Source: Patescibacteria group bacterium
Lineage (GTDB): Bacteria; Patescibacteriota; Patescibacteriia; Patescibacteriales; UBA12465
Assembly: GCA_041658665.1 (NCBI GenBank)
Contig: JBAZZR010000002.1
Span: 73,147 to 137,146 of the forward strand
Reading direction: 5' to 3'
DNA: 64,000 nt
Under the pieces are notes generated by a model. That model was not told the DNA's origin and did no database searches. It worked only from the letters and a program-made list of their open reading frames with translations. Shown in pieces: positions 1 through 64,000 of the stretch (positions within the stretch are counted from its first letter, which is position 1; each line of letters begins with the position of its first letter). Both the position numbers and the translations under genes were made by a program.

Positions 1-216
1 ATTATTGCCGCCGCCCATGCCTAGATTTTTAGGACTCATTATCAATTTAACTGCCGGGTAATTAAGAGTTAAATCGCCTAAATCATCGCCCGAATTATTA
101 TCAACGACAATGATTTCATAACTCCGCGTCGACAAATAATCGGAACTAATAGATTTTAAACAATTAAACAGCTTGAGTTTAGATTGATAATTTAAAATAA
201 TAATCGATAAGTCCAT
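1..216 (-). CDS. Glycosyltransferase family 2, N-terminal fragment (gene runs off the window start)
   Basis: My translation from ATG at 216-214 gives MDLSIIILNYQSK...YEIIVVDNNSGDDL...NLGMGGGNN. This is the GT2 N-terminal signature and is paralogous to the next two ORFs. The frame is open to position 1. Confidence 0.6.
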   Translation of the reverse strand, partial: MDLSIIILNYQSKLKLFNCLKSISSDYLSTRSYEIIVVDNNSGDDLGDLTLNYPAVKLIMSPKNLGMGGGNN

Positions 217-236
217 ATTAAAAATTTTGATTTAAT

Positions 237-1304
237 TCAAATAAAACGTTTAATAATTTTCCAGTATAAATCTAAGCTGGGATTAACGCCATAACGTAAA
301 AGCGGATTGTCGATTTCTAAAAATTCTAATCGGCCGGCGAAATCCTGGGCTAAGTTCCTAAATTTAATAACCCTCAACTGTTTTATACGCTGACGCGCTA
401 CGCTGATTAAAGTATAGGTCGAGGGTTGAAAAAAATAAAGATAGACTTTAATTTCCGTTTTTGCCCAACCGGATATGAGCGCATAAAAAATTAGCCCACA
501 ATCCATGATAAAAAGCGGCAGGGCGAGCAAAAATAATAAATAAGGCGGATAAAAACAGAGAAGTAAAAGATAGCGATTACGCTCCATATAATAAAGCATG
601 CCAATACTCCGCGAGAATTCATATTTATGATAAATGACGGACTGGGGCGCTAAAATTATCTGGTAACCGGCGAGACGAACTTTAAGGCTTAGCTCGATAT
701 CATCGTGATACATGTAAAATTCCTCGTTATAACCGCCGACTTTTTCAAAAAGTTCTCGCCGAATAATAAAAGAACAACCGCTCGCATAACCTTTAATTTC
801 TGGGTAGCCGCTTATCTCTCGATCCGCTTCGCCGTAATGTGAAGTAAAACCGAAACCTAAAAAATGAATAATATTGCCCAAACTATTAAGACGCGGCTGA
901 CTCTTAGCAATTTCCGTTTTCGGATAAAGTAAAATTTTAGATTGAGCAATGCCCGCTGAGGGATTAAGGTCTAAAGCCTTAACGAGTTCGGACAACCACT
1001 GCGGCGTCATCTCCGTATCCATATTAACAGTCACAATATAGTCGCAAGAGTCGCTGGCCGCCTCCTTAAACCCTAAATTATTAGCCGCCGTATAATTTCC
1101 ATCAAAACGCGGTAAAAGTATCGCTTCGGGATAATTTTCCCGTAAATAATTAAGGGAGCTGGCGCTCGACGCGTTATCAACGATATAAATCTTAGTTAGC
1201 GTCGCCGGATAATCCTGCGCCCGTAAAGAATCGCGACAAGCGCTTAAAAATTTAACGGCGTAATCTTTATAATTAACTAAGACAATTCCGACTTTGGTTG
1301 ACAT
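237..1304 (-). CDS. Glycosyltransferase family 2
   Basis: N-terminus VGIVLVNYKDY...IYIVDNASS...NLGF, then a DxD-like YHDDIE. A hydrophobic C-terminal tail is present. Confidence 0.8.
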   Translation of the reverse strand: MSTKVGIVLVNYKDYAVKFLSACRDSLRAQDYPATLTKIYIVDNASSASSLNYLRENYPEAILLPRFDGNYTAANNLGFKEAASDSCDYIVTVNMDTEMTPQWLSELVKALDLNPSAGIAQSKILLYPKTEIAKSQPRLNSLGNIIHFLGFGFTSHYGEADREISGYPEIKGYASGCSFIIRRELFEKVGGYNEEFYMYHDDIELSLKVRLAGYQIILAPQSVIYHKYEFSRSIGMLYYMERNRYLLLLCFYPPYLLFLLALPLFIMDCGLIFYALISGWAKTEIKVYLYFFQPSTYTLISVARQRIKQLRVIKFRNLAQDFAGRLEFLEIDNPLLRYGVNPSLDLYWKIIKRFI

Positions 1305-1346
1305 AAAAATAATAAAAACCTTAAAAAATCTCTAACAATTTATTAA

Positions 1347-2180
1347 TTAAACAAAAAATTTTACTAATCCCCAGGTTATTTTTAAAATCAGATACTCCCA
1401 CTTTTTTCCCCATTTCTGAAAATATTTTAACATTGAATCACTAAAATACTCTTGTCCTTGGCCGCGCTTAATCTGTTTGAAGCTTTGGCCTACATAATCT
1501 AAACACTGAACACCCGGCGTATACCAGACTTCACCGCCGAAAGAATAAACCTGACGACAAAAATCAACCTCTTCGAACCAGATAAAATAACGCTCGTCTA
1601 AAAACGGCCGACTCAAACCGCTTAAAGCCTGGTAACGGCGACAATTAATTAAAAAAAATGATCCTCTAATTGAATCGACTTTGGCGGCCGCTTCATAATC
1701 AAAATCAATATATAAATATTTATTAATCACCGCTGGAAAAAAATGTGGGATTTTTAAAGTAACCATTAATTGATCAAAAAACTTTGGGAAGCGTCGCACT
1801 TGTTTAATTGTCTCCCCCTGTTCATTTAATAACCGACAACCGCTCACCGTCGCCTGAGGATTATTCTTAGCCCAAGTTAAGATACTGACTAAAGTATCGG
1901 GCCGCACTTGCATATCCGGATTAAGCAGTAAAATAAATTCCCCGGTCGCTCGTTTAATCGCCTGATTATTGGCTTGAGCAAAACCTAAATTTTCCGAGTT
2001 AACAATTAAACGCACTGCCGGGAATTCTGATTCAAGCATTTCTACACTACCATCGTTAGAATTATTATCAACCACATAAACTTCAAAATTAAAATCGCCC
2101 CTTGATTGAAACAGGGCGCTTAAATTGTATCTCAACTTCTCTTTGACTTTCCAAGAGACAATAATAATTGATAAATCCAT
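1347..2180 (-). CDS. Glycosyltransferase family 2
   Basis: LSIIIVSWKVK...VYVVDNNSNDGS...NLGFAQANN...LLLNPDM, a typical GT2 (rhamnosyltransferase-like) pattern. Confidence 0.8.
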   Translation of the reverse strand: MDLSIIIVSWKVKEKLRYNLSALFQSRGDFNFEVYVVDNNSNDGSVEMLESEFPAVRLIVNSENLGFAQANNQAIKRATGEFILLLNPDMQVRPDTLVSILTWAKNNPQATVSGCRLLNEQGETIKQVRRFPKFFDQLMVTLKIPHFFPAVINKYLYIDFDYEAAAKVDSIRGSFFLINCRRYQALSGLSRPFLDERYFIWFEEVDFCRQVYSFGGEVWYTPGVQCLDYVGQSFKQIKRGQGQEYFSDSMLKYFQKWGKKWEYLILKITWGLVKFFV

Positions 2181-2188
2181 AGAACGGA

Positions 2189-2455
2189 CTAACGACTAAC
2201 CTTAATTAATTTTAATCTTTCCGCTACGCCGCTAATAATCTTAACCTGATATTTACGTAAACCCATTTCCGTTGCTATGAACGCAATGAGCGCCTGATTG
2301 GCCTTACCTTTCTCGGGAGCGGCCGCAACGGCTATTTTAAGGGTACCGTCCGCCATAACTTTCAAAAATTCCGTCTTACCCGAACCGGGAGAAACCTTAA
2401 CCCTTAAATAAATCTCTTTATTATTAGCTAAATTATTAATATATTCTAACAACAT
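2189..2455 (-). CDS. DUF167/YggU-like small protein
   Basis: 88 aa. The pattern LRVKVSPGSGKTEF...LKIAVAAAPEKGKAN..LI.F resembles the UPF0235/DUF167 family. Confidence 0.55.
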   Translation of the reverse strand: MLLEYINNLANNKEIYLRVKVSPGSGKTEFLKVMADGTLKIAVAAAPEKGKANQALIAFIATEMGLRKYQVKIISGVAERLKLIKVSR

Positions 2456-2683
2456 ACTATCATTATTACCGGCCAGTTTAGTTAACTAAATTATAAATAC
2501 AGTCTAACTCCTTTTTCAGTTTTTTAAAAGGTCGTAGAGAACATAAAATATCATCTGTCAAGATTTATTTTATTTAAATAATATACTAGAATAAAGGTAG
2601 AATTGAGCTCTAAACTAGAGACGAAATCTAGCTACTTAAAACTAATAAAAATCAGCTAACTAAATTAAGGCTGATTTAATTTT

Positions 2684-3196
2684 ATGACTGAAACAAACGA
2701 ACCAACTCCTCAAAAATATGAACGTCCGTCTTGGGATGAATATTTTATGAAAATCGTAGAGATAGTTGGAACGCGTGGTACCTGTGATCGTTTTCGGGGC
2801 GGGTGTGTCATTACTAGAAACAAACGAATTATTGCTACCGGTTACGCCGGGTCACCCGTCGGCTCAGTCCATTGTGATGATGCTGGGCACGAGATGCATA
2901 CTGTCACTAACGAAGACGGAACAACCAGTCGCCATTGTATTCGAACGACTCACGCCGAACAAAATGCTATTTGCGAAGCCGCTCGGATGGGGACAGTCCT
3001 TGAAGGAGGAACTCTCTACTGTAAAATGACCCCTTGCTACACCTGCGCGAAGATGATTATTAACGCTGGTTTAAAACGAATAGTCTGTGCTCAAGATTAT
3101 CACGCTGGAAAGAGGACTAAAGAAATTTTTCAGGAAACCGGCCTTGAATATATTTTATTAGATGGTAAGATGACCGAATACGCTGATATGAAGTAA
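2684..3196 (+). CDS. comEB: dCMP (deoxycytidylate) deaminase
   Basis: WDEYFM..A.....RGTC, the zinc motifs HAEQNAI and PCYTCAKMI, and a size of about 170 aa. Confidence 0.85.
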
Positions 3197-3204
3197 CTAA
3201 ATAT

Positions 3205-4020
3205 ATGAAACAATATCTCCACCTCTTACAAGATGTTTTAGAAAACGGCCAAGGCAAAGATGATCGAACCGGTACTGGTACGATTAGCGTCTTTGGCCGT
3301 CAAGCCCGTTATGACCTTAACCAAGGGTTCCCCCTCCTGACGACTAAAAAAGTTCATTTAAAATCTATTATTTACGAACTACTCTGGTTTTTAAAAGGTG
3401 ATACTAACATTAAATATCTCAACGAAAACGGCGTCAGTATTTGGGACGAATGGGCGGATGAAAACGGCGAACTTGGCCCAATTTACGGCAAACAATGGAC
3501 GGCCTGGGAGGCTCAAGATGGCACTAAAATAAACCAAATTGCCGAAGTCGTGAACCAATTAAAAAATAATCCGACTTCTCGGCGGATAATCGTTAGCGGC
3601 TGGAACGTTGGCGATTTGCGCCAACTTATCGGCGGCCGAAAAACAGCGCCGCCTCCCTGCCATACTATTTTTCAATTTTATGTTTCTCATGATAATAAAC
3701 TATCCTGCCAACTATACCAACGCAGCGCCGATTTATTCTTAGGCGTCCCCTTTAATATCGCTTCTTACGCCCTACTAACAATGATGATAGCGTCTGTCTG
3801 TGATCTCAAACTCGGAGAATTTATTCATACTTTCGGCGATCTCCATATTTACAATAATCATTTAGACCAAGTAAAATTACAACTAGCGCGCCCGCCGAAA
3901 TCTCTGCCGAAAATGTTAATCAACCCTCAAGTTAAAGATATTTTCTGCTTTCAATATGAAGATTTTACTCTTGAAGGCTATGACCCGGCGCCGGGCATTA
4001 AAGCGCCGATTGCAATTTAA
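3205..4020 (+). CDS. thyA: Thymidylate synthase (ThyA type)
   Basis: MKQYL.LL..VL..G....[51 protein letters not shown]. Confidence 0.95.
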
Positions 4021-4054
4021 ATTATAAATTATTTAATTATTTAATCATACGCTC

Positions 4055-4558
4055 ATGATCCCCGTAACCATGATGATGGCGATCACCGTCGACGGAAAAA
4101 TCGCCAAAGATAAAACTCAGTTTGCGGATTGGACTAGTCTGGAAGACAAAAAATTATTCGTCGCAATATCAAAAACACACGGCGTAATAATGATGGGAGA
4201 AAATACTTTTAAGACCTTCCCCGCCCCCTTAAAAAATCGCTTAAACGTCGTCTTTTCCGAAAACGAAAATCAACCCGCAATTGACGGGGTTAAATGGGTT
4301 AAAGGCGAGCCAGAAAAAGTCTTAGAAGAGTTAGAAACCCTGGGTTATAAATCGGCTCTTTTAGGCGGTGGCTCTTTTCTTAACTCTTTATTTCTAGAAA
4401 AAAAATTAATCACGGAAATTATCCTAACAATTGAACCAAAAATATTCGGTAGCGGCTTGTCTCTTTTTAATCGCGACTTAGACGCTAATTTAAAATTATT
4501 AGAAGTTAAAAATTTAAATGAAAATACCTTGATGCTCCGCTATCAGGTGCAATACTAA
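4055..4558 (+). CDS. Dihydrofolate reductase-like protein (RibD C-terminal domain family)
   Basis: AITVDGKIA...VIMMGENTFKTF...LLGGGSFLNSLF...EPKIFGSG. It sits directly after thyA. Confidence 0.6.
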   Translation: MIPVTMMMAITVDGKIAKDKTQFADWTSLEDKKLFVAISKTHGVIMMGENTFKTFPAPLKNRLNVVFSENENQPAIDGVKWVKGEPEKVLEELETLGYKSALLGGGSFLNSLFLEKKLITEIILTIEPKIFGSGLSLFNRDLDANLKLLEVKNLNENTLMLRYQVQY

Positions 4559-4559
4559 T

Positions 4560-5120
4560 ATGGCTAAAATTATCTTAGGCTTTACGGGTTTAATAGCGAG
4601 CGGAAAAGAGGTTAGCAAAAAATATTTGGAAGAAAAATATCAAGCCAGTAGCCACCGATTTTCGACCATGCTCCGAGATATCCTGAATCGTCTCTACTTA
4701 CCAATAACTAGAAAAAATCTCCAAGAGCTATCCTATGATTTAAGAACCCGTTTCGGCAGTGATACGATGGCGCGCGTCATCGCCGAAGACGTTAAAAACG
4801 ATCCCCATGAAATTGTCATCGTCGAAGGAATCAGACGAATCGACGATATTATTAAATTAAAAAATTTTCCTAATTTTTTTCTGATCAGTATCGAAGCGGG
4901 AACCGAAATTCGTCATGAGCGGTTGGTGAAACGCAATGAAAATATCGGTGACTCCACTAAAACTCTAGAACAATTTATGACTGACGGCGAGCAAGAGGCC
5001 GAAAAACAAATCCCCGCCGTCATGAATCAAGCGCCATACCAAATTAATAACAACGGAACCCTAGCTGACTTATACCGCCAGCTCGATCAAATCATGTTAA
5101 ATTTAAATAATAAATTATGA
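4560..5120 (+). CDS. P-loop nucleotide kinase (dephospho-CoA kinase/dNMP kinase-like)
   Basis: Walker A-like GFTGLIASGKEV at the N-terminus, 186 aa, embedded in the nucleotide operon. Substrate is unknown. Confidence 0.45.
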   Translation: MAKIILGFTGLIASGKEVSKKYLEEKYQASSHRFSTMLRDILNRLYLPITRKNLQELSYDLRTRFGSDTMARVIAEDVKNDPHEIVIVEGIRRIDDIIKLKNFPNFFLISIEAGTEIRHERLVKRNENIGDSTKTLEQFMTDGEQEAEKQIPAVMNQAPYQINNNGTLADLYRQLDQIMLNLNNKL

Positions 5121-6436
5121 ACGGTTTCCCGGGAAAATTTATCGTCATCGACGGCACCGACGGTAGCGGCAAGACTACTCAGCTTAACTTGCTCAAAAAT
5201 CGCTTAGAAGCGGCCGGACACGTTGTCGCCGTCGCCGATTTTCCTCAATACAATACTAAATCAGCGGGCATCATCGAAGAATATTTATCCGGTAAATACG
5301 GTCGCGCGGATGAAATTAGCGCTTATAAAGCTTCGATTTTCTATGCCATCGACCGTTATGACGCTAGTTTTCAAATCCGTAAATGGCTAACCGAGGGAAA
5401 AATAGTTTTAGCGAACCGCTACACTAGCGCTAATATGGGACATCAGGGCTGTAAAATAGAAAACCCTTTAGAGCGCCGCGTTTTCTTTAATTGGTTGTAT
5501 GATTTAGAATATAAAATTTTTGAAATACCCCGCCCAGATTTATCAATTATTCTTCAGGTCGATTCGACTATCGCTCAAAGCCTCGCCAAAGAAAGAGCCC
5601 GCGAAGACTGGATTGGTAAAACTAATGACATCCACGAAGATAATCTGGAACATCTAAAAAAAGCGGAACAAGTTTATTTGGAAATTGCTAATAGTTTTCC
5701 TAACTTCCAACTAATTAGCTGCACAAAAAATAATGAACTCCTCAACCGCGAAGAAATTAGCCTATTAGTCTGGTTAACGGTTAAAAGAATTATCAGCCAT
5801 CCTGATGAGCCCACCACCAACTTCCAAGCTATCAGCCATATTATCGGCGCCAATCAGCAAATCGTTAATCACCGGGAAATAATCTTCGACCATTATAAAA
5901 ATACCCAAAAAATTAATCGGCCGGAAATTGATAATGAAGAGCTAAATGACCAAGCTAATAGAAAGTTAAATGACCAAGCGATTGTCATTACCCCACACAA
6001 AAAATCTAATCCTCATAAACTTTTAGTAGAAAAAATAAACCCCCACGCTAAATTACCGCAAAAAGCCCACGCTAGTGATGCCGCTTATGACTTATATGCT
6101 AATGACTACTACTCGATTCCGCCCTATGGCCAAAGTTTAGTCTCTACCGGTTTAAAAATGGCGATACCGGCGGGGCTGGTCGGTTTAATTTGGGATAAAA
6201 GCGGCTTAGCTAATGCGGGCATTACTACTATGGGCGGCGTGATAGACGCCGGCTATCGGGGCGAAATAAAAGTAGTCGTTAAAAATTTAAGTGAAGATGT
6301 TTTTAATATTGTCCCTCAACAAAAAATCGCGCAAATTCTAATTCAAGCCATTACGGACTTAGAAATTAGCGAAGAAAAAATTACTGACAGTACTGACCGC
6401 CAAGCTGATAATTTTGGCAGCACCGGCCATTTCTAA
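5117..6436 (+). CDS. tmk: Thymidylate kinase fused to dUTP pyrophosphatase (Tmk::Dut)
   Basis: N-terminus FIVIDGTDGSGKTTQ...DRY..S..AHQ-like matches Tmk. C-terminus AHASDAAYDLYA...GVIDAGYRGEIKVVVKNL...RQADNFGSTG matches trimeric dUTPase motifs. An ATGA overlap links it to the upstream gene. Confidence 0.85.
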   Translation: MNGFPGKFIVIDGTDGSGKTTQLNLLKNRLEAAGHVVAVADFPQYNTKSAGIIEEYLSGKYGRADEISAYKASIFYAIDRYDASFQIRKWLTEGKIVLANRYTSANMGHQGCKIENPLERRVFFNWLYDLEYKIFEIPRPDLSIILQVDSTIAQSLAKERAREDWIGKTNDIHEDNLEHLKKAEQVYLEIANSFPNFQLISCTKNNELLNREEISLLVWLTVKRIISHPDEPTTNFQAISHIIGANQQIVNHREIIFDHYKNTQKINRPEIDNEELNDQANRKLNDQAIVITPHKKSNPHKLLVEKINPHAKLPQKAHASDAAYDLYANDYYSIPPYGQSLVSTGLKMAIPAGLVGLIWDKSGLANAGITTMGGVIDAGYRGEIKVVVKNLSEDVFNIVPQQKIAQILIQAITDLEISEEKITDSTDRQADNFGSTGHF

Positions 6437-6442
6437 AAATAT

Positions 6443-7954
6443 ATGGGAAAAACTTACGAGGTCATTATCGGCTTGGAAATCCACGCCGAACTACAGACGA
6501 AGAGTAAAATGTTTTGCTCTTGTAATAATAATGCGCAAGGTCAAGCCGCTAATACTACCGTCTGTCCGATTTGTTTGGGCCATCCCGGGACTTTGCCCGT
6601 TCCTAATAAACAAGCCATTGACTGGACAATCTTAACTGGCTTAGCTTTACACTGCAAAATAAACCGACAATCTAAATTTGACCGAAAAAATTATTTTTAT
6701 CCCGACTTGCCTAAAGGCTACCAAATTTCCCAATACGATGAGCCTCTCGCTTATGAGGGATATTTAGAAATTGCTAATGAAAAAATTCTAATTACCCGCA
6801 TCCATTTAGAAGAAGATACCGGTAAATCTATCCACGTCAAAGGTCAAGATTATACGCTACTCGATTTCAACCGCGCCGGTACGCCGCTTATGGAATTAGT
6901 GACGGAACCAATAATTAAAGACGCCGCGACCGCTAAAAAATTCTGCCAGGCCTACCAACAAATTTTGCGTTATCTTAAGATAAGCCATGCCGATATGGAA
7001 AAAGGCGAAATGCGCTGCGAGGCTAATGTTAGCGTCCAGGAAGCCGGCACTTGGGAGTATAAAAACGGCCAAATTTTGGCGCTAAAAAAACACCCGCTTA
7101 ATGCTAAAGTTGAAGTAAAAAATATCAATTCTTTTCGCGCTGTCGAAAAAGCTATTAATTTTGAAATTACTCGCCAGACGGAATTAATCAAAAAAGGCGA
7201 AATAATAATTGCCGAAACTAGAGGCTGGAATGAAAATAAAAACGAAACTGTTAGCCAAAGGATCAAAGAAACTTCGGCTGATTACCGCTATTTTCCTGAG
7301 CCGGATATCCCCCCTCTCAAAATCGAGGATGACTTGCTAGCTGATCTCACGGCGAGCCTCCCGGAAATGCCGGCTAAAAAGAAACAGCGCTTTAAATATG
7401 AATACGGGCTCAGCGAAGAAATGGCCGAAATATTAACTAGCGACCGCGATCTCGCGGCCTGGACCGAAAAAGTTATCTCCGAGCTCGACGCTTGGATAGA
7501 GGCAAACGGCGACGACGAAGCGCGTCAAGAAAAAAAATTAGCTAAAAGTGCGGCTAACTGGATTAGCGGCGAATTACTCAAACATCTAAATGCTGATAAT
7601 AAACGAATCGGCGACCTAACTATGACGGCCGAAAATTTTGCCGAATTAGTTTGTTTGATTTATCAAGGTAAGATTAATTCTTCGGCCGGCCAAAGTATTT
7701 TAGAAAAAATGTACTGGGAAGGTGGCGATCCGACTGACATTATGCGCATCTTAGGCTTAGAACAACTCGATAACGCTGCCGAACTCGAAGAGGCGGTTAA
7801 AAAAATTATTAACCAAAATCCCGGCCAGCGGGAGCAATACCGCCAGGGGAAAACTAATGTCTTCCAGTTTTTTATCGGTCAAGTAATGGCGGAAACGAAA
7901 GGAAAAGCTAATCCGAAAATAGTTAAAGAATTATTAGAAAAATTATTAAAATAA
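6443..7954 (+). CDS. gatB: Asp/Glu-tRNA amidotransferase subunit B
   Basis: YEVIIGLEIHAEL.T.SKMFC.C, CPICLGHPGTLP, NRAGTPL.E.VTEP, and a C-terminal YqeY-like tail. Confidence 0.95.
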   Translation: MGKTYEVIIGLEIHAELQTKSKMFCSCNNNAQGQAANTTVCPICLGHPGTLPVPNKQAIDWTILTGLALHCKINRQSKFDRKNYFYPDLPKGYQISQYDEPLAYEGYLEIANEKILITRIHLEEDTGKSIHVKGQDYTLLDFNRAGTPLMELVTEPIIKDAATAKKFCQAYQQILRYLKISHADMEKGEMRCEANVSVQEAGTWEYKNGQILALKKHPLNAKVEVKNINSFRAVEKAINFEITRQTELIKKGEIIIAETRGWNENKNETVSQRIKETSADYRYFPEPDIPPLKIEDDLLADLTASLPEMPAKKKQRFKYEYGLSEEMAEILTSDRDLAAWTEKVISELDAWIEANGDDEARQEKKLAKSAANWISGELLKHLNADNKRIGDLTMTAENFAELVCLIYQGKINSSAGQSILEKMYWEGGDPTDIMRILGLEQLDNAAELEEAVKKIINQNPGQREQYRQGKTNVFQFFIGQVMAETKGKANPKIVKELLEKLLK

Positions 7955-7970
7955 ACAAACCACAACAAAT

Positions 7971-8001
7971 AAAAATCGGGTCTACTTTTGATCCGATTTT
8001 T
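7971..8001. terminator. Bidirectional hairpin terminator between convergent gatB and miaA
   Basis: AAAAATCGG-N13-CCGATTTTT, with A/T runs on both sides. Confidence 0.5.
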
Positions 8002-8003
8002 AT

Positions 8004-8942
8004 TTATTTAAACCAAGTGACAATCTTCTTTTCCGCTTCACTAATATCCGTTAGCCAATTTATTGTCTGGCCCTGTTTTTCCCAACGTTTAAACCAAGTT
8101 TTTTGACGTTTAGCAAAACGGTAAATGGCCGTCGCTAATTTTTCTACCATTTCCGCGTATGATAATTCGCCCAGACAATATTGGCTAATAAATTTATATT
8201 CTAAACCAAAAGATTTTAACCTGATCCAGGAAAGACCCGCCCGGTGTAATTTCTTTACTTCGGCCACTAACCCCTCTTTATTTAAGCGCTCTAGTAAGCG
8301 AGTTAAAATTCGAGCGCGCAATATCTCGTCCGGCCAGGTCAAACCTAATAATAAAAAATTATAAGGAGATTCTTTTTTTCCAGCCGCTGCGCCAGAACCG
8401 AACTCAATAATTTCTAAATAACGAATTAATCGGCGTTTATTATTTCTATCACTATTATTAAGCCGCACCGCAAACTCTTCTTTTAATCGATAAATTTTTT
8501 GTAGTAACTCGGCGGCGGATAGTTCCTCCCACTGCGCCCGTCGAGCCGATTCCGGCCGAACGCTAGTTAAATCATAATTATCGACTAAAGCCTGTAAATA
8601 GAGGCCACTACCGCCGACAATTATCGGCAATTTCTTCTTTTTTAAAATATCTTTAATCGCCTTAAAAGCGCGCCGCTGATATTTCGCTAAATCAAATTTT
8701 TGCTGCGGACTCGCGACATCAATTAAATGATAAGGTATTTTTTTTTGACCAATTTTATATTCTTTCAAATCTTTACCAGTGCCAATATCCATTCCTCGAT
8801 AAACCTGGCGGCTATCGGCACTAATAATTTCCCCTTTAAATTCGGCGGCCAATTTAACCCCTAAACTCGTCTTGCCACTAGCCGTTGTTCCGAGGATTAC
8901 GAGTATTTTTGGCTTTAATCTGTGGATAACTTTTATTATCAT
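8004..8942 (-). CDS. miaA: tRNA dimethylallyltransferase
   Basis: ILGTTASGKTSL P-loop, ISADSRQVYRGMDIGTGK, GGSGLY. Confidence 0.9.
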   Translation of the reverse strand: MIIKVIHRLKPKILVILGTTASGKTSLGVKLAAEFKGEIISADSRQVYRGMDIGTGKDLKEYKIGQKKIPYHLIDVASPQQKFDLAKYQRRAFKAIKDILKKKKLPIIVGGSGLYLQALVDNYDLTSVRPESARRAQWEELSAAELLQKIYRLKEEFAVRLNNSDRNNKRRLIRYLEIIEFGSGAAAGKKESPYNFLLLGLTWPDEILRARILTRLLERLNKEGLVAEVKKLHRAGLSWIRLKSFGLEYKFISQYCLGELSYAEMVEKLATAIYRFAKRQKTWFKRWEKQGQTINWLTDISEAEKKIVTWFK

Positions 8943-9033
8943 ACTTAAAATAATTATGCTAATATATAAAGACTATTGGTTCTTTCTATATAATTAAATA
9001 ACTGGGAACCAATGGTACTCACCTTAAAACCAT

Positions 9034-9285
9034 GGAGGTTTTATGAGAGCTCGAAATAATTTATCGTTTTCGAACGCTTTGCCTGCACACGCTTTTATTA
9101 GAGGAACAAAGGCACCGCACGACATTGTCGCCAACAATGCAGCAAACTTTGATATTGAAAGCGGAATTTCCGGCGCATGCAACACATTACAAAAACGTAA
9201 TTTGCAGGGAGCCTAAATGAAGAATAAAGCGGCTAAGCTAAACCCCTATTGGGCACGAGATTCTTGCCTGTAGCCTCCCTGATCG
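9034..9285 (+). ncRNA. Candidate structured ncRNA, possibly a strongly reduced RNase P RNA; identity unconfirmed
   Basis: It lies in a 440-bp gap in an otherwise packed region and looks locally G+C-richer. Hairpins are CATTG-N7-CAATG (9123-9139) and TGCAA/ATTAC-N6-GTAAT/TTGCA (9178-9206). GGAGG (9034-9038) can pair with CCTCC (9274-9278). Colinear strings resemble bacterial RNase P conserved regions: GAGGAA (9101), GCAGCAAAC (9139-9147), TTGAAAG (9155-9161), GCCTAAATGAA (9211-9221, compare E. coli GCCUAGAUGAA) and ATAAAGCGGCTAAG (9224-9237, compare ACAGAACCCGGCUUA). Against this, the segment is only about 250 nt and the P4 pairing is weak. Confidence 0.35.
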
Positions 9286-9340
9286 AGTCATTATCCAAAA
9301 TATAATAGGCTTAAAAGGCTTAAAAACGGGATATTCCCAG

Positions 9341-9380
9341 AAAATAAGCGGACTCACCTTCTTACCAGATTGTGAGTTCC
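9341..9380 (-). terminator. Rho-independent terminator after the miaB-like gene
   Basis: On the minus strand: GGAACTCAC-N14-GTGAGTCC followed by GCTTATTTT. Confidence 0.55.
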
Positions 9381-9382
9381 TT

Positions 9383-10705
9383 TTATTTTACGAAGTTCCC
9401 CTCTAGCCCGAAAGCTAAAGCCTTATCAATTCTGACTTTAACAAAATGACCAATTAAGTCATTTTTTTTATTAGTTTTAATACTCTCGGGCTGATTAATT
9501 AAAACCGTCTGATAACTGCTAGTTTTCCCGTAATACTTCCCACGCTTATTTTTCCCTTCGACTAAAACTTCGACTACTTTATTTAAATATTTATTATTAT
9601 TGCCGCCAGCGCTTTTTTTTAAAACCTCATTTAACTTAAAAACGCGCTTTTTTTTCTCCGCGGGACTAACGCTATCCTCTAACTGGTAGGACGCCGTACC
9701 CGGACGCGGACTATAGGGAGAAATATAGGCTAAATCAAAATTTACTTTTTTAAATAATTTAACCGTGTTCATAAATTGCGCCAAACTTTCGCCCGGGAAA
9801 CCAACGATAATATCGGTAGTAATTGCTATCCCCGGTTTAGCGGCTCGAACCTTCTTTATTAAACTCAAATAATGTTTAACTGTATAGCGGCGATTCATCG
9901 CCTTTAATATTCTGTCGTCGCCCGATTGTACCGCGAGATGTAAGTGCGAGCAGACTTTAGGCGATGAGCCTAAAACTTTAATTAATTCATCGCTCATGTC
10001 TTTCGGATGGCTAGAAGAAAAACGCAACCAAAATTTACCAGGGATTTTTATTAGCGCTTTTAAAAGTCGAGTAAAATTATATTTATTATCGTGATAACTA
10101 TTAACATTCTGAGCAATAATCGTTATCTCTTTATAGCCATGTTTTACTAAAGATTTAACTTCTCTAATAATATCCGCCGCCGGCCGATAAACTTCGCGGC
10201 CGCGCGCGTAAGGCACGACACAATAAGAACAAAAATTATCGCAACCATTACCAATCGGCACAAAAGCTGAAAATTTACTATCATGTTTCGGATTAATATC
10301 TAAATATTTTTCGCCTTCTTTAAGACGAACCTCGTCTAAACTAAAATGTGGCTTAAATTTTTCGCCGGCTAAGAGCGCTGGTAAACGTAAAATTTCACTA
10401 ATCGGCAAAAAAATCAACGTTGATTTTTTTAAGCGCCTCTGCACGTCCTCCCGCCGACTCAAACAGCCAGTCACGACGATTCGCGCGGTTTTATTATCTC
10501 GACTAATCTGATTAACTAAACCATAAGCGCGATCTTCCGCGGCCTGTTTAATCCCACAAGTATTAATTATAATCACCCCCGCTCGCTTTAAAGCGGCGGC
10601 GGCCCTAAAACCGGATTCTTCTAAATAAGCGGCCAGACGCTCACTATCGACTTTATTCATCTGGCAACCAATCGTAATAATATAATAAGTTTTGTTCTTT
10701 TTCAT
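9383..10705 (-). CDS. miaB: MiaB/RimO-family radical SAM methylthiotransferase
   Basis: N-terminal TIGCQMN...NTCGI...GC, radical SAM CDNFCSYCVVPYARG, and a C-terminal TRAM-like segment. Confidence 0.85.
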   Translation of the reverse strand: MKKNKTYYIITIGCQMNKVDSERLAAYLEESGFRAAAALKRAGVIIINTCGIKQAAEDRAYGLVNQISRDNKTARIVVTGCLSRREDVQRRLKKSTLIFLPISEILRLPALLAGEKFKPHFSLDEVRLKEGEKYLDINPKHDSKFSAFVPIGNGCDNFCSYCVVPYARGREVYRPAADIIREVKSLVKHGYKEITIIAQNVNSYHDNKYNFTRLLKALIKIPGKFWLRFSSSHPKDMSDELIKVLGSSPKVCSHLHLAVQSGDDRILKAMNRRYTVKHYLSLIKKVRAAKPGIAITTDIIVGFPGESLAQFMNTVKLFKKVNFDLAYISPYSPRPGTASYQLEDSVSPAEKKKRVFKLNEVLKKSAGGNNNKYLNKVVEVLVEGKNKRGKYYGKTSSYQTVLINQPESIKTNKKNDLIGHFVKVRIDKALAFGLEGNFVK

Positions 10706-10739
10706 AGATTAACTATCTTCTTAACGATTTACCTATTTC

Positions 10740-13124
10740 CTAACGGCTTTCTTGATAATCCCAAACCGGTCCAACCGCAAATATTTTATTAGCGCCGGAC
10801 TGATAAGTCAAGACCAGAAGCTGTAAACGACTTAAATCTTCCTTCAGGGCGATATTTTGCGAGGGGAATCTTAAATATAACTGTTTAACCGCTGATTCGG
10901 TTCGATTAACTTTTAATTGTTTAACAAAGGCTAGGGCGGCGGCGTTATCATTAGCGTCTAGAACTTGTCCGGAAAGTTCCTTTAAGATTATTTTCTTTAG
11001 AGCTAAGAGGCTATCGGAAAAATTCGTGAGATCCTGAAGAACTAAACGAACCTCAATATCTAACTGTAAAGCCGAAAACATTTTAACCAACATATTATTA
11101 TTAGCTAAAAGCTCATTAACTAAAGCTAAATTCGGTTCAACATAAGAATTCTCACTACTACCTGAGGCGCCTAAATTACTAGCGCTCGTGAGCGGACCGA
11201 GGGTAATTTGATCGGCCGGCAATTGAAAATTAATCCAGGCGCTAGCCACGGTCTTTAAATTTTTATGAGTCCAGGCGACGGAATGAGAAAATAAAGGGAG
11301 ATTACTAGGAGCCATGTTCAAATAAGACTTGATCAACTTTAAATTCGTCCAATAATTACTCATCGGCCAAACACTATTTTTATCAAGTTCACTGGCTAAT
11401 TGTTGAGCGGCTAAATCATAATTAACATAATTAGTATTTTCCAAAAAATAATCTTGACGACTTATCGGATAAACTAAATTAACGGCGTCTAAAACAAAAC
11501 CGGCACACCGATTATAACTATTCCGCCCCTGATTAGCGCAAGCCGTGATATTATTCGGCTGAGTGCTGGTGCCTAAATAATTACCAACCGCAGGCGATAA
11601 TAGATGACTAAAAATATAATCATTAGGCCAATAATTTTGCGCCAAAACTCGAAAACCCTGTTGCGAGCGGAAAGTCTTAGCGCTCTGAATAGGGGCGCCA
11701 AATATTTCTGGAAATTCATAAACCGATAGTTTCGTACGTAACTTTCCTAAATTATCCCAAACTTCTTTATTTTGATCAGCGAAAAGTTCATCGATTTTAT
11801 AATTCGGACCGAAGAGAACGGCTAAAGAATCACGATAATGCAAATAACTTAAATCTTCCCGCAAGCCCTGGAAAAAAGAAATAACTTTATATATACGCGC
11901 CCATTTATTTTTTAGTTCCGGCAAAGCTGAAAAATCTTGCGCCATGAGACTAGCGGCGGTGAAACTTACTCGCCAATCCGCTTTATCCAGTAAACAATCC
12001 GAGCAAGTCTTATCCCGATAATTTAACGGGAATAAAGAATTAAGCCAGCGAGTCGCTAAATAAAAATTATTTAACTTCGCCTTAGGACGATAATCGGCCG
12101 GCACGACAAAATCGGTATAACTCCGCTTATACAATAAAACCGGCGACTTAATTTTAGTCGGACTAGCGGCGCGAATTAGCTTCAGCTCCGCTTCGACATC
12201 ATCACGTAAATAAGTCGGCGTTACAAAATAGAAACGTTCGGCTTCATTCTTAGTAAAAAAGCTAACTTGGCCTTGACTCGGCTGAGCCGAGATTTGCGCT
12301 GCGCTCGGTTTAAGTAATTCTAAGGCTACTGCGAAAAAAACTGTTTCTAAACGTTCGCCCTCTAAAACCGGGTCATTAATATTACCCAGCGCCGCCAAAC
12401 GAGATTCATAGCGGTCGCGAGCCGCGGTGTATAGTCTCTTGGCGATATCCCAGAGATTATCATAAAAAACATTTTCTTCTACGTCTTTAAAAACTTTCTT
12501 AAAAATACTCTGATACTGATAAATAATAAAATCCGCCGTAATTAGTAGAGGAATTTGCCGACTGTTTAAATTATTATAAATAGTCGAAAAATCCGGCGCT
12601 TCTTTAAGCCAAGGATTATTAATAACCGTAAAACCATTATTATTTAAATTGTCTAGACCTGCATCCAAATTTAATTTTCGGGAAACATCATAATAATTAA
12701 GCACATCAATTTTGACATTAATAGGCAACTGATAATCATTTATTTTAGCAACTATTTGATTATCCGGCGGTTCGTAGAAACTGGCAAAAGAAAGATATTC
12801 TACGGTAGAGCTGGAAAAAGAAAAATTACTAATAGTGGTAGTCGCTCCGCTCGCTAAATCAGAACTAGGTAAAACTGCGACTGACGACGTAGCGATCGCG
12901 CCGCTAGTAGTAGACTGGGGCAAATCGGCGCTCGGCTCAAAGCCGCGAAAATACTTTTGCCCAATAAAAAAAACAATCAATAATAAAATAAATCCGCTCA
13001 GAATTAAACCAATAATTAATCGGGTTCTTTTAAACGGCGCCCGAGGAGGCTTAGTCGACTGCGGACTAGCGCTATCCGTAGCTTTTAATTCGGAAGATAA
13101 AATTGTCGACGGCGCAGAAAACAT
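10740..13124 (-). CDS. Large N-terminally membrane-anchored hypothetical protein (794 aa)
   Basis: Long ORF with one TM helix (LIIGLILSGFILLLIVFFIG) followed by an S/T-rich linker. I recognise no catalytic motif. Confidence 0.5.
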   Translation of the reverse strand: MFSAPSTILSSELKATDSASPQSTKPPRAPFKRTRLIIGLILSGFILLLIVFFIGQKYFRGFEPSADLPQSTTSGAIATSSVAVLPSSDLASGATTTISNFSFSSSTVEYLSFASFYEPPDNQIVAKINDYQLPINVKIDVLNYYDVSRKLNLDAGLDNLNNNGFTVINNPWLKEAPDFSTIYNNLNSRQIPLLITADFIIYQYQSIFKKVFKDVEENVFYDNLWDIAKRLYTAARDRYESRLAALGNINDPVLEGERLETVFFAVALELLKPSAAQISAQPSQGQVSFFTKNEAERFYFVTPTYLRDDVEAELKLIRAASPTKIKSPVLLYKRSYTDFVVPADYRPKAKLNNFYLATRWLNSLFPLNYRDKTCSDCLLDKADWRVSFTAASLMAQDFSALPELKNKWARIYKVISFFQGLREDLSYLHYRDSLAVLFGPNYKIDELFADQNKEVWDNLGKLRTKLSVYEFPEIFGAPIQSAKTFRSQQGFRVLAQNYWPNDYIFSHLLSPAVGNYLGTSTQPNNITACANQGRNSYNRCAGFVLDAVNLVYPISRQDYFLENTNYVNYDLAAQQLASELDKNSVWPMSNYWTNLKLIKSYLNMAPSNLPLFSHSVAWTHKNLKTVASAWINFQLPADQITLGPLTSASNLGASGSSENSYVEPNLALVNELLANNNMLVKMFSALQLDIEVRLVLQDLTNFSDSLLALKKIILKELSGQVLDANDNAAALAFVKQLKVNRTESAVKQLYLRFPSQNIALKEDLSRLQLLVLTYQSGANKIFAVGPVWDYQESR

Positions 13125-13128
13125 AAAT

Positions 13129-14076
13129 TTATTTTAAATAATAATATTTATTCTGCAAATGTCCTTCATAAGTCTTGGCATAAATAACGGTATTCTTCCC
13201 TTTCGGCGTTAAAAAATAATTATAATCCGTCAAAATTGGATAGACCGCCGCTTCTAAGGCTAAGAGACCAGGATTGCAAATTGGTCCCGGCGGCAGGCCG
13301 CGATATTTATAAGTATTATACAGAGAATCAAGCTCTAATTCCGAACCGCTATGACTCGGGTTCTTATCATTTAAGATATAAGATAAGCTTGCGTCTGATT
13401 CGAGGCCTTGACCGTTCTTTAAACGGCGCCAAAAAATACCGGAAATAATTCGCGCCTCACGATTATCGCCCACTTGATAATTAAGCGGCGCTTCTTTCTC
13501 AATTAAGGAGGCCATAATAACAATACTATAAATAGTCTTCCCTTGCGCCTTAATATCAGCGCGCATCTTAGGACTTAGCTTCGAATCAAAATTAACTAAC
13601 ATCTTTTCGATAATTTCCTCTTCAGTCGAACTGGCGTAAACGCGATAGGTATCGGGAAATAAATAACCCTCCAAACCATAGTATTTCGGCTTATCAGCTA
13701 AAAAAGAAAATTTATCTGACCAATCGGGTAAAGGTAATAACTCTGGGTGAGAGCGATAATCGGTTTGCGACTGGCCCACCGCTCTAAAAAATTTAACGGC
13801 CGACCACGATCCTGATTCAGCTAAATATTGCCCAATGTTTTCGTTAGTCCAACCTTCTAAAATTTGAATAGTCTCCTCTGCTTTAGGAATAATCTTAACC
13901 GGTGGCGAGGACGGAGTAAATTTACTAATTAACTTAACTAAAAAAGAAGAAAAATTAGATTCATTATCAGTAACGAGCGCACGATAAACATAACGGATAT
14001 TAAAAAGCCCGACAATTAGTCCCGTCATTAGTAATATTACTAGCGCCAGCAAAAAATATCTAACAAAATATTTCAT
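13129..14076 (-). CDS. mltG: Endolytic murein transglycosylase MltG (YceG-like)
   Basis: N-terminal TM helix, ASLIEKEA, and SLYNTYKYRGLPPGPICNPG. Confidence 0.85.
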   Translation of the reverse strand: MKYFVRYFLLALVILLMTGLIVGLFNIRYVYRALVTDNESNFSSFLVKLISKFTPSSPPVKIIPKAEETIQILEGWTNENIGQYLAESGSWSAVKFFRAVGQSQTDYRSHPELLPLPDWSDKFSFLADKPKYYGLEGYLFPDTYRVYASSTEEEIIEKMLVNFDSKLSPKMRADIKAQGKTIYSIVIMASLIEKEAPLNYQVGDNREARIISGIFWRRLKNGQGLESDASLSYILNDKNPSHSGSELELDSLYNTYKYRGLPPGPICNPGLLALEAAVYPILTDYNYFLTPKGKNTVIYAKTYEGHLQNKYYYLK

Positions 14077-14078
14077 AA

Positions 14079-14582
14079 TTATTTGGCGGATTTAGACTGA
14101 AGAGCAGCCAGCCGTTTTTTCTCTTTCAACTCCGCTGCCCGCGCGATCAGTTCCGAACTAGCACGGATTTTTTTTCCCAAACCGTCCACTAATTTTATTT
14201 TCAGTTTTTGACAAATATCATATTCCGGAACATTCACGATGTTATGACGATCACCGCCGTTAGCGAAGATGGCCGGTTTAATTTTAGCTAATGATTTGAT
14301 AACAGGAATTTCGCCATTTGGTAACTTATAATCGTCAATTGCTAAAACTACCTCATCAACATCACGCAGGGCCCTAATAATCGTCATCCGATCTTTCTCA
14401 GACATAAAAGGTACTCGGTTTTTCAGCGCTACTTGTTTATCATTATTGACGATGACGACCAATTTATCACCCAGCTTTTTCGCTTTATGAATCATGTCTA
14501 AATGACCGACATGAAGCGGATTGAAAAAACCAGAAACGGCCACAACGACAAGTTTCTGACGAGAATTTTTAACAATTTTCAT
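14079..14582 (-). CDS. Cytidylyltransferase-like (HxGH) nucleotidyltransferase
   Basis: VAVSGFFNPLHVGHLDMI, an HIGH-type motif, in a 167-aa protein. Substrate is unknown. Confidence 0.6.
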   Translation of the reverse strand: MKIVKNSRQKLVVVAVSGFFNPLHVGHLDMIHKAKKLGDKLVVIVNNDKQVALKNRVPFMSEKDRMTIIRALRDVDEVVLAIDDYKLPNGEIPVIKSLAKIKPAIFANGGDRHNIVNVPEYDICQKLKIKLVDGLGKKIRASSELIARAAELKEKKRLAALQSKSAK

Positions 14583-14654
14583 AAGATAATTAGCGTAAAT
14601 TAGATAAGAGTATTATAACAAAAAAACTAAAGAAAGTTGAGGGCGCGCTTCAAT

Positions 14655-14687
14655 TAAAAAAATCGCCTGAAAAAGACGATTTTTTTA
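14655..14687 (-). terminator. Probable terminator after groEL
   Basis: Imperfect hairpin AAAAAAATCGCC-N7-GACGATTTTTTT directly downstream of the groEL stop. Confidence 0.4.
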
Positions 14688-14709
14688 ATTAATAAACTAA
14701 TCAATAAAT

Positions 14710-16485
<1,776 letters not shown>

Positions 16486-16533
16486 CTCGACCAGCTTTCT
16501 TATTTAAATAAACAACTACTAATTTATTTCTGA

Positions 16534-16824
16534 CTATTCAATAATAGCGATGATATCATTTTCACTTAAAACTAAATATTCCTGACCATCAATTTTTATT
16601 TCGTCCGGGGAGTATTTTTTAAACATAACTTGATCGCCGACTTTAACGCTCATCGGAGCAACTTGGCCGTTATCTAAAAGTTTTCCGACGCCACAAGCGA
16701 CGATTTCGCCTTTTTCTGGTTTCTCTTTATCAATAGTATCAGGCAAAACAATACCGGACTTAGTTATCTCTTCGCTTAAAAGAGCTTTAACAATAACATT
16801 GTTAGAAAGTGGTTTTAACTTCAT
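16534..16824 (-). CDS. groS: Co-chaperonin GroES
   Basis: 96 aa: MKLKPL.N.V.VK......T.SGIVLPD...EKP..G.IVA.G.G. Confidence 0.95.
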   Translation of the reverse strand: MKLKPLSNNVIVKALLSEEITKSGIVLPDTIDKEKPEKGEIVACGVGKLLDNGQVAPMSVKVGDQVMFKKYSPDEIKIDGQEYLVLSENDIIAIIE

Positions 16825-16852
16825 ATTTTTATTTAATATTAAATATTTTTTA

Positions 16853-16879
16853 TTAGCACTCTTATATATAGACTGCTAA
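16853..16879. promoter_or_regulatory. CIRCE operator (HrcA site), one mismatch
   Basis: TTAGCACTC-ttatatata-GACTGCTAA against the consensus TTAGCACTC-N9-GAGTGCTAA. It lies between the promoter and the groES start. Confidence 0.75.
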
Positions 16880-16888
16880 TCACTTAAT

Positions 16889-16917
16889 ATTTTATTCCTT
16901 TTTTAGAGCTCTGTCAA
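16889..16917 (-). promoter_or_regulatory. Sigma-70-type promoter of groES-groEL
   Basis: On the minus strand: TTGACA-N17-TAAAAT, 9 nt upstream of CIRCE. Confidence 0.6.
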
Positions 16918-17025
16918 GCACTCGACAAATTGATTTATTATTATTATGGTGCTAAAGTTAATGTAGATTTATTATGCTAAAATTAGGATAAATAAATTCT
17001 AATATCAAAATTTTATTGTTCCTGA

Positions 17026-18534
17026 ATGACTAATTTTTTTCAAAAAAACAAATCAACTAGTATCTTAGGAATTGCCTCTCTCCTCTTCTTGTTTTTTTTC
17101 TTTATTCTAATAACCCCCCTAAAAACTCCTACTAATCTTGAGCCACGTTTTGACTGGCCAGATTCAACGGCTAATTATTTTTGGGTCAAAGAATTTGCGA
17201 CTCATAATAAGCTATCCTTATCAGAGCCCTTAAATCTTGAGGCTGATAATCTAATCCATCCTCGAAGTTTTAACGTCAACTCACGTGGCGAACTAGTGCC
17301 GGGAAGCTTTCTCGGACTAATCTTAATTTTCGGCGGGCTCGCTAAACTATTCTCAGTGAAAGCAATTATTTATTTTACTCCCGTCTTAGCGGTCTCCGCG
17401 GCTTGGGCGCTCTATCTAATCATTCGAAAATTATTTAATTCCGAGAAAGTGGCTTTATGGTCGGCGCTCCTGCTCTTAATAAACCCCGCCTGGGATTATT
17501 ATACTTACGAATCACTCCTGCCTAACGTTCCCTTCGTCTCAATATTTCTCTGGAGTGTCTGGGCGCTACTATCAATTAAAAAAGAAAAGCTTATTACCTG
17601 GTTTAGTGCGGGACTTATCAGCGGTTTAGCGCTATCTATTCGCCCTTCAGAAATAATCTGGGTAACAATTATATATGTAGCGCTACTTATAAATCAAAAA
17701 AATATTAAACCAAATAAAGGCTGGCTGCTTCTTATTCTCGGCGGTGTAATTGCCCTTCTTCCCTCCCTATACGAACAAAAAATAATTTATGGTCAAGTTT
17801 TAAACGTCGGCTACAATCAGCTAGCGAGTCTGACTGAGCCTGGTTTACAGCTTAAATCTTTAATTAAACAATTGATAATTCCCTTCGGTTTTAGTCCCGG
17901 CGCCGCCTTCCAAAATTTCGGACGATATTTTTTGACTCTGAGCTGGCCTTTCCTCAGTCTCGCCATCATCGCTTATTTTTTCTTAAAAGAAAAACGCTCT
18001 TTATTTAACAAATATTTACTCATCAGCGCCGTTATCTTCATTTATTTAATTTTTTACTACGGTTCTTGGCGTTTTGACGATCAATTAAATTTAAGCCTAA
18101 ATAATTTAGGCGCCTCTTATAGCCGCTATTGGCTGATTTTATCGGTCTTAATTCTCCCTCTAGCCGGCGCTTTACTCAATAAACTCGGCCGCCTTAAATA
18201 CCAAATATCTTTAAGCTGCCTACCCTGGCTCGTTTTTTGTTTCTTGGCCTTATGGTCAATAAATTTAACTTTATTTAAGGATCCTAATAATATTTTAAGC
18301 GTCAGACAAAAAGTAGCCACTTATAAAATCCAGGCGGCCCAAGTAATTAACCAAACCGAAGCCGAGGCGATTATCATAACGACTAGAACTGATAAATGGT
18401 TCTTTCCGGAGCGACGCGTTATTCATAGCTTTAACCCCCGTCAAGATAAAAAATTATTAGAAGTGATAGATAAATTAAAATCGCAAACGCCAGTATATAT
18501 TTTTGACGTTAAGAGCGGGCTCCAAAAACTTTAG
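17026..18534 (+). CDS. Polytopic membrane protein, GT-C/ArnT-like glycosyltransferase candidate
   Basis: 502 aa with more than 10 hydrophobic helices and a soluble C-terminal tail. The call rests on architecture only. Confidence 0.4.
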   Translation: MTNFFQKNKSTSILGIASLLFLFFFFILITPLKTPTNLEPRFDWPDSTANYFWVKEFATHNKLSLSEPLNLEADNLIHPRSFNVNSRGELVPGSFLGLILIFGGLAKLFSVKAIIYFTPVLAVSAAWALYLIIRKLFNSEKVALWSALLLLINPAWDYYTYESLLPNVPFVSIFLWSVWALLSIKKEKLITWFSAGLISGLALSIRPSEIIWVTIIYVALLINQKNIKPNKGWLLLILGGVIALLPSLYEQKIIYGQVLNVGYNQLASLTEPGLQLKSLIKQLIIPFGFSPGAAFQNFGRYFLTLSWPFLSLAIIAYFFLKEKRSLFNKYLLISAVIFIYLIFYYGSWRFDDQLNLSLNNLGASYSRYWLILSVLILPLAGALLNKLGRLKYQISLSCLPWLVFCFLALWSINLTLFKDPNNILSVRQKVATYKIQAAQVINQTEAEAIIITTRTDKWFFPERRVIHSFNPRQDKKLLEVIDKLKSQTPVYIFDVKSGLQKL

Positions 18535-18590
18535 AGACAAATATCAATTCTTAAAAATTATTTTAATTAAACAATAAAATAAACATAATT

Positions 18591-18926
18591 ATGACATTCA
18601 ACGAGTACCAAGATCGCTCCGACATGACCGTCCATAATAAAGATCAGTACGGCGATGACTATTTTATTTATTTAACTCTCGCCATTAACGGCGAGGCCGG
18701 AGAATTAGCCGAAAAGATTAAAAAAATATGGCGAGAAAAAGGCAAAAAAGCTAATGTCGAAGATAAAGAAGAAATTAAAAAAGAAATGGGCGACATCCTC
18801 TGGTATTTAGCCCAACTCAGTGAAAGTTTAGGTTTTAGTTTTGAGGATGTCGCGGTCGCTAATCTAAAAAAATTAAAATCCCGACTGGAAAGAGGGGCTC
18901 TTTACGGTTCCGGCGATAACCGCTAA
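18591..18926 (+). CDS. MazG-like nucleotide pyrophosphohydrolase
   Basis: INGEAGELAEKIKK...EMGDILWYL, the MazG EExxE/D helices, in a 111-aa protein. Confidence 0.75.
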   Translation: MTFNEYQDRSDMTVHNKDQYGDDYFIYLTLAINGEAGELAEKIKKIWREKGKKANVEDKEEIKKEMGDILWYLAQLSESLGFSFEDVAVANLKKLKSRLERGALYGSGDNR

Positions 18927-18931
18927 TACTT

Positions 18932-19744
18932 ATGACTATTTTAAATTCCATCATTTTAGGAATTATCGAAGGCTTAACAGAATTCCTGCCAATTTCTTCC
19001 ACCGCTCATCTAATCATCGCTGGCGAATGGCTTAAAATTCCTTCCTCTGACTTCCTTAAAACTTTTGAAATATCCATTCAGCTCGGCGCCATCCTCGCCG
19101 TAGTTATTTTATATTGGAAAAAAATCTGGAGTTCCTGGAACTTAATCGGAAAATTAGCGGCGGCCTTTGTTCCGACTGCTATTATTGGTTTAATCTTTTA
19201 TAAAGTTGTCAAAAATTATTTATTGGGCAATAATCATCTAATTGCCGCCGCCCTAATTATCGGCGGTATTATTTTGATTTGTTTTGAAAAATACCACTCT
19301 AAAAAAATAACCGGAAAAGAAGCTACGAATATTGGGGCTAATGCCGACGACCAAATTAAAACAATCTCTTATAAACAAGCGGCGCTGATTGGCGTTTTTC
19401 AATCACTGGCAATTATCCCCGGCGTCTCCCGCGCCGCCGCAACAATAGTCGGAGGGCTGAGCCTAGGCGTTAAAAAAAAAGAAATCGTCGAGTTCTCTTT
19501 CCTCTTAGCGATTCCGACAATGGCGGCCGCGACTGGCCTAGACCTTATTAAAAGCCATGAAGCCTTAATCAGTTTAAGTAACCATGACATCCTCGTCTGG
19601 ACAATCGGTTTTATAATTTCTTTCGTTACCGCCATAATCGGCATTAAATTTTTCATAAAATTCATCCAAAAAAATAATTTCTCGGTTTTTGGCTGGTATC
19701 GAATAGCCTTAGGACTAGTTGTCCTAATTTGGCTCTGGTTTTAA
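18932..19744 (+). CDS. uppP: Undecaprenyl-diphosphate phosphatase
   Basis: GIIEGLTEFLPISSTAHL, PGVSRAA.TI.GG, about 8 TM helices. Confidence 0.9.
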   Translation: MTILNSIILGIIEGLTEFLPISSTAHLIIAGEWLKIPSSDFLKTFEISIQLGAILAVVILYWKKIWSSWNLIGKLAAAFVPTAIIGLIFYKVVKNYLLGNNHLIAAALIIGGIILICFEKYHSKKITGKEATNIGANADDQIKTISYKQAALIGVFQSLAIIPGVSRAAATIVGGLSLGVKKKEIVEFSFLLAIPTMAAATGLDLIKSHEALISLSNHDILVWTIGFIISFVTAIIGIKFFIKFIQKNNFSVFGWYRIALGLVVLIWLWF

Positions 19745-19783
19745 TCAAATTTAATTATTAAAACTACTAGCTATCTGTAAAAG

Positions 19784-19814
19784 AAAAAGACTGCCCTCTA
19801 AACAGTCTCTTTTA
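19784..19814. terminator. Hairpin terminator between convergent genes
   Basis: AGACTG-N9-CAGTCT followed by CTTTT. Confidence 0.45.
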
Positions 19815-19832
19815 TATTTCGTTAATTAATTT

Positions 19833-20942
19833 TTACTTCAATTCTTGTATCTGCTCAATCCGACGCGTGTGATCGTCGACGGTCACCGCCATGAATTTAG
19901 CTTTACCAACTAAATTAGGATAATTATTCGCGATTATATCCCTCACGTAGGATTGAAAGAAATTAGTTTTTTCCTTCGCTCTATTTTCATCAACACCCTT
20001 CTGTTTAAAGGGGGCGGAAGATAAAATTAGAAATCCGTCATCATTAATTCGTCCTGACTCCATATTTTTTTCTATAATGCCAATCGCCTTAATGATTGAC
20101 TTGGACAGATCCGGATCAAAGGGGCCAACTAAGAGAGCTGTATTCGGCTCGTGCAACCAGTCAAAACCTCGACCGACGCCAAGAATCCATTCACAATGTT
20201 GCATGTCAGTTAAATCCCGACCTAATTCCTTAGTTTCTTTAATATGAGAAATATTACCACGCATGAGTGGCAATAAATCTGCCCGAACTCGAGGATCCAT
20301 ATCAGGATATAAATGGCTAATAACTTCCAAGAGATAATCTGGTTTATCCGATGTTTTATCAGTACATAAGAATATCCCGTCTGACTGCGACGGATCCTGG
20401 GGATGAAAAATCAGAGAATCGGTATCAGTCTCTAGACCGACAACTATCGGAAAGACCACTTGGTTGTTATAGCCAAAAAATCTATTAACTTGCTTATGAA
20501 ATTTAACCGTAAACTCAAAAGCCGCATTTTGGTTATATTCAAAGCCGGCGCATCCCCGATGATCGTCCCCCTTAGAAAAATGATAGGTTACTAGAATTAA
20601 AGACTTGCGCCCTTTTGATATTCCGTAATCTACCCAATCTTTTAAATCTTCCCCTAATAACGGCCAACCCAGATCAAAATATCCACCAATATTACGATAG
20701 GGGCGGATAATCCCGAGCGGTGTGTGTGTAACTAAGGGAATATGGATTCTTCCATCCATGCATTTAAATGCACAGATTTCAGTTGGATGATCAACTCGAT
20801 ATAATTGACGCGACAGACGCGCGCTCATAAATTCTGCCGAATGTTCTTTGTTTAAATTTAAGAGCCATTCAGTTTTTTCTGCAATAGTTTTGCCATTCAT
20901 AATGTTCTGTCCTTTTTTTGGTTTTTGTAAAGTACTATTCAT
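19833..20942 (-). CDS. Hypothetical protein with a beta-carbonic-anhydrase-like Cys/Asp/Arg...His/Cys pattern
   Basis: 369 aa. CMDGR at residues 61-65 and H..C (DHRGCAG) at residues 128-131. Family not identified. Confidence 0.35.
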   Translation of the reverse strand: MNSTLQKPKKGQNIMNGKTIAEKTEWLLNLNKEHSAEFMSARLSRQLYRVDHPTEICAFKCMDGRIHIPLVTHTPLGIIRPYRNIGGYFDLGWPLLGEDLKDWVDYGISKGRKSLILVTYHFSKGDDHRGCAGFEYNQNAAFEFTVKFHKQVNRFFGYNNQVVFPIVVGLETDTDSLIFHPQDPSQSDGIFLCTDKTSDKPDYLLEVISHLYPDMDPRVRADLLPLMRGNISHIKETKELGRDLTDMQHCEWILGVGRGFDWLHEPNTALLVGPFDPDLSKSIIKAIGIIEKNMESGRINDDGFLILSSAPFKQKGVDENRAKEKTNFFQSYVRDIIANNYPNLVGKAKFMAVTVDDHTRRIEQIQELK

Positions 20943-20970
20943 AAAAAATCAAATTATTATATAATCATTT

Positions 20971-21420
20971 TTACTTTTTGTCAAGACCACCACTCTTAAA
21001 TCTCCGCCACCGGTCTAAAGCGTGCATTCTCGCTAATTCTTTTTCTAATTTAGCCGCTACCTCAGTAAACTGAACGTCGTCAGCATTTTTAGCAGTCTTC
21101 TTTAACTCTTCAGCGCGCGCGTGAGCCATTCTAATCCTCTCTTCATCTAATTCCTCCGCTCTTTCGGCCGTATCCGCCAAAATAACTACCTTATCCTTCA
21201 TAACCTCAATGAAGCCAGCGGATACCGCCATGACTTCTTGACTACCGTCTATTTTTTTTAACTCTATAACGCCTGATTGCAAAATTGAAACTAGAGGAAT
21301 ATGATCCGGTAAAACAGTAATTTCACCCGTCGTTGTCGGAACGCTTAATTGCAAAATTTCTTCACGAAAAACGACCCGCTCGGGAGTGACAATTTCAAAT
21401 TTTATAGTTTTTACTGACAT
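20971..21420 (-). CDS. atpC: ATP synthase F1 epsilon
   Basis: F.IVTPE......E.....P...GE..VLP.H.P, plus its position after atpD. Confidence 0.9.
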   Translation of the reverse strand: MSVKTIKFEIVTPERVVFREEILQLSVPTTTGEITVLPDHIPLVSILQSGVIELKKIDGSQEVMAVSAGFIEVMKDKVVILADTAERAEELDEERIRMAHARAEELKKTAKNADDVQFTEVAAKLEKELARMHALDRWRRFKSGGLDKK

Positions 21421-21452
21421 AATTATTATTCCTATTCCTAATCCCGTGACGA

Positions 21453-23838
<2,386 letters not shown>

Positions 23839-23853
23839 ATCATTCTCACAATT

Positions 23854-25377
23854 TTACTTTAATAAGTAGTCCAAACTAATCTTGTAATCGGCAATGAGCT
23901 GTTTAACTTTAGCTTCGATCTCGGCGCTTAATTCTTTTTTCTCGGCAATTAATTTAATGGCCTCCTGACTGGCATCAGCTTGTTTATAAAGTCCGACTTC
24001 AAAATTATGAACTTGCTCGACCGGAACATCATCCATTAAACCATTAATTAAAGCATAATAAATTAAAACTTGTTTTGCAGCGGATAAAGGCTGATACTGA
24101 TCTTGTTTAAAAATTTCATATAACCGTTTACCTCTTTCTAATTTTTTCTTAGTATCTTCGTCTAAATCCGAACCGAATTGAGCAAAAGAGGCTAACTCCC
24201 GATACTGCGCCGCTTCGAGACGCATCTGCCCGGCCACTTTTTTCATCGCTTTAATTTGTGCCGCCGAACCAACCCGAGAAACTGATAAACCCGCGTTAAC
24301 GGCCGGACGATTACCTTTATAAAATAAATCCGGTTCCAAGAAAATCTGACCGTCAGTAATAGAAATAACATTAGTCGGAATATAGGCGGAAAGATCGCCA
24401 GCCTGAGTTTCAATAATCGGTAAAGCGGTAATTGAACCGCCACCGTAATCTTTATTTAACTTACAGGCTCTCTCTAGTAAACGAGAATGCAGATAAAAGA
24501 CATCGCCGGGATAAGCCTCGCGGCCGGGCGGCCTTCTTAGTAGTAACGAAATCTCCCGATAAGAAACGGCGTGTTTCGATAAATCATCATAAATAATTAA
24601 AACATCTTCGCCTTTGTCTAAAAAATATTCGGCCATGGCACAACCAGCATAAGGCGCAATATATAATAAAGAAGCGGAAGTCGAAGCGCCCGCTAAAACA
24701 ATTGTCGTATATTCCATCGCCCCGGCTTCGGTAAGTTTAGCGACAATATTCGCCACTTTAGACTCCTTCTGACCAATAGCGACATAAATACATTTCATGT
24801 TTTGGCCTTTCTGATTAATAATCGTATCGATAGCAATCGCCGTCTTACCGAGTTGGCGATCGCCAATAATAAGTTCCCTCTGACCGCGGCCAATCGGAAT
24901 CATGGCATCAATTGCCTTAATGCCTGTTTGAACCGGTTCTTTGACAGACGCCCTAGTAATAACGCCCGGCGCAATCTTTTCAACAGGATAGAATTTAGAA
25001 CTAGCGATTTTTCCCTTACCGTCTAAGGGTTCGCCCAAAGGATTGACTACTCGACCGATCAGCTCTTCGCCGACGGGAACTTCTAAAATTCTCTTCGTCG
25101 CTAAAACTTCATCGCCCTCTTTAATCGCGGTATAATCTCCTAAAATAATCGCCCCGACCTGATTCTCTTCTAAATTCAAAGCGACTCCCGCTACCTCGCC
25201 GCGGTCCGTCTTAAACATTAAAATTTCGCTCATCATCGCTTCGTCTAAACCAGATATAAGAGCGATGCCATCGGAAACTTTTAAAACTTGGCCGATCGAC
25301 TTTTCGCTCGTCTCCGTTTTAAAATCGGCAATTTCTTTTTTTAATTGTTCGACGATAAAATCTTTCGTAGTTGACAT
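23854..25377 (-). CDS. atpA: ATP synthase F1 alpha
   Basis: [54 protein letters not shown]. Confidence 0.97.
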
Positions 25378-25393
25378 ATGATTATACTAAAAA

Positions 25394-25795
25394 CTAATTA
25401 CTAATTTTATTTTTTAAAGCTTCTAGGCTACTGGCGACGCTACCATCAATAATTCGATTATTATATTTTAAAATAAAACCGCCAATCAGGCTCTGATCTA
25501 TTTTTTCTAAAAGACTAATTTTCTTAGCCGCGGTTTTCTCCTTAAGATATTCGACTAAATATTGACTGCTGGAGCGCTCGAGCGGACGAGCGGATTGAAG
25601 GAGGGCAAAAATTTCTCCTTCTTCCTTTGACCAAATCGTTTGAAAAATTCTGATGATTTCTCCTAATTTAGCCTGATCACGATTATGGCCAATAATAAAA
25701 GCAAATTTTTTTAAAATACCGGACAACTCGGTTTTGCTGTGCCCCTGCGCCGCTTGGTATAAGCTCTCTGCATATTGTCGCGCCGAAATTTTCAT
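25394..25795 (-). CDS. atpH: ATP synthase F1 delta (OSCP), short form
   Basis: 133 aa. The C-terminal LIGGFILKYNNRIIDGSVASSL motif and its operon position support the call. It is shorter than the usual ~180 aa. Confidence 0.7.
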   Translation of the reverse strand: MKISARQYAESLYQAAQGHSKTELSGILKKFAFIIGHNRDQAKLGEIIRIFQTIWSKEEGEIFALLQSARPLERSSSQYLVEYLKEKTAAKKISLLEKIDQSLIGGFILKYNNRIIDGSVASSLEALKNKISN

Positions 25796-25797
25796 AT

Positions 25798-26286
25798 TTA
25801 TTTTACCAATTTCTTGATTAATTCCGAATCTAAAGCGCTAGTCATTTTTTCATTCAATAATTTTTCGACGGTCAAAACTACTAGGTCCGCCACCTCTTTC
25901 TTAATTTCTTTCAAGGTTTCCGCCTTATCTCTAATTAATTTAGCTTTTTCATTATTGATAACCTGACCCACTTCTTCCCGGGCTTTCGCTACTAATTCCG
26001 CACGATTTTCTTCGCCTCGCCGGCCGGCCTCTTCGATAATATCATTCGCCTGTTTTCTGGCGGCGATAATAATTTCTTCTTTCTCCTTTAAGCTGAGCGT
26101 TAAACGTTTTTCTATTTCGTCAGCGTCTTGCAAACTTTTAGCTATTTTTTCCGAACGCTCGCTCATCACTTTAACGAGCGGCTTAAAAGCTAAAAAATAT
26201 AAAACCGCAAAAACAATCGCAAAGTTAACCAACTGGGCGACTAGTAAACCGAAATCGATATGAAAAGTAGAAATTAATGATTCCAT
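25798..26286 (-). CDS. atpF: ATP synthase Fo subunit b
   Basis: One N-terminal TM helix, then a long charged helix (KPL.K....R...I...L.DA). Confidence 0.8.
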   Translation of the reverse strand: MESLISTFHIDFGLLVAQLVNFAIVFAVLYFLAFKPLVKVMSERSEKIAKSLQDADEIEKRLTLSLKEKEEIIIAARKQANDIIEEAGRRGEENRAELVAKAREEVGQVINNEKAKLIRDKAETLKEIKKEVADLVVLTVEKLLNEKMTSALDSELIKKLVK

Positions 26287-26385
26287 ACGAATAGACTAAA
26301 TTATAAAATTGAAAGTGTTAAATCTTAAACTTAATAATACTTTCGCGTTTTCCCCCGGCTCAGCCAGAGGAAATCCGCCAAATTA

Positions 26386-26610
<225 letters not shown>

Positions 26611-26652
26611 TTAACGGGCGAAAGCCCGCTAATAGCCTTTATTTAAATTTGA

Positions 26653-27465
26653 TTAATGTTCTTCAGTTGACGTATTAATGGTTAAATATGTTAAAATTAA
26701 CATCGCGAAAATTAAAGCTTGAATTAAACCGACTAAAACTTCTAAAAAAAGAAAAGGGATTGGTGCTCCGTATGCGAGAATCGCAGAAATCGAAGCGAGT
26801 AAAACTTCCCCGGCGAAAATATTGCCGAAGAGACGAAAAGATAGACTGGCTATTTTAGCTAATTCACCAACTATTTCAATTAAACCGACAAAAGCTTTAA
26901 TCGGATTAGTTAAAATAATCATCGGATCCTTTTTAATCTTTTTAGGAATATCTAGAAAAGCCTTGATATTAATAAACTTATTTAGATATGACCACCAACC
27001 AACGGCTAAAACCCCAAAAATATGGCTAATGACTACCCCTAAAGTCGCTAAAGCAAGAGTAGTATTAATGTCGGCGGTTGCGCCCCGTAAATAAGGAATA
27101 AATAATCTTTCCTCGCCCGATTGAACAATCTGACCGATTGAACCGACGCCGGGCAAAATCCCCATCCAATTATTAACCAGAATAAAAAAGAAAAAAGCTA
27201 AAACAATTGGTGCAAATTTTAAAGATCTTCGGCGACTCCCGGTCACATCATCAAAGATTCCCAAGAAACCCTCAATAATCATTTCCAAAGTATTTTGCAA
27301 GCCGGAGGGCACGGTTTTAATACTTCGTTTAACTAAAATGGCAATAATTAAAATAATTATTAAAGCTAAGCTAGAAGTCAAAAGAGCGTTAGTAAGCGGA
27401 AAATTACCGATATGAGCAATCGGTTCAGCATACAAAGTATTTTCATGAATTAATTCTTCGGCCAT
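26653..27465 (-). CDS. atpB: ATP synthase Fo subunit a
   Basis: LSFRLFGNIFAGE motif in a multi-TM protein. Confidence 0.9.
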   Translation of the reverse strand: MAEELIHENTLYAEPIAHIGNFPLTNALLTSSLALIIILIIAILVKRSIKTVPSGLQNTLEMIIEGFLGIFDDVTGSRRRSLKFAPIVLAFFFFILVNNWMGILPGVGSIGQIVQSGEERLFIPYLRGATADINTTLALATLGVVISHIFGVLAVGWWSYLNKFINIKAFLDIPKKIKKDPMIILTNPIKAFVGLIEIVGELAKIASLSFRLFGNIFAGEVLLASISAILAYGAPIPFLFLEVLVGLIQALIFAMLILTYLTINTSTEEH

Positions 27466-27476
27466 GCTAATAATAA

Positions 27477-27761
27477 TTATACTTTTTTATTTTTATTCTT
27501 TTCTGTTAAATAGGCCCGCTCGACTCGCTTAAATTCTTTAACCGCACTAAGCGCTAAACCAAACATCGAAATAAGAAAACAGCCAGCGATGGTGATTAAG
27601 AATAACCACGGTTCGGTATCAAATTGACGATCGAGCCACTGACCAATAAATAAACCAATGATTACCGGGAAAGCAATCCAGGCCGAAATGTTGGCCATAA
27701 CTCTGAGAGCCAGATTCCAAGAATCATTTTTCATATCTTTAACAGTTTTTTTATAGCGCAA
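27477..27761 (-). CDS. AtpZ/AtpI-like small membrane protein
   Basis: 94 aa, two TM helices, first gene of the atp operon. Confidence 0.55.
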   Translation of the reverse strand: MRYKKTVKDMKNDSWNLALRVMANISAWIAFPVIIGLFIGQWLDRQFDTEPWLFLITIAGCFLISMFGLALSAVKEFKRVERAYLTEKNKNKKV

Positions 27762-27815
27762 AAAACCTTAAGTGTCAACCCTCTTATTTTTCTCAGTCGA
27801 GCTTAACTTTTAAGC

Positions 27816-28682
27816 TTAGATTCGAAAAAATGATCGCGCCGTTCCGGTGGTAATCTCCGCTACCTTTTCAATCTTTATCCCTCTTATATCCGCAATTCGA
27901 TTAGCTACATATTGAACAAGAATTGGTTCATTGCGCTGACCGCGGTAAGGTTCGGGAGTCATGTACGGCGTATCAGTTTCAATCATTAAACGATCTAAGG
28001 GTATTTTTCTAATAACGTCATCCCATTGTTTACTAAAGGTAATTAAACCCGTGAAAGAAATAAGCAAACCTAATTTAAAATATTTCCAAGCTAAATCTTC
28101 ATCACCAGAAAAACAATGGATAACTCCCCAAGGACGATCGCTCGGAATAAGCTGACCGTATTCCTTCTTAAACTCTTGTAAAATTAGCAGTAAGTCATCA
28201 TGAGCTTGACGACAGTGAATAATCGCCGGTAAATCCAGACTCCGAGCTAAAAGAAGCTGCTCGGCAAAAACTTCTTGCTGTTTTTTCTTAAGAGCGGGTA
28301 AATCTTTCGTAGGATCAAGATGATAATAGTCTAGGCCAATTTCCCCGATAGCCACTACTTTCTCGAATTTCGCAATTTTTTCATAACTATCATAATCAAA
28401 TTCCTCCTCGCGGGCAATAAATCCTGAGGGATTACTATCCTCGCTAGTATCTACGAGACCATTTTCTAAATGGACTGGATGTAAACCTACGGCCGCATAA
28501 ACGCCCCGCTCATATTTATTGGCGTAGTCAAGCGCGCGATTAGAAGTCCGCAGTTCTGAGCCAACTAAAATCATCCAAGTATCATTATCTAAAGACCGAC
28601 GAATAACCTCATCGGCATCATCTTTAAAAGCGGCAAAATTAACATGAGCATGAGTATCAATAAACATAAAAACTAATTTCAA
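27816..28682 (-). CDS. tatD: TatD-family metal-dependent hydrolase
   Basis: FIDTHAHV, GEIGLDYY, IHCR, ETDTPY. Confidence 0.85.
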   Translation of the reverse strand: MKLVFMFIDTHAHVNFAAFKDDADEVIRRSLDNDTWMILVGSELRTSNRALDYANKYERGVYAAVGLHPVHLENGLVDTSEDSNPSGFIAREEEFDYDSYEKIAKFEKVVAIGEIGLDYYHLDPTKDLPALKKKQQEVFAEQLLLARSLDLPAIIHCRQAHDDLLLILQEFKKEYGQLIPSDRPWGVIHCFSGDEDLAWKYFKLGLLISFTGLITFSKQWDDVIRKIPLDRLMIETDTPYMTPEPYRGQRNEPILVQYVANRIADIRGIKIEKVAEITTGTARSFFRI

Positions 28683-28696
28683 TAAATATCCTATCT

Positions 28697-28721
28697 AAAA
28701 GACGCGAACCGCGCGTCTTTT
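28697..28721. terminator. Strong GC hairpin terminator
   Basis: AAAAGACGCG-aacc-GCGCGTCTTTT. Confidence 0.65.
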
Positions 28722-28739
28722 ATCCTCTTTTATAAAATA

Positions 28740-28904
28740 TTATTTAACTTGGTCGTTACTCGATGTTTGATTTGGCTGGTCGCTAGGAGCGGCGGGAGCA
28801 GCCGGCGTCGCTGCTTGATCAGTTTCTCCTACTTTTCCCATATGACATTTACACTCGCAATTAGGACCGCATAATTTCTTAAACCATTTGCAAAAAATAC
28901 ACAT
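28740..28904 (-). CDS. Small Cys-rich protein (54 aa), below the ORF-track cutoff
   Basis: My translation: MCIFCKWFKKLCGPNCECKCHMGKVGETDQAATPAAPAAPSDQPNQTSSNDQVK. It has its own TTGACT-N16-TATAAT promoter upstream and a GC hairpin terminator downstream. Confidence 0.45.
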   Translation of the reverse strand: MCIFCKWFKKLCGPNCECKCHMGKVGETDQAATPAAPAAPSDQPNQTSSNDQVK

Positions 28905-28951
28905 AAAATTTACGAAATTAAGTAATTAAATTAGCAAAATATCTTATATTT

Positions 28952-28979
28952 ATTATAGCATTTAAGCCACAAAAGTCAA
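28952..28979 (-). promoter_or_regulatory. Sigma-70-type promoter for the small Cys-rich ORF
   Basis: On the minus strand: TTGACT-N16-TATAAT, 10 nt after the dnaJ stop. Confidence 0.6.
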
Positions 28980-28988
28980 TCTATTGTA

Positions 28989-30083
28989 TTATATATCTAA
29001 AGCCTCTAAAAGCTGCTGTTGTTTATGATTAAGTCCCACCGGTATCTTCACAATAACTTTCACATACTGATCACCAGTCCCTCGATTGTGAAGTTTCGGT
29101 ACGCCCTTTTCTCTTAATTTAAAAATAGTGCCCGATTGAGTCCCCTCAGGAATCTTTAACTTTAAAGACCCGTGGATAGTCTTAATTTCTATCTTATCGC
29201 CTAAAATCGCCTGCTTAACACTAATTGTCTCCTCGCTACGAATATCATAAACCTCACGAATAAATTTACTATGTGGCTTAATTTTAACGCGCAAATATAA
29301 ATCTCCGGCCGCTGATCCTTTCGCTCCGGCCTCTCCTTGACCGCTTAAACGAATGGATTCGCCGTCATTAATCCCAGCCGGGATTTTAACCGTTAGCTTA
29401 ACTTGCTCACGGCTAATTCCTTTTCCGTCACAATGAGTACAAATTTGGCTATAAATTTTCCCTTCGCCGTCACAATGGGTACAGGTAGTCTGAGTTTGAA
29501 TATTGCCTAAAATAGTTCGTTGGACTCGAGATACTCGTCCGGCGCCACCGCAAGTCTTACAAGTTTCAATTTTTGCTCCCGGTTCTGCCCCATTTCCTTG
29601 GCAATGACCACAAATAGTATTTTTTGGGAAACTAATTTCTTTTTCGGCGCCAAAGGCCGCCTCCATAAATTCCAGAGATATATTCATTTCTAAATCGCGA
29701 CCGCGCGTTGGCCGTTTAGTCGAACGGCCCGAACCACCGCCAAAACCGAAAATATCGCTAAAGCCGCCGAACATATCACCTAAATCACCAAAATCAAAAT
29801 TTATGCCCTCGCCATTTTGAAAACCAGAAAAGCCTTGCTGGCCAAAACCATTCGCCCCGCCAAAACCACCTTGGTTAAAAGCGGCCGAACCGAATTGATC
29901 ATAACGTTGGCGTTTTTCGGCATTGCCTAAAACCTGATAAGCTTCGTTAAGTTCTTTAAACTTTTCCGTATTACCACCTTTATCCGGATGATGCTCATGC
30001 GCTTTTTTGCGAAAAGCGGTTTTTATTTCATCGGCGTTAGCTTTTTTGTTAACCCCTAATATATCGTAATAATCTTTAGGCAT
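28989..30083 (-). CDS. dnaJ: Chaperone DnaJ
   Basis: J domain DYYDILGV...HPDK, a G/F-rich region, and four CxxCxGxG zinc motifs. Confidence 0.95.
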   Translation of the reverse strand: MPKDYYDILGVNKKANADEIKTAFRKKAHEHHPDKGGNTEKFKELNEAYQVLGNAEKRQRYDQFGSAAFNQGGFGGANGFGQQGFSGFQNGEGINFDFGDLGDMFGGFSDIFGFGGGSGRSTKRPTRGRDLEMNISLEFMEAAFGAEKEISFPKNTICGHCQGNGAEPGAKIETCKTCGGAGRVSRVQRTILGNIQTQTTCTHCDGEGKIYSQICTHCDGKGISREQVKLTVKIPAGINDGESIRLSGQGEAGAKGSAAGDLYLRVKIKPHSKFIREVYDIRSEETISVKQAILGDKIEIKTIHGSLKLKIPEGTQSGTIFKLREKGVPKLHNRGTGDQYVKVIVKIPVGLNHKQQQLLEALDI

Positions 30084-30121
30084 AATTATCCTTTTAGTTT
30101 AAGGTTCTAATAATTTTATTT

Positions 30122-31336
30122 TTAAATTCGATTATTCCGGCAAATATCGGCATAAAACTGTGCCGATGGCCGAGCGACTCTTTCAAAAGTCTGATAATTA
30201 ACTTCATACAAGCCGAACCGGGGAGCAAAACCATGTGACCACTCAAAATTATCAATGAGCGACCAATGGAAATAGCCCTTAACCATAACGCCTTCATTAA
30301 TAGCTCGCAAAGTGGATCGCAGAATTTCCTGAATATACCAAGAACGGTGTTGATCGCCTTTATCGGCTAGTCCATTTTCAGTAATATAAATCGGTAAATT
30401 ATATTTTTTTAAATCTTTTAATAAATAATAAATTCCTTCCGGATATAAACCCCACTGTAAATCCGAGTGCTTATCATAATGATAAGAACGACCGAATCCA
30501 TAATTTATTAAGTTATGAAAATAATAATTCAAACCGATAAAATCTTGGTAACCTTTAAGCTTATCTAAAAAACGAAAATTCCACCACCAATCCGCCCCAT
30601 ATTTTAAAACTCGATTAATCAGAGAATTATTAGCGGCCGCAAAATAAATATTATGTTTAGCAATGCCAACCTGATTATCATTATCGATGTTTTTAATAAT
30701 ACCATAAGCTAACTGATGGGCCGCCGCTAAATTATTAATCACTCGCCAAGCGGCCAGAGGATTTTTCTTCTGCGGTGGCCATTCGCCAGCCAAATAACTT
30801 TGCGAAGTATAAACTAGCGGCTCATTCAAAGTAATCCAAAAATTTACTTCCGAATTAAGATAAGTTGTTACTTGTTTCACAAAACCACCAAAAGCTTTAA
30901 TTGTATATTTATTTTCCCAACCACCCCTATCTTTTAGCCAAAGCGGGAGCGGCCAATGCCAAAGCGTTACCAGTGGTTCAATCTTATTCGCCCGTAACTT
31001 TTTAATAAATTCCAAATAATGCGCTAGAGCTTCTTCATTAAACTTTCCTTCCTCTGGCTCAATCCGCGACCAATCCACAGAAAAACGATAAGCATTAACC
31101 CCTAATTCTTTAAGGCAATAAATATCCGCATTATTATTAACATAAGAGTCAGCGGCTGCGCCGGAAATAAAATCTTGCGGATCTAATTGTTTCTTCGCTA
31201 ATTCGGCTAAACGAGTTGGTGATTTTTCCCACTCCGACCAATCATTAATTAAGCCGCCCTCAATTTGATGGGCGGACGTCGCACAACCCCAAAAAAATTG
31301 GGGCGGAAAAATTAAAGTCTGGTTTTGTGTTTCCAT
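30122..31336 (-). CDS. Glycoside hydrolase family 1 beta-glucosidase
   Basis: F.WG.ATSAHQIEG, acid/base TLNEP, nucleophile ITENG, and the C-terminal W.L.DNFEW motif. Confidence 0.9.
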   Translation of the reverse strand: METQNQTLIFPPQFFWGCATSAHQIEGGLINDWSEWEKSPTRLAELAKKQLDPQDFISGAAADSYVNNNADIYCLKELGVNAYRFSVDWSRIEPEEGKFNEEALAHYLEFIKKLRANKIEPLVTLWHWPLPLWLKDRGGWENKYTIKAFGGFVKQVTTYLNSEVNFWITLNEPLVYTSQSYLAGEWPPQKKNPLAAWRVINNLAAAHQLAYGIIKNIDNDNQVGIAKHNIYFAAANNSLINRVLKYGADWWWNFRFLDKLKGYQDFIGLNYYFHNLINYGFGRSYHYDKHSDLQWGLYPEGIYYLLKDLKKYNLPIYITENGLADKGDQHRSWYIQEILRSTLRAINEGVMVKGYFHWSLIDNFEWSHGFAPRFGLYEVNYQTFERVARPSAQFYADICRNNRI

Positions 31337-31358
31337 CGGCGCTTCTAAAATAACTAAA

Positions 31359-33275
31359 TTATTTTTTCTCTTCTACTTCTCCCTCAACGACATTATCATT
31401 TTTTTTCTCAGCGTCAGCCGCGCCCGCCTGTCCGGCTTCAGCGCCCGCCTGCTCTGATCCAGCGACACCGGCTCCCGGCTGTTGATACATCGCCGCGCCG
31501 ATTCTTTGCGCGATCGTATTTATCTCTTCCATTTTCTTCTTTATCTCCTCAAGATTACCGGATTCTTTAGCTTTTTTAAGTTCAACGTTTTTATCTTCTA
31601 ATTCTTTTTTGTCTTCCGGCTTCATCTTATCTCCCGATTCTTTAATCATCTTTTCCATAGTGAAGTTGACTGCGTCCGCTTGGTTCTTAGTTTCCGCCTC
31701 TTCTTTTTTCTTTTTATCCTCTTCCGCGTGTAATTCGGCCTCTTTTTTCATCTTTTCAATTTCTTCTTTAGACAAACCAGAAGAAGCGGTAATCGCAATT
31801 TTTTGCTGTTTATTGGTCGCCTTATCGGTCGCTGAAACATTCAAAATGCCATTAGCATCTAAATCAAATTTAACTTCAATCTGTGGAATACCGCGGGGCG
31901 CTGACGGAATACCATCTAGAGTAAAATGCCCTAAAGTTTTATTATCATGCGCCATCGGCCGTTCTCCTTGAACAATGTGAATTTCTACCGCTGTTTGGCC
32001 ATCAGCCGCGGTAGAAAATATCTGTGACTTAGACGTTGGAATAGTAGTATTTCTCTCAATAAGCGGAGTCGCCACACTGCCTAGAGTTTCAATGCCTAAC
32101 GTAAGCGGCGTCACATCTAATAATAAAACATCTTTAACGTCCCCTTGCAGAACCCCGGCTTGTACGGCCGCGCCGAGCGCGACTACTTCGTCGGGATTAA
32201 CGCTTAAATTAGGCTCCTTACCAAAAAATTCTTTAACTTTCTGAAGGACTAAAGGCATACGCGTCATCCCGCCGACCATTAACACCTCATTAATCTCACT
32301 TAACTGAAAACCCGAATCAGCCAGCGCTTTCTTACAAGGCTCAACCGTTTTTTCGACAAGATCCATAACCAAAGCCTCTAATTTAGCGCGCGATATTTTC
32401 ATGACTAAATGTTTCGGGCCGTTGGCATCGGTCGTAATAAACGGCTGATTAATTTCTGTTTCTTGAGCAGTCGATAATTCAATCTTTGCTTTCTCGGCCG
32501 ACTCTTTAATACGTTGAAGGGCTAGAGTATCTTTCGATAGATCAATCCCTTGATCCTTTTTAAATTCTTCTAAAATCCAAGCAATAATCCGCTGATCGAA
32601 ATCCTCGCCGCCTAAATGGGTATCGCCGTTAGTTGATTTAACTTCAACGGTGTCGGCAGAAATATCCAAAACCGAAACATCAAAAGTCCCACCACCTAAA
32701 TCATAGACGACAATTTTTTGCCCTTGTTTCTTATCAAAGCCATAGGCTAAAGCCGCGGCCGTCGGTTCGTTAATAATTCTTTTAACGTCTAAACCCGCAA
32801 TTAACCCGGCGTCTTTAGTTGCTTGACGTTGGGAATCGTTAAAATAAGCGGGTACAGTGATAATCGCTTCGGTAATTTTTTCGCCCAATTTCGCTTCGGC
32901 ATCCGCCTTCAATTTTGAAAGTATCATCGCTGAAATTTCCTGCGGTGTATAATCTTTAGCATCCATTTTTACTTTTACACCTTCCCCAGCTTGTAATATT
33001 TTATAGGGCGCGGTTTTTAAATCGCGAGTCACTTCATCTTCAGAAAAATGACGGCCGATTAAACGCTTGACCGCATAAACGGTATTTTCCGGATTAATAA
33101 CCGCCTGACGCTTAGCCGCTTGGCCAACAATTCGCTCGCCATTTTTAGAAATCGCCACGACTGACGGGGTTGTCCGATTACCTTCGATGTTTTCAATGAT
33201 TTTCGGAAGACCACCCTCCATGATGGCCATAGCGGAATTAGTAGTTCCTAAATCGATGCCTAAAATCTTTGCCAT
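31359..33275 (-). CDS. dnaK: Chaperone DnaK (Hsp70)
   Basis: [26 protein letters not shown]. Confidence 0.97.
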
Positions 33276-33379
33276 ATGTTTTTAATAATATTTTATAATT
33301 AAATTAATTTTCTTATTAATTATTAACTAATTTCCGATTCGCTTTTTCTGGATCAGCAAATCGGTCAATCTGATAATAG

Positions 33380-33811
33380 TTATTTCTTCTTATTCTGAAT
33401 TTTAATCGTTTTTGGTTTAACTTCGGAGACTTTCGGTACGGTAATCTTCAAAACACCGTCTTCATTAATTGCACTAGCCGCGTCACCGTCAACTTTCGTC
33501 GGTAAAGGAATCGAACGATAAAAGGAACCACGCCGAATCTCCTTGCGGTAATAATTTTTATCTTCGACCTCGCTCTTTTTCTCGCTTTCACCTTTAATAG
33601 TCAAAACATTATTTTCAATGGAAATATCCACTTTCTCCGGATCAATACCACCGAGTTGTGTTTCAATAATAATATTATCTTTATCTTCATATATGTCGAC
33701 AGCGGGAGTAAAGCCGAATTGGCTACCCCGCACCGCTGGCAACATTTCGCCCATCATTTTTTCCATATCGTCGTATTCTGGAAAAAACGGAGCCCATTTT
33801 ATAAGTGACAT
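33380..33811 (-). CDS. Small heat-shock protein (Hsp20/alpha-crystallin)
   Basis: Alpha-crystallin domain ...VDIYEDKDNIIIETQLGG...LTIKGE...F.R...LP......A....DGVLKITVPK. The track ORF starts at an upstream TTG (33847); ATG at 33811 (MSLIKW) is the more likely start. Confidence 0.85.
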   Translation of the reverse strand: MSLIKWAPFFPEYDDMEKMMGEMLPAVRGSQFGFTPAVDIYEDKDNIIIETQLGGIDPEKVDISIENNVLTIKGESEKKSEVEDKNYYRKEIRRGSFYRSIPLPTKVDGDAASAINEDGVLKITVPKVSEVKPKTIKIQNKKK

Positions 33812-33892
33812 AATTTTATTATTTCTCCCTATAAAACTTAGCCTCAAGCCAAGTAGATATTAAAGAGAAAGTTACCTTAACCAGGATTAATT

Positions 33893-34597
33893 TTATTCTA
33901 CTATTACTTTCGCCGGCCTAATCACTTTACCGTTTAACTTATAGCCAGGCATGATTTCTTGTTTAACTGTTTCTCCCGTGCCGTCGATCGCCTCCATAGT
34001 ATTATGATCAAACTTTTCGCCCATAGTTTTTACTTCTTCCACACCGCGGACATTCAAAACTTCTTTAAATTGTTTCAAAACGTGCCTGACACCTTCGACC
34101 CAAGCATTCTTACTCTCCTCTTCGCTTAAACCAGCTAAAGACATTTTTAGATGATCATAGACCGGTAAAATATCGTAGAGAAAGTCACTTAAAGCATACT
34201 TTATAAACTCTGTTCTATCTTTAGCGGTTTGTTTTAATAAATTCTGATAATCGGCTAAAGCTCGCTTATATTGATGCTCCCAGGGCTCCTCCTCTTCGGC
34301 TCGTAAAAATGTAAAACGAGGTTTATTCTCTCCGTTAATTTCCTTAAAACCTAAAAATTCCGACTGCGAGCGCGCCCATATTTTACCATCTAACACACTT
34401 TGATAAATTACCAATTCACTTTTATGATCCTTAGTGTCAAAAGCAGTCAATAAGACTCGATATTCATTACCTGTGTGACAAAGATAAACCCCTTTCTTAA
34501 CCGCTGCTTGGTCGTCAGCTTGGTTATTACTTTCTAACTTATTAATTTCCTGATCATTTTCCTGATCATTAAACTTTTTTTCTCCCATATTATTCAA
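33893..34597 (-). CDS. grpE: GrpE nucleotide exchange factor with an N-terminal DUF1653-like domain
   Basis: C-terminus FDHNTMEAI......V.QE..PGYKLNGKVIRPAKV matches GrpE. Residues ~35-100 (GVYLCHTGNEYRVL...ELVIYQSVLDGKIWARSQSEFLG....NKPRFTFL) match my recollection of the DUF1653 pattern. Confidence 0.8.
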   Translation of the reverse strand: MNNMGEKKFNDQENDQEINKLESNNQADDQAAVKKGVYLCHTGNEYRVLLTAFDTKDHKSELVIYQSVLDGKIWARSQSEFLGFKEINGENKPRFTFLRAEEEEPWEHQYKRALADYQNLLKQTAKDRTEFIKYALSDFLYDILPVYDHLKMSLAGLSEEESKNAWVEGVRHVLKQFKEVLNVRGVEEVKTMGEKFDHNTMEAIDGTGETVKQEIMPGYKLNGKVIRPAKVIVE

Positions 34598-35282
34598 ATT
34601 TGTTCTTAATAAATTCCACTAGAGCTAAATTATGGCTATAATCCATACGCATCGGGCCTAAAATACCAAATATACTATTTTGGTTATTGTGTTTATATTT
34701 AACCAACACGACGCTAAGAAAATTACCAAAAGGATTTTTTGACCCAATCATTATTTTCCCGCCGACTGGCAAATCTTCAAAAATATCGTCAATAATCTCC
34801 TCGAGCCGATCAATCACTCCAGAAACATCACACACGGCGTTGAGCTGTTTGAATTCCGGCTGAGAAAAAAGATTAGAAAGGCCCGTGTAGTATAAATCAT
34901 TCTTATGAAAGGCCCAAAATACCGCTGCATCCGATAATTCGGCGATAGCTCGAGCCGTTTGCCTAAAGGCATTCTCCTCTCGTTTAAATAATTGCTCCAA
35001 TAATTTAGTCTCCGTCTCTTTTAAAAATTTTTTCTTTTTTGACTCTTCAATATCTTCCAAAAAAAGTTCATAAGCTACTTCCGTGGGCACTCGGCCGGCC
35101 GAGGTATGCGGTTGATAGATAAAACCCTCCGTTTCCAGCTCCATCATTTCATGGCGGACAGTTGCTGGGGAAATGTCTAATTTATATTTCTCCACTAAAA
35201 TACCCGAAGATACCGGGGCAGCCGTTTTAACGTATTCTTTAATAATCGTATCCAATAAATATTTCTTACGTTCCGAAATCAT
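34590..35282 (-). CDS. hrcA: Heat-inducible repressor HrcA (short form)
   Basis: Winged-helix region ...PVSSG.L.EKY.LD.SPATVRHEMMELE..G...QPHTSAGRVPT. The track ORF starts at TTG 35321; ATG at 35282 (MISERKK) is the more likely start. Confidence 0.85.
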   Translation of the reverse strand: MISERKKYLLDTIIKEYVKTAAPVSSGILVEKYKLDISPATVRHEMMELETEGFIYQPHTSAGRVPTEVAYELFLEDIEESKKKKFLKETETKLLEQLFKREENAFRQTARAIAELSDAAVFWAFHKNDLYYTGLSNLFSQPEFKQLNAVCDVSGVIDRLEEIIDDIFEDLPVGGKIMIGSKNPFGNFLSVVLVKYKHNNQNSIFGILGPMRMDYSHNLALVEFIKNKFE

Positions 35283-35351
35283 ATTTTTACTGATAAATTT
35301 AATCCGATCGACTGAACACAATAAAAATCTGCCTAATTAGTCTCTAAACCC

Positions 35352-35380
35352 ATTATATAAAAAATTAGCACTCAAGTCAA
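35352..35380 (-). promoter_or_regulatory. Sigma-70-type promoter of the hrcA operon, overlapped by CIRCE
   Basis: On the minus strand: TTGACT-N17-TATAAT. The -35 hexamer lies in the CIRCE spacer. Confidence 0.7.
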
Positions 35381-35391
35381 GAGAGTGCTAA
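35365..35391. promoter_or_regulatory. CIRCE operator, perfect consensus
   Basis: TTAGCACTC-aagtcaaga-GAGTGCTAA. Confidence 0.92.
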
Positions 35392-35421
35392 TTAACGATT
35401 CTAAAACGTTATTTACCTGGC

Positions 35422-35919
35422 TTACAAACCTAAATCCTGACGATCTTTAATATACTCCTGATATTGTTCTGGACTTAGAAGAAGCGGCACAGAAAAGTTT
35501 AGTTGGGAACGATAAACCAGAGAATAATTACGAAAGGGATAATGATTAATAAAAGAATCGGAAACTAAATGAACAAAGATACCTAGAGCGAGAGCTAAAA
35601 TAAAAGTTAAAACGCTTTTCCAAGAGCGAAATAACCAGGCGACTAAAAATAAAATTGGCACATATTCCCAAGCATGAAACCAGGTATGAATCTGATCACT
35701 CACCAAAAATTCCCTCCCTTGAAAAAAATAAATTAAATTGAAAGTCGGACCAAATACCAAAAAATATTCTAAAAGATGATCAAGGTCGATAAAAAATCCC
35801 CCTAAAATTCCCCCGATTAAACCTAGCGTTATTTTATTAAAAAATCGACCGACCAGAAGACCAATAATGACGGCCAGAAAAAAATGAATAAATAAATGAA
35901 GGGGGAGGGGCAAAATCAT
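35422..35919 (-). CDS. Small polytopic membrane protein (His-rich; YdjM/DUF457-like possible)
   Basis: 165 aa, 4-5 TM helices, conserved-looking His residues (DLDHLLEY, HTWFHAWE, HLVSD). Confidence 0.4.
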   Translation of the reverse strand: MILPLPLHLFIHFFLAVIIGLLVGRFFNKITLGLIGGILGGFFIDLDHLLEYFLVFGPTFNLIYFFQGREFLVSDQIHTWFHAWEYVPILFLVAWLFRSWKSVLTFILALALGIFVHLVSDSFINHYPFRNYSLVYRSQLNFSVPLLLSPEQYQEYIKDRQDLGL

Positions 35920-35942
35920 AATTAAAAAAAAATAAATTTAAA

Positions 35943-38048
35943 TTAAGGCTGACCAGAATAATACCAATTTAAAATATCGTGAGCGATAGGCACGGCGATT
36001 GCACTACCTTCGACCCCCTCCTCGACTAAAACCGTAATCGCTAATTCAGGATGCTCATAGGGCGCAAAACCAATAAACCAAGCATGCGGCGCTTTCTTAG
36101 TCGACCATTGTGCTGTTCCTGTTTTCCCGGCGACCGCGACCGATAAATTATCCAGGGAACGAGCGCTACCTAAAGTAACTGTTTCTCGCATGCCTTCCCG
36201 GACTATCGCCAAATTTTGCGAAGCGACTAAATCCTGATTAATAATCACTGGCGGAATATCCTTAATAAGCTTATTATCTTCTCCTAAAATACTTTTAACT
36301 AAATGCGGTTTATATAAAGTACCGCCATTAGCAATCGCCACCGTATAGTTAGCCACTTGTATCGGCGTCACGATAACGTCTCCCTGACCAATAGCAAAAT
36401 GGTAAGTATCACCAATATACCAAGGTTCTTTTTTCGTCTTCTCTTTCCATTCTGCGGTTGGCACGAAACCCGCTCTTTCCCCCGGCAAATCCACTCCGGT
36501 TATAGTCCCTAAACCAAATAGCCGGGCATATTTTACTAAACCACTTAAACCTAAACCACGAAAATCTCCATAACCACCGCCAATATAGTAGAAAAAAGTA
36601 TTAACCGACCAAGCCAAAGCTTTCTTAACATCAGTCTGACCATGACCGCCGGCTTTCCAGTCGGGAAAAAACCATTCACCGATTCGTAAACCGCCACTAC
36701 TAAAAAAACCGGTGTTGGCGTTAATAATCCCTTCGGCCAAGGCTCCTGCGGCAAAAATTGGCTTAATAATAGAGCCCGAAGGAAATTCGCCACTCACCGC
36801 CCTATTAAATAAAGGACGATCGGAATCAGTTAAAAACTGGTTATACTCCTCCTGGCTAATCCCTTTAGCAAATAGATTATTATCATAGGCGGGTAAACTC
36901 AAGAGAGAGAGAATTTCTCCATTATTGGGGTTAATAATTATGACGGCCGCCCGATGTAAATTAGCTTTTTTTAAATAAGCTTGAGTGACTTCCTCAACTT
37001 TCTGCTGTAATTTGGAATCAATCGTGAGTTGTAAATTTGAACCGTCTACGGCCGCTGTTTCGCTGATAGTTTTCTTCTGACGACCAAGCGCGTCCACTTC
37101 AATCGCCTTTTGACCCGCAACGCCCTTCAATTCTTTTTCCCAAGAGTATTCCACTCCCATTTTACCAATATAATCAATAGGTGAATAATCAAACTTTGAT
37201 TCAGCCAGCTCGACCGGACTAATTTTCCCAGTATAACCTAAAACATGAGCTAAACTATTTTCTGACATAACGACTGGGCTAGAAGTACTCAGCGGCAATA
37301 AATATTCTCGTCGTATCTTGTTAGACAAAAAAACTCCCGGCCAATTAGGCAACTCCAGAGCTATTAACATGGCTTTTTCGTATTCAATATTATCCGCAGC
37401 AAAGAGTGGTTGATATGATTCTAAAGAACCGATTTTTACCGAAGACAGGGTCTCTTTCAATTTATAAAAAGTGGCATTATCAAAATCTATCTTTAACGAG
37501 CTAGAAGCGCCCTGAAGATCATTAGAAGAAATCTCTTGCGATTTTCCTTCGAGAACATAACTAATCTGACGTAAAATATAATCACGACGTAATTCGTCTT
37601 TTGGTAAATCTATCGGTTTAAAATATAAAACAAAATTAGCCTTATTGCGCACTAAAGGCTGAAAATCTCGAGTATAAATGATTCCCCGCTTAGGTTCGAC
37701 AATCTCTACGCGCGAACGGTTATGCTCCGACAATAAACTATAATAATCATTTTTAACAACTTGTAACCAGAAGGAGCGACCAACTAGAATAAATAATAAA
37801 GTAAGACCTAAAAAAATAAAATATTTTAACTGATTAAAATTAAAAGAATAACTAAGAATTTCTTTATGGCTGGCATCAGCTAAAAAAGCCCCCTCCGCCC
37901 AATCAGTATGATAAAAAGAATCCTTTAACCCGCCAAAACTAAAATGCCCACTTTGAATAGGAAATGGATTATCACCCTTCTCTTGCCAAGGCTTAGCATA
38001 AGAATTATTATGGTTGTTTTTGAAAAATTTTCCCAACATATTATTCAT
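35943..38048 (-). CDS. mrdA: Penicillin-binding protein 2 (class B transpeptidase)
   Basis: N-terminal TM helix, SxxK (SGSIIKP), KTGTAQ, and dimerisation-domain length. Confidence 0.85.
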   Translation of the reverse strand: MNNMLGKFFKNNHNNSYAKPWQEKGDNPFPIQSGHFSFGGLKDSFYHTDWAEGAFLADASHKEILSYSFNFNQLKYFIFLGLTLLFILVGRSFWLQVVKNDYYSLLSEHNRSRVEIVEPKRGIIYTRDFQPLVRNKANFVLYFKPIDLPKDELRRDYILRQISYVLEGKSQEISSNDLQGASSSLKIDFDNATFYKLKETLSSVKIGSLESYQPLFAADNIEYEKAMLIALELPNWPGVFLSNKIRREYLLPLSTSSPVVMSENSLAHVLGYTGKISPVELAESKFDYSPIDYIGKMGVEYSWEKELKGVAGQKAIEVDALGRQKKTISETAAVDGSNLQLTIDSKLQQKVEEVTQAYLKKANLHRAAVIIINPNNGEILSLLSLPAYDNNLFAKGISQEEYNQFLTDSDRPLFNRAVSGEFPSGSIIKPIFAAGALAEGIINANTGFFSSGGLRIGEWFFPDWKAGGHGQTDVKKALAWSVNTFFYYIGGGYGDFRGLGLSGLVKYARLFGLGTITGVDLPGERAGFVPTAEWKEKTKKEPWYIGDTYHFAIGQGDVIVTPIQVANYTVAIANGGTLYKPHLVKSILGEDNKLIKDIPPVIINQDLVASQNLAIVREGMRETVTLGSARSLDNLSVAVAGKTGTAQWSTKKAPHAWFIGFAPYEHPELAITVLVEEGVEGSAIAVPIAHDILNWYYSGQP

Positions 38049-38203
38049 ATCTTAACTCTAATTAAGCCGAAAAACAAGGGAATCTTTATTTTTTATTTAT
38101 TAAAAATTTAAATCTTATTTATTAACCATTTTATATAATAAACAAGAATAAAGCCTTGTCTGGAGTTTTAATCTCCGCTAAAATAAAAATATAAACTAAA
38201 AAT

Positions 38204-38875
38204 ATGCGCTTACTATTAACCGAAGATGATAGTAATATTATCAGACCTCTTAAACTCGCTCTAAAACAGGCCGGCTATGTCGTCGATGTTGCTAAAGACG
38301 GTGAGCGTGGTTATTTCTTAGCCGCCACTAACGACTACGATTTAATTATCTTAGATTATAATCTTCCGAAATTAAACGGCCGAGAAATAATTAATAAACT
38401 CCGCGCCGAAAAAATAAGCGCACCAATTTTAGTCTTAACTGTGCATTCCGAACTAGCCGACAAAACCGATTTACTAAATTTAGGCGCTGATGACTATCTA
38501 ACTAAGCCCTTTGCCTTATCTGAACTCTTAGCCAGAGTAAAAGCGATACTACGCCGACCGAAGGAGTGGCAGTCGCCAATCTTAACCCTCAATAATTTAG
38601 AACTTGATCCCGATAAATTCTTAGTACTAAAAGGTGGCGAGCGAATAATCCTCTCCACTAAAGAATTCTCTTTGTTAGAATACCTACTAAAAAATAAAGG
38701 TAAAATTATGACTCGCCAAGAAATAATGGAACATGTCTGGGACGAAAATGCCGATCCCTTTTCTAATACCATCGAAGTCCATATTAGAAATCTAAGAAAA
38801 AAACTAGAAACCGAAAAACAAAAATTTATTTTTACTGTTTCTAACCGCGGTTATAAAATAGACACCCAAAAATAA
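38204..38875 (+). CDS. OmpR-family response regulator
   Basis: Receiver domain (LLTEDD...DLIILDYNLP...KPF) plus a winged-helix C-terminus (LSTKEFSLLEYL....G...TR..I...VW...........I.VHI..LRKK). Confidence 0.9.
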   Translation: MRLLLTEDDSNIIRPLKLALKQAGYVVDVAKDGERGYFLAATNDYDLIILDYNLPKLNGREIINKLRAEKISAPILVLTVHSELADKTDLLNLGADDYLTKPFALSELLARVKAILRRPKEWQSPILTLNNLELDPDKFLVLKGGERIILSTKEFSLLEYLLKNKGKIMTRQEIMEHVWDENADPFSNTIEVHIRNLRKKLETEKQKFIFTVSNRGYKIDTQK

Positions 38876-39081
38876 CCATGGCGATTTTTTAAATTTAATT
38901 AAAAAATAATTTAAAAAAAATTTAAATTTCATTTATTTCGACCTTGCTAAACTAATCGGTAGCAATAAATTGACAATTAGTAGTCTCGTACGATTAATCA
39001 AGCGGCTAATAAACAAAATTGTCGATTCCCGGTCGATATTGCTTTATACACAAACGTTCCAACCCTTAAATACCTTATCTT

Positions 39082-39192
39082 ATGAACAAAAAATCAAAAA
39101 TAATTTCTCCACTCCATAAATTAAAAACAAATGCCGTGTTAGCGATGCTTTTAGCGGCCGCGCTTAACCCTGGTACCCCCTGGCGCAACTAA
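39082..39192 (+). CDS. Candidate 36-aa peptide gene (or the 3' part of a small RNA) between RR and HK
   Basis: My translation: MNKKSKIISPLHKLKTNAVLAMLLAAALNPGTPWRN. A possible TTGACA-N17-ATTAAT promoter lies at 38970-38998. A very strong terminator follows immediately. Confidence 0.3.
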   Translation: MNKKSKIISPLHKLKTNAVLAMLLAAALNPGTPWRN

Positions 39193-39197
39193 CTGAC

Positions 39198-39235
39198 AAG
39201 CGCTTTCGGATTAAAATCCGAAAGCGCTTTTATTT
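39198..39235 (+). terminator. Strong rho-independent terminator ending 3 nt before the HK start codon
   Basis: AAGCGCTTTCGGAT-taaa-ATCCGAAAGCGCTT followed by TTATTT. Confidence 0.75.
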
Positions 39236-39238
39236 AAT

Positions 39239-40681
39239 ATGAACTTAAAAAATAATATGGACTTAAAACAAAAATGGCAAAACCTAATTTCTTCAAACAA
39301 TAGCGACGATGACCAAAACCGACGAGAAAAAATTCTTAACCTCCTCTTGGTTTATTCGATAATCGCCTTTACTATAATCAACCTAGTTAGAATTAGCGAT
39401 TATTTTATTTATACCGAAGAAACCGGGCTACCCTTATGGACCACTTTATTAATTTTAAGTTTTTTCATTATTCTTCTCTGGCTTTCTAAACAAAATTATG
39501 GAAAACTAGCCTCTAGTTTACTAATTATAACCTACGCTCTGCCAATGTTCTATTCTTTTAGCGTTTGGGGCACAGACTTACCGGCCGGGCTTCTCTTAGC
39601 CGTCCTTATAATAACCCTCTCCGGTGTTTTATTAAGCGCTCGTTTGGCTCTAATAAGCACTAGTCTAATTTCTATTTTTTTAATTTTAATGACTAACTGG
39701 CAAGCTAAAGGCTACTTATCTATTCAAAATTACTGGCGTTATCAAAAAACTGAAATCGCTGATGCCATCGTCTACTCCGCCCTACTAATGATTATCGCGA
39801 TTATTGCCTGGCTTTTTGCTCGAGGTATTAAACAGGCCTTAGCTAGAGCGCGACAGAGCGAAGCAGAATTAAAGAAAGAGCGGGATTCGTTAGAAATAAA
39901 GGTGGCTGAAAGAACGGCAAAATTGCGTCAAATTGAAGCCGAAAAAATAAATCAACTATATCGTTTGGCAGAATTTGGACGCTTATCTTCAGGAATTTTC
40001 CATGATTTAATTAATCCTCTAACTGCCATTTCTCTTAACTTAGAACAAGTCCGCGGCCAGGCAGAAAATACTGTACTAAATGCTAAGTCTTATTTAAATC
40101 AGGCTCTTTTAGCGACTCATCGCATGGAAAATTTAATTAGCGGCATTAAAAAACAAATCCAAAAAGAAAGCAATCTCGGCGTCTTCTTAATTAATGAAGA
40201 GATTGAACAAATCATTCAAATACTCGCTTATAAGGCTAGACAAACGAAAGTCTTAATTAGTTTTTCCGCGACTACTCAGATAAAACTCTATGGCGACGCG
40301 GTAAAATTTGGACAGATTATTACTAATTTACTGGCTAATGCTATTGAAGCCAGCGAGGTTATAAATAATGAGATTAATAGTCAAAAAAACATTAACGATC
40401 TAAGAGAAGTAAAAATCGACTTATCTACTCAAAATAGCCAAGCGAAAATAATGATCAGCGACCGCGGAGTCGGCATCGCCCCAGAAAATATTACTAAAAT
40501 CTTCGAACCCTTTTTCAGCACTAAAAAAGAAAATGGCCGCGGTCTAGGCCTCGGCCTCGCTTCCACTAAAAATATTACTGAAAAAGATTTTCACGGCACT
40601 ATCACCGTTGCCAGCCAACCGGGCGAAGGCTGTTCGTTTATAGTTCTACTGCCTATTAATATAGTCGATCATGAAAAATAA
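39239..40681 (+). CDS. Sensor histidine kinase (multi-TM sensor, HisKA, HATPase_c)
   Basis: About 5 TM helices, a coiled coil, H-box FHDLINPLTAI, N box LANAIEA, and G boxes DRGVGI and GRGLGLGL. Confidence 0.85.
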   Translation: MNLKNNMDLKQKWQNLISSNNSDDDQNRREKILNLLLVYSIIAFTIINLVRISDYFIYTEETGLPLWTTLLILSFFIILLWLSKQNYGKLASSLLIITYALPMFYSFSVWGTDLPAGLLLAVLIITLSGVLLSARLALISTSLISIFLILMTNWQAKGYLSIQNYWRYQKTEIADAIVYSALLMIIAIIAWLFARGIKQALARARQSEAELKKERDSLEIKVAERTAKLRQIEAEKINQLYRLAEFGRLSSGIFHDLINPLTAISLNLEQVRGQAENTVLNAKSYLNQALLATHRMENLISGIKKQIQKESNLGVFLINEEIEQIIQILAYKARQTKVLISFSATTQIKLYGDAVKFGQIITNLLANAIEASEVINNEINSQKNINDLREVKIDLSTQNSQAKIMISDRGVGIAPENITKIFEPFFSTKKENGRGLGLGLASTKNITEKDFHGTITVASQPGEGCSFIVLLPINIVDHEK

Positions 40682-41507
40682 AAAAATATATTTCTGGCCA
40701 AACTGGTTTTACCAGGCTTTATCGCCTCGCCCAGTTAAAATCGAACCACGAATAATTAACCGCCTCGGTCTAGCTAATCTTTACCTCTGGCGGGCCTTAA
40801 ATATTTACGACGATTTCTTAGACGGCCACGGCCAACCTGCTAAGCTACCCCTCGCTAACCGCTATTACCGAGAATTTTTAGAAATATATTACCGACTAGA
40901 TTTAAGCGATAATTTTTATAAGATATTTAAATTTATTCTAGCCGACTTAGACCGAGCCAACCGCCAAGAAATTTCCGCGCGGCGTCTACTCATTAAAAAT
41001 AATAAAATACTCCTTCCCGAAGCATTACCCGAACCAACTAATCCTCTAAAGTTATCTCGAAAATCCCTCGCTCTTGGACTAGGACCCATAGCCATAATCA
41101 GTCAAATACCTGACAAAAATAAAGAAGCGAAAATTAATTTAACTATTAATCTCTTTCGCCATATTTTAGCCGCCAAACAGTTAGCTGACGATGCTCGCGA
41201 TTGGCTAGACGACTTAAAGGCCGGACAAATAACTCTGGCGAATCTACCGATTTTAAGCCAAGCGAAAAAAAGAAACTTAACTTTAGACTTTAAAAATCAG
41301 CCCGAGTTATTTTATTTACTTTTTGCTCGCTACAGCTCCCCAAAAATCTGCGTTCAATTAGAAAAACTAATCAAAACCACTAAAAATATTTCTCGGTCTC
41401 TAGGCTTGAAAGCCAATAACCAACTATTAACAGAAATCATCAAACCAATAGAAATTGGCTTAAAAGAAGTCCGGCGTTTCCGCAGTAAATTATCGCGCTT
41501 AGTCTAA
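40671..41507 (+). CDS. Class I isoprenoid (polyprenyl) synthase-like protein
   Basis: Two Asp-rich motifs at canonical spacing: IYDDFLDG (residues ~46-52) and LADDARDWLDDLKAGQITL (~170-188; compare FQ..DD..D......GK.T). It overlaps the HK gene by 11 nt. Confidence 0.5.
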   Translation: MKNKKIYFWPNWFYQALSPRPVKIEPRIINRLGLANLYLWRALNIYDDFLDGHGQPAKLPLANRYYREFLEIYYRLDLSDNFYKIFKFILADLDRANRQEISARRLLIKNNKILLPEALPEPTNPLKLSRKSLALGLGPIAIISQIPDKNKEAKINLTINLFRHILAAKQLADDARDWLDDLKAGQITLANLPILSQAKKRNLTLDFKNQPELFYLLFARYSSPKICVQLEKLIKTTKNISRSLGLKANNQLLTEIIKPIEIGLKEVRRFRSKLSRLV

Positions 41508-41508
41508 A

Positions 41509-43533
41509 CTAATCGATTTTTCCTTGTCGGCGGAATTCCGCTAATTGTTTAAGATAATATAAAGCTGATTCATTATGATGATCCAGCTCTAGGGCCGAGC
41601 GCCAGTTGGCCTCGGCTTTTTGATAAAGACCTAAACGCCAATTGACTAAACCCATCTCGTTATAAATACCCGGCAAGTTATCACCCGCGTCTACTGCCCG
41701 CCGAAAATACTCCAGGGCCAGTTTAAGATTAATTGGATCCTGAGAACTAGCGTATAAAGAGGCTAAAGAGGACAAGGCGGGCCGATTACTGGGATAGCGA
41801 AAAATAATTTGTCGATAGACTTCTTCTGCTAAGTTACTTCGATTAGCGGCTCGCGCTAAAGAGGCTAAGTTTAATAAACCGTGCAAATCGGAATTAATTT
41901 CTAACTCACGCCAGCGCTCTTTGAATAACCAAATATCAATAGCATATTTTTTCAAGAAAGCTGAATCGGTTAGCTTCTTATTGACCAAGATGACCGTATA
42001 GCGGTCGAAATAAACTAAAATCCAATCCGGCGTATTTAAAAGGTAACGTAAAAAATTTTGTGCCCAGGGCGTCGAATCAGTATAGGCGAAGTAAACCGTT
42101 TTGATTTTATACTTAGTACTATACTCCTGCCACTTAGCCGGATCACTTTGCATCGGTTTATAAATATCAGAAAAAAATTTCTGGCTATAGGCTTCTGGCC
42201 GGTTATCAACAAAAATCTTTTCTTGAGGATAAAGATTAAAAGCCAAATAACTACCCAGATCATAATTATTAAAAATCGGACCGCTTAACTTACTAGCCTT
42301 AAAAAACTCCGCCGATTCCAGCGCTCCCTGGTTTAAACCCCAACCTAAGGATTGCCGAATAAAATTATCTTGTCTAGCCGCCGTCTGCCACAGATAAACA
42401 AAACTGCTAAATATTAAAAAAATTAAACCACCGGCAAAAATCAAACGTAATCGCCCTGATTCGTCAAATGACAATTGAAGCCGTTCTTGCAAGCAAAAAA
42501 TAATCGCTGATAAATTGTCACTAATTAGAACCAAAAAAACTAAGCCGGAAATAGCTAAATTGCGAACGGCTAGTAAAGAAAAAAATACAAAAAATATGGT
42601 AATTAATAAATTAAATAACGGTAGCTTGCGTAATAATAAAAAATAAAACAACCAGCTAATAATTAAGACGCCGAGTAAAATTTTAAAAAAAGAAAAATTA
42701 TAATTAACCATTAGCTGCTCTAAAAACCAGATAGTCTTGTTTTCGACAATTTCATAACCGGAATTATGCAAAATAGTAAAAGGATAGAATAAAGCTTTGA
42801 TATGGCTCGGATTAATTAAACAAGCTAAAATAGCCGCCCCTAAAATTTTCAGCCAAATTTTGGCGGCCGCGTATCCGGCCTTTAGGCTTTTCAACCAGTC
42901 AAATTCCGGCGACCGAAAATTAGAAAAAAATGGCGGTAAAAATTCCGCTAAAAATTTAAAACCGAGTAAGGCTAAACCGATAAAAAAATAAATATGGGTA
43001 TTGACCCAAAAAACAAAAATCGGCAGTAGCCATAATAGCCGCCGATAGTTTTTACTTACCGCTACTCTATCAATAATGAGCCAAACTAGTATGATTAGTA
43101 AATAACTGATAATTTCTGGCCGAATTTCGACCCGCTCGCTTAGTAAAAATATCGTCGGAATTGATAATAACGCTATTAAATAAAAATTAGCCTGGCGGCG
43201 CGCGAGACGAAAGGCTAAAATAAAAGCCGCACTAACTAGAATAATATTGAAAACTGATAATAATTTAAAACCACCGGTCAAATAAATTAAATAAAAAATT
43301 ACTCCCGCCAACCAATGATGGTTAAGAAAAGGGAAATTCGGCTCAGTATAAGAATAAAAATTAGTAAACAAAACTCGCGCGTCAGACCAAACGATTCGTC
43401 CATTAGCTAAGTGACGACCCAAATCAACCACCGTTAATTGAATCTGCTGAGAAAAAATTAAAACAATTAGGGCTACCAGGCCGATAAAAATAAAAATTTT
43501 TAACAATTTTTCAATTTTTCTTCCTTCCCACAT
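41509..43533 (-). CDS. Polytopic membrane protein with C-terminal TPR repeats (GT-C/O-antigen-polymerase-like architecture)
   Basis: 674 aa, more than 10 TM helices, and a C-terminal TPR-like region (AEEVYRQII...ALEYFRRAVD...AEANWRSALELD). Confidence 0.45.
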   Translation of the reverse strand: MWEGRKIEKLLKIFIFIGLVALIVLIFSQQIQLTVVDLGRHLANGRIVWSDARVLFTNFYSYTEPNFPFLNHHWLAGVIFYLIYLTGGFKLLSVFNIILVSAAFILAFRLARRQANFYLIALLSIPTIFLLSERVEIRPEIISYLLIILVWLIIDRVAVSKNYRRLLWLLPIFVFWVNTHIYFFIGLALLGFKFLAEFLPPFFSNFRSPEFDWLKSLKAGYAAAKIWLKILGAAILACLINPSHIKALFYPFTILHNSGYEIVENKTIWFLEQLMVNYNFSFFKILLGVLIISWLFYFLLLRKLPLFNLLITIFFVFFSLLAVRNLAISGLVFLVLISDNLSAIIFCLQERLQLSFDESGRLRLIFAGGLIFLIFSSFVYLWQTAARQDNFIRQSLGWGLNQGALESAEFFKASKLSGPIFNNYDLGSYLAFNLYPQEKIFVDNRPEAYSQKFFSDIYKPMQSDPAKWQEYSTKYKIKTVYFAYTDSTPWAQNFLRYLLNTPDWILVYFDRYTVILVNKKLTDSAFLKKYAIDIWLFKERWRELEINSDLHGLLNLASLARAANRSNLAEEVYRQIIFRYPSNRPALSSLASLYASSQDPINLKLALEYFRRAVDAGDNLPGIYNEMGLVNWRLGLYQKAEANWRSALELDHHNESALYYLKQLAEFRRQGKID

Positions 43534-43574
43534 ATTAATAAATAATTCTCAGGGATAATTATAAGTTCTCCGAT

Positions 43575-44072
43575 CTATCCAACTTTGGCATACAGCCAGA
43601 CGTCTTTCATCTCTCCTTTTTTATCTTTAATATACTTTCTCAGCCGCCCTTCTTTAATATAGCCGTTTTTTAGAGCGACTTTTTCGCTCGCTTTGTTGGC
43701 CGGTTGCATCATGATCTCTATGCGCCGCAAACCGAGCTTTTTAAGACCTTCTTCTTCAATTAATTTGACCGCCTGAGAAGCAATCCCGCGCCCCCAATAC
43801 TTTTCATCGATAAAATAACCAATTTCTCCGATATATTTACGAAACTGATTAATTTTAAAGCCAATCCCGCCAACGACCCTTTTTTTATAAAGGATAGTGT
43901 AGTTCCACTCCTGATTATTTTTTCTTTTTTCAGCATTCTTTTTCAACCATCTCTTTTCCTCGGCTAAAGATTTAACAGATACATCAAAATAAATAAATTT
44001 CGGATTACTCAAAATTTCCAAAAAACGCTGAGCATCTTTAATTTGCTGATACCTTATTTCTATGTTTGGCAT
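43575..44072 (-). CDS. GNAT N-acetyltransferase (RimJ/RimL-like)
   Basis: IGEIGYFIDEKYWGRGIAS.AV, the acetyl-CoA-binding motif. Confidence 0.8.
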   Translation of the reverse strand: MPNIEIRYQQIKDAQRFLEILSNPKFIYFDVSVKSLAEEKRWLKKNAEKRKNNQEWNYTILYKKRVVGGIGFKINQFRKYIGEIGYFIDEKYWGRGIASQAVKLIEEEGLKKLGLRRIEIMMQPANKASEKVALKNGYIKEGRLRKYIKDKKGEMKDVWLYAKVG

Positions 44073-44207
44073 AAATTAAAATTATTTAAAACCTTATATT
44101 TACTCTAAAATCATCCCATTTTATTAAAAAAAAGTCAAAAAAATAAAACCCTGCCAATTTTTGAAATAACTGATAGGGTTTAGAGAAAATTCTCTTTAAG
44201 TTTTATT

Positions 44208-44855
44208 TTAAACTGACCAAGGTCGGCTGTAAAAAATCCAACAACCGGCGTCTAGTCCGCGCGGGTCATCGACTGCGGTTTCACATAATCGCCAACCTTT
44301 AGGATGTGAAGTCACATTGACTCTGCATAATGTTCCATTAACATTTATCAAATAGAAAACATTAGTCGAACCATCAATAGCTAATTGACCTTCTTCACCA
44401 TTAGGTTGGAGTATTAACATGGCCGAAAGCTCTCGATTAGTGACCGCTACTTTTTTAGGCCCGCCTAATTCTTGCAAAATTGTATCGTCGGAAGAATCTT
44501 TGCATAATCGACGGCCCTCTATGATACTGCCGGGGAAAGGTCCCTCAATAATACTGCCAAAATGATATCGAAATGAATGGCTCATATAAGAGATTTTAAT
44601 GGCCGCATTTTCCTCAGTATTAACCTTAAATATTTTGTCAGAATAAAATTTTCCATTAACAGCCGCTAAAGTCATCCCCCTTTCAACCGGGCTTAATACG
44701 GTTATGTGGTTTTTCACGGCTTCTATAAATAAACTGATAGCTTCCTTGGGGTGTTGAATAATCCATGTTCTGCCATTTGTATATAAATTGGCAAATTCAT
44801 CCTGAAATTCAGCCAAACGGTTGATTATTCTTGCGATCCATATTTCCGTTGTCAT
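44208..44855 (-). CDS. Hypothetical protein
   Basis: 215-aa ORF containing the internal duplication GSIIEGPFPGSIIEG. No family recognised. Confidence 0.45.
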   Translation of the reverse strand: MTTEIWIARIINRLAEFQDEFANLYTNGRTWIIQHPKEAISLFIEAVKNHITVLSPVERGMTLAAVNGKFYSDKIFKVNTEENAAIKISYMSHSFRYHFGSIIEGPFPGSIIEGRRLCKDSSDDTILQELGGPKKVAVTNRELSAMLILQPNGEEGQLAIDGSTNVFYLINVNGTLCRVNVTSHPKGWRLCETAVDDPRGLDAGCWIFYSRPWSV

Positions 44856-45020
44856 CGGATACCTCTTTTAATAAATTAATACTGTTGGACTTGGCCAGAA
44901 TGGTTTCGCCACAGTGGATAGAAATCTACTAGTTTAGATTACTGTCCGCTATAGCCAATCTTTTAAAGATCAATAATTAAAATAATTTACCACGTGTCTA
45001 ATTTTATGTCAATAAAAAAA

Positions 45021-45049
45021 TTGACAAAAGCCAATAAAATTAATAATAT
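45021..45049 (+). promoter_or_regulatory. Sigma-70-type promoter
   Basis: TTGACA-N17-TAATAT, 52 nt upstream of the 45101 ATG. Confidence 0.55.
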
Positions 45050-45100
45050 ACAATATCGAACTTTAAAAATATTTAATCATCAAAAAAAGGAAGATAAAAA

Positions 45101-45808
45101 ATGAAAACAAATCCAAACCCCTTCGCCGACCTAATAAACCAATTCTACCGGGATATTAAAGAAATAACGGCAGAAACCGCTCTCATCTGTTCCCGAACTT
45201 ATTATAGTATGACCGAGAGCCAAATCATCGCCCTTTACGAAAATTTCGGGCTTTGTCTCCATCAACAATTATACTCGTTAATCGGAGATACCCGCGCAGA
45301 AACTGCCGGACCCAATACTTGTTTTAGTAAAATAAATTTAATACTTGAATCTATAACCGAAGACGACGCTTTTCAAAAATCGGCTTTCTATTGGTCCCAG
45401 ATTCAATTTTGGATAAAATATCCTAATCAAGAAGAGTTAGACGCCGAAATAGATAAGCTAAAATTAATTATCCAAAAAACTTTAGCCCTAAGGCTAACTA
45501 AAAACCAGTCTAACGGAAAATTAATTCTGCTTAGCCTCGCCTACTTACTATGGCTCGAGCAATCTATTCCGACTATACGAGCATTTGGCGTTAAGCACGA
45601 CACTCATATTTTCTGGAGCACGGAGAAATACTTTATCACTTTCTTACCATCTCTCCAGCAACATAATAGATTACTAATGGAAGCGGCTAAAAATAGCAAT
45701 CTACTAGGAATCGAAAAAGAAGAATGGTGGAAAACAACCACCGAAGAAATAATTCAGAATTTACGAGAATATAATCGCCTAATATTTCAACCGGTGATAA
45801 AAAAATAA
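45101..45808 (+). CDS. Hypothetical protein
   Basis: 235-aa ORF with its own promoter and a shared terminator. No family recognised. Confidence 0.5.
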   Translation: MKTNPNPFADLINQFYRDIKEITAETALICSRTYYSMTESQIIALYENFGLCLHQQLYSLIGDTRAETAGPNTCFSKINLILESITEDDAFQKSAFYWSQIQFWIKYPNQEELDAEIDKLKLIIQKTLALRLTKNQSNGKLILLSLAYLLWLEQSIPTIRAFGVKHDTHIFWSTEKYFITFLPSLQQHNRLLMEAAKNSNLLGIEKEEWWKTTTEEIIQNLREYNRLIFQPVIKK

Positions 45809-45822
45809 TTTATCTTCTATCT

Positions 45823-45855
45823 AAAACAAGCTATCTAACGCCGATAGCTTGTTTT
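45823..45855. terminator. Bidirectional terminator between convergent genes
   Basis: AAAACAAGCTATC-N7-GATAGCTTGTTTT. Confidence 0.7.
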
Positions 45856-45882
45856 CATGCGCGCTTAATAGTAGCAATCAGT

Positions 45883-47550
45883 CTAACTTTTTTCTAATTT
45901 TGCTCTCGACCAGGCCTGAGCTAAAACCACTTTGGCCTCGGCCTGTTTAAGCGGTATTTTTAAATCTTTAATAACGCCTTCTAAGCGTTCAATTTCCGAA
46001 TTATTAAAACTTATACTCGCTCCCTCGCGAACATACTCCTGATTTGCTTGCTCAGTCTGTCTTCTGATTTTCTCGTACTCCTGAGACGACTGCTGTAAAC
46101 TGTCCCAGACGGAAACTAATTCCTGCTCCTGTAGCTGCAAGGAAACAATATCCTTATTTATCTTCTCAATTTTTCCCACTTTATCCCAAACAATCTTTTT
46201 TCTATTTAATTCGCTGATCTCAATTTCTTGATCTCGAATATTTTTACGGACTTCCTTCAAGAGGTTACTAATACCCTCCAGAGCGGGATTAATATTAGAT
46301 AAAGAATTTTCATTAATCGGAATTTTAAATTTAGCCATTTCTGTTAAACTTTGTTTAAACTCATTTTTTTGTTGTCGGGCCGTTAAATCTAGAACCGCTT
46401 GCTCTTCGCCTTTATTCTTTATTCGTTCATCCAAATATTTAACGGCCTCTAAACAACGCCTAAGCGATTCCGTTGTATTTTGTTGCTCCTCTTTTAACGA
46501 AATAAAGCGTCTCTCCATCATGCCTAAATCATTTATCCACTGCCTCTGTTCTAATTGCCGAGCGCCCATCTTCTGCCAAAGCTCTTCCCGACGTCCCTCG
46601 ATTTCTTTGACTTCTTTTTTAAGTTTTTCATATTGAGCAACTACTTCTCTCACCGCGGCGACATCTTCTCCCGACAAACCGAATCTAGATTTTAGGGCAC
46701 TGAGCAACTCTCTTTCTTCCTGTTCATTATTAGTGCCCGATAATAATTCTCCTTCCAAAGCTTTATAACGAGTAGGATTGTCCGCTAATTGCGTTTGGAG
46801 GTTAGCCGGTAATGATTCAACGGTCTTATCAAGAACTTTGTGAATCGGAGTTCGCTCCTGTTCATATTTTAGTTTTTGCGCTTTAGTCAGACTATTCTTA
46901 TTGGCTAAGAAAGACGGACTATAGCCATAGCCATCTCCTTCCGCGAAACGTTCGGTATCCTCATGATTACTCATAATTCCGAGGGCGCGGCGAGCCGTTC
47001 GTTTCTGCTCTAAACTAATTTCTAATTCTTTATATTCTACTACTAGAGAATTAAATTCCGCTTCTAACTCTTCGATTTTTTCATTAACCGGCTCGTCCTC
47101 TAAGCGCGCTAATTCTTCCTGTTTTTGTTTAATCTCTAACCCTAGCCCCGCTAATTTTTTCTGGCCGTCACTCGAAGAACTTCTCTTTTTATTTACCTTT
47201 GTCTTTAGATCTTTAAGTTTAGCGATATTATCACCAAAAAATTCTTGAGACTGTTGACGCAACAAATCGACTTTACCCACTTCTTTTGCCTTAGCTAAAG
47301 TAGCTCTCCCGTCTTTTTTAATCTGACTACGTTGTGATAAATCTTCCGCCAAACCAGCCTCCGTCTGTTGGTTAGCCTTTTGTGATTCGTTAAATTCCGT
47401 GGTCAGAGTCGGGAGCCCCTTTCTGATCGCTTTCATCTTCGCCTGTCTAGCTTCTTCTTTTTCTTGTTTTTTAAAGGCCTGGCTTTCTTGGTCCTTTATT
47501 TCCTCGTCTTTTAAAAAACCACTAAATTTTTCTAAAGCTGAATTAGCCAT
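45883..47550 (-). CDS. Long coiled-coil protein (555 aa), function unknown
   Basis: E/K/Q/L-rich, heptad-like sequence throughout. No enzymatic motif seen. Confidence 0.5.
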   Translation of the reverse strand: MANSALEKFSGFLKDEEIKDQESQAFKKQEKEEARQAKMKAIRKGLPTLTTEFNESQKANQQTEAGLAEDLSQRSQIKKDGRATLAKAKEVGKVDLLRQQSQEFFGDNIAKLKDLKTKVNKKRSSSSDGQKKLAGLGLEIKQKQEELARLEDEPVNEKIEELEAEFNSLVVEYKELEISLEQKRTARRALGIMSNHEDTERFAEGDGYGYSPSFLANKNSLTKAQKLKYEQERTPIHKVLDKTVESLPANLQTQLADNPTRYKALEGELLSGTNNEQEERELLSALKSRFGLSGEDVAAVREVVAQYEKLKKEVKEIEGRREELWQKMGARQLEQRQWINDLGMMERRFISLKEEQQNTTESLRRCLEAVKYLDERIKNKGEEQAVLDLTARQQKNEFKQSLTEMAKFKIPINENSLSNINPALEGISNLLKEVRKNIRDQEIEISELNRKKIVWDKVGKIEKINKDIVSLQLQEQELVSVWDSLQQSSQEYEKIRRQTEQANQEYVREGASISFNNSEIERLEGVIKDLKIPLKQAEAKVVLAQAWSRAKLEKS

Positions 47551-47604
47551 ATAATTTTTACTTAATTAAAATTTTTATATATCACCCGACTATAATTTCG
47601 AGAG

Positions 47605-48186
47605 TTATTTCATGGTGAACAATTTCATCAGTAACCCGTGTCTGGCTTTAATTTTTTTCTTGGCCCAGGGAAAAAATATCTTTTTATTATAATCCCTATT
47701 TAATTTCTCGAGCGCCCATAATTTAAAGTCGGCCGCGTTTCTTCGGCCAGTGGTGGCTATTTGCAGATAAAAATCATTTATATAATGAGCCATCGCATCG
47801 GCAGTCGCTAAAATTTTTCCCTCTAAAGTTACGGGTTTATTTTTACCACAACTATGCGTTAAAATAATATTTTGGACTTTTTTTATCATCTCGGAACTAT
47901 AACCATATTCCAACATTATTTTTTTAGCCTCAAGCGCCCCCATTTTTTGATGATCCCCGCTCTTTCCCCTAACTCTCTGGGTATCATGTAACCAAACGCC
48001 TAATAGCGTTACCTCCCTATCCGCTTTTGGCAGTTTCTTTAATAAAAATTTAGCATATTTTTCAACCGCTAATAGATGAGTATCATAAAACCAGGGTTCG
48101 ATATGTCCTAAATCACGACATTCATTCTTAATTTTTTCTTTAATTTGTTGAACCGTTTTAAGAGACATAATTTTATATCTATACAA
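47605..48186 (-). CDS. HD-domain phosphohydrolase
   Basis: H...VE..A (HLLAVEKYA) and GVWLHDTQR, the HD motif. The likely ATG start is at 48168 (MSLKT). Confidence 0.75.
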   Translation of the reverse strand: MYRYKIMSLKTVQQIKEKIKNECRDLGHIEPWFYDTHLLAVEKYAKFLLKKLPKADREVTLLGVWLHDTQRVRGKSGDHQKMGALEAKKIMLEYGYSSEMIKKVQNIILTHSCGKNKPVTLEGKILATADAMAHYINDFYLQIATTGRRNAADFKLWALEKLNRDYNKKIFFPWAKKKIKARHGLLMKLFTMK

Positions 48187-48275
48187 AAAAGATAAAAATC
48201 ACCTTATTTACCTTAAAATCATCTCATTTTATAAGTGAAAAGTCAAAAACAAGAAACAAAAGAATGGCTTTAAAC

Positions 48276-49010
48276 TTAGACAAATTCTAATAACAAAGCT
48301 TTATGATCAGAAACTTCTTCCGGCAAAGCCAAGAAATCTTTAACTGCAATATCTGATGAGCATAAGACATAATCAGCAAACTTTTCTGGCTTTTCGTAAT
48401 AAGAGGTGCGCGTAGACTCTAATTTATATTCCTTAACTAAATTTTTTAAATTAAGTTCTTGCTCAATCAAATTTAGACTCTGTGTATCTGGTCTCAAATT
48501 AAAATCCCCGGCTAAAATTATCTCACCGCTCAGACTCTTAATAAAATTAATAATCTTTTCCGATTGTCCCAGTCTTTCCGGGGAGTCAAGCTTGCCATGG
48601 CCGCTCCAAAGACCGTGAAAATTTAAAATATTAAAAGTTTTACCATTTAAAACAGCGACTATGAACTGTAAATTGCGACCCACGGTCGTCGCATCACGTC
48701 CAATCATCGAATCGCGCTCTCGATAGACAAAAAAATCCCCATTCTCTAAAACCTGAATAGAACGTTTAATAAAAATAGCTAAGCCCCACTCGCCCGCTTC
48801 CACTGGAGCAAAATAACCTAGATGATCAGGTAAAGATTCACTGATCTCCATAAATAATTTGGCTCTTTCCCGCTCATTAAAGACGGTTCGCTCAGTGCCA
48901 TTATGGAAGATCTCCTGTAACAGAAAAATATCGACCTCTTGGTGTTTTCCAAAAAAATCTAAAATTTCTTCCACTCGTCCGCCCCAAGCATTTAAAGATA
49001 TTAATTTCAT
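48276..49010 (-). CDS. Endonuclease/exonuclease/phosphatase (EEP) family protein
   Basis: SLNAWGG...DIFLLQE...GDFN...SDHKAL. Confidence 0.75.
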   Translation of the reverse strand: MKLISLNAWGGRVEEILDFFGKHQEVDIFLLQEIFHNGTERTVFNERERAKLFMEISESLPDHLGYFAPVEAGEWGLAIFIKRSIQVLENGDFFVYRERDSMIGRDATTVGRNLQFIVAVLNGKTFNILNFHGLWSGHGKLDSPERLGQSEKIINFIKSLSGEIILAGDFNLRPDTQSLNLIEQELNLKNLVKEYKLESTRTSYYEKPEKFADYVLCSSDIAVKDFLALPEEVSDHKALLLEFV

Positions 49011-49130
49011 ATATAACCATACTAAAAGCTATTTTTTAGCTTTCCTTAATATTTTATCAAACCATTATCGACGCCGACCTCGGCCAAGTCATTGTCTCAC
49101 AAAGTCTAATGACTATCTAAATTAGATAGC

Positions 49131-49859
49131 CTATTTTTCTATTACTGCCGTAATCGGTAAATGGTCAGAGCCTGTTGAATCGTCAACCTGAAAAGAATTG
49201 ATCTTAATATCTCGACTCGTAAATATATAATCCAATTTATATTTAACACTTTCGACTAAACAACCCGTACAACCTTCTTTATATACTGACCAGGTCGGCG
49301 TAGCCGAACTCAGTTCGGCGTCTTGTAATGTTCGGCTCATCTTTTTAATCACTGAACTATCGGGCAATGAATTAAAATCTCCCATCACGATTACTTTCTT
49401 AGCCGGGAGAAAGCCTAATAAATTTTCGACCTCCTGATCCTGTAAAACTGATGGCTGCTGATGCGTATGCTTAAGATGAATACTAAAAATAGATAAAATT
49501 TCCGATCCTATCTTAATATCAGCTGCTATCACTAGCCGCCGGAAATCATCGGCGTAGCTTAATTCATGTATTTGGCTACTAATAATTTTATATTTACTTA
49601 AAATCGCCGGCCCAAATTTTTTACTGCCCTTATCATCGCTTTTATATCCTGGAAGGAATCGGAGCGGGATTTTCATCTCAATCGCGTGAACGCATTCATA
49701 GCCTAATTCTTTGGCAATAACATCAGCGATATTACCCCTTTCGTCTTCAGTCGCTTCCTGAAGAGCAATAATATCTGCTTCAGCGCTTTTTAAAAACACA
49801 ATTACTTCGTCCAAATGCGTTCCGCACCAAATATTCCAAGATATAACTTTAAGTTTCAT
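49131..49859 (-). CDS. Endonuclease/exonuclease/phosphatase (EEP) family protein, diverged tandem paralog
   Basis: SWNIW...DIIALQE...GDFNS...SDHLPI. Confidence 0.75.
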   Translation of the reverse strand: MKLKVISWNIWCGTHLDEVIVFLKSAEADIIALQEATEDERGNIADVIAKELGYECVHAIEMKIPLRFLPGYKSDDKGSKKFGPAILSKYKIISSQIHELSYADDFRRLVIAADIKIGSEILSIFSIHLKHTHQQPSVLQDQEVENLLGFLPAKKVIVMGDFNSLPDSSVIKKMSRTLQDAELSSATPTWSVYKEGCTGCLVESVKYKLDYIFTSRDIKINSFQVDDSTGSDHLPITAVIEK

Positions 49860-50014
49860 ATATTATAAGAAGGTTGTTATAAAAAATTAGGACTCTAAAA
49901 CCTTAGACACGTTCAGTCAAAAAGGTTGCCAGTAATCTTATTATAATTTTACTACCGCAAAATACAAAAAACAAGCGGATATTAGATTTAATATCCGCTT
50001 GGCAATTCGCTTTT

Positions 50015-50533
50015 TTATATAGGAACTTTCAGACCAAAAATTACCTGGGCTTGGATAATTTTTGTTTTACCCGCCTCGGGATGTTTAGCCTCTTGGAACT
50101 CAACTACTTCGAGAAAAAAATGACCATCGGCATGACACAAATTCAAAAAATCGGCCGCTAGTTTTTCATCGTTATAAATAGCCCCGGAAGAAAAATGAAG
50201 ATAGGTATCTTTAACTTCACCAATAAACTCTGGGAAAAACTCTAATATTTCTTCTTTAGTCCAAAAAGTATCAAAGACCACTCCCGATTCTCCCGGCACA
50301 GTAATAGAGGTTACTACGACACCTGATCCCTGATATATTTTAGCAAAGACCCGACGCATGATTCTCTCTACTTCTGGAGGATATTGAAGAACGAACGAAG
50401 CATACGCCTGTCCGTCATTTACTCCAGGCGCAACAGAAACCGTAAGTGAACTATACTCGGGCCAAGCAATAAACAAAGCCACGGGCTGCCCATTAACAGG
50501 ATCGGCGGATTTTCTAACAAATTCTAAACTCAT
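50015..50533 (-). CDS. Hypothetical protein
   Basis: 172-aa ORF followed by the hairpin AAGCGGATATTAGATTTAATATCCGCTT. No family recognised. Confidence 0.45.
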   Translation of the reverse strand: MSLEFVRKSADPVNGQPVALFIAWPEYSSLTVSVAPGVNDGQAYASFVLQYPPEVERIMRRVFAKIYQGSGVVVTSITVPGESGVVFDTFWTKEEILEFFPEFIGEVKDTYLHFSSGAIYNDEKLAADFLNLCHADGHFFLEVVEFQEAKHPEAGKTKIIQAQVIFGLKVPI

Positions 50534-50741
50534 GATAACACCTTCAACATTAATGATTAAATTTGATTAATTACTAAGCTAACAAATATATTTTTAGCTC
50601 AACAATTAACCAAATTATATGTTAAGGTTCGACAACAAAAAAATATAGCACAAGACTATATTTTTATCAATACGCGACTAAATAATAATGAAAGACAATT
50701 TCTCTTCCGGGCCAGAAAAATGAAATGTAGTAAAAATTCTT

Positions 50742-51254
50742 TTAATATATGGATCCAAATCTCCCCTCGGATAAATTTTTAACTACTTCATCGGGCTCAA
50801 AAATTTTACCATTCATACAAACATATATCCCTTCGGATAATTCTTGAGATTTAGCCACCGCATAACCGATATTAAAACCAGCATCAGTCGGAGTAAACCC
50901 CTCCAAAGGAATCATGGAACAGATAAAAATTATAACCTTACCATGATTTTTAAGATTAGCCTGTAAACATCTAGCCGTATCGGGCAAGGTATAAGTCCCG
51001 TGCGTTATGATTATCCTTTTAGCTTTACTGCTAGTAACGGCATCTAATATATTCTTCCGATCCGATTCAATTAATTCCCGACTATCTTTCATGCATACCT
51101 CGGTAAACTCACATTCTTCATATAATTTCAGGATCTTAATAAATTTAGGCACCACTGAATGTTCATTTGTTACAGCGGTGTCCTTTGTCCCGTCATAATA
51201 TGAATCGACAGTCCCGCCAGTCATGATGAAGTGTAGTTTGTTATTTTCAGACAT
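50742..51254 (-). CDS. Asparaginase N-terminal-domain-like protein
   Basis: MTGGTVDS (compare TGGTI), ITHGTYTLPDTA (compare HGTDT), 170 aa. Confidence 0.6.
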   Translation of the reverse strand: MSENNKLHFIMTGGTVDSYYDGTKDTAVTNEHSVVPKFIKILKLYEECEFTEVCMKDSRELIESDRKNILDAVTSSKAKRIIITHGTYTLPDTARCLQANLKNHGKVIIFICSMIPLEGFTPTDAGFNIGYAVAKSQELSEGIYVCMNGKIFEPDEVVKNLSEGRFGSIY

Positions 51255-51330
51255 ATTACGATTATTAATATTATATATAAATTATAACAAAAAATGTTAA
51301 TTTTTTAAACCTAATCGGATGATCAAAATC

Positions 51331-51702
51331 TTACTGTCTGGCCGCCACTACTTCAATTTCTAAACTAGCGCCTAAAGGTAACTGTGACACTCCTAGAGCT
51401 GTCCGAGCGGGAAATGGATGATTGAAATATTTCTTATATTCCTCATTTAGAGCTGGTAACTCGGCTAAATCTGTTAAATAGAGACGTACTTGAATAATAT
51501 CATTAATTGTTAAATCAGCTGCAATGAGTATATTTTTAATGTTATCCATAGCGGCGTTAAAACGTTCTCCAATTGTCTCACCGATAAGCTTCCATTCTTT
51601 GTCGGCATGAATTTGGCCGGAAACAAAGACTAGCCCATTAACTTCCCAGGCTGATTATAATGGGGCATTTAATAACTCGGATGAACCATATACTTTTTTC
51701 AT
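51331..51702 (-). pseudogene. ridA: RidA/YjgF/L-PSP family gene interrupted by an in-frame TAA at codon 16
   Basis: Reading from ATG at 51702-51700 (ATGA overlap with the upstream GNAT stop) gives MKKVYGSSELLNAPL*SAWEVNGLVFVSGQI...ARTALGVSQLPLGASLEIEVVA. The stop at 51655-51657 sits where RidA proteins usually have Tyr (PYS motif). The track shows only the C-terminal 72 aa. Confidence 0.7.
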
Positions 51703-52124
51703 ATATTTTTTATAAAATGATAGCCGTAATTAGTATACCCCAAACTTTCATAAAAAAGATGAGCCGCTTTATGATCATAATGGGATTCTATGAATAGGCG
51801 GTAGCAATCGAGTTCTTTAGCCTTGTCCTCTATCTGTTGCATCAACATTTTTCCTACTCCTTTCTGACGATATTCAGGCCGGACAAAGATTTCATCCAAC
51901 TCGGCAATCGGTTTAGGATAACGAATGACGCTCCTTATGGAAAATGAAGCAAAACCAATCAGTTTACCCAGGTCTTCAGTAACAAAAACAAAATTACTCT
52001 GAGAATCTAAAACTCTGGAAAAGGAGTCGTTATCATGCTTAGAATATTTATCTTCGCCGACAAATAAATTATAGAGACTCATTAGTTCTCGATAATCCGA
52101 CTGACTGACTTTTCTTATATTCAT
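51699..52124 (-). CDS. GNAT N-acetyltransferase
   Basis: IFVRPEYRQKGVGKMLM, an acetyl-CoA motif. Confidence 0.8.
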   Translation of the reverse strand: MNIRKVSQSDYRELMSLYNLFVGEDKYSKHDNDSFSRVLDSQSNFVFVTEDLGKLIGFASFSIRSVIRYPKPIAELDEIFVRPEYRQKGVGKMLMQQIEDKAKELDCYRLFIESHYDHKAAHLFYESLGYTNYGYHFIKNI

Positions 52125-52258
52125 ATTATCTAATTATACTTATATGATACCAAAAAACCGCTCAAATGGCGATTTTTCTTCAATACTGGGCGTCGTGAAC
52201 GCTGTTAGAACTAAAGTTATAAAAAAAATCAATAAATATAATCACAACTAAAAACTAA

Positions 52259-53956
52259 TTATAAATTTAAATTATTTAAAGCCTTGCCGTGGTATGTCCG
52301 ACTAAGATCATCTTCTGGTAATTCATCTTGTATCAAGCCCCTAATCATTTCAGTGTTCCAATCAGGCGACCAATTTTGCGATACCCACATTAGTCCTTCT
52401 TTAAGACCAATTAAATTAAGTTTACGCAATAATTGTGGGTCGGCAAATATTTCTGTAAACCTTTCTTTTAAAAGTGGTAATAAATGATGAAAATTCTTAC
52501 CTTTAAAATTCGAAAAATCTTTTGTCCCCTCAACAAATTGTTGAGGATTATCAATAAAGGCAATTAAAGAAATTAGCGCCCGAATTTTTGGGGCTTTAAG
52601 CGCCGAATCAAAGTCTAATACCGCTGTTAATTTATTATTCTCATGCAGAATATTACCCATATGTAAATCGGTATGGATAAAAACAGATTCACTCTTATCA
52701 AAAACTGAAATGTGTTTTAAAAAATAGATTTCAATTTTATTAATATCTTCTAATGAACACAATTTTTCTGACTTAATCTTAACCACATACTCATTAAACT
52801 CTTTGACTAAAAATTTACTGAAACTAGGATAAGACTCTCGACCGTCAAGATTAACTCGACCAAAATCTTTAAATTTAATTTCGAAAAGCTGATTGACAAC
52901 ATCGAGTATTTGTTTAAAAATAAGCTCCCTCTTCGGTTCACTCATCTCGCAAATATCTTCTAATAACATTTTTCCCTTTGACCGCCTCATGACCAAGACT
53001 TCAAAAGGCGTTTTGTTAAAATAATCATAGGCGATTACCCGAACGACAGGCGCTTGATTACCAAGTCTATCAGAAACTACTTTATTGGCTACATAATCCG
53101 GCTTTTCGTTATTCTGATTCATCTTAATCACTAACTGCGGGGTTAGATAAGTGGCGTGAACATTTCCGGCGTTAGCCTCAGTAATTTCTTCAATCATCGG
53201 TAAATTAGGAATGTCTAGAATATCTAAAACATTTAAAACTTGCTCACGAGTAAATTTTAAAACACGTTTTTGATATTGCTGCTTAATTTCTTCTTGATAT
53301 TTATCAGAATCGACATATTTTTCAGTATCAGCTAAATTATTTCTAGCATCGGATACTTTGGAAAAAAAAATTTCTGGATTAATAAAAAAATAATGGCCAA
53401 ATAATTCGTCAATATATTTTTCCGCGCCGTGATAACTATCCTGCCAACTATTATAGCTTAGGAAATCAAATTCTTTAGAATTAAGAATTAAATCAACGAT
53501 TCGTTCTTTTTCCCAGTGCTGAATTTTATACTTTTGAATCCAGTCCTCAATGAGCAGATGAACAATCTCATGAACAATCGTTTTAGAACCTCTCTGACTA
53601 TTTATATTAAAAACAATGGTATTCGGAAGAAAATAGGAACCATTAGTTCCATAATTAGTTAGGTAAATCAAAAAGGTGTCCGGAATATCTTTATTAAAAA
53701 AATTTTCTAACTTAGAGGATAATTGAAAATAGTTAGTCGAAAAATCAGCGGTTATTTGATTAGCCACCTCTACGTATCTTCCTCTATTAAACTCTTTACT
53801 AATTTGATGCTTAATTTTTTCTTCGGAGAATTCCTTATTTATTCCTTCGGGTAGTCTTGGCTTATAACCATTAAAATCATACCAGTCCATCTTGGCTATG
53901 GTATTTTTGACTCTCTCTGACTCCAGGGCAATTCCAAATTTTATATTTAGTGTCAT
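52259..53956 (-). CDS. Two-domain protein: HExxH metallopeptidase-like N-terminus plus aminoglycoside/choline-kinase-like (APH) C-terminus
   Basis: TIVHEIVHLL at ~residue 127, and FIHTDLHMGNILHE...VLDFDSA (Brenner/APH catalytic loop plus DFD) at ~residues 425-450. Confidence 0.6.
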   Translation of the reverse strand: MTLNIKFGIALESERVKNTIAKMDWYDFNGYKPRLPEGINKEFSEEKIKHQISKEFNRGRYVEVANQITADFSTNYFQLSSKLENFFNKDIPDTFLIYLTNYGTNGSYFLPNTIVFNINSQRGSKTIVHEIVHLLIEDWIQKYKIQHWEKERIVDLILNSKEFDFLSYNSWQDSYHGAEKYIDELFGHYFFINPEIFFSKVSDARNNLADTEKYVDSDKYQEEIKQQYQKRVLKFTREQVLNVLDILDIPNLPMIEEITEANAGNVHATYLTPQLVIKMNQNNEKPDYVANKVVSDRLGNQAPVVRVIAYDYFNKTPFEVLVMRRSKGKMLLEDICEMSEPKRELIFKQILDVVNQLFEIKFKDFGRVNLDGRESYPSFSKFLVKEFNEYVVKIKSEKLCSLEDINKIEIYFLKHISVFDKSESVFIHTDLHMGNILHENNKLTAVLDFDSALKAPKIRALISLIAFIDNPQQFVEGTKDFSNFKGKNFHHLLPLLKERFTEIFADPQLLRKLNLIGLKEGLMWVSQNWSPDWNTEMIRGLIQDELPEDDLSRTYHGKALNNLNL

Positions 53957-54137
53957 ATTTATGGTTTATTATTAAACTCTACCTCTAAGCCTCTAAAAAA
54001 TCAAATTCACGCTAAATAATATGCGTTAGAATTAGTGGAAAAACATAAAATACGATCTAAACAATCCGGGTCTCTTCTAGTAGAGTTAGAACTAATTAAT
54101 TAAAATTATAAATTTAAATATACGTTTTAGCCAAAAA

Positions 54138-54686
54138 GTGATATATTACCATTATAATACTAAAATTATGATAAACGTATCTTTATCAACTCCAACAAAT
54201 GACATAAACAATGAGGGACCCTCTTTCAAACCAAGTAGTATCGACTTACTACAACTTCTCTCGCTTTGCTTACCAGCTTTAATAAGTTGGATTTTTTTTC
54301 AATTCTTGGCAAGAGATCTCGAATTTATGATAGCCGCTTCAAGTATTGGAATGATTATATGTGCTATTCTCAGCTGGTTTTTATATAAAAAATTTAAATC
54401 AATAATTATTATTTGTTTTTTGTATATTTTAGCTGGTTGTATTATATATTTTATATCGAGCCAAGTGGCACCATATTACACTAGCCAATACCTTTTTATA
54501 ATTTACCCTCTGACAACACTGTTTATTCCAACTACTTATATTATAAAGGAGATATTAAGAGATACGAACAGAATCAGCCTCTTTGTTATGAGTCTTTTTA
54601 TATCAATTATTTTTTCATTTGTTTCTTATTATACAATATCATTTCTAGCAGGATTCATTATGCTTTTATTTTATGGTTGGCACTAG
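54138..54686 (+). CDS. Small polytopic membrane protein
   Basis: About 5 TM helices. GTG start in the track; the in-frame ATG at 54168 is more likely. It is the only plus-strand gene between 46 and 61.6 kb. Confidence 0.45.
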   Translation: MIYYHYNTKIMINVSLSTPTNDINNEGPSFKPSSIDLLQLLSLCLPALISWIFFQFLARDLEFMIAASSIGMIICAILSWFLYKKFKSIIIICFLYILAGCIIYFISSQVAPYYTSQYLFIIYPLTTLFIPTTYIIKEILRDTNRISLFVMSLFISIIFSFVSYYTISFLAGFIMLLFYGWH

Positions 54687-54744
54687 GATAAATATACTTT
54701 ATTATTTGAAATAATGTAACGGGCAGCTAATAAATAAATCTTTA

Positions 54745-54865
54745 ACCCGCCCCTCCGCTTCGCTCCTGGGTATAAACTTCGACAACAATCTGGCAATATA
54801 ACAAAAAAGAAGGAATATTATTTCTTCTTTTTTGTGATGCTCGGAGCTTGGGATATAGCTGGAAC
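54745..54865 (-). repeat. Diverged third copy of the composite module (GC-rich segment, hairpin, cassette box)
   Basis: CCCCTCCGCTTCGCTCCTGGGTATAAACTTCGA (compare CCCCTACGCTCCGCTCCGGGGCATAAACTTCGA in the other two copies), a hairpin at 54801-54835 with an unrelated stem sequence, and box GCTCGGAGCTTGGGATATAGCTGGAAC at 54839-54865. Confidence 0.7.
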
Positions 54866-55456
54866 TTACTTATTAACTCTTTCTTTGATTTCTTTTATTA
54901 CGTCCGTCTTACCACTATCGTATTTGCTATAATTATCATGATACTTACTATATAAATCTTTCTTAACAGATATATACAAATTTCGATCTTCTTTATGAGT
55001 CCGCAAATAATCACGAAACTTTAGATCTTCTTCACTTTTGGGCTGTCCTTTTTGAAATACATGCACGCTAGTTAGTCTTCTGCCGTCACCCGTGTCCTCA
55101 GTAAAATATTCATCCCCCGTACCCACATATTCCGTTCCTCTGGGAGTAAACCCAAATTTAATTATTTCTTCGTATAGACTTTTAATTTTAAAAAAATCTC
55201 TAACTAAAATTAAAATATCTATCTGCGGTTTCGCGACCATTCCAGGAATAGAGGTGCTACCAATATGATGAATTTCTAAAAGTTCGTCACCAAAAACAGA
55301 CTTTAATACTTGAGCTTTCTTATTGAATTCTTCGACCCAATTCGGATCATATTCTTTTAATTCAAACTTACGATGAGGTTTCATAATGTTTAATACTAAA
55401 TGATCTGTCTCGGGCTCTCTTAAATTGACCGGGAGGATAGGATATAGTTGAAACAA
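54866..55456 (-). CDS. GrpB-family (UPF0157) protein
   Basis: IHHIGSTSIPGMVAKPQIDILI. Confidence 0.75.
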   Translation of the reverse strand: MFQLYPILPVNLREPETDHLVLNIMKPHRKFELKEYDPNWVEEFNKKAQVLKSVFGDELLEIHHIGSTSIPGMVAKPQIDILILVRDFFKIKSLYEEIIKFGFTPRGTEYVGTGDEYFTEDTGDGRRLTSVHVFQKGQPKSEEDLKFRDYLRTHKEDRNLYISVKKDLYSKYHDNYSKYDSGKTDVIKEIKERVNK

Positions 55457-55490
55457 CTATAAACAATAATTTTAATTAATTATACTTATA

Positions 55491-55787
55491 TTAATTAAAT
55501 TTCTTTTTCTCCCAGGACCTCTCTATATAAACTTTCTGCCAACAAAAGCGTCCTATAAAAAAACCACCAGTTGCCCCAAGTGCCCACAGCGCGACCTGAA
55601 GCACCGGCGGCAAGGCACAACCGCCATAAAATGGCACCACTCGACCTTGATTTAAAACCCATTGTAAATAATTTATTTCAATCAAAGCGTGCCCGATGAG
55701 ACTTAATAAAAGACCTAAAATTATAAAAGCAAATAAATAAACTACCTTTTTTAATCTAGTTGGTTTGCCTGGGACATTAAAAATCAT
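55491..55787 (-). CDS. Small membrane protein
   Basis: 98 aa with two TM helices. Confidence 0.45.
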   Translation of the reverse strand: MIFNVPGKPTRLKKVVYLFAFIILGLLLSLIGHALIEINYLQWVLNQGRVVPFYGGCALPPVLQVALWALGATGGFFIGRFCWQKVYIERSWEKKKFN

Positions 55788-55788
55788 A

Positions 55789-55914
55789 TTATTTCTTTTT
55801 ATTCAACTTTTTGGGCAATTTCTTGCCCTTAGGAGTTTCGGCCGCCCATCTTTTTGCCATTTTCGGTTTGTTGGCGAACATCCATTTACGCTGGGCAATG
55901 CTTTTAAACGGCAT
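55789..55914 (-). CDS. Small basic protein (41 aa), below the ORF-track cutoff
   Basis: My translation: MPFKSIAQRKWMFANKPKMAKRWAAETPKGKKLPKKLNKKK. Its stop is 1 nt before the next ATG. Confidence 0.4.
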   Translation of the reverse strand: MPFKSIAQRKWMFANKPKMAKRWAAETPKGKKLPKKLNKKK

Positions 55915-55924
55915 AACTTATTAA

Positions 55925-56167
55925 TTAATGGCTAATTAACTTTATTTTCTGATCTCTCGGCAATTTTTTTATTTTGTTTTCCGCCTTTAGGGCTAAGGAC
56001 CGATTGCGACATTTCTTTATATAAACTAGCTTGACTGGCCGGCGCGAGCGAGTGTACTTCGCGCCGAGTCGAGAGGAATTATGCTCCTTCACTCTTCGCT
56101 CCAAATCAACCGTGATACCGGTGTATAATGTCTTATCGGCACATTTCAAGATATATAGATAATACAT
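55925..56167 (-). CDS. GIY-YIG nuclease-family small protein (UPF0213-like)
   Basis: YYLYILKCADKTLYTGITVDLERRVKEHN. Confidence 0.8.
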   Translation of the reverse strand: MYYLYILKCADKTLYTGITVDLERRVKEHNSSRLGAKYTRSRRPVKLVYIKKCRNRSLALKAENKIKKLPRDQKIKLISH

Positions 56168-56168
56168 A

Positions 56169-56194
56169 GCTGGAGTTTAGGATAAGGTTGGAAC
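56169..56194 (-). repeat. Cassette box (tRNA-3'-end-like)
   Basis: Plus-strand GCTGGAGTTTAGGATAAGGTTGGAAC. It abuts the GNAT stop (56195) on one side and the GIY-YIG ATG (56167) on the other. Confidence 0.7.
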
Positions 56195-56635
56195 TTATTT
56201 TTTTACCAACATCAGTCTTGGCTCACCATCACCGAAATAGTTATCTTTCCAAGATTCAATAAAAAAGCCTAGCGGCAGATATAAACAAAGGGCTGGATTA
56301 TTATTAGGATGCACTAATAATTCAATGCGAGAATATTTAGATACTCTTTTTAAAACAATATTAACTGCCCGCTTTGCAACACCTTCACGTCTAAATTTTT
56401 TCCTGACTACCAAACCGTCTAAATAAACGACATTTTTCTTTACTATTTTATAAGCGATTAAGCCAAGAACAATATTTTGTCTTTTTATTAAAAAAACAAA
56501 TTCCTTATTGATAAAATTTTTCAATTCTACGTCATTAATCAAGGCGGAATATGTTTTTGATTGAGCTTCCTTCTCGATATCGGCTATCTCCTTTAAATCC
56601 CTCCACGTCGCTTTTTTCAATAAAACTTTATTCAT
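56195..56635 (-). CDS. GNAT N-acetyltransferase
   Basis: LVVRKKFRREGVAKRAV. Confidence 0.75.
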   Translation of the reverse strand: MNKVLLKKATWRDLKEIADIEKEAQSKTYSALINDVELKNFINKEFVFLIKRQNIVLGLIAYKIVKKNVVYLDGLVVRKKFRREGVAKRAVNIVLKRVSKYSRIELLVHPNNNPALCLYLPLGFFIESWKDNYFGDGEPRLMLVKK

Positions 56636-56655
56636 ATTTTATTGTTTATACAATA

Positions 56656-56684
56656 AAAATAGCATTTTCATGCTATTTTGTAAA
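56656..56684 (-). promoter_or_regulatory. Cassette promoter/terminator hairpin module
   Basis: On the minus strand: TTTACA, then the hairpin AAAATAGCAT-gaaa-ATGCTATTTT with a T-run. Confidence 0.5.
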
Positions 56685-56688
56685 CATT

Positions 56689-56715
56689 GCTGGGAGAATG
56701 GAGTGTAGTTGGAAC
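56689..56715 (-). repeat. Cassette box (tRNA-3'-end-like)
   Basis: Plus-strand GCTGGGAGAATGGAGTGTAGTTGGAAC, 44 nt after the NUDIX stop. Confidence 0.7.
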
Positions 56716-56759
56716 GCTAATTAATCTTTAGATATTTATTTAATACCACTAAATATAAA

Positions 56760-57215
56760 TTATATTACTTGCAGATGCTGTAAAATTTCGACAACCGAGC
56801 CACCACATTGCTTTTTGTCTAACGTTACTAATTCAACCCATCGCGGTTGTTTGGTGCCATCATCAACAATGTTGTCTAAATCAATAGATAACGGCTTACA
56901 CAAATAAAAAAAGGCAAAATTATGATAAGCCTTGTCCCAGTGATCATAATAAATAAACTGCTCTTTAAAATTAATAAACTTTCCTACCTCGATTTTTAGG
57001 CCCGTTTCCTCTTCTGACTCCCTCTTTAATGTGGCCTCAATTGTTTCGCCTAACTTGATGCCGCCACCAGGGAAATAATATTTATTGTTAGACTCGGCGG
57101 TAACTAAGAGGACTTTACCATCATTTATTATAACCGCATACGCGCCTGGTCTAAAAGATAATTCTTCCACGGGGACCATTTTCTTGTAACCATTAATAGA
57201 AGTACATTCAATCAT
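56760..57215 (-). CDS. NUDIX hydrolase
   Basis: Nudix box GGGIKLGETIEATLKRESEEETGL. Confidence 0.85.
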   Translation of the reverse strand: MIECTSINGYKKMVPVEELSFRPGAYAVIINDGKVLLVTAESNNKYYFPGGGIKLGETIEATLKRESEEETGLKIEVGKFINFKEQFIYYDHWDKAYHNFAFFYLCKPLSIDLDNIVDDGTKQPRWVELVTLDKKQCGGSVVEILQHLQVI

Positions 57216-57231
57216 ATATTTCGATAAACTT

Positions 57232-57270
57232 TATATATCAAAAATAGCACCAAAAGTGCTATTTAGTCAA
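57232..57270 (-). promoter_or_regulatory. Cassette promoter/terminator hairpin module
   Basis: TATATATCAAAAATAGCACCAAAAGTGCTATTTAGTCAA, 38/39 identical to 59116-59154. On the minus strand: TTGACT, then the hairpin AAATAGCAC-ttttg-GTGCTATTT with a T-run. Confidence 0.55.
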
Positions 57271-57272
57271 AA

Positions 57273-57299
57273 GCTGGGAGTTTGGAATATAGTTGGAAC
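57273..57299 (-). repeat. Cassette box (tRNA-3'-end-like)
   Basis: Plus-strand GCTGGGAGTTTGGAATATAGTTGGAAC, 12 nt after the PfkB-kinase stop. Confidence 0.7.
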
Positions 57300-57311
57300 T
57301 AAAATATCTAA

Positions 57312-58196
57312 TTAAAGAGACAATTGAGATTCCAGTCTAGCCAAAACATTTTTAACACTACTTCTAAAAGCCCCTTTTTCCTCTAAAGACATCGTGGCAA
57401 CCATGGCCGCAAATCTTCCCCGATCAACCGGATCATCAAACAATTCTAAGGCTCTGATAAAAGCTGCCAAATAAGTATCCCCCGCGCCAGTCGGATCCAC
57501 TATTTTATCCGGTAAAAAGGCCGGAATTTTATAGTAGTTGTTCTCTAAAAAAAGATGCGAACCTTTTGAGCCCTCAGTAATAATCATATCGATTAGACCG
57601 TGAGCTTGAAGATATCTTGCCGCATCATTTACATTATTTTCCCCTGAGACAAATTCAGCCTCGCCCTTGTCTAAAAATAAATATTTTAAGAATGGCAGAA
57701 CTTCAATCAAATTTTCCGGGTTCTTTCGGACAAATTTGCCACTTTCTCCGTAGGTAAACATTCCGAAATTACCTAAAACTAAATTCTTATGTTTTAATTT
57801 AATAAATAATTCACGGGAAATATCATCATGAAATAAAGGACCAAAAATTATATAATCGAATTCTTCTAATTCTTTCAGTAACCTATCATTTGGTTCGATT
57901 GTATTGGGATAGCTCTTTATTATGTCTTTTCTAATATCAGGATTATCGGATGAATATTCTAAATCAGACTCTAGAGTTTTTTCAGCTGGTAGACACTCAA
58001 TGTCTATATCGGAAAAATTTTCTTTTACCCAGGCCGTATCTTCTGAGCCGCAAGTAACATAGGGTTTAACTTTTTCAACACCCAAAGATTTTAGAGCAAC
58101 TGCCACATAATAAGGGATGCCGCCAATTTGCATCGACAAATTATTATCTATTTTGATACAATCTTTGGCTACTGGCCCCAAGACGGCAATCTTCAT
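57312..58196 (-). CDS. PfkB-family carbohydrate/nucleoside kinase
   Basis: DPTGAGDTYLAAF, the PfkB signature 2 with its catalytic Asp, in a 294-aa protein. Confidence 0.8.
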   Translation of the reverse strand: MKIAVLGPVAKDCIKIDNNLSMQIGGIPYYVAVALKSLGVEKVKPYVTCGSEDTAWVKENFSDIDIECLPAEKTLESDLEYSSDNPDIRKDIIKSYPNTIEPNDRLLKELEEFDYIIFGPLFHDDISRELFIKLKHKNLVLGNFGMFTYGESGKFVRKNPENLIEVLPFLKYLFLDKGEAEFVSGENNVNDAARYLQAHGLIDMIITEGSKGSHLFLENNYYKIPAFLPDKIVDPTGAGDTYLAAFIRALELFDDPVDRGRFAAMVATMSLEEKGAFRSSVKNVLARLESQLSL

Positions 58197-58197
58197 A

Positions 58198-59106
58198 TTA
58201 ACTATTTATTTCTTTAGTTTGCCCTTTGGCAGTGACTGATATGTTGCTAGTCTCTTTATCGTCACTATCTGCAATTTTAAAGGCTATGTTTTCACAGTTT
58301 TTCATTGATTCACCAAAATTTTCATTTAAAAAATAAAGAAAGGAATTTTCATGACTAAAAGCTAAAACTTTAATGTTTTTTTCCGGCTGCCGCTGATTAA
58401 TTTTTTCTTGGCCGAATCGTACTAACCGCAACAAATTTTTAAACTTTGACTCATATACTTCCTTGGCGGATTTTACATTAGGAAATATTTTTTGAATTTC
58501 TTCGGAATGAGCAGCATAATTTTCGCCCCAAGTTTTTTGATTATCTTCTTCAATTATCTTTCGGGCAGCTGTCCATTTTTCTTTAGTTTCAGTTGAAACT
58601 TTGTCTAAATTTTCAATTTCTTTTAAATAATCTTTAGGTTGAAAAATTTGTTCCCTAAGCATATTTTCCAAATGATCTAATGACAGGCAGTCTATTTTTC
58701 TAATATACCCTTCACCAATCTCTTCGGCCTTATTTTTTGATTCAGGCGACTTCTCTTTTTTTGCTGAAATAATAACCTCAAAGCCATTTTCTCTGGCGAT
58801 ATCTAAATATATTTTAGCAGTTTCAGCGGCGCGAACTAAATCACTAGAAACAAAAAACAAAGCATCGGTCCCCGGGTTAAGTTTAGCAAAAAATTCCTGT
58901 GCCTTTTCTTGCGCAAGTTTTATCCCTTCAGATGTTAGATCAGAATTAAACCATTGCTTATCTGCACTCGGAGCAGCCTCGGGGTTGTCAGATTTTATTA
59001 TCCCTTCATTTAACTTATATTCAGATATACTATGTCTAATAACAAAAAATTCATCGTCTTTTTTTCGTTTCTGACTATTATCAATTTTCTCAAAATTATT
59101 ATTCAT
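58198..59106 (-). CDS. Histidine phosphatase superfamily (phosphoglycerate-mutase-like) protein
   Basis: FFVIRHSISEY (RHG-type motif), a later ...SDLVRAAETA, and AFSHENSF (second His). Confidence 0.65.
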   Translation of the reverse strand: MNNNFEKIDNSQKRKKDDEFFVIRHSISEYKLNEGIIKSDNPEAAPSADKQWFNSDLTSEGIKLAQEKAQEFFAKLNPGTDALFFVSSDLVRAAETAKIYLDIARENGFEVIISAKKEKSPESKNKAEEIGEGYIRKIDCLSLDHLENMLREQIFQPKDYLKEIENLDKVSTETKEKWTAARKIIEEDNQKTWGENYAAHSEEIQKIFPNVKSAKEVYESKFKNLLRLVRFGQEKINQRQPEKNIKVLAFSHENSFLYFLNENFGESMKNCENIAFKIADSDDKETSNISVTAKGQTKEINS

Positions 59107-59115
59107 ATAATTATT

Positions 59116-59154
59116 TATATATCAAAAATAGCACCAAAAGTACTATTTAGTCAA
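59116..59154 (-). promoter_or_regulatory. Cassette promoter/terminator hairpin module
   Basis: TATATATCAAAAATAGCACCAAAAGTACTATTTAGTCAA, a near-identical copy of 57232-57270. Confidence 0.55.
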
Positions 59155-59157
59155 TTC

Positions 59158-59294
59158 GCTGCGGGACTTGGATTTACCCCTACGCTCCGCTCCGGGGCAT
59201 AAACTTCGAATCCCAACGCCTACGGCGTTAAACAAAACACAGACATAAATGTCTGTGTTTTGTTTAAGCTGAGAGGATGGGATATAGTTGGAAC
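59158..59294 (-). repeat. Composite module, copy 1 (tRNA-3'-like 17-mer, 93-bp module, cassette box)
   Basis: 59158-59271 matches 61424-61537 at 112/114 positions, with 103 consecutive identical bases at 59169-59271. It ends in box GCTGAGAGGATGGGATATAGTTGGAAC (59268-59294). Confidence 0.9.
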
Positions 59295-59324
59295 GGCTTT
59301 ATTGAATAACTCTTTCAAATCTAT

Positions 59325-61370
59325 CTAATATTCCTCTCTTTTTAATTTTTCTAATTCCGAAAATCTTTGCTTCATTGTTTTTGTCTCCAAGGAGATAATC
59401 TCACCAGCCAACTGATTGACCAATTCTGGATCATACTCATATTTTATCCAACCATACTTTATTGCTTGCCTCTTAAATGGTACTAAAATTTCTTTTGTAA
59501 TATCTACTAAATCAAACATCCATTTCATCCTGGTAGGGGTTTCATGATATTGAGTTAATAACGTCACCTTAACATGCTCTATCAATTTAACAATTATCTC
59601 CACCGTTGAGTCAATGCCTCCCGATTTCCACAATAATTCATTAATTTTTAATTTTTCTTTTTTTGTCAGTTTTTTCCTTAAACATCTTATTAAAAATTCT
59701 TTTTCTTTCTTAACCAAATAGGGGGAATATAAAGCGATGATATATTCTGTATGTATTTTTCCATCTTCTATATCAGAATGCGACTGACCCTTCATCCCTT
59801 TATTTAATTTAGAGTAATCTTCCATCATAATATAATCCCCCAAATCATTCCTAATCATCTGGATAATACCATAATACATCCCTATCGCTGGTGATATGAT
59901 ATCCACCTGTTTAGCGTTCATGATCTGATCTTCTTTGTTCCCTAATTGAGCCGCCAATCTACCAACCGCTTCGTAAAATCCGCCACAAATGCCATAGATT
60001 CTTTGGATATAAATAGTATATAATTCGTGAACATCCTTTTTATAAATCAACTCCTTTTTAGTTTCGGAATCAAAAGTTAGCAGTAAATCCAAAACCTGTC
60101 CTTCATACATGGTGTGATTATAGTCGTTTATTGTGGTGGCTATCCGCCGAGCAACGTCCTTATTCTCTGCGGCGATAATAAAGCTATATTTCAAAGCTAA
60201 TAAATGACCGATAATCCCTGTAAATATAGCATCTCGCCGGCTAAATTCATTCCAAACTGTATTTAAATTTTGTCTAACCCGAGAATTATCGAAGACATCA
60301 TCTAGAGCATAGGTGTTCATCCAATTATATAGTTCCACTAATGCTCCTACTTCACAAGGAAAGGATTCGGATTTTACGAAACGCTGCTCCCGAGTAAGGT
60401 GGTGCGTCACTAAATCATAAAGTTCAAAAAATAACTCCGCTCGAGTCTTTTTCACCCCCTGTTTCCTATTCTCTACTTTTTTAAAGGGCGGCAAGATAGA
60501 GTGTTGTAAACAATCTAAAATATGATCCCTAGAACTTCCCCACTCGATCACAACAGCGCTAATGGCGGAATCTATCTTGTCCTCTGCAATATTATTTTTA
60601 AAATATTCTGAAATTTTCCTCTCAATAGCACATACTAGCAGGGAATCTTCATCACAATCAAACTCTAAACTTTGCAAATTTTTTAGTTCTTTGGCTATAA
60701 CAATATTTGGTTTTACTGTGTTAAAAATGGTTATATCCAAATTTTTCCTACTAAACACACCCCTGGCCAATGCATCGACGTGATAATTTATAATTCCCGT
60801 GCGAGAATAAATAGAACGATAATAATTTTTTAGATATTCAATGATCTTGTTCTCCATCTGCCCCTTATCTTGGGCATACAATAAAGTCGCATGAACAAAT
60901 TTAGGGTGATCTTTTACCACATCGGCCACTTCTTTGTCTGTTGTTAATATGGCATTAATACTGAAGCTGACCATCCACTGAGCGGCATAATAGTCTACAT
61001 GCTCTTTATCTTCAATCAACATAATGACCGGCTTGCCCTTAGCGATAGCATAACCACACTCCCAAGTGCTATCCGTCCCCACAGGAGAACCATCCAGCGA
61101 ATCATATTTCTTCATATACACGAGGAGTGCATCAGCGTGATTAATCTCATTTAAATCATAACAAGCTATTCCTATCGGGATAAACCTATGATCATCCGGG
61201 TTATCAAGAACCCCAGGTTCAAACAATTTAATTTTTTTATTAAAAAAATTTGAATATTGAGAATTAAAAAACTTCTTCCATAGAGTTATGCCACTAGCGA
61301 GATAAAGCCGGTACTCAAATTTCTTATCTATCTTCCCCATATGAATATATTTATGACTTAAAAATACCAT
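59325..61370 (-). CDS. Fusion protein: nucleoside 2-deoxyribosyltransferase-like N-domain plus polyprenyl-synthase-like C-domain
   Basis: N-terminus YLASG...ADALLVYM...DGSPVGTDSTWECGYAIAKGKPVIML follows the NDT-family pattern. C-terminus YALDDVFDNSRVRQNLNTVWNEF....AIFTGIIG follows the first Asp-rich motif context (compare DDxxDxSxxRRGxPT), and YGIIQMIRNDLGDY follows the second (compare FQxxDDxxD). Confidence 0.6.
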   Translation of the reverse strand: MVFLSHKYIHMGKIDKKFEYRLYLASGITLWKKFFNSQYSNFFNKKIKLFEPGVLDNPDDHRFIPIGIACYDLNEINHADALLVYMKKYDSLDGSPVGTDSTWECGYAIAKGKPVIMLIEDKEHVDYYAAQWMVSFSINAILTTDKEVADVVKDHPKFVHATLLYAQDKGQMENKIIEYLKNYYRSIYSRTGIINYHVDALARGVFSRKNLDITIFNTVKPNIVIAKELKNLQSLEFDCDEDSLLVCAIERKISEYFKNNIAEDKIDSAISAVVIEWGSSRDHILDCLQHSILPPFKKVENRKQGVKKTRAELFFELYDLVTHHLTREQRFVKSESFPCEVGALVELYNWMNTYALDDVFDNSRVRQNLNTVWNEFSRRDAIFTGIIGHLLALKYSFIIAAENKDVARRIATTINDYNHTMYEGQVLDLLLTFDSETKKELIYKKDVHELYTIYIQRIYGICGGFYEAVGRLAAQLGNKEDQIMNAKQVDIISPAIGMYYGIIQMIRNDLGDYIMMEDYSKLNKGMKGQSHSDIEDGKIHTEYIIALYSPYLVKKEKEFLIRCLRKKLTKKEKLKINELLWKSGGIDSTVEIIVKLIEHVKVTLLTQYHETPTRMKWMFDLVDITKEILVPFKRQAIKYGWIKYEYDPELVNQLAGEIISLETKTMKQRFSELEKLKREEY

Positions 61371-61423
61371 AAAATCAGTAAGAAATCAAAAAAATAAGAC
61401 AAAATGCCTTATTTATATAGGGT

Positions 61424-61550
61424 GCTGCGAGACCTGGATTTACCCCTACGCTCCGCTCCGGGGCATAAACTTCGAATCCCAACGCCTACGGCGTTAAACA
61501 AAACACAGACATAAATGTCTGTGTTTTGTTTAAGCTGCGAGACCTGGATT
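61424..61550 (-). repeat. Composite module, copy 2, directly abutting tRNA-Gln
   Basis: GCTGCGAGACCTGGATT at 61424-61440 is an exact 17-nt copy of the tRNA 3' end at 61534-61550. The 93 bp between them is identical to the copy at 59176-59268. Confidence 0.9.
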
Positions 61551-61605
61551 CGAACCAGGATAAACGGCTTCAAAGGCCGCTGTCCTACCGTTAGACGATC
61601 TCGCA
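61535..61605 (-). tRNA. tRNA-Gln (anticodon UUG)
   Basis: Hand-folded cloverleaf: acceptor TGCGAGA/TCTCGCA, D-arm GTCT-AACGGTA-GGAC, anticodon arm GCGGC-CTTTGAA-GCCGT, T-arm CCTGG-TTCGAAT-CCAGG, discriminator G. CCA is not encoded. Confidence 0.9.
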
Positions 61606-61628
61606 AATATAGAAAAACTTACAAATGG

Positions 61629-61657
61629 ATATTATTAAAAAATGAATAGAATGTCAA
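61629..61657 (-). promoter_or_regulatory. Sigma-70-type promoter of tRNA-Gln
   Basis: On the minus strand: TTGACA-N17-TAATAT, about 24 nt upstream of the tRNA 5' end. Confidence 0.6.
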
Positions 61658-61683
61658 TTAGACTCTACCCCCTTATTATCTTT

Positions 61684-62598
61684 CTAAACACGGGCATAGC
61701 GACGAACGGCCAGAAAACTGGCGACCGCATTAATAAAGAAAACTATTAAAAATTGAGCACCAAAAACCGACCAAAAGTTATCAATAAAATAAGCTAAAAT
61801 GTTAATATTATAATCGACGAAAAAAGTTTCTAAATAGGGTTGTAAAAGGCTTAAGAATGGGAAAAAAACAGAAATTATTATTAGGATGCTAAATAAAGTA
61901 TAAATAAACGCCGAAACTATATAGGGCATATAAATAAAACGATTAGAAGCGCCGACTAAACGCATAATTTCTATCTCCTGGCGATGAGTATAAACAGTTA
62001 CTCTAATCGCATTATAAACTACCAATAAACTAATTAAAATAAAAATAGAGATTATAAAAAAACCAATTTCATTAACCCGTTTGGTAATATCATTCACTTT
62101 ACGTAAAATAGCGGAATTATCCGAAAAATCACGCGACTCAATAATAGGACTATCTAGAAGCTTTAACTCGTTTATTATTAAAGAAGACTCATCAAAATTT
62201 TTAGGTATTACCGTTAGACTAGGGGATAAGGGATTGCGGCCCAGCTCCTTTAAGGCGGCGAGCACTTCCGGATTATTAGCGTACTTTAAACGAAAAGAAT
62301 TAATGGCGGTCTGTTTAGAAATGTAAACCACCTCTTTAATCTTGGGTGAAGTCGCGATCCTGTCTTTCAAAGTAAGAATTTCACTATCCGTCGCTTCCGC
62401 TTTTAAATAGAGACTAATATCTATTTTCTCTTTGATGGCATTAACCGCACTATCGCTAATTAGACGAACGGTCATCAAGGTATTAATAGAAAAAAGTGAT
62501 AAAAGCAAAATAATAACGGTCGCAATCGTGAGCCAAACATTACGAACGATATCTTGAAAACTAAATTTTATAATCCGATATAAAGACAACATAGACAA
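61684..62598 (-). CDS. ftsX: Cell-division ABC transporter permease-like FtsX
   Basis: 304 aa with a TM1-periplasmic loop-TM2-4 layout, directly downstream of ftsE. Confidence 0.8.
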   Translation of the reverse strand: MSMLSLYRIIKFSFQDIVRNVWLTIATVIILLLSLFSINTLMTVRLISDSAVNAIKEKIDISLYLKAEATDSEILTLKDRIATSPKIKEVVYISKQTAINSFRLKYANNPEVLAALKELGRNPLSPSLTVIPKNFDESSLIINELKLLDSPIIESRDFSDNSAILRKVNDITKRVNEIGFFIISIFILISLLVVYNAIRVTVYTHRQEIEIMRLVGASNRFIYMPYIVSAFIYTLFSILIIISVFFPFLSLLQPYLETFFVDYNINILAYFIDNFWSVFGAQFLIVFFINAVASFLAVRRYARV

Positions 62599-62605
62599 AT
62601 TATTC

Positions 62606-63298
62606 TTAAAGTAAATATTTACCCTTTTCCTGATCGCTAATTATTTGGCCATGATCCATGGTAATAACGCGACGATTTAGACGATTCACGATTTCTTTAT
62701 TATGGGTAACTAAAATTACCGTGGTGCCAAAACGATTAATCCTCAAAAGAAGATTAACAATCTCGTCTGCATTAATCGCGTCTAAATTACCGGTCGGTTC
62801 ATCCGCTAATAAAATACGCGGCTGATGGACTAGAGCGCGGGCAATCGCGGCCCGCTGTTCTTCACCGCCGGAAACTTCACTAGGATAACGCTTTTTTTTA
62901 TCCTCCAAACCAACTATTTTTAAAACCGCTGGCACAATTTTTTTTATTTTAGCGGTACTCCCGCCGGAAACCTGTAAAGCAAAGGCGACATTCTCCTCTA
63001 AAGTTTTTTTTGGCAGGAGCTTAAAATCTTGAAAAATAACCCCAATCTGACGACGTAAATAAGGAACCTCTCGACGATTAATTCGAGTAATATCCCAATC
63101 GCCAATCGACACTTTCCCTTCATCGGCCTTTTCTTCACCGATTAAAAGACGGACTAGAGTAGTTTTGCCGGCTCCGGATTGACCGACGATAGAAACAAAT
63201 TCGCCTGGTTTTATATTTAAGCTAACTTGCTTTAAAACTTTAACTTTATTCCGATAAGTCTTGGAGACTTGAGTTAAATTAATCATATATCTCGACAA
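62606..63298 (-). CDS. ftsE: Cell-division ATP-binding protein FtsE
   Basis: Walker A GQSGAGKTT, signature VSGGEEQR, Walker B ILLADEP. Confidence 0.9.
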   Translation of the reverse strand: MSRYMINLTQVSKTYRNKVKVLKQVSLNIKPGEFVSIVGQSGAGKTTLVRLLIGEEKADEGKVSIGDWDITRINRREVPYLRRQIGVIFQDFKLLPKKTLEENVAFALQVSGGSTAKIKKIVPAVLKIVGLEDKKKRYPSEVSGGEEQRAAIARALVHQPRILLADEPTGNLDAINADEIVNLLLRINRFGTTVILVTHNKEIVNRLNRRVITMDHGQIISDQEKGKYLL

Positions 63299-63305
63299 TA
63301 AAATT

Positions 63306-64000
63306 TTATTTCTTAAGAAGCCTTAAACCATAACGAATTAGCTGTTCATTATCAGAAAAACCCGCTTCTTTACTTTTAGATCCAAAATTAATGGCGATTA
63401 AATTCCCTTGAGGCGACTCTACTCGCGTCATCAGACAATGTCCCGCTTCTTCTAAATAACCAGTCTTAGAACCGACGATGGGATATTTATTTAAACTTAA
63501 GAGCTGATTGGTATTAACGACTGTATGCGTTTGTTTAGTGTTAGCGGTCTTAAAAGTATAACGCTTCGTAATACTCGCTTTCTGCAAAATCGGATTTGAA
63601 AAAAGCTCTCTAGTTATTATAGCATAGTCAAGAGGAGAACTCACATTATCCGCTGATAAACCGGTCGGCTCAATAAATTTAGTATTCGAAGCTCCCCAAG
63701 TTTTAACTATTTCATTCATCCGGCCAATAAATTTAGTCCGACTAAGACCACTAACGCGCACCAGAGTCTCGATCGTATTATTGGCAGACCCGACTAAAGA
63801 ACTATAAATCAAATCTTCTATTTTTACCTGATCGCCAGATTTAAGTTTGAGGCGAGCCGATTCTTCCGGCCGACAGTAACGATTATTTTGCACTTCATCT
63901 TTTTTATCATAACTAACTAATTTTGATAATTTAGACTTAGTATCCAAAAAAATTTTAACGGCCACTAACTTAGTTAAACTAGCGAGCGGCAATACTTTAG
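63306..64000 (-). CDS. D-alanyl-D-alanine carboxypeptidase (peptidase S11), partial; N-terminus beyond the window end
   Basis: SxxK (ASLTK), SxN (GSANN) and KTG (SKTGY) motifs. The frame is still open at 64000; the track start is an internal TTG. Confidence 0.75.
   Translation of the reverse strand, partial: KVLPLASLTKLVAVKIFLDTKSKLSKLVSYDKKDEVQNNRYCRPEESARLKLKSGDQVKIEDLIYSSLVGSANNTIETLVRVSGLSRTKFIGRMNEIVKTWGASNTKFIEPTGLSADNVSSPLDYAIITRELFSNPILQKASITKRYTFKTANTKQTHTVVNTNQLLSLNKYPIVGSKTGYLEEAGHCLMTRVESPQGNLIAINFGSKSKEAGFSDNEQLIRYGLRLLKK

Follow-up and report, generated by a model that had tools for sequence, protein, structure and literature searches.

Boxes downstream of a Patescibacteria tRNA-Gln gene as probable footprints of serial insertion by a large serine recombinase

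Downstream of a tRNA-Gln gene, a Patescibacteria bacterium carries an array of small genes punctuated by 27-base boxes, which are most likely the footprints of successive mobile element insertions at the end of the tRNA, driven by a large serine recombinase (LSR). The 6.7-kb stretch would therefore consist of six small gene packets that were imported and stacked. In our view each box is probably an LSR P' half-site, and the array probably arose by serial insertion at tRNA-Gln. Throughout, the window denotes the whole 64-kb stretch of DNA that was analysed, and L numbers denote loci in other genomes.

Scanning the window with the box core GGRWTRWRGYTGRAAC, with at most one mismatch allowed, gave six matches, all on the plus strand between 54.8 and 59.3 kb, where shuffled sequence would yield 0.08. 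All six lie in the same orientation downstream of tRNA-Gln, none occurs elsewhere in the window, and the other ~55 genes lack a box at this threshold. The original prediction had described five boxes and five blocks; its coordinates and sequences were all reproduced, but the actual number is six. The overlooked box 5 (55428-55454, ACCGGGAGGATAGGATATAGTTGAAAC) cuts the first block in two, leaving GrpB alone on one side and the membrane ORF, the 41-aa ORF and GIY-YIG on the other. Across genomes the 27-mer consensus reads GCTCGGAGTTTGGGATATAGTTGGAAC. Box 1 (59268-59294, GCTGAGAGGATGGGATATAGTTGGAAC), nearest the tRNA, matches it perfectly over the right 16 nt and would comprise a P' half-site plus the crossover dinucleotide TG. 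Box 2 (57273-57299, GCTGGGAGTTTGGAATATAGTTGGAAC) and box 3 (56689-56715, GCTGGGAGAATGGAGTGTAGTTGGAAC) are followed by box 4 (56169-56194, GCTGGAGTTTAGGATAAGGTTGGAAC), which has lost 1 nt, measures 26 nt and touches the GIY-YIG start codon. Box 5 shows the GGATAGG variant also seen in the L013 box, and box 6 (54839-54865, GCTCGGAGCTTGGGATATAGCTGGAAC), farthest from the tRNA, has the dinucleotide TC, whereas the window's own tRNA has TG. The distal boxes carry 1-3 mismatches each and depart from the TG rule. The distance from stop codon to box end is 0-44 nt for every box, in agreement with the placement after genes first described.

Every long ORF between 54866 and 61370 lies on the minus strand, which bears out the single-direction array, and Pfam confirms the families that had been named: GrpB, GIY-YIG, GNAT, NUDIX, PfkB, His_Phos_1 and Nuc_deoxyrib_tr with polyprenyl_synt. 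The units are small (0.5-2.2 kb), each with its own promoter-like site and terminator, and the spacers from gene start to next box measure 1-161 nt. Unit 1 (59295-61533) contains the gene for a 681-aa nucleoside-deoxyribosyltransferase-like and polyprenyl synthase protein (59325-61370), its upstream region, a 17-nt copy of the tRNA end (61424-61440; 100% identical to the tRNA-Gln 3' end) and a 93-nt module (61441-61533) with a perfect 19-bp hairpin. A 66%-identical homologue of the 681-aa protein, in L037, forms the tRNA-proximal unit of a box array anchored at tRNA-Trp. Unit 2 (57300-59267) holds a PfkB kinase (57312-58196), a His-phosphatase (58198-59106), a promoter/hairpin repeat (59114-59154), a 17-nt tRNA-end copy (59158-59174, GCTGCGGGACTTGGATT) and a 93-nt module (59175-59267). 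This 17-mer is 88% identical to the window's tRNA-Gln end and fully identical to that of L014. The copy thus belongs to a different tRNA-Gln, and unit 2 would have been imported together with its flank. Unit 3 (56716-57272) consists of NUDIX (56760-57215) and a promoter/hairpin repeat (57230-57270), and in unit 4 (56195-56688) a hairpin carrying a promoter-like site (56655-56685) stands upstream of GNAT (56195-56635). Unit 5 (55455-56168) encodes a 98-aa membrane ORF (55491-55787), the 41-aa basic ORF (55789-55914) and an 80-aa GIY-YIG protein (55925-56167). Unit 6 (54866-55427) contains GrpB, read from an ATG at 54866-55384; the mechanical TTG ORF extends to 55456. All six units are on the minus strand. 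Immediately left of the last box, a distal trailer (54750-54838) joins a hairpin (54798-54838) to an incomplete copy of the 93-nt module (54750-54782).

The right-flank modules of adjacent units are near-identical, over 41 nt at 98% and over 152 nt at 89%; the latter pair (59124-59275 and 61390-61541) contains the 93-bp module that had been reported to occur twice. In L004, likewise, one terminator module is present in two copies. Boxes and trailer modules could accordingly act as portable homology, with homologous recombination after DNA uptake maintaining or shuffling the array, a reading we regard as quite improbable. Tracts of 27-110 nt are short for RecA-dependent exchange, and neither the tRNA-end mimicry with its 5-bp motif shift nor the existence of LSR elements that end in a box would be explained. 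Homologous recombination can only be a secondary process.

The anchor is a tRNA-Gln(ttg) gene on the minus strand (61534-61605; ARAGORN, Rfam tRNA 64.8 bits). Its 3' end, GCTGCGAGACCTGGATTCGAACC on the plus strand (61534-61556), would represent the chromosomal B' half-site, with the crossover dinucleotide presumably being TG at 61536-61537 (A72/C71). The likeness of the boxes to this end, claimed from the outset, holds up: positions 1-16 agree at 9-11 of 16, and measured against every 16-mer in the window the per-site probability ranges from 0.004 to 0.0001. In other genomes, boxes neighbouring tRNA-Ser or tRNA-Trp find their best match in their own tRNA. In the Gln, Ser and Trp types alike, the motif TTSGAAC occupies positions 16-22 in the tRNA end and 21-27 in the box, exactly 5 bp further out. 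The attB and attP half-sites of serine integrases differ by such a 5-bp shift of the ZD motif (PMC3783163), and the offset would fit a pair of LSR attachment sites. Moreover, positions 3-4 of the proximal box equal the tRNA's own dinucleotide at 14 of 14 tRNA-Gln loci (4 TG, 10 TC), and they do so even within one MAG with two differing loci (L013 TG, L026 TC). This agreement, too, would suit an LSR attachment site. The recombination site once described as two TYCCA half-sites stands as such, but the two segments make better sense as parts of a single LSR half-site, one being the recombinase-domain segment and the other the displaced zinc-ribbon-domain motif. On their left side the sites have T-rich terminator tails or an LSR 3' end, with no mirror image of the right arm. 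The LSR sites that have been characterised are quasi-palindromic, and this feature speaks against the LSR reading. So does the departure of the window's distal boxes from the TG rule.

A search for the full 27-mer hit ~20 Patescibacteria genomes and no viral contig. Matches are confined to a single locus in both complete chromosomes that have one, as they are in the 64 kb of the window. Wherever tRNA-Gln is visible at a box locus, the boxes sit 3' of it in the orientation seen in the window, and Ser- and Trp-type boxes adjoin tRNA-Ser and tRNA-Trp, respectively. The FtsX-tRNA-Gln(ttg) arrangement is common to the window, L013, L018 and L032, where box-bounded units number 1, 1, 6 (the window) or 4+ and their contents are unrelated. 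This variability at one syntenic locus is observed directly and upholds the proposal that site-specific insertions followed one another at the tRNA 3' end. Breakpoints were likewise expected to fall on boxes: the homology between the window and L013 (88%, against ~70% for core genes) stops at AGCT, where box 4 starts. It covers 55751-56171 in the unit 5 region, a segment that in L013 adjoins tRNA-Gln.

Intact elements lie between box and tRNA in L014, L005, L032, L033, L034 and L028, with the 3' end of an LSR gene running into the tRNA. These tRNA-proximal elements of relatives span 4.5-9 kb, have a box as their far junction and carry cargo, a 317-aa ORF, a 47-aa ORF, a rolling-circle Rep (its RepSA match is sub-threshold) and the LSR. 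The LSR shows Resolvase, Recombinase and Zn_ribbon_recom domains above Pfam cut-offs, its PHROG match is an integrase, and its identity to every LSR in the annotated phage and plasmid collections is <30%. In L014, L032, L033 and L034 the LSR gene enters tRNA-Gln at the same position as the proposed B' site. L032 is syntenic with the window (FtsX/FtsE/Peptidase_S11) and combines an LSR element at tRNA-Gln(ttg) with three further box-bounded units that lack mobility genes. An attP-like joint, in which the LSR 3' end is fused directly to a box, occurs in L031/L041 and L040/L042 and would also suit an LSR attachment site. It was seen with a Ser-type box only and in chromosomal or short contigs, and a search of other genomes found no circular Gln-type element, which counts against the LSR reading.

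The box does not fold (self-complementarity is absent, with an MFE of 0 kcal/mol in five of six boxes), and in relatives it forms the distal junction of elements encoding a site-specific recombinase. The early interpretation as a protein-binding or recombination site, not a terminator, is thereby strengthened. A highly improbable alternative places the signal in RNA, with the box as a 3'-UTR tRNA-end mimic that would serve cassette mRNAs and the tRNA-Gln precursor in processing, CCA addition or stability. The box does lie on the transcribed strand between stop codon and terminator hairpin and resembles the acceptor and T-stem 3' strand. However, it has neither secondary structure nor an Rfam match and is missing from the other window genes, its type follows the neighbouring tRNA and its TG/TC state, and it is one end of LSR elements, joined to the LSR 3' end in the attP-like sites.

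Under the LSR reading, the box would be the element-side half of an attachment site, a P' arm plus a 2-bp crossover. The enzyme would be borne by small integrative elements of Patescibacteria that target the very 3' end of tRNA genes. The attP would consist of the LSR gene 3' end joined to a box, and its partner of the old trailer joined to GC-TG-CGAGACCTGGA-TTCGAAC, the tRNA end. After integration the whole tRNA would remain chromosomal, while the old trailer and terminator would come to lie beside the box, at the end of the insert remote from the tRNA. Repeated integration would drive older inserts outward (tRNA, unit, box, unit, box, six times over), with the newest unit at the tRNA. By the canonical rules for LSRs, however, a tRNA with an element already attached is attL-like and no target. 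Stacking would therefore require that each mobility module had departed or been lost beforehand.

The window itself contains no recombinase, as first stated, either by Pfam on 20 candidate ORFs and the cassette ORFs or by tblastn with the element proteins, so that the LSR family has no member in these 64 kb, a point against the LSR reading. Nor does the window contain remnants or pseudogene fragments of LSR, Rep or the 317-aa ORF, or a P-arm remnant beside any box or tRNA-Gln, which disfavours decay in situ. Decay does happen in relatives, as deletion scars in L008 and L032 indicate. In L008 a box, 14 nt and the tRNA follow one another with a P-arm-like end TTGCTCAGT, an element of which deletion has spared only the two junctions; the last 13 nt of the 213-aa unit of L032 coincide with the LSR 3' end, and L040/L042 retain only the final LSR bases next to the box. 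Together with the mismatches in the window's distal boxes, these scars favour a tentative and rather unlikely alternative: each unit would be what is left of its own full-size LSR element after ordinary deletion of the mobility genes in a streamlining genome, the boxes being inert scars without cassette-level mobility. Against it stand the missing remnants in the window and the short spacers. Plain integration would also leave P joined to B' at the tRNA, no substrate for the next element, so that precise clean-up would be needed in each of six rounds. One cargo family, furthermore, takes the proximal place in arrays at different tRNAs, and the flank of one unit carries a foreign tRNA-end copy. 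Of the small-cassette capture first suggested, serial insertion stands; the small cassettes may have been captured singly or may be leftovers of larger elements.

For the origin of the recombinase-free units we prefer a hitch-hiking route. An autonomous element at the tRNA would excise using a more distal box and so take neighbouring units along; element and units would integrate into a new genome; and the element would later depart with its own box, leaving the units behind with a clean trailer-tRNA junction.

A different source of mobility would be direct recombination of any box (P') with the tRNA end (B'), the left arm being irrelevant, so that one LSR in trans freely excises and re-inserts recombinase-free cassettes as a serine-recombinase analogue of the integron. 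Right arms are indeed highly conserved, whereas left arms are unconserved except for T-richness in boxes and tRNAs; the units are small and self-contained, with boxes just past their stop codons, and flanks move with their units. We nevertheless judge this unlikely. It conflicts with the directionality that serine integrases are known to obey (PMC3783163), circular cassettes were not observed, an LSR is missing from the window, and arrays would be unstable unless the recombinase were rarely present. In outcome, the likeness to an integron that had been proposed holds for the one-way array of small unrelated cassettes, each ended by a conserved recombination site, with entry at one fixed end, here a tRNA. 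It does not extend to the enzyme, an LSR and not an integron-type tyrosine recombinase. IntI, attI and Pc are absent, attC is lacking as originally noted, the box is unstructured and of double-strand type where attC is folded, and the cassettes have promoter-like and terminator sequences of their own. The closer parallel is a composite island of SCC type or a tycheposon island.

The closest analogues appear to be SCC composite islands, tycheposons and AICEs. The SCC islands of staphylococci (SCCmec, psi-SCC, ACME) are moved by the large serine recombinases CcrAB/CcrC and insert at the 3' end of rlmH/orfX in units of 3-60 kb. Both systems use a large serine recombinase and the 3' end of one conserved gene that stays functional; both form tandem units separated by short repeated att sequences, some without a recombinase gene, and alternative att repeats permit single or composite excision. 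Here, by contrast, the target is a tRNA gene, units measure 0.5-2.2 kb, the repeat is a P'-type mimic with its distal motif shifted 5 bp and not a target copy, the elements carry a rolling-circle Rep, the host is a patescibacterium and the LSR is remote from those of annotated collections. Tycheposons, the tRNA-anchored islands of Prochlorococcus, likewise occur in streamlined genomes, where cargo elements with an integrase occupy tRNA genes, later integrations shift earlier ones into the island, recombinase-free remnants lie between tRNA-derived repeats and the elements carry replication genes; however, 910 of 937 tycheposons employ tyrosine recombinases, and the repeats are genuine partial copies of the tRNA (bioRxiv 10.1101/2020.12.28.424599). 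Here the enzyme is an LSR, the crossover probably falls at the last acceptor base pairs and the repeat would be an element-derived mimic. AICEs of the pSAM2 type (see PMC2440964), the integrative and conjugative elements of actinomycetes, are small elements of ~5-15 kb at tRNA 3' ends with a RepSA-like rolling-circle initiator beside the integrase, which the sub-threshold RepSA match of our Rep recalls. They mostly rely on tyrosine integrases with Xis and possess an FtsK-like transfer gene, of which none was seen here. To our knowledge, box-punctuated cassette stacks have not been described for AICEs. If the LSR reading is true, a tiny-genome Patescibacteria bacterium accumulates imported gene packets by LSR insertion at one tRNA.

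The array beside tRNA-Gln(ttg) (61534-61605, minus strand) contains six copies of the 26-27-nt box. A search with the core GGRWTRWRGYTGRAAC, allowing at most one mismatch, returned six matches in the 64-kb window against an expectation of 0.08, all on the plus strand between 54.8 and 59.3 kb. The five boxes of the original prediction were all recovered (54839-54865, 56169-56194, 56689-56715, 57273-57299 and 59268-59294), and their positions in the proposed five-block layout were correct. That layout had, however, overlooked a sixth box, ACCGGGAGGATAGGATATAGTTGAAAC, at 55428-55454 on the plus strand. This box parts the GrpB gene from the membrane ORF, the 41-aa ORF and the GIY-YIG gene, so that the array comprises six units. 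The predicted domain assignments of the cassette genes were confirmed, as was their common direction, every long ORF across 54866-61370 being on the minus strand. Positions 1-16 of the boxes match the tRNA 3' end at 9-11 of 16 positions, and this proposed resemblance proved better than chance (P 0.004 to 0.0001 per site, computed against all 16-mers of the window).

Several known identities could be rejected for the box. It does not fold, with an MFE of 0 kcal/mol in five of six boxes and values no better than those of shuffles. A structured tRNA-like RNA or known RNA family is ruled out, as there is no T-arm pairing and Rfam matches tRNA only. A terminator is likewise ruled out; the actual terminator hairpins lie beside the box and outside it. 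Whereas the 28-bp site of Xer/dif systems (IMEX, pdif modules) has two inverted 11-bp arms and a 6-bp spacer and is served by a tyrosine-type recombinase, the box has no inverted symmetry and is accompanied in relatives by a serine-type recombinase. Lacking both inverted symmetry and fold, the box is not a Xer/dif or attC-like site. A CRISPR-like repeat had been considered because of the box end GTTGGAAC, which is shared with some CRISPR repeats. CRISPR arrays have unique 25-70-nt spacers, whereas the boxes are 521-1995 nt apart with genes filling the intervals, and this spacing and gene content exclude the candidate.

To place the box beyond the window, a genome collection with one genome per species was scanned with the pattern GAGNNTRGRATATAGYTGRAAC. 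The scan gave 26 loci, nearly all in Patescibacteria MAGs. The full 27-mer (consensus GCTCGGAGTTTGGGATATAGTTGGAAC), with the five bases beyond the pattern, is present in about 19 of them. Viral contigs searched with the box and with the attP (element site) pattern gave no match. In the complete chromosomes CP066698.1 and OW818634.1, matches are confined to one locus each, and in the window all six fall within the array; a general 3'-UTR motif is thereby excluded, in agreement with the original prediction. The collection loci are fixed, uncentred 8-kb blocks, and several boxes have no visible tRNA because the block ends there. Blocks that reach far enough contain tRNA-Gln (ctg or ttg), whose side and orientation relative to the box agree with the window, and zero to several small unrelated genes separate it from the box. 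A terminator-like hairpin lies just outside the box at nearly every locus. The box also exists in other tRNA-specific types: one locus (L006) has an array of five Ser-type boxes, and another (L037) has Trp-type boxes downstream of tRNA-Trp. Each type, Gln, Ser or Trp, matches its own tRNA best.

From these comparisons we infer that the box is most likely the P' (element-side) half-site of a serine integrase, with the tRNA 3' end as its putative chromosomal counterpart, B'. The motif TTSGAAC, which spans T-loop and T-stem, occupies positions 16-22 of the tRNA end and positions 21-27 of the box, exactly 5 bp farther out, and this shift holds for the Gln (TC and TG), Ser and Trp types. Serine integrases read one zinc-ribbon-domain motif 5 bp nearer the centre in attB (chromosomal) than in attP half-sites (Rutherford et al., PMC3783163). 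Setting AGTTGGAAC in the 16-24 register of PMC3783163 points to a crossover at box positions 3-4, probably corresponding to A72/C71 of the tRNA. Box positions 3-4 are TG in combination with a tRNA-Gln ending in GCTGCGGG, and TC in combination with one ending in GCTCGGGG. For the tRNA-proximal box this agreement is found at 14 of 14 loci (TG/TG in 4, TC/TC in 10), and one MAG has two loci with different dinucleotides, each agreeing with its own tRNA-Gln. Partner sites of serine integrases require an identical central dinucleotide, which explains the covariation of box and tRNA. Sequence homology between L014 and L005, two related loci, and between the window and the syntenic locus L013 breaks off in the first few bases of the tRNA or the box. 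In L031/L041 and L040/L042, the conserved 3' end of a large serine recombinase (LSR) gene (…AAAAGCGATTTTNNNTCAGT) is fused directly to a Ser-type box, giving an attP-like joint; a Gln-type joint of this kind was not found among the loci, nor was a circular contig. A test of half-site symmetry was negative: the right arm has no mirror image on the left, where a T-rich terminator tail or the LSR 3' end (…GATTTTTCTTCAGT) stands instead. Among the sequence features of LSR sites compared here, dyad symmetry alone is absent from the boxes.

In agreement with the first reading, Pfam on the cassette ORFs and 20 other ORFs of the 64 kb, and tblastn with the element proteins, revealed no recombinase with Resolvase, Recombinase or zinc-ribbon domains, but a gene with these three domains adjoins the site in six related loci (L005, L014, L028, L032, L033 and L034). 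In L014, a 7.7-kb element fills the interval from box to tRNA-Gln. Its cargo is on the tRNA strand, and the opposite strand encodes a 317-aa ORF, a 310-aa Rep with an HUH-like motif, and a 512-aa protein with serine-recombinase signatures whose reading frame enters the tRNA 3' end. The Rep matches rolling-circle initiators, and the LSR has more than 1000 homologues, mostly from Patescibacteria, with the domains Resolvase, Recombinase and Zn_ribbon_recom. Homologues on long contigs (L032, L033, L034/35) show the same module, comprising 317-aa ORF, 47-aa ORF, Rep, small ORF and LSR, abutting tRNA-Gln, with a box 4.4-7.9 kb away. At L028, an LSR with 68% identity abuts tRNA-Ser(gct), and the distal box GCGGAGAGGGTGGGACGCACTGGGAAC imitates the tRNA-Ser end.

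Further observations concern individual elements. In L027 (Ga0265297_10000314, 1-1900), an LSR 83% identical to the tRNA-Gln-targeting LSR adjoins a tRNA gene at its 3' end; a group I intron (Rfam, 101 bits) interrupts this gene, and ARAGORN makes no tRNA call for it. L034 carries an IS200/IS605-type Y1 transposase gene (4393-5259) 1.8 kb past the box of its LSR element. In L031 (GCA_037132255.1, 10001-15709) and L041 the LSR gene is in two parts: Rep is followed by a 91-aa N-terminal fragment, and the remaining part has a GNAT domain fused upstream and its 3' end joined to a box. The arrangement resembles a circular element that was opened inside the LSR gene and became fixed in the chromosome, its attP intact.

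The key locus for the window is L032. It has the same tRNA-Gln(ttg) and the window's FtsX, FtsE and Peptidase_S11 neighbours (about 70% nucleotide identity), with an intact LSR element at the tRNA and, beyond it, three further boxes bounding small units without mobility genes. The likewise syntenic L013 and L018 have one unit apiece, so that the content from FtsX-tRNA-Gln to the last box is entirely variable among relatives.

How recombinase-free units arise can be proposed from this arrangement. With a crossover at A72/C71, the whole tRNA would stay chromosomal and each insertion would bring the previous trailer and terminator alongside the new box; a trailer/terminator beside the junction is the pattern at all six boxes and at the tRNA. 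Since all distal boxes would be trailer/P' junctions, an autonomous element at the tRNA could excise with any of them, canonical LSR chemistry then being sufficient. The excised element would carry neighbouring units into a new genome and later leave with its own box, depositing the units and restoring the trailer/tRNA target. This route fits the L032 arrangement, the clean junctions of the window and the travelling flanks described below. Alternatively, plain deletion decay of elements would leave recombinase-free units, and deletion-type scars are indeed present in L008, L032 and L040/42. Across the 64-kb window there are no remnants of LSR, Rep or the 317-aa ORF, and no P-arm remnant lies beside any of its boxes or its tRNA site. 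As a separate observation, L008 (JBAXOH010000153.1, 525-637) has 14 nt between box and tRNA-Gln 3' end, the end of which resembles the LSR 3' arm (TTGCTCAGT); here an element has apparently been deleted to just its two junctions. Direct recombination between box and tRNA regardless of their left arms, a true integron analogue, is a further alternative. We consider it conceivable, if somewhat doubtful, that the boxes are live sites for cassette exchange by a serine recombinase, in that recombinase-free units of 1-4 genes with one P'-type box each are excised and re-inserted at tRNA 3' ends, either through an LSR that acts in trans or as passengers of an autonomous LSR-Rep element.

Individual units differ in their apparent history. 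The segment of unit 5 with the 41-aa ORF and GIY-YIG (55751-56171) is 88% identical in nucleotide sequence to L013 (JAPLVX010000067.1), where it sits beside tRNA-Gln, whereas identity in the flanking core genes is about 70%, a difference that points to recent transfer of the segment or to unusually strong constraint on it. A GGATAGG variant of the box lies on its far side in both genomes. The shared segment and box variant imply that, relative to L013, the window has four extra units inserted on the tRNA side. In L013, 70 additional nt separate the segment from the tRNA. Unit 2 carries a 17-nt tRNA-end copy of the L014-type tRNA-Gln, incompatible with the window's own tRNA, and so came with its flank from another genome. 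Homologous exchange via the repeated flanks is another alternative for the origin of recombinase-free units. A homologue of the unit 1 gene with 66% identity is also tRNA-proximal and box-bounded, but at tRNA-Trp. The gene itself (59325-61370) encodes a 681-aa fusion of a nucleoside 2-deoxyribosyltransferase-like domain and a polyprenyl synthase and is conserved in Patescibacteria (53 homologues, 40-68% identity). In L038 a NUDIX gene follows the homologue, and the contexts of three homologues (P0132, P0133 and P0134) contain no boxes.

A GC-rich module recurs just outside the boxes, at 59158-59267 and 61424-61533 in the window (with a partial copy at 54750-54782), at about 1250-1468, 2230-2465 and 3750-3973 in L032, and in L020. 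The module combines an exact 17-nt duplicate of the local tRNA-Gln 3' end, truncated within the T-loop, with a GC-rich insert that measures 30 nt in the window and about 150-170 nt elsewhere, followed by CTGTTCGAATCCC and a terminator hairpin. In the window, copies of the 17-nt end lie at 61424-61440 and 59158-59174, the latter with two changes; the predicted 93-nt repeat follows each copy and ends in a perfect 19-bp hairpin. In four long copies a closing stem and internal hairpins are supported, with compensatory changes in 16 of 41 pairs. The module has no Rfam match; its possible identities are a miniature element that inserts in the T-loop and an antisense small RNA directed at the tRNA end.

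Distal to the array, the 10 kb at 44208-54686 hold accessory-looking genes mostly on the minus strand, including tandem Exo_endo_phos paralogues (48276-49010 and 49131-49859), a 565-aa APH-domain protein and several ORFs without Pfam match. This region, which has no boxes, could be an older section of the island that has since eroded. Elsewhere in the window, a 439-aa ORF (5117-6436) fuses thymidylate kinase to dUTPase, with thymidylate synthase nearby at 3205-4020. Exact-protein look-ups for two window ORFs gave nothing useful.

When comparing the array with known systems, the absence of integron hallmarks noted originally was borne out. Integrons have an IntI tyrosine recombinase with an adjacent attI and Pc, whereas this array is anchored at a tRNA gene and neither its cassette ORFs nor 20 other window ORFs contain an IntI-type (Phage_integrase) domain. 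Integron attC sites are imperfect inverted repeats of 55-140 nt that fold single-stranded, whereas the boxes are 26-27 nt and unfolded. Staphylococcal SCC composite islands are stacks of LSR-moved units, some without recombinase, with att repeats between them, and AICEs are elements with a Rep plus an integrase at tRNA genes. In Prochlorococcus tycheposons, integrase elements stack at tRNA genes and older remnants lack a recombinase (bioRxiv 10.1101/2020.12.28.424599). Integrase-bearing elements at tRNA genes are seen in relatives of the window. Whereas islands of the tycheposon type separate older units by partial tRNA copies, the separating repeat here is a mimic with 9-13 of 16 matches; the true 17-nt copies at 59158 and 61424 belong to another module. 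A displaced host tRNA end as the source of the left half of the box is ruled out, as that half is consistently unlike the local tRNA (…GAGNNT… vs …GGGAC…); this reading also predicts a 28-nt box in TG hosts. In the part of the journal literature covered, we found no description of CPR integrons or CPR serine-recombinase elements. Three features appear to be new: a Patescibacteria LSR clade with less than 30% identity to annotated phage and plasmid LSRs, LSR targeting of the last acceptor base pairs in several tRNAs with tRNA-specific P' mimics, and the very small and tidy units.

Patescibacteria (CPR) have genomes below 1 Mb with few recognised mobile elements, and to our knowledge their gain of accessory genes is poorly understood. 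A concrete route is suggested by this locus and those related to it, in which an LSR clade inserts small Rep-bearing elements at tRNA 3' ends and accessory genes are left in tidy stacks, among them nucleotide and sugar-phosphate enzymes, acetyltransferases, deaminases and membrane proteins. Short, defined and tRNA-specific, the sites have a readable design of target mimic, 5-bp motif shift and matching dinucleotide. The tRNA-specific box series thus offers natural material on serine-integrase retargeting, which bears on genome engineering, and the box could serve as a bioinformatic marker of flexible regions in CPR metagenome bins. If the units proved to be mobilised as cassettes, Patescibacteria would possess an equivalent of the integron in function, based on another family of enzymes and anchored at tRNA-Gln, tRNA-Ser and tRNA-Trp genes.

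Follow-up and report, generated by a model that had tools for sequence, protein, structure and literature searches.

The direct repeat described here lies at the newest end of a strain-variable cassette island that is anchored on a tRNA-Gln gene in a CPR bacterium. Its most probable origin, to which we give a probability of roughly 55%, is that a 2,266-bp unit was inserted in Campbell fashion, either at the tRNA 3' terminus or in the adjacent module M; the recombinase, the circle and the order of events are what we infer. CPR (Patescibacteria) genomes are tiny, and their gain and loss of accessory genes is poorly understood. At the present locus, cassettes that mostly consist of one gene turn over between strains beside a tRNA gene, and their junction elements are conserved. 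The module recurs beside different tRNAs in distant lineages, each time with a copy of the local tRNA 3' end. This module family and its cassette junctions appear to be undescribed so far.

The repeat and its module

Base-by-base comparison of the 64-kb window, i.e., the whole stretch of DNA analysed, reveals an exact identity of 103 bp at an offset of 2,266 bp, see Table 1. It is the sole exact repeat of at least 30 nt in the window, direct or inverted. With the left flank included, 112 of 114 positions are identical (59158-59271 against 61424-61537), and the mismatches are at 59164 and 59168. The identity ends on one side where a box in one copy faces the tRNA in the other, and on the other side where an exact 17-mer faces a variant with two mismatches. 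One crossover in a shared segment leaves just such a pattern, an exact repeat that is sharply bordered by diverged flanks.

The 17-mer, GCTGCGAGACCTGGATT, is the 3' end of tRNA-Gln (61534-61550) and is the anchor sequence that is copied within the island; 0.09 occurrences are expected in shuffles. It is found exactly at site A and with two transitions at site A', both at stem positions (64 and 68). The acceptor half of A', TCCCGCA, is that of the tRNA-Gln in the related lineage L046. The tRNA gene itself has a promoter-like TTGACA-17-TAATAT at 61657-61629.

On the minus strand, the first copy of M consists of a terminator hairpin with 17-nt arms (61496-61531, fold z = -4.7), which starts 4 nt past the tRNA, a small hairpin, AACGCC-TAC-GGCGTT (61481-61495), and a conserved GC-rich 33-mer (61443-61475). 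In the second copy, the large hairpin (59230-59265) occupies the expected terminator position of the 681-aa gene. Between the perfect copies there are only the 17-mer, a weak leader hairpin, one ORF and a 27-bp box. In a third, diverged copy, M'', the 33-mer is followed by an unrelated terminator-like hairpin with 20-nt arms at the same place (54798-54838), and the position of the 17-mer is hardly recognisable (9/19, by eye). The window thus holds three matches to the 33-mer against none expected, and no further decayed copies of the module or the 17-mer above chance. In M'', the 17-mer position is decayed and the 33-mer is kept, so that the latter is constrained on its own. The preliminary description of this DNA had reported the exact repeat with its period and flank, the anatomy of the module (17-mer, GC-rich segment, two hairpins and a GCTG junction) and the diverged third copy, and all of these are borne out by the sequence checks.

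Table 1. Features of the tRNA-Gln locus and its island (positions in the window).
Feature	Position	Strand	Basis or remark
tRNA-Gln(UUG), intact	61534..61605	minus	ARAGORN; Rfam tRNA 64.8 bits
Exact 103-bp repeat, copy 1	59169..59271	none	base-by-base comparison
Exact 103-bp repeat, copy 2	61435..61537	none	base-by-base comparison
Module M, copy 1	61441..61533	minus	repeat, hairpin and fold searches
Module M, copy 2, identical to copy 1	59175..59267	minus	repeat comparison
Module M''	54745..54838	minus	33-mer at 54750-54782, 29/33 (88%) identical to M
Site A, exact tRNA-Gln 3' 17-mer (T-loop A58 to 3' end)	61424..61440	minus	motif search
Site A', tRNA 3' 17-mer with 2 transitions	59158..59174	minus	motif search
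Bracketed gene, 681-aa ORF	59325..61370	minus	ORF list; domain searches
41-nt cassette leader, hairpin and promoter-like TTGACT-N18-TGnTATTTT	59114..59154	minus	repeat and promoter search
Box b1 (GTTCCAACTATATCCCATCCTCTCAGC on the minus strand)	59268..59294	minus	30 nt past the stop of the 681-aa gene
Box b2, after His-phosphatase and PfkB genes	57273..57299	minus	box search
Box b3, after NUDIX gene	56689..56715	minus	box search
Box b4, right after GNAT stop codon	56169..56194	minus	box search
Box b5, after GIY-YIG, 41-aa and 98-aa genes	55427..55454	minus	box search
Box b6, right after GrpB stop codon	54839..54865	minus	box search
Flexible island, ~20 kb, tRNA-Gln to conserved backbone	41508..61533	none	tblastx against L059, L058 and L045

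Assembly support

The source contig is named k141_157777, and the prefix is presumably the MEGAHIT notation for a final k of 141. As this is longer than the 103-bp repeat, both combinations (tRNA, M and 17-mer; box, M and the variant 17-mer) should rest on spanning k-mers. Judging by the contig name, an assembly artefact behind the second copy is unlikely. A chimera of two strains, one with the gene and one with the His-phosphatase after tRNA and M, or any other artefact, would be suggested by the metagenomic origin of the assembly, by the breaking of short-k assemblies at this point and by the strain variability of the locus. However, the box-M junction is also present in a Logan contig, and the same layout exists in the unrelated genome L002, so that we consider such an origin highly improbable. 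In a k=31 assembly of run SRR8449812, the 2,266-bp period closes on itself in a contig of 2,296 bp. Such a self-closing contig is expected from an integrated repeat as well as from a circle.

The bracketed gene

The 681-aa protein is a fusion of an N-terminal nucleoside 2-deoxyribosyltransferase-like domain and a polyprenyl-synthetase-like domain, and sequence searches found no homologue with a solved structure. In public gene calls the gene starts at ATG 61340, giving 671 aa. Its distribution in Patescibacteria is rare and patchy. A homologue with 66% identity is located after tRNA-Trp in L067 and is followed by the box GTTCCAAC, the 3' part of which copies the tRNA-Trp end GCCTGC. Another homologue, in L068, is not adjacent to any tRNA. 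The 2,288-bp Logan contig L066, which contains a homologue of the gene, does not close on itself.

The island and its cassettes

The repeat is located at the tRNA-proximal end of a flexible island that begins 1 nt after the intact tRNA-Gln. Compared with L059, where the tRNA is followed by its terminator only, the whole island is an insertion at the tRNA. Beyond it, the backbone (a 278-aa gene, histidine kinase, response regulator, PBP, HrcA, GrpE and DnaK) is contiguous in a related lineage. The G+C content is 0.32-0.36 in the bins from 42 to 62 kb versus mostly 0.37-0.42 to the left of 42 kb. Islands in the same slot of L045 and L058 contain zero tRNA copies. The preliminary description had missed both the ~20-kb extent of the island and the conserved module family.

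The first ~7 kb of the island form an array of mostly single-gene units, all in one orientation and separated by 27-bp boxes (consensus GTTCCAACTATATCCCAnnCTCCCAGC; by eye without internal symmetry), the last 16 nt of which resemble the tRNA-Gln 3' end. Every junction terminates in such a 16-mer: the match to the tRNA is 16/16 at A, 14/16 at A' and, as counted by hand, about 10-11/16 at b1 and b2 (11/16 for b1). The boxes have derived states in common and are not simple decayed copies of the end of this tRNA. Three scanned cassettes have promoter-like leaders of their own, and the leader next to A' has 98% identity to the one in front of the NUDIX gene (57230-57270). In a search for defence cargo, the NUDIX protein alone matched a PADLOC candidate family.

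The sister strain L041 is close (FtsX 98% identical at the amino acid level, flanks 95% at the nucleotide level) and lacks the 681-aa gene. Its tRNA-Gln is followed by a module, the 17-mer and then GAATTGACTAA, as at the inner site A' here, i.e., A' holds the position of the 17-mer of L041. The absence of the gene and this match with A' would place the extra 2,266 bp of the window between the tRNA and an ancestral module with its 17-mer. The module of L041 is a 140-nt structured long variant, and the gene-less strain is hence not an exact empty site. L041 also carries different cassettes between conserved boxes, e.g. an NNMT-type methyltransferase where GNAT stands here. The NUDIX and GIY-YIG cassettes are common to both, with homology starting or ending at box edges. 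One 3.3-kb segment of the window that L041 does not have is delimited by a direct repeat of 15 nt, ATATAAGTATAATTA, and not by a box.

The module in other Patescibacteria

Outside the window, the module follows a tRNA at five loci and box- or core-like sequence at two. The 33-mer is found downstream of tRNA-Ser (L001 and L002), tRNA-Gln(CUG) (L004) and tRNA-Gln(UUG) (L036). In all four, a terminator with unrelated sequence precedes it, and 15-18 nt from the 3' end of the respective tRNA come next, starting from A58; L041 has an equivalent copy. The layout of L002 is that of the window: tRNA, module, copy, one gene, a degenerate module and a copy with one mismatch. In M'' and L003, the 33-mer is retained but no tRNA tail can be recognised. 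In the window, L036, L041 and L001, the next feature after the tRNA copy is a terminator-like hairpin.

The split inside the T-loop that had been proposed for the module holds at six other loci, where the tRNA-derived copy always starts at A58 and TTCGAA lies across the GC-rich insert from it. All loci have the insert at one and the same point, after TTCGAA and before AATCC. The insert exists in a short (31 nt) and a long (~140 nt) version, with AGCG-rich motifs in both, and conservation of the core amounts to ~85-90% among distant Patescibacteria, in which it lies beside different tRNAs. Structure is strong in the long version (z about -6), where a comparison of two sequences gives 11 compensatory pairs, and this version folds better in the tRNA-sense than in the antisense direction (-72.7 versus -65.3 and -59.4 versus -46.4 kcal/mol). 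Short modules fold no better on the sense strand.

In Rfam 15, only the tRNA itself passes, and all other matches are far below the gathering scores. Neither viral contigs nor phage or plasmid records contain the module (IMG/VR pattern scans and blastn), and a phage or plasmid attachment site was rejected for both the short and the long version. Two matches to a 17-mer in the phage search are coding sequence of high-GC phages, and 28 single matches to the 16-mer of the boxes in viral contigs do not have the GCTGnGAG flank and are attributed to chance. Within the 33-mer, a short ORF (MPRS..) has no ATG in three copies and a promoter would have the wrong hexamer spacing (by eye). A primer-binding site, with the plus strand complementary to the tRNA 3' end, was discarded as the complement of CCA is absent (by eye).

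Search for a recombinase

A scan with Pfam and NCBIfam of the ORFs at 237-23838 and 26653-61370, except for a few short ORFs and 34590-35321, gave no match to a tyrosine or serine recombinase, a transposase or a HUH protein. This is one part of the 822-kb genome and leaves aside FtsX/FtsE and the five ORFs at 23854-26286 (111-507 aa). Ten ORFs scanned in L001-L004 revealed no recombinase near the modules, and genes resembling TnpB, Cas12 or IscB were noticed neither in the window nor beside the other modules. As no recombinase was found, we infer both the enzyme and the role of the module.

Origin of the repeat

We suggest that M is a tRNA-flank module, composed of a terminator hairpin and a conserved GC-rich motif abutting a tRNA 3' copy, which in this bacterial group would mark the ends of units inserted successively at the tRNA-Gln 3' end. 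The latest event would have placed a 2,266-bp unit (M, the exact 17-mer, the leader, the 681-aa gene and box b1) beside the tRNA and pushed the older M, with its two-mismatch 17-mer, inward. This would have been a Campbell-type insertion of a circular intermediate, with the crossover at some point in the shared stretch that starts with CAGC, the last four nucleotides of the tRNA or box, comprises M and ends with AATCCA. In our view, the likeliest catalyst is a site-specific recombinase that is encoded elsewhere and acts on tRNA-3'-like junctions, i.e., the 17-mers and boxes. RecA-dependent recombination within M would yield the same product, and the two mechanisms are indistinguishable from it. 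Each M would supply a terminator to the upstream tRNA or gene, and the 103-bp repeats would permit a later deletion of the gene.

A recent integration of a ~2.27-kb circle had been proposed before. The recent 2,266-bp insertion fits the absence of the gene in L041, the position of A' and the closure at k=31; a free circle and an excision of the gene are putative. The tandem duplication proposed as the other option does not hold, since only 103-114 bp are present twice and the gene is not copied. Several observations do not agree with the insertion model: no recombinase was found in the scanned ORFs, the module is missing from the viral, phage and plasmid records, the boxes are not simple decayed copies of the tRNA end, the model gives no account of the constraint on the 33-mer itself, the boxes do not have the inverted-repeat symmetry of classical tyrosine-recombinase core sites, and the order of a TTCGAA left arm, insert and tRNA-derived right arm is not the classical attP order of arm, core and arm.

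Alternatively, there may be no dedicated system, and DNA uptake would be followed by homologous exchange with the tRNA, M, boxes and leaders as anchors. The repeat would then stem from a fragment or circle with M and the gene that recombined with the resident M. The crossover may indeed fall anywhere in the 103 bp, the leaders are nearly identical between unrelated cassettes, the 3.3-kb segment missing in L041 is bounded by a short repeat, the same-slot islands of L045 and L058 lack tRNA copies, and no recombinase was found in the scanned ORFs. However, this leaves unexplained the tRNA-like 16-mer at every junction, the copies in other genomes that match the adjacent tRNA and always start from A58, and the tRNA-Trp end in the box beside the gene homologue. 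A homology of 27 bp is also short for RecA-dependent exchange. We regard homologous exchange as somewhat unlikely. The constant insertion point, the motifs common to both versions, the conserved core and the structured long version with its compensatory pairs could also point to M, or its GC-rich core, as a non-autonomous mobile element that targets the palindromic T-loop TTCGAA. It would have inserted twice, before and after the arrival of the gene, and would persist in partial copies of the tRNA alone, as a hit in a genuine tRNA gene would kill the cell. Such an element is quite unlikely: no transposase was found, the window has no copies outside tRNA or box contexts, and the identity of the window copies over all 93 bp, including a lineage-specific terminator, is better explained by local copying. 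The duplicated tRNA segment of 15-18 nt is also unlike a fixed target-site duplication. A MITE or IS-derived element was rejected on the length of this duplication and on the presence of only three copies in 64 kb, each of which comes behind a tRNA or box; the contexts of the seven loci outside the window likewise speak against the scattered MITE that had been considered as an alternative.

It is also conceivable that the module and tRNA copy form a functional RNA (scaffold, 15-18-nt tRNA-identical 3' tail and terminator) that is guide-like or a decoy, and that the repeat reflects selection for this RNA and not a history of recombination. The terminator-like hairpins after the copy, the better sense-strand folding and compensatory changes of the long modules, and a TTCGA before the matching tRNA segment, as a target-adjacent motif would be, agree with this. 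We find it very doubtful, as there is no Rfam match, no TnpB-, Cas12- or IscB-like gene in the window or near other modules, no better sense-strand folding of short modules and no recognisable tRNA tail at M'' and L003; the terminators are equally accounted for by the insertion model.

Relationship to known systems

A more far-reaching reading, which we consider unlikely, is an integron-like gene capture in some CPR bacteria that is templated on the tRNA, with a recombinase encoded elsewhere. Cassettes would enter and leave at the tRNA 3' end, and the enzyme would recognise hairpin junction modules with a stem that copies the T-stem/T-loop segment and a loop of 5 to ~140 nt. In function, the modules would correspond to attC and attI. 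Just as unlikely, the module would alternatively be a structured RNA of the guide type, with its 17-nt tail directed at the tRNA gene. As in integrons, the cassettes are compact, co-oriented, mostly single-gene and accessory (GNAT, NUDIX, GrpB), a junction element is repeated after each ORF, and cassettes are swapped between strains at the junctions. The junction elements are 27 to ~170 nt long, and the hairpins into which the larger ones fold have a conserved shape but variable sequence. Unlike in integrons, there is no intI, the boxes have neither the R''/L''-L'/R' symmetry nor the GTTRRRY core, the anchor is a tRNA gene and not attI, and the three scanned cassettes have leaders of their own. 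A classical integron was thus rejected (no intI in the scanned ORFs, by eye no attC symmetry, array neighbours FtsX and FtsE), and so were Xer/dif-type modules (by eye no dif-like inverted arms). Should a dedicated recombinase or RNA exist, the locus would represent a compact means of gene capture that differs from both integrons and integrase-carrying islands and whose sites are well enough defined for direct testing. Otherwise, the locus is a clean natural example of short conserved anchors that organise a flexible island.

In TnpB omega-RNAs and the delocalised tRNA-matching crRNA of type V-K CRISPR-associated transposons, the 3' guide is taken from flanking DNA. The arrangement here is similar, with a structured scaffold, ~17 nt identical to a tRNA segment and a terminator. 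However, there is no effector gene, Rfam match or IS200/IS605- or Tn7-type end, and some modules have no tRNA tail.

Williams is said to have divided the tRNA attachment sites of tyrosine integrases into sublocation classes in 2002, including a T-loop class. As in that class, the identity block extends from the T-loop to the tRNA 3' end, and the insert restores the tRNA and brings a new terminator. Unlike in that class, the distal T-loop is interrupted by a conserved insert of 31 or ~140 nt, and no cognate integrase was found in the scanned ORFs. Among the features of tRNA islands, the locus has an intact tRNA at the insertion and direct repeats that copy the tRNA 3' segment (17/17 and 15/17); an integrase of its own near the attachment site was not found in the ORFs scanned in the island, most of the window and L001-L004.

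The tycheposons of Prochlorococcus are tandem tRNA-integrating elements and remnants in flexible islands, seeded at the tRNA 3' side with partial tRNA copies between units. Newer arrivals displace older ones inward, cargo is strain-variable and remnants lack an integrase (bioRxiv 10.1101/2020.12.28.424599). Their hallmarks, a tyrosine or large serine recombinase and a primase/helicase, are not seen in the scanned ORFs of the ~20-kb island, and neither an integrase nor a replication module was found there. The units here are instead mostly single genes of 0.5-2.3 kb, most junctions belong to the conserved 27-bp box family and are not just partial tRNAs, the partial tRNA has its T-loop split by a structured, GC-rich and conserved insert, and the host belongs to the CPR. 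Like tycheposon islands, the island lies at the tRNA 3' side and contains partial tRNA copies, with the presumably older units located inward and variable cargo.

The repeat and its anatomy

The perfect 103-bp direct repeat claimed in the preliminary description was confirmed base by base: its two copies are identical at an offset of 2,266 bp, and 112/114 positions match when counted from 59158. It is the sole exact repeat of at least 30 nt, direct or inverted, within the 64-kb window, and the sequence on either side of its edges is clearly different. The proposed copies of the tRNA-Gln 3' 17-mer, A (exact) and A' (two mismatches), were also recovered, against a chance expectation of 0.09, as were the GC-rich segment and two hairpins in both repeat copies. 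From this anatomy, the repeat spans the last 4 nt of a junction (CAGC), all of the 93-bp module M and 6 nt at the start of the tRNA copy. In the third, diverged copy (M''), the GC-rich 33-mer is indeed 88% identical and precedes a hairpin with 20-nt arms of unrelated sequence.

Features of the tRNA-Gln island, in minus-strand order, and of other sites and loci
Feature	Position	Strand	Remarks
tRNA-Gln(UUG)	61534-61605	-
103-bp repeat, first copy	61435-61537
First M		-	after tRNA-Gln; terminator hairpin, small hairpin, then ..GGGATTCGAA-GTTTATGCCCCGGAGCGGAGCGTAGGGGTA
A	61424-61440	-	after first M; AATCCAGGTCTCGCAGC
681-aa gene	59325-61370	-	between A and b1, after a weak hairpin
Box b1		-	after 681-aa gene; GTTCCAACTATATCCCATCCTCTCAGC; second M comes next
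103-bp repeat, second copy	59169-59271
A'	59158-59174	-	after second M; AATCCAAGTCCCGCAGC
41-nt leader	59114-59154	-	after A'; then His-phosphatase gene, PfkB gene, box b2
41-nt leader	57230-57270	-	after b2; then NUDIX, box b3
Leader, GNAT, box b4		-	after b3
Leader related to the 41-nt leaders	56656-56684
GIY-YIG, 41-aa gene, 98-aa gene, box b5		-	after b4
GrpB, box b6		-	after b5; then M''
M''	54745-54838		33-mer at 54750-54782
3.3-kb segment	between 55469-55491 and 52123-52150		15-nt direct repeat ATATAAGTATAATTA at its ends, rather than boxes
RidA/L-PSP C-terminal fragment, 72 aa	51331-51549		truncated
Asparaginase N-terminal domain, 170 aa	50742-51254		truncated
Two paralogous EEP-family nuclease/phosphatase genes	48276-49010, 49131-49859
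17-mer-like site in YceG-like gene	13259-13275		14/17 match to tRNA-Gln 3' 17-mer (GCTAAGAGACCAGGATT); probably chance
VirD4/TrwB-like coupling-protein gene	L037:2952-4865		~637 aa, zinc-finger domain
232-aa HTH-containing gene	L046-L055, about 11038-11736		between FtsX and tRNA-Gln
~140-nt structured element	L041:7415-7579, L036:3425-3588		flanked by TTCGAA and tRNA 3' copy
Element after tRNA-Gln and terminator	L046:11795-11900		small hairpin (GCGCCGAAGGCGC), then GGAATTCGAG..

Cassettes and boxes

All cassette genes share the strand of tRNA-Gln, and the boxes start 0-44 nt past stop codons. The motif TTGACT-N18-TGnTATTTT is present in three leaders; in the 41-nt leader it is promoter-like with a hairpin in the spacer, and the two 98% identical copies of this leader precede unrelated cassettes.

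The boxes, A and A' were aligned from their 3' ends to the tRNA-Gln 3' 16-mer, giving 16/16 matches for A, 14/16 for A', 11/16 for b1 and 10/16 for b2 (the last two counted by hand). The boxes have derived states in common (..ATCCCA..CTCCCAGC). Thus, they form their own family with a tRNA-Gln-type acceptor end, and independent decay from the window tRNA-Gln was rejected on this ground. Both changes in A' relative to the 17-mer are transitions, in stem positions 64 and 68. The tRNA-Gln of the related L046 lineage has an identical acceptor half, TCCCGCA, so A' resembles the 3' end of a different tRNA-Gln allele more than a product of random decay. Several k=31 Logan contigs (L038, L043, L044) end inside tRNA-Gln near the anticodon, as expected if these genomes had another tRNA-Gln gene (CUG) with the same 5' half; box-type or A'-type sequences could come from the 3' end of that gene.

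The 681-aa protein fuses a nucleoside 2-deoxyribosyltransferase-like domain to a polyprenyl-synthetase-like domain. Only 59 homologues were found at E below 1e-10 (40-68% identity), scattered over Patescibacteria. One, in contig L067, directly follows tRNA-Trp and its terminator, and is itself followed by AGTTCCAACTTCCTCCACAATGGCCTGCAG, which starts as the window boxes do (GTTCCAAC) and has an end that copies the tRNA-Trp end (GCCTGC). Another, in L068, has no adjoining tRNA.

The island in related strains

In the relative L059 (FtsX 74% identical, same tRNA-Gln 3' end), tRNA-Gln is followed only by a terminator, a homologue of window 40671-41507, and then the backbone genes for histidine kinase, response regulator, PBP, HrcA, GrpE and DnaK, which the window carries at 28-41.5 kb. 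The window thus has about 20 kb of additional DNA next to the tRNA (41508-61533). Its G+C content is 0.32-0.36 (42-62 kb bins) versus mostly 0.37-0.42 to the left of 42 kb. Different genes fill this slot in L045 and L058, and many short-read contigs of relatives stop just past FtsX, as expected of a hypervariable site.

The sister strain L041 (GCA_036170015.1; FtsX 98%, flanks 95% identical) has the order tRNA-Gln, terminator, long module, exact 17-mer and then GAATTGACTAA.., the continuation seen after A' in the window. Onward follow methyltransferase, hydrolase, box, NUDIX, box, NNMT-type methyltransferase, box, the GIY-YIG, 41-aa and 98-aa genes, and further genes. Homology between the two strains starts and ends at box edges, and one interval between two conserved boxes holds GNAT in the window and NNMT in L041. 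The 681-aa gene is missing from L041; the simplest history would be that the 2,266-bp unit entered between tRNA-Gln and an ancestral M-17mer. L041 also lacks the 3.3-kb segment, which contains box b5, GrpB, box b6, M'', a 182-aa ORF and a 565-aa APH-like kinase.

A module family

In exact-pattern scans, the 33-mer was found in four GTDB species genomes and in metagenomes, with two genuine and two chance matches. Viral contigs, phage records and plasmid records contained no modules. It lies near tRNA-Ser(GCU) in L001 and L002, tRNA-Gln(CUG) in L004 and tRNA-Gln(UUG) in L036, the last with FtsX synteny as in the window. In all four loci it stands 45-60 nt past the tRNA, after a terminator of unrelated sequence, and is directly followed by 15-18 nt identical to the adjacent tRNA's 3' end, starting each time at T-loop A58. 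L002 reproduces the window layout: its tRNA is followed by module and copy, a single gene of 112 aa, and then a degenerate module whose copy has a single mismatch. The module follows box-like sequence in L034 and core-like sequence in L003, where no tRNA is nearby.

L041 and L036 carry a ~140-nt GC-rich version in the module position (fold z about -6), possibly a family of RNAs or DNA hairpins not yet described. Comparison of these two sequences gives 11 compensatory pairs among 37 predicted; the outer stem is among them and changes in step with the local T-stem (CCAGG vs CCTGG). The left arm of the module (..GGATTCGAA) therefore repeats, in inverted orientation, the beginning of the right arm. 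As a whole, the module forms a hairpin, with the tRNA T-loop/T-stem segment reproduced in its stem and a loop of 31 or ~140 nt; the boxes, in our reading, would be the same hairpin site with a 4-5-nt loop insert.

Origin of the repeat

We suggest, with a probability of roughly 55%, that a circular 2,266-bp unit inserted Campbell-style at the tRNA-Gln 3' end or inside M, in an island that would grow by serial insertions. Tandem elements separated by partial tRNAs have been published for tycheposons (bioRxiv 10.1101/2020.12.28.424599); the literature search found nothing on CPR or on module M. The insertion was more likely the work of a site-specific recombinase acting in trans, since junctions everywhere carry the local tRNA 3' end with the start fixed at A58. 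The main rival, homologous recombination alone, is a weaker candidate that still deserves weight: one indel is flanked by a plain 15-nt repeat, and neither recombinase nor transposase was found in the window ORFs scanned (237-23838 and 26653-61370, less 34590-35321 and some short ones) or in ten ORFs adjoining modules in L001-L004.

It is unlikely that the module is a mini-element targeting the T-loop. Slightly less probable still is a functional guide-like RNA, which would be compatible with the other readings: the tRNA-sense strand folds better in long modules, short ones have no such bias, and no module matched an Rfam family. The 33-mer thus has its own function, since M'' and L003 retain it where no tRNA tail can be recognised; none of the models accounts for this retention.

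An assembly artefact is very improbable. The window derives from contig k141_157777 (821,845 bp; ENA assembly ERZ27247322) of a Falkowbacteria-like Patescibacterium. We take the contig name, by MEGAHIT convention, to indicate a final k of 141. This exceeds the 103-bp repeat, so both flank combinations should have spanning k-mers. A 2,296-bp contig in the k=31 Logan assembly of SRR8449812, possibly from the same sample, has identical first and last 30 nt and thus represents one 2,266-bp period joined end to end. Both the b1-M and the M-A junction are confirmed by this contig, which is compatible with a circle as well as with an integrated repeat.

Observations in neighbouring loci

The VirD4/TrwB-like gene of L037, with homologues in all related loci, lies six genes upstream of FtsX and is a backbone gene conserved in every lineage examined. 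The 232-aa HTH-containing gene of L046-L055 shares 15 nt with the start of the tRNA and is overlooked by the gene caller in some strains; its ..LYWAEGSK.. motif recalls homing endonucleases. The L046 element resembles the start of M; it has no 33-mer and a doubtful tRNA-like tail, and may be a degenerate relative of the module.
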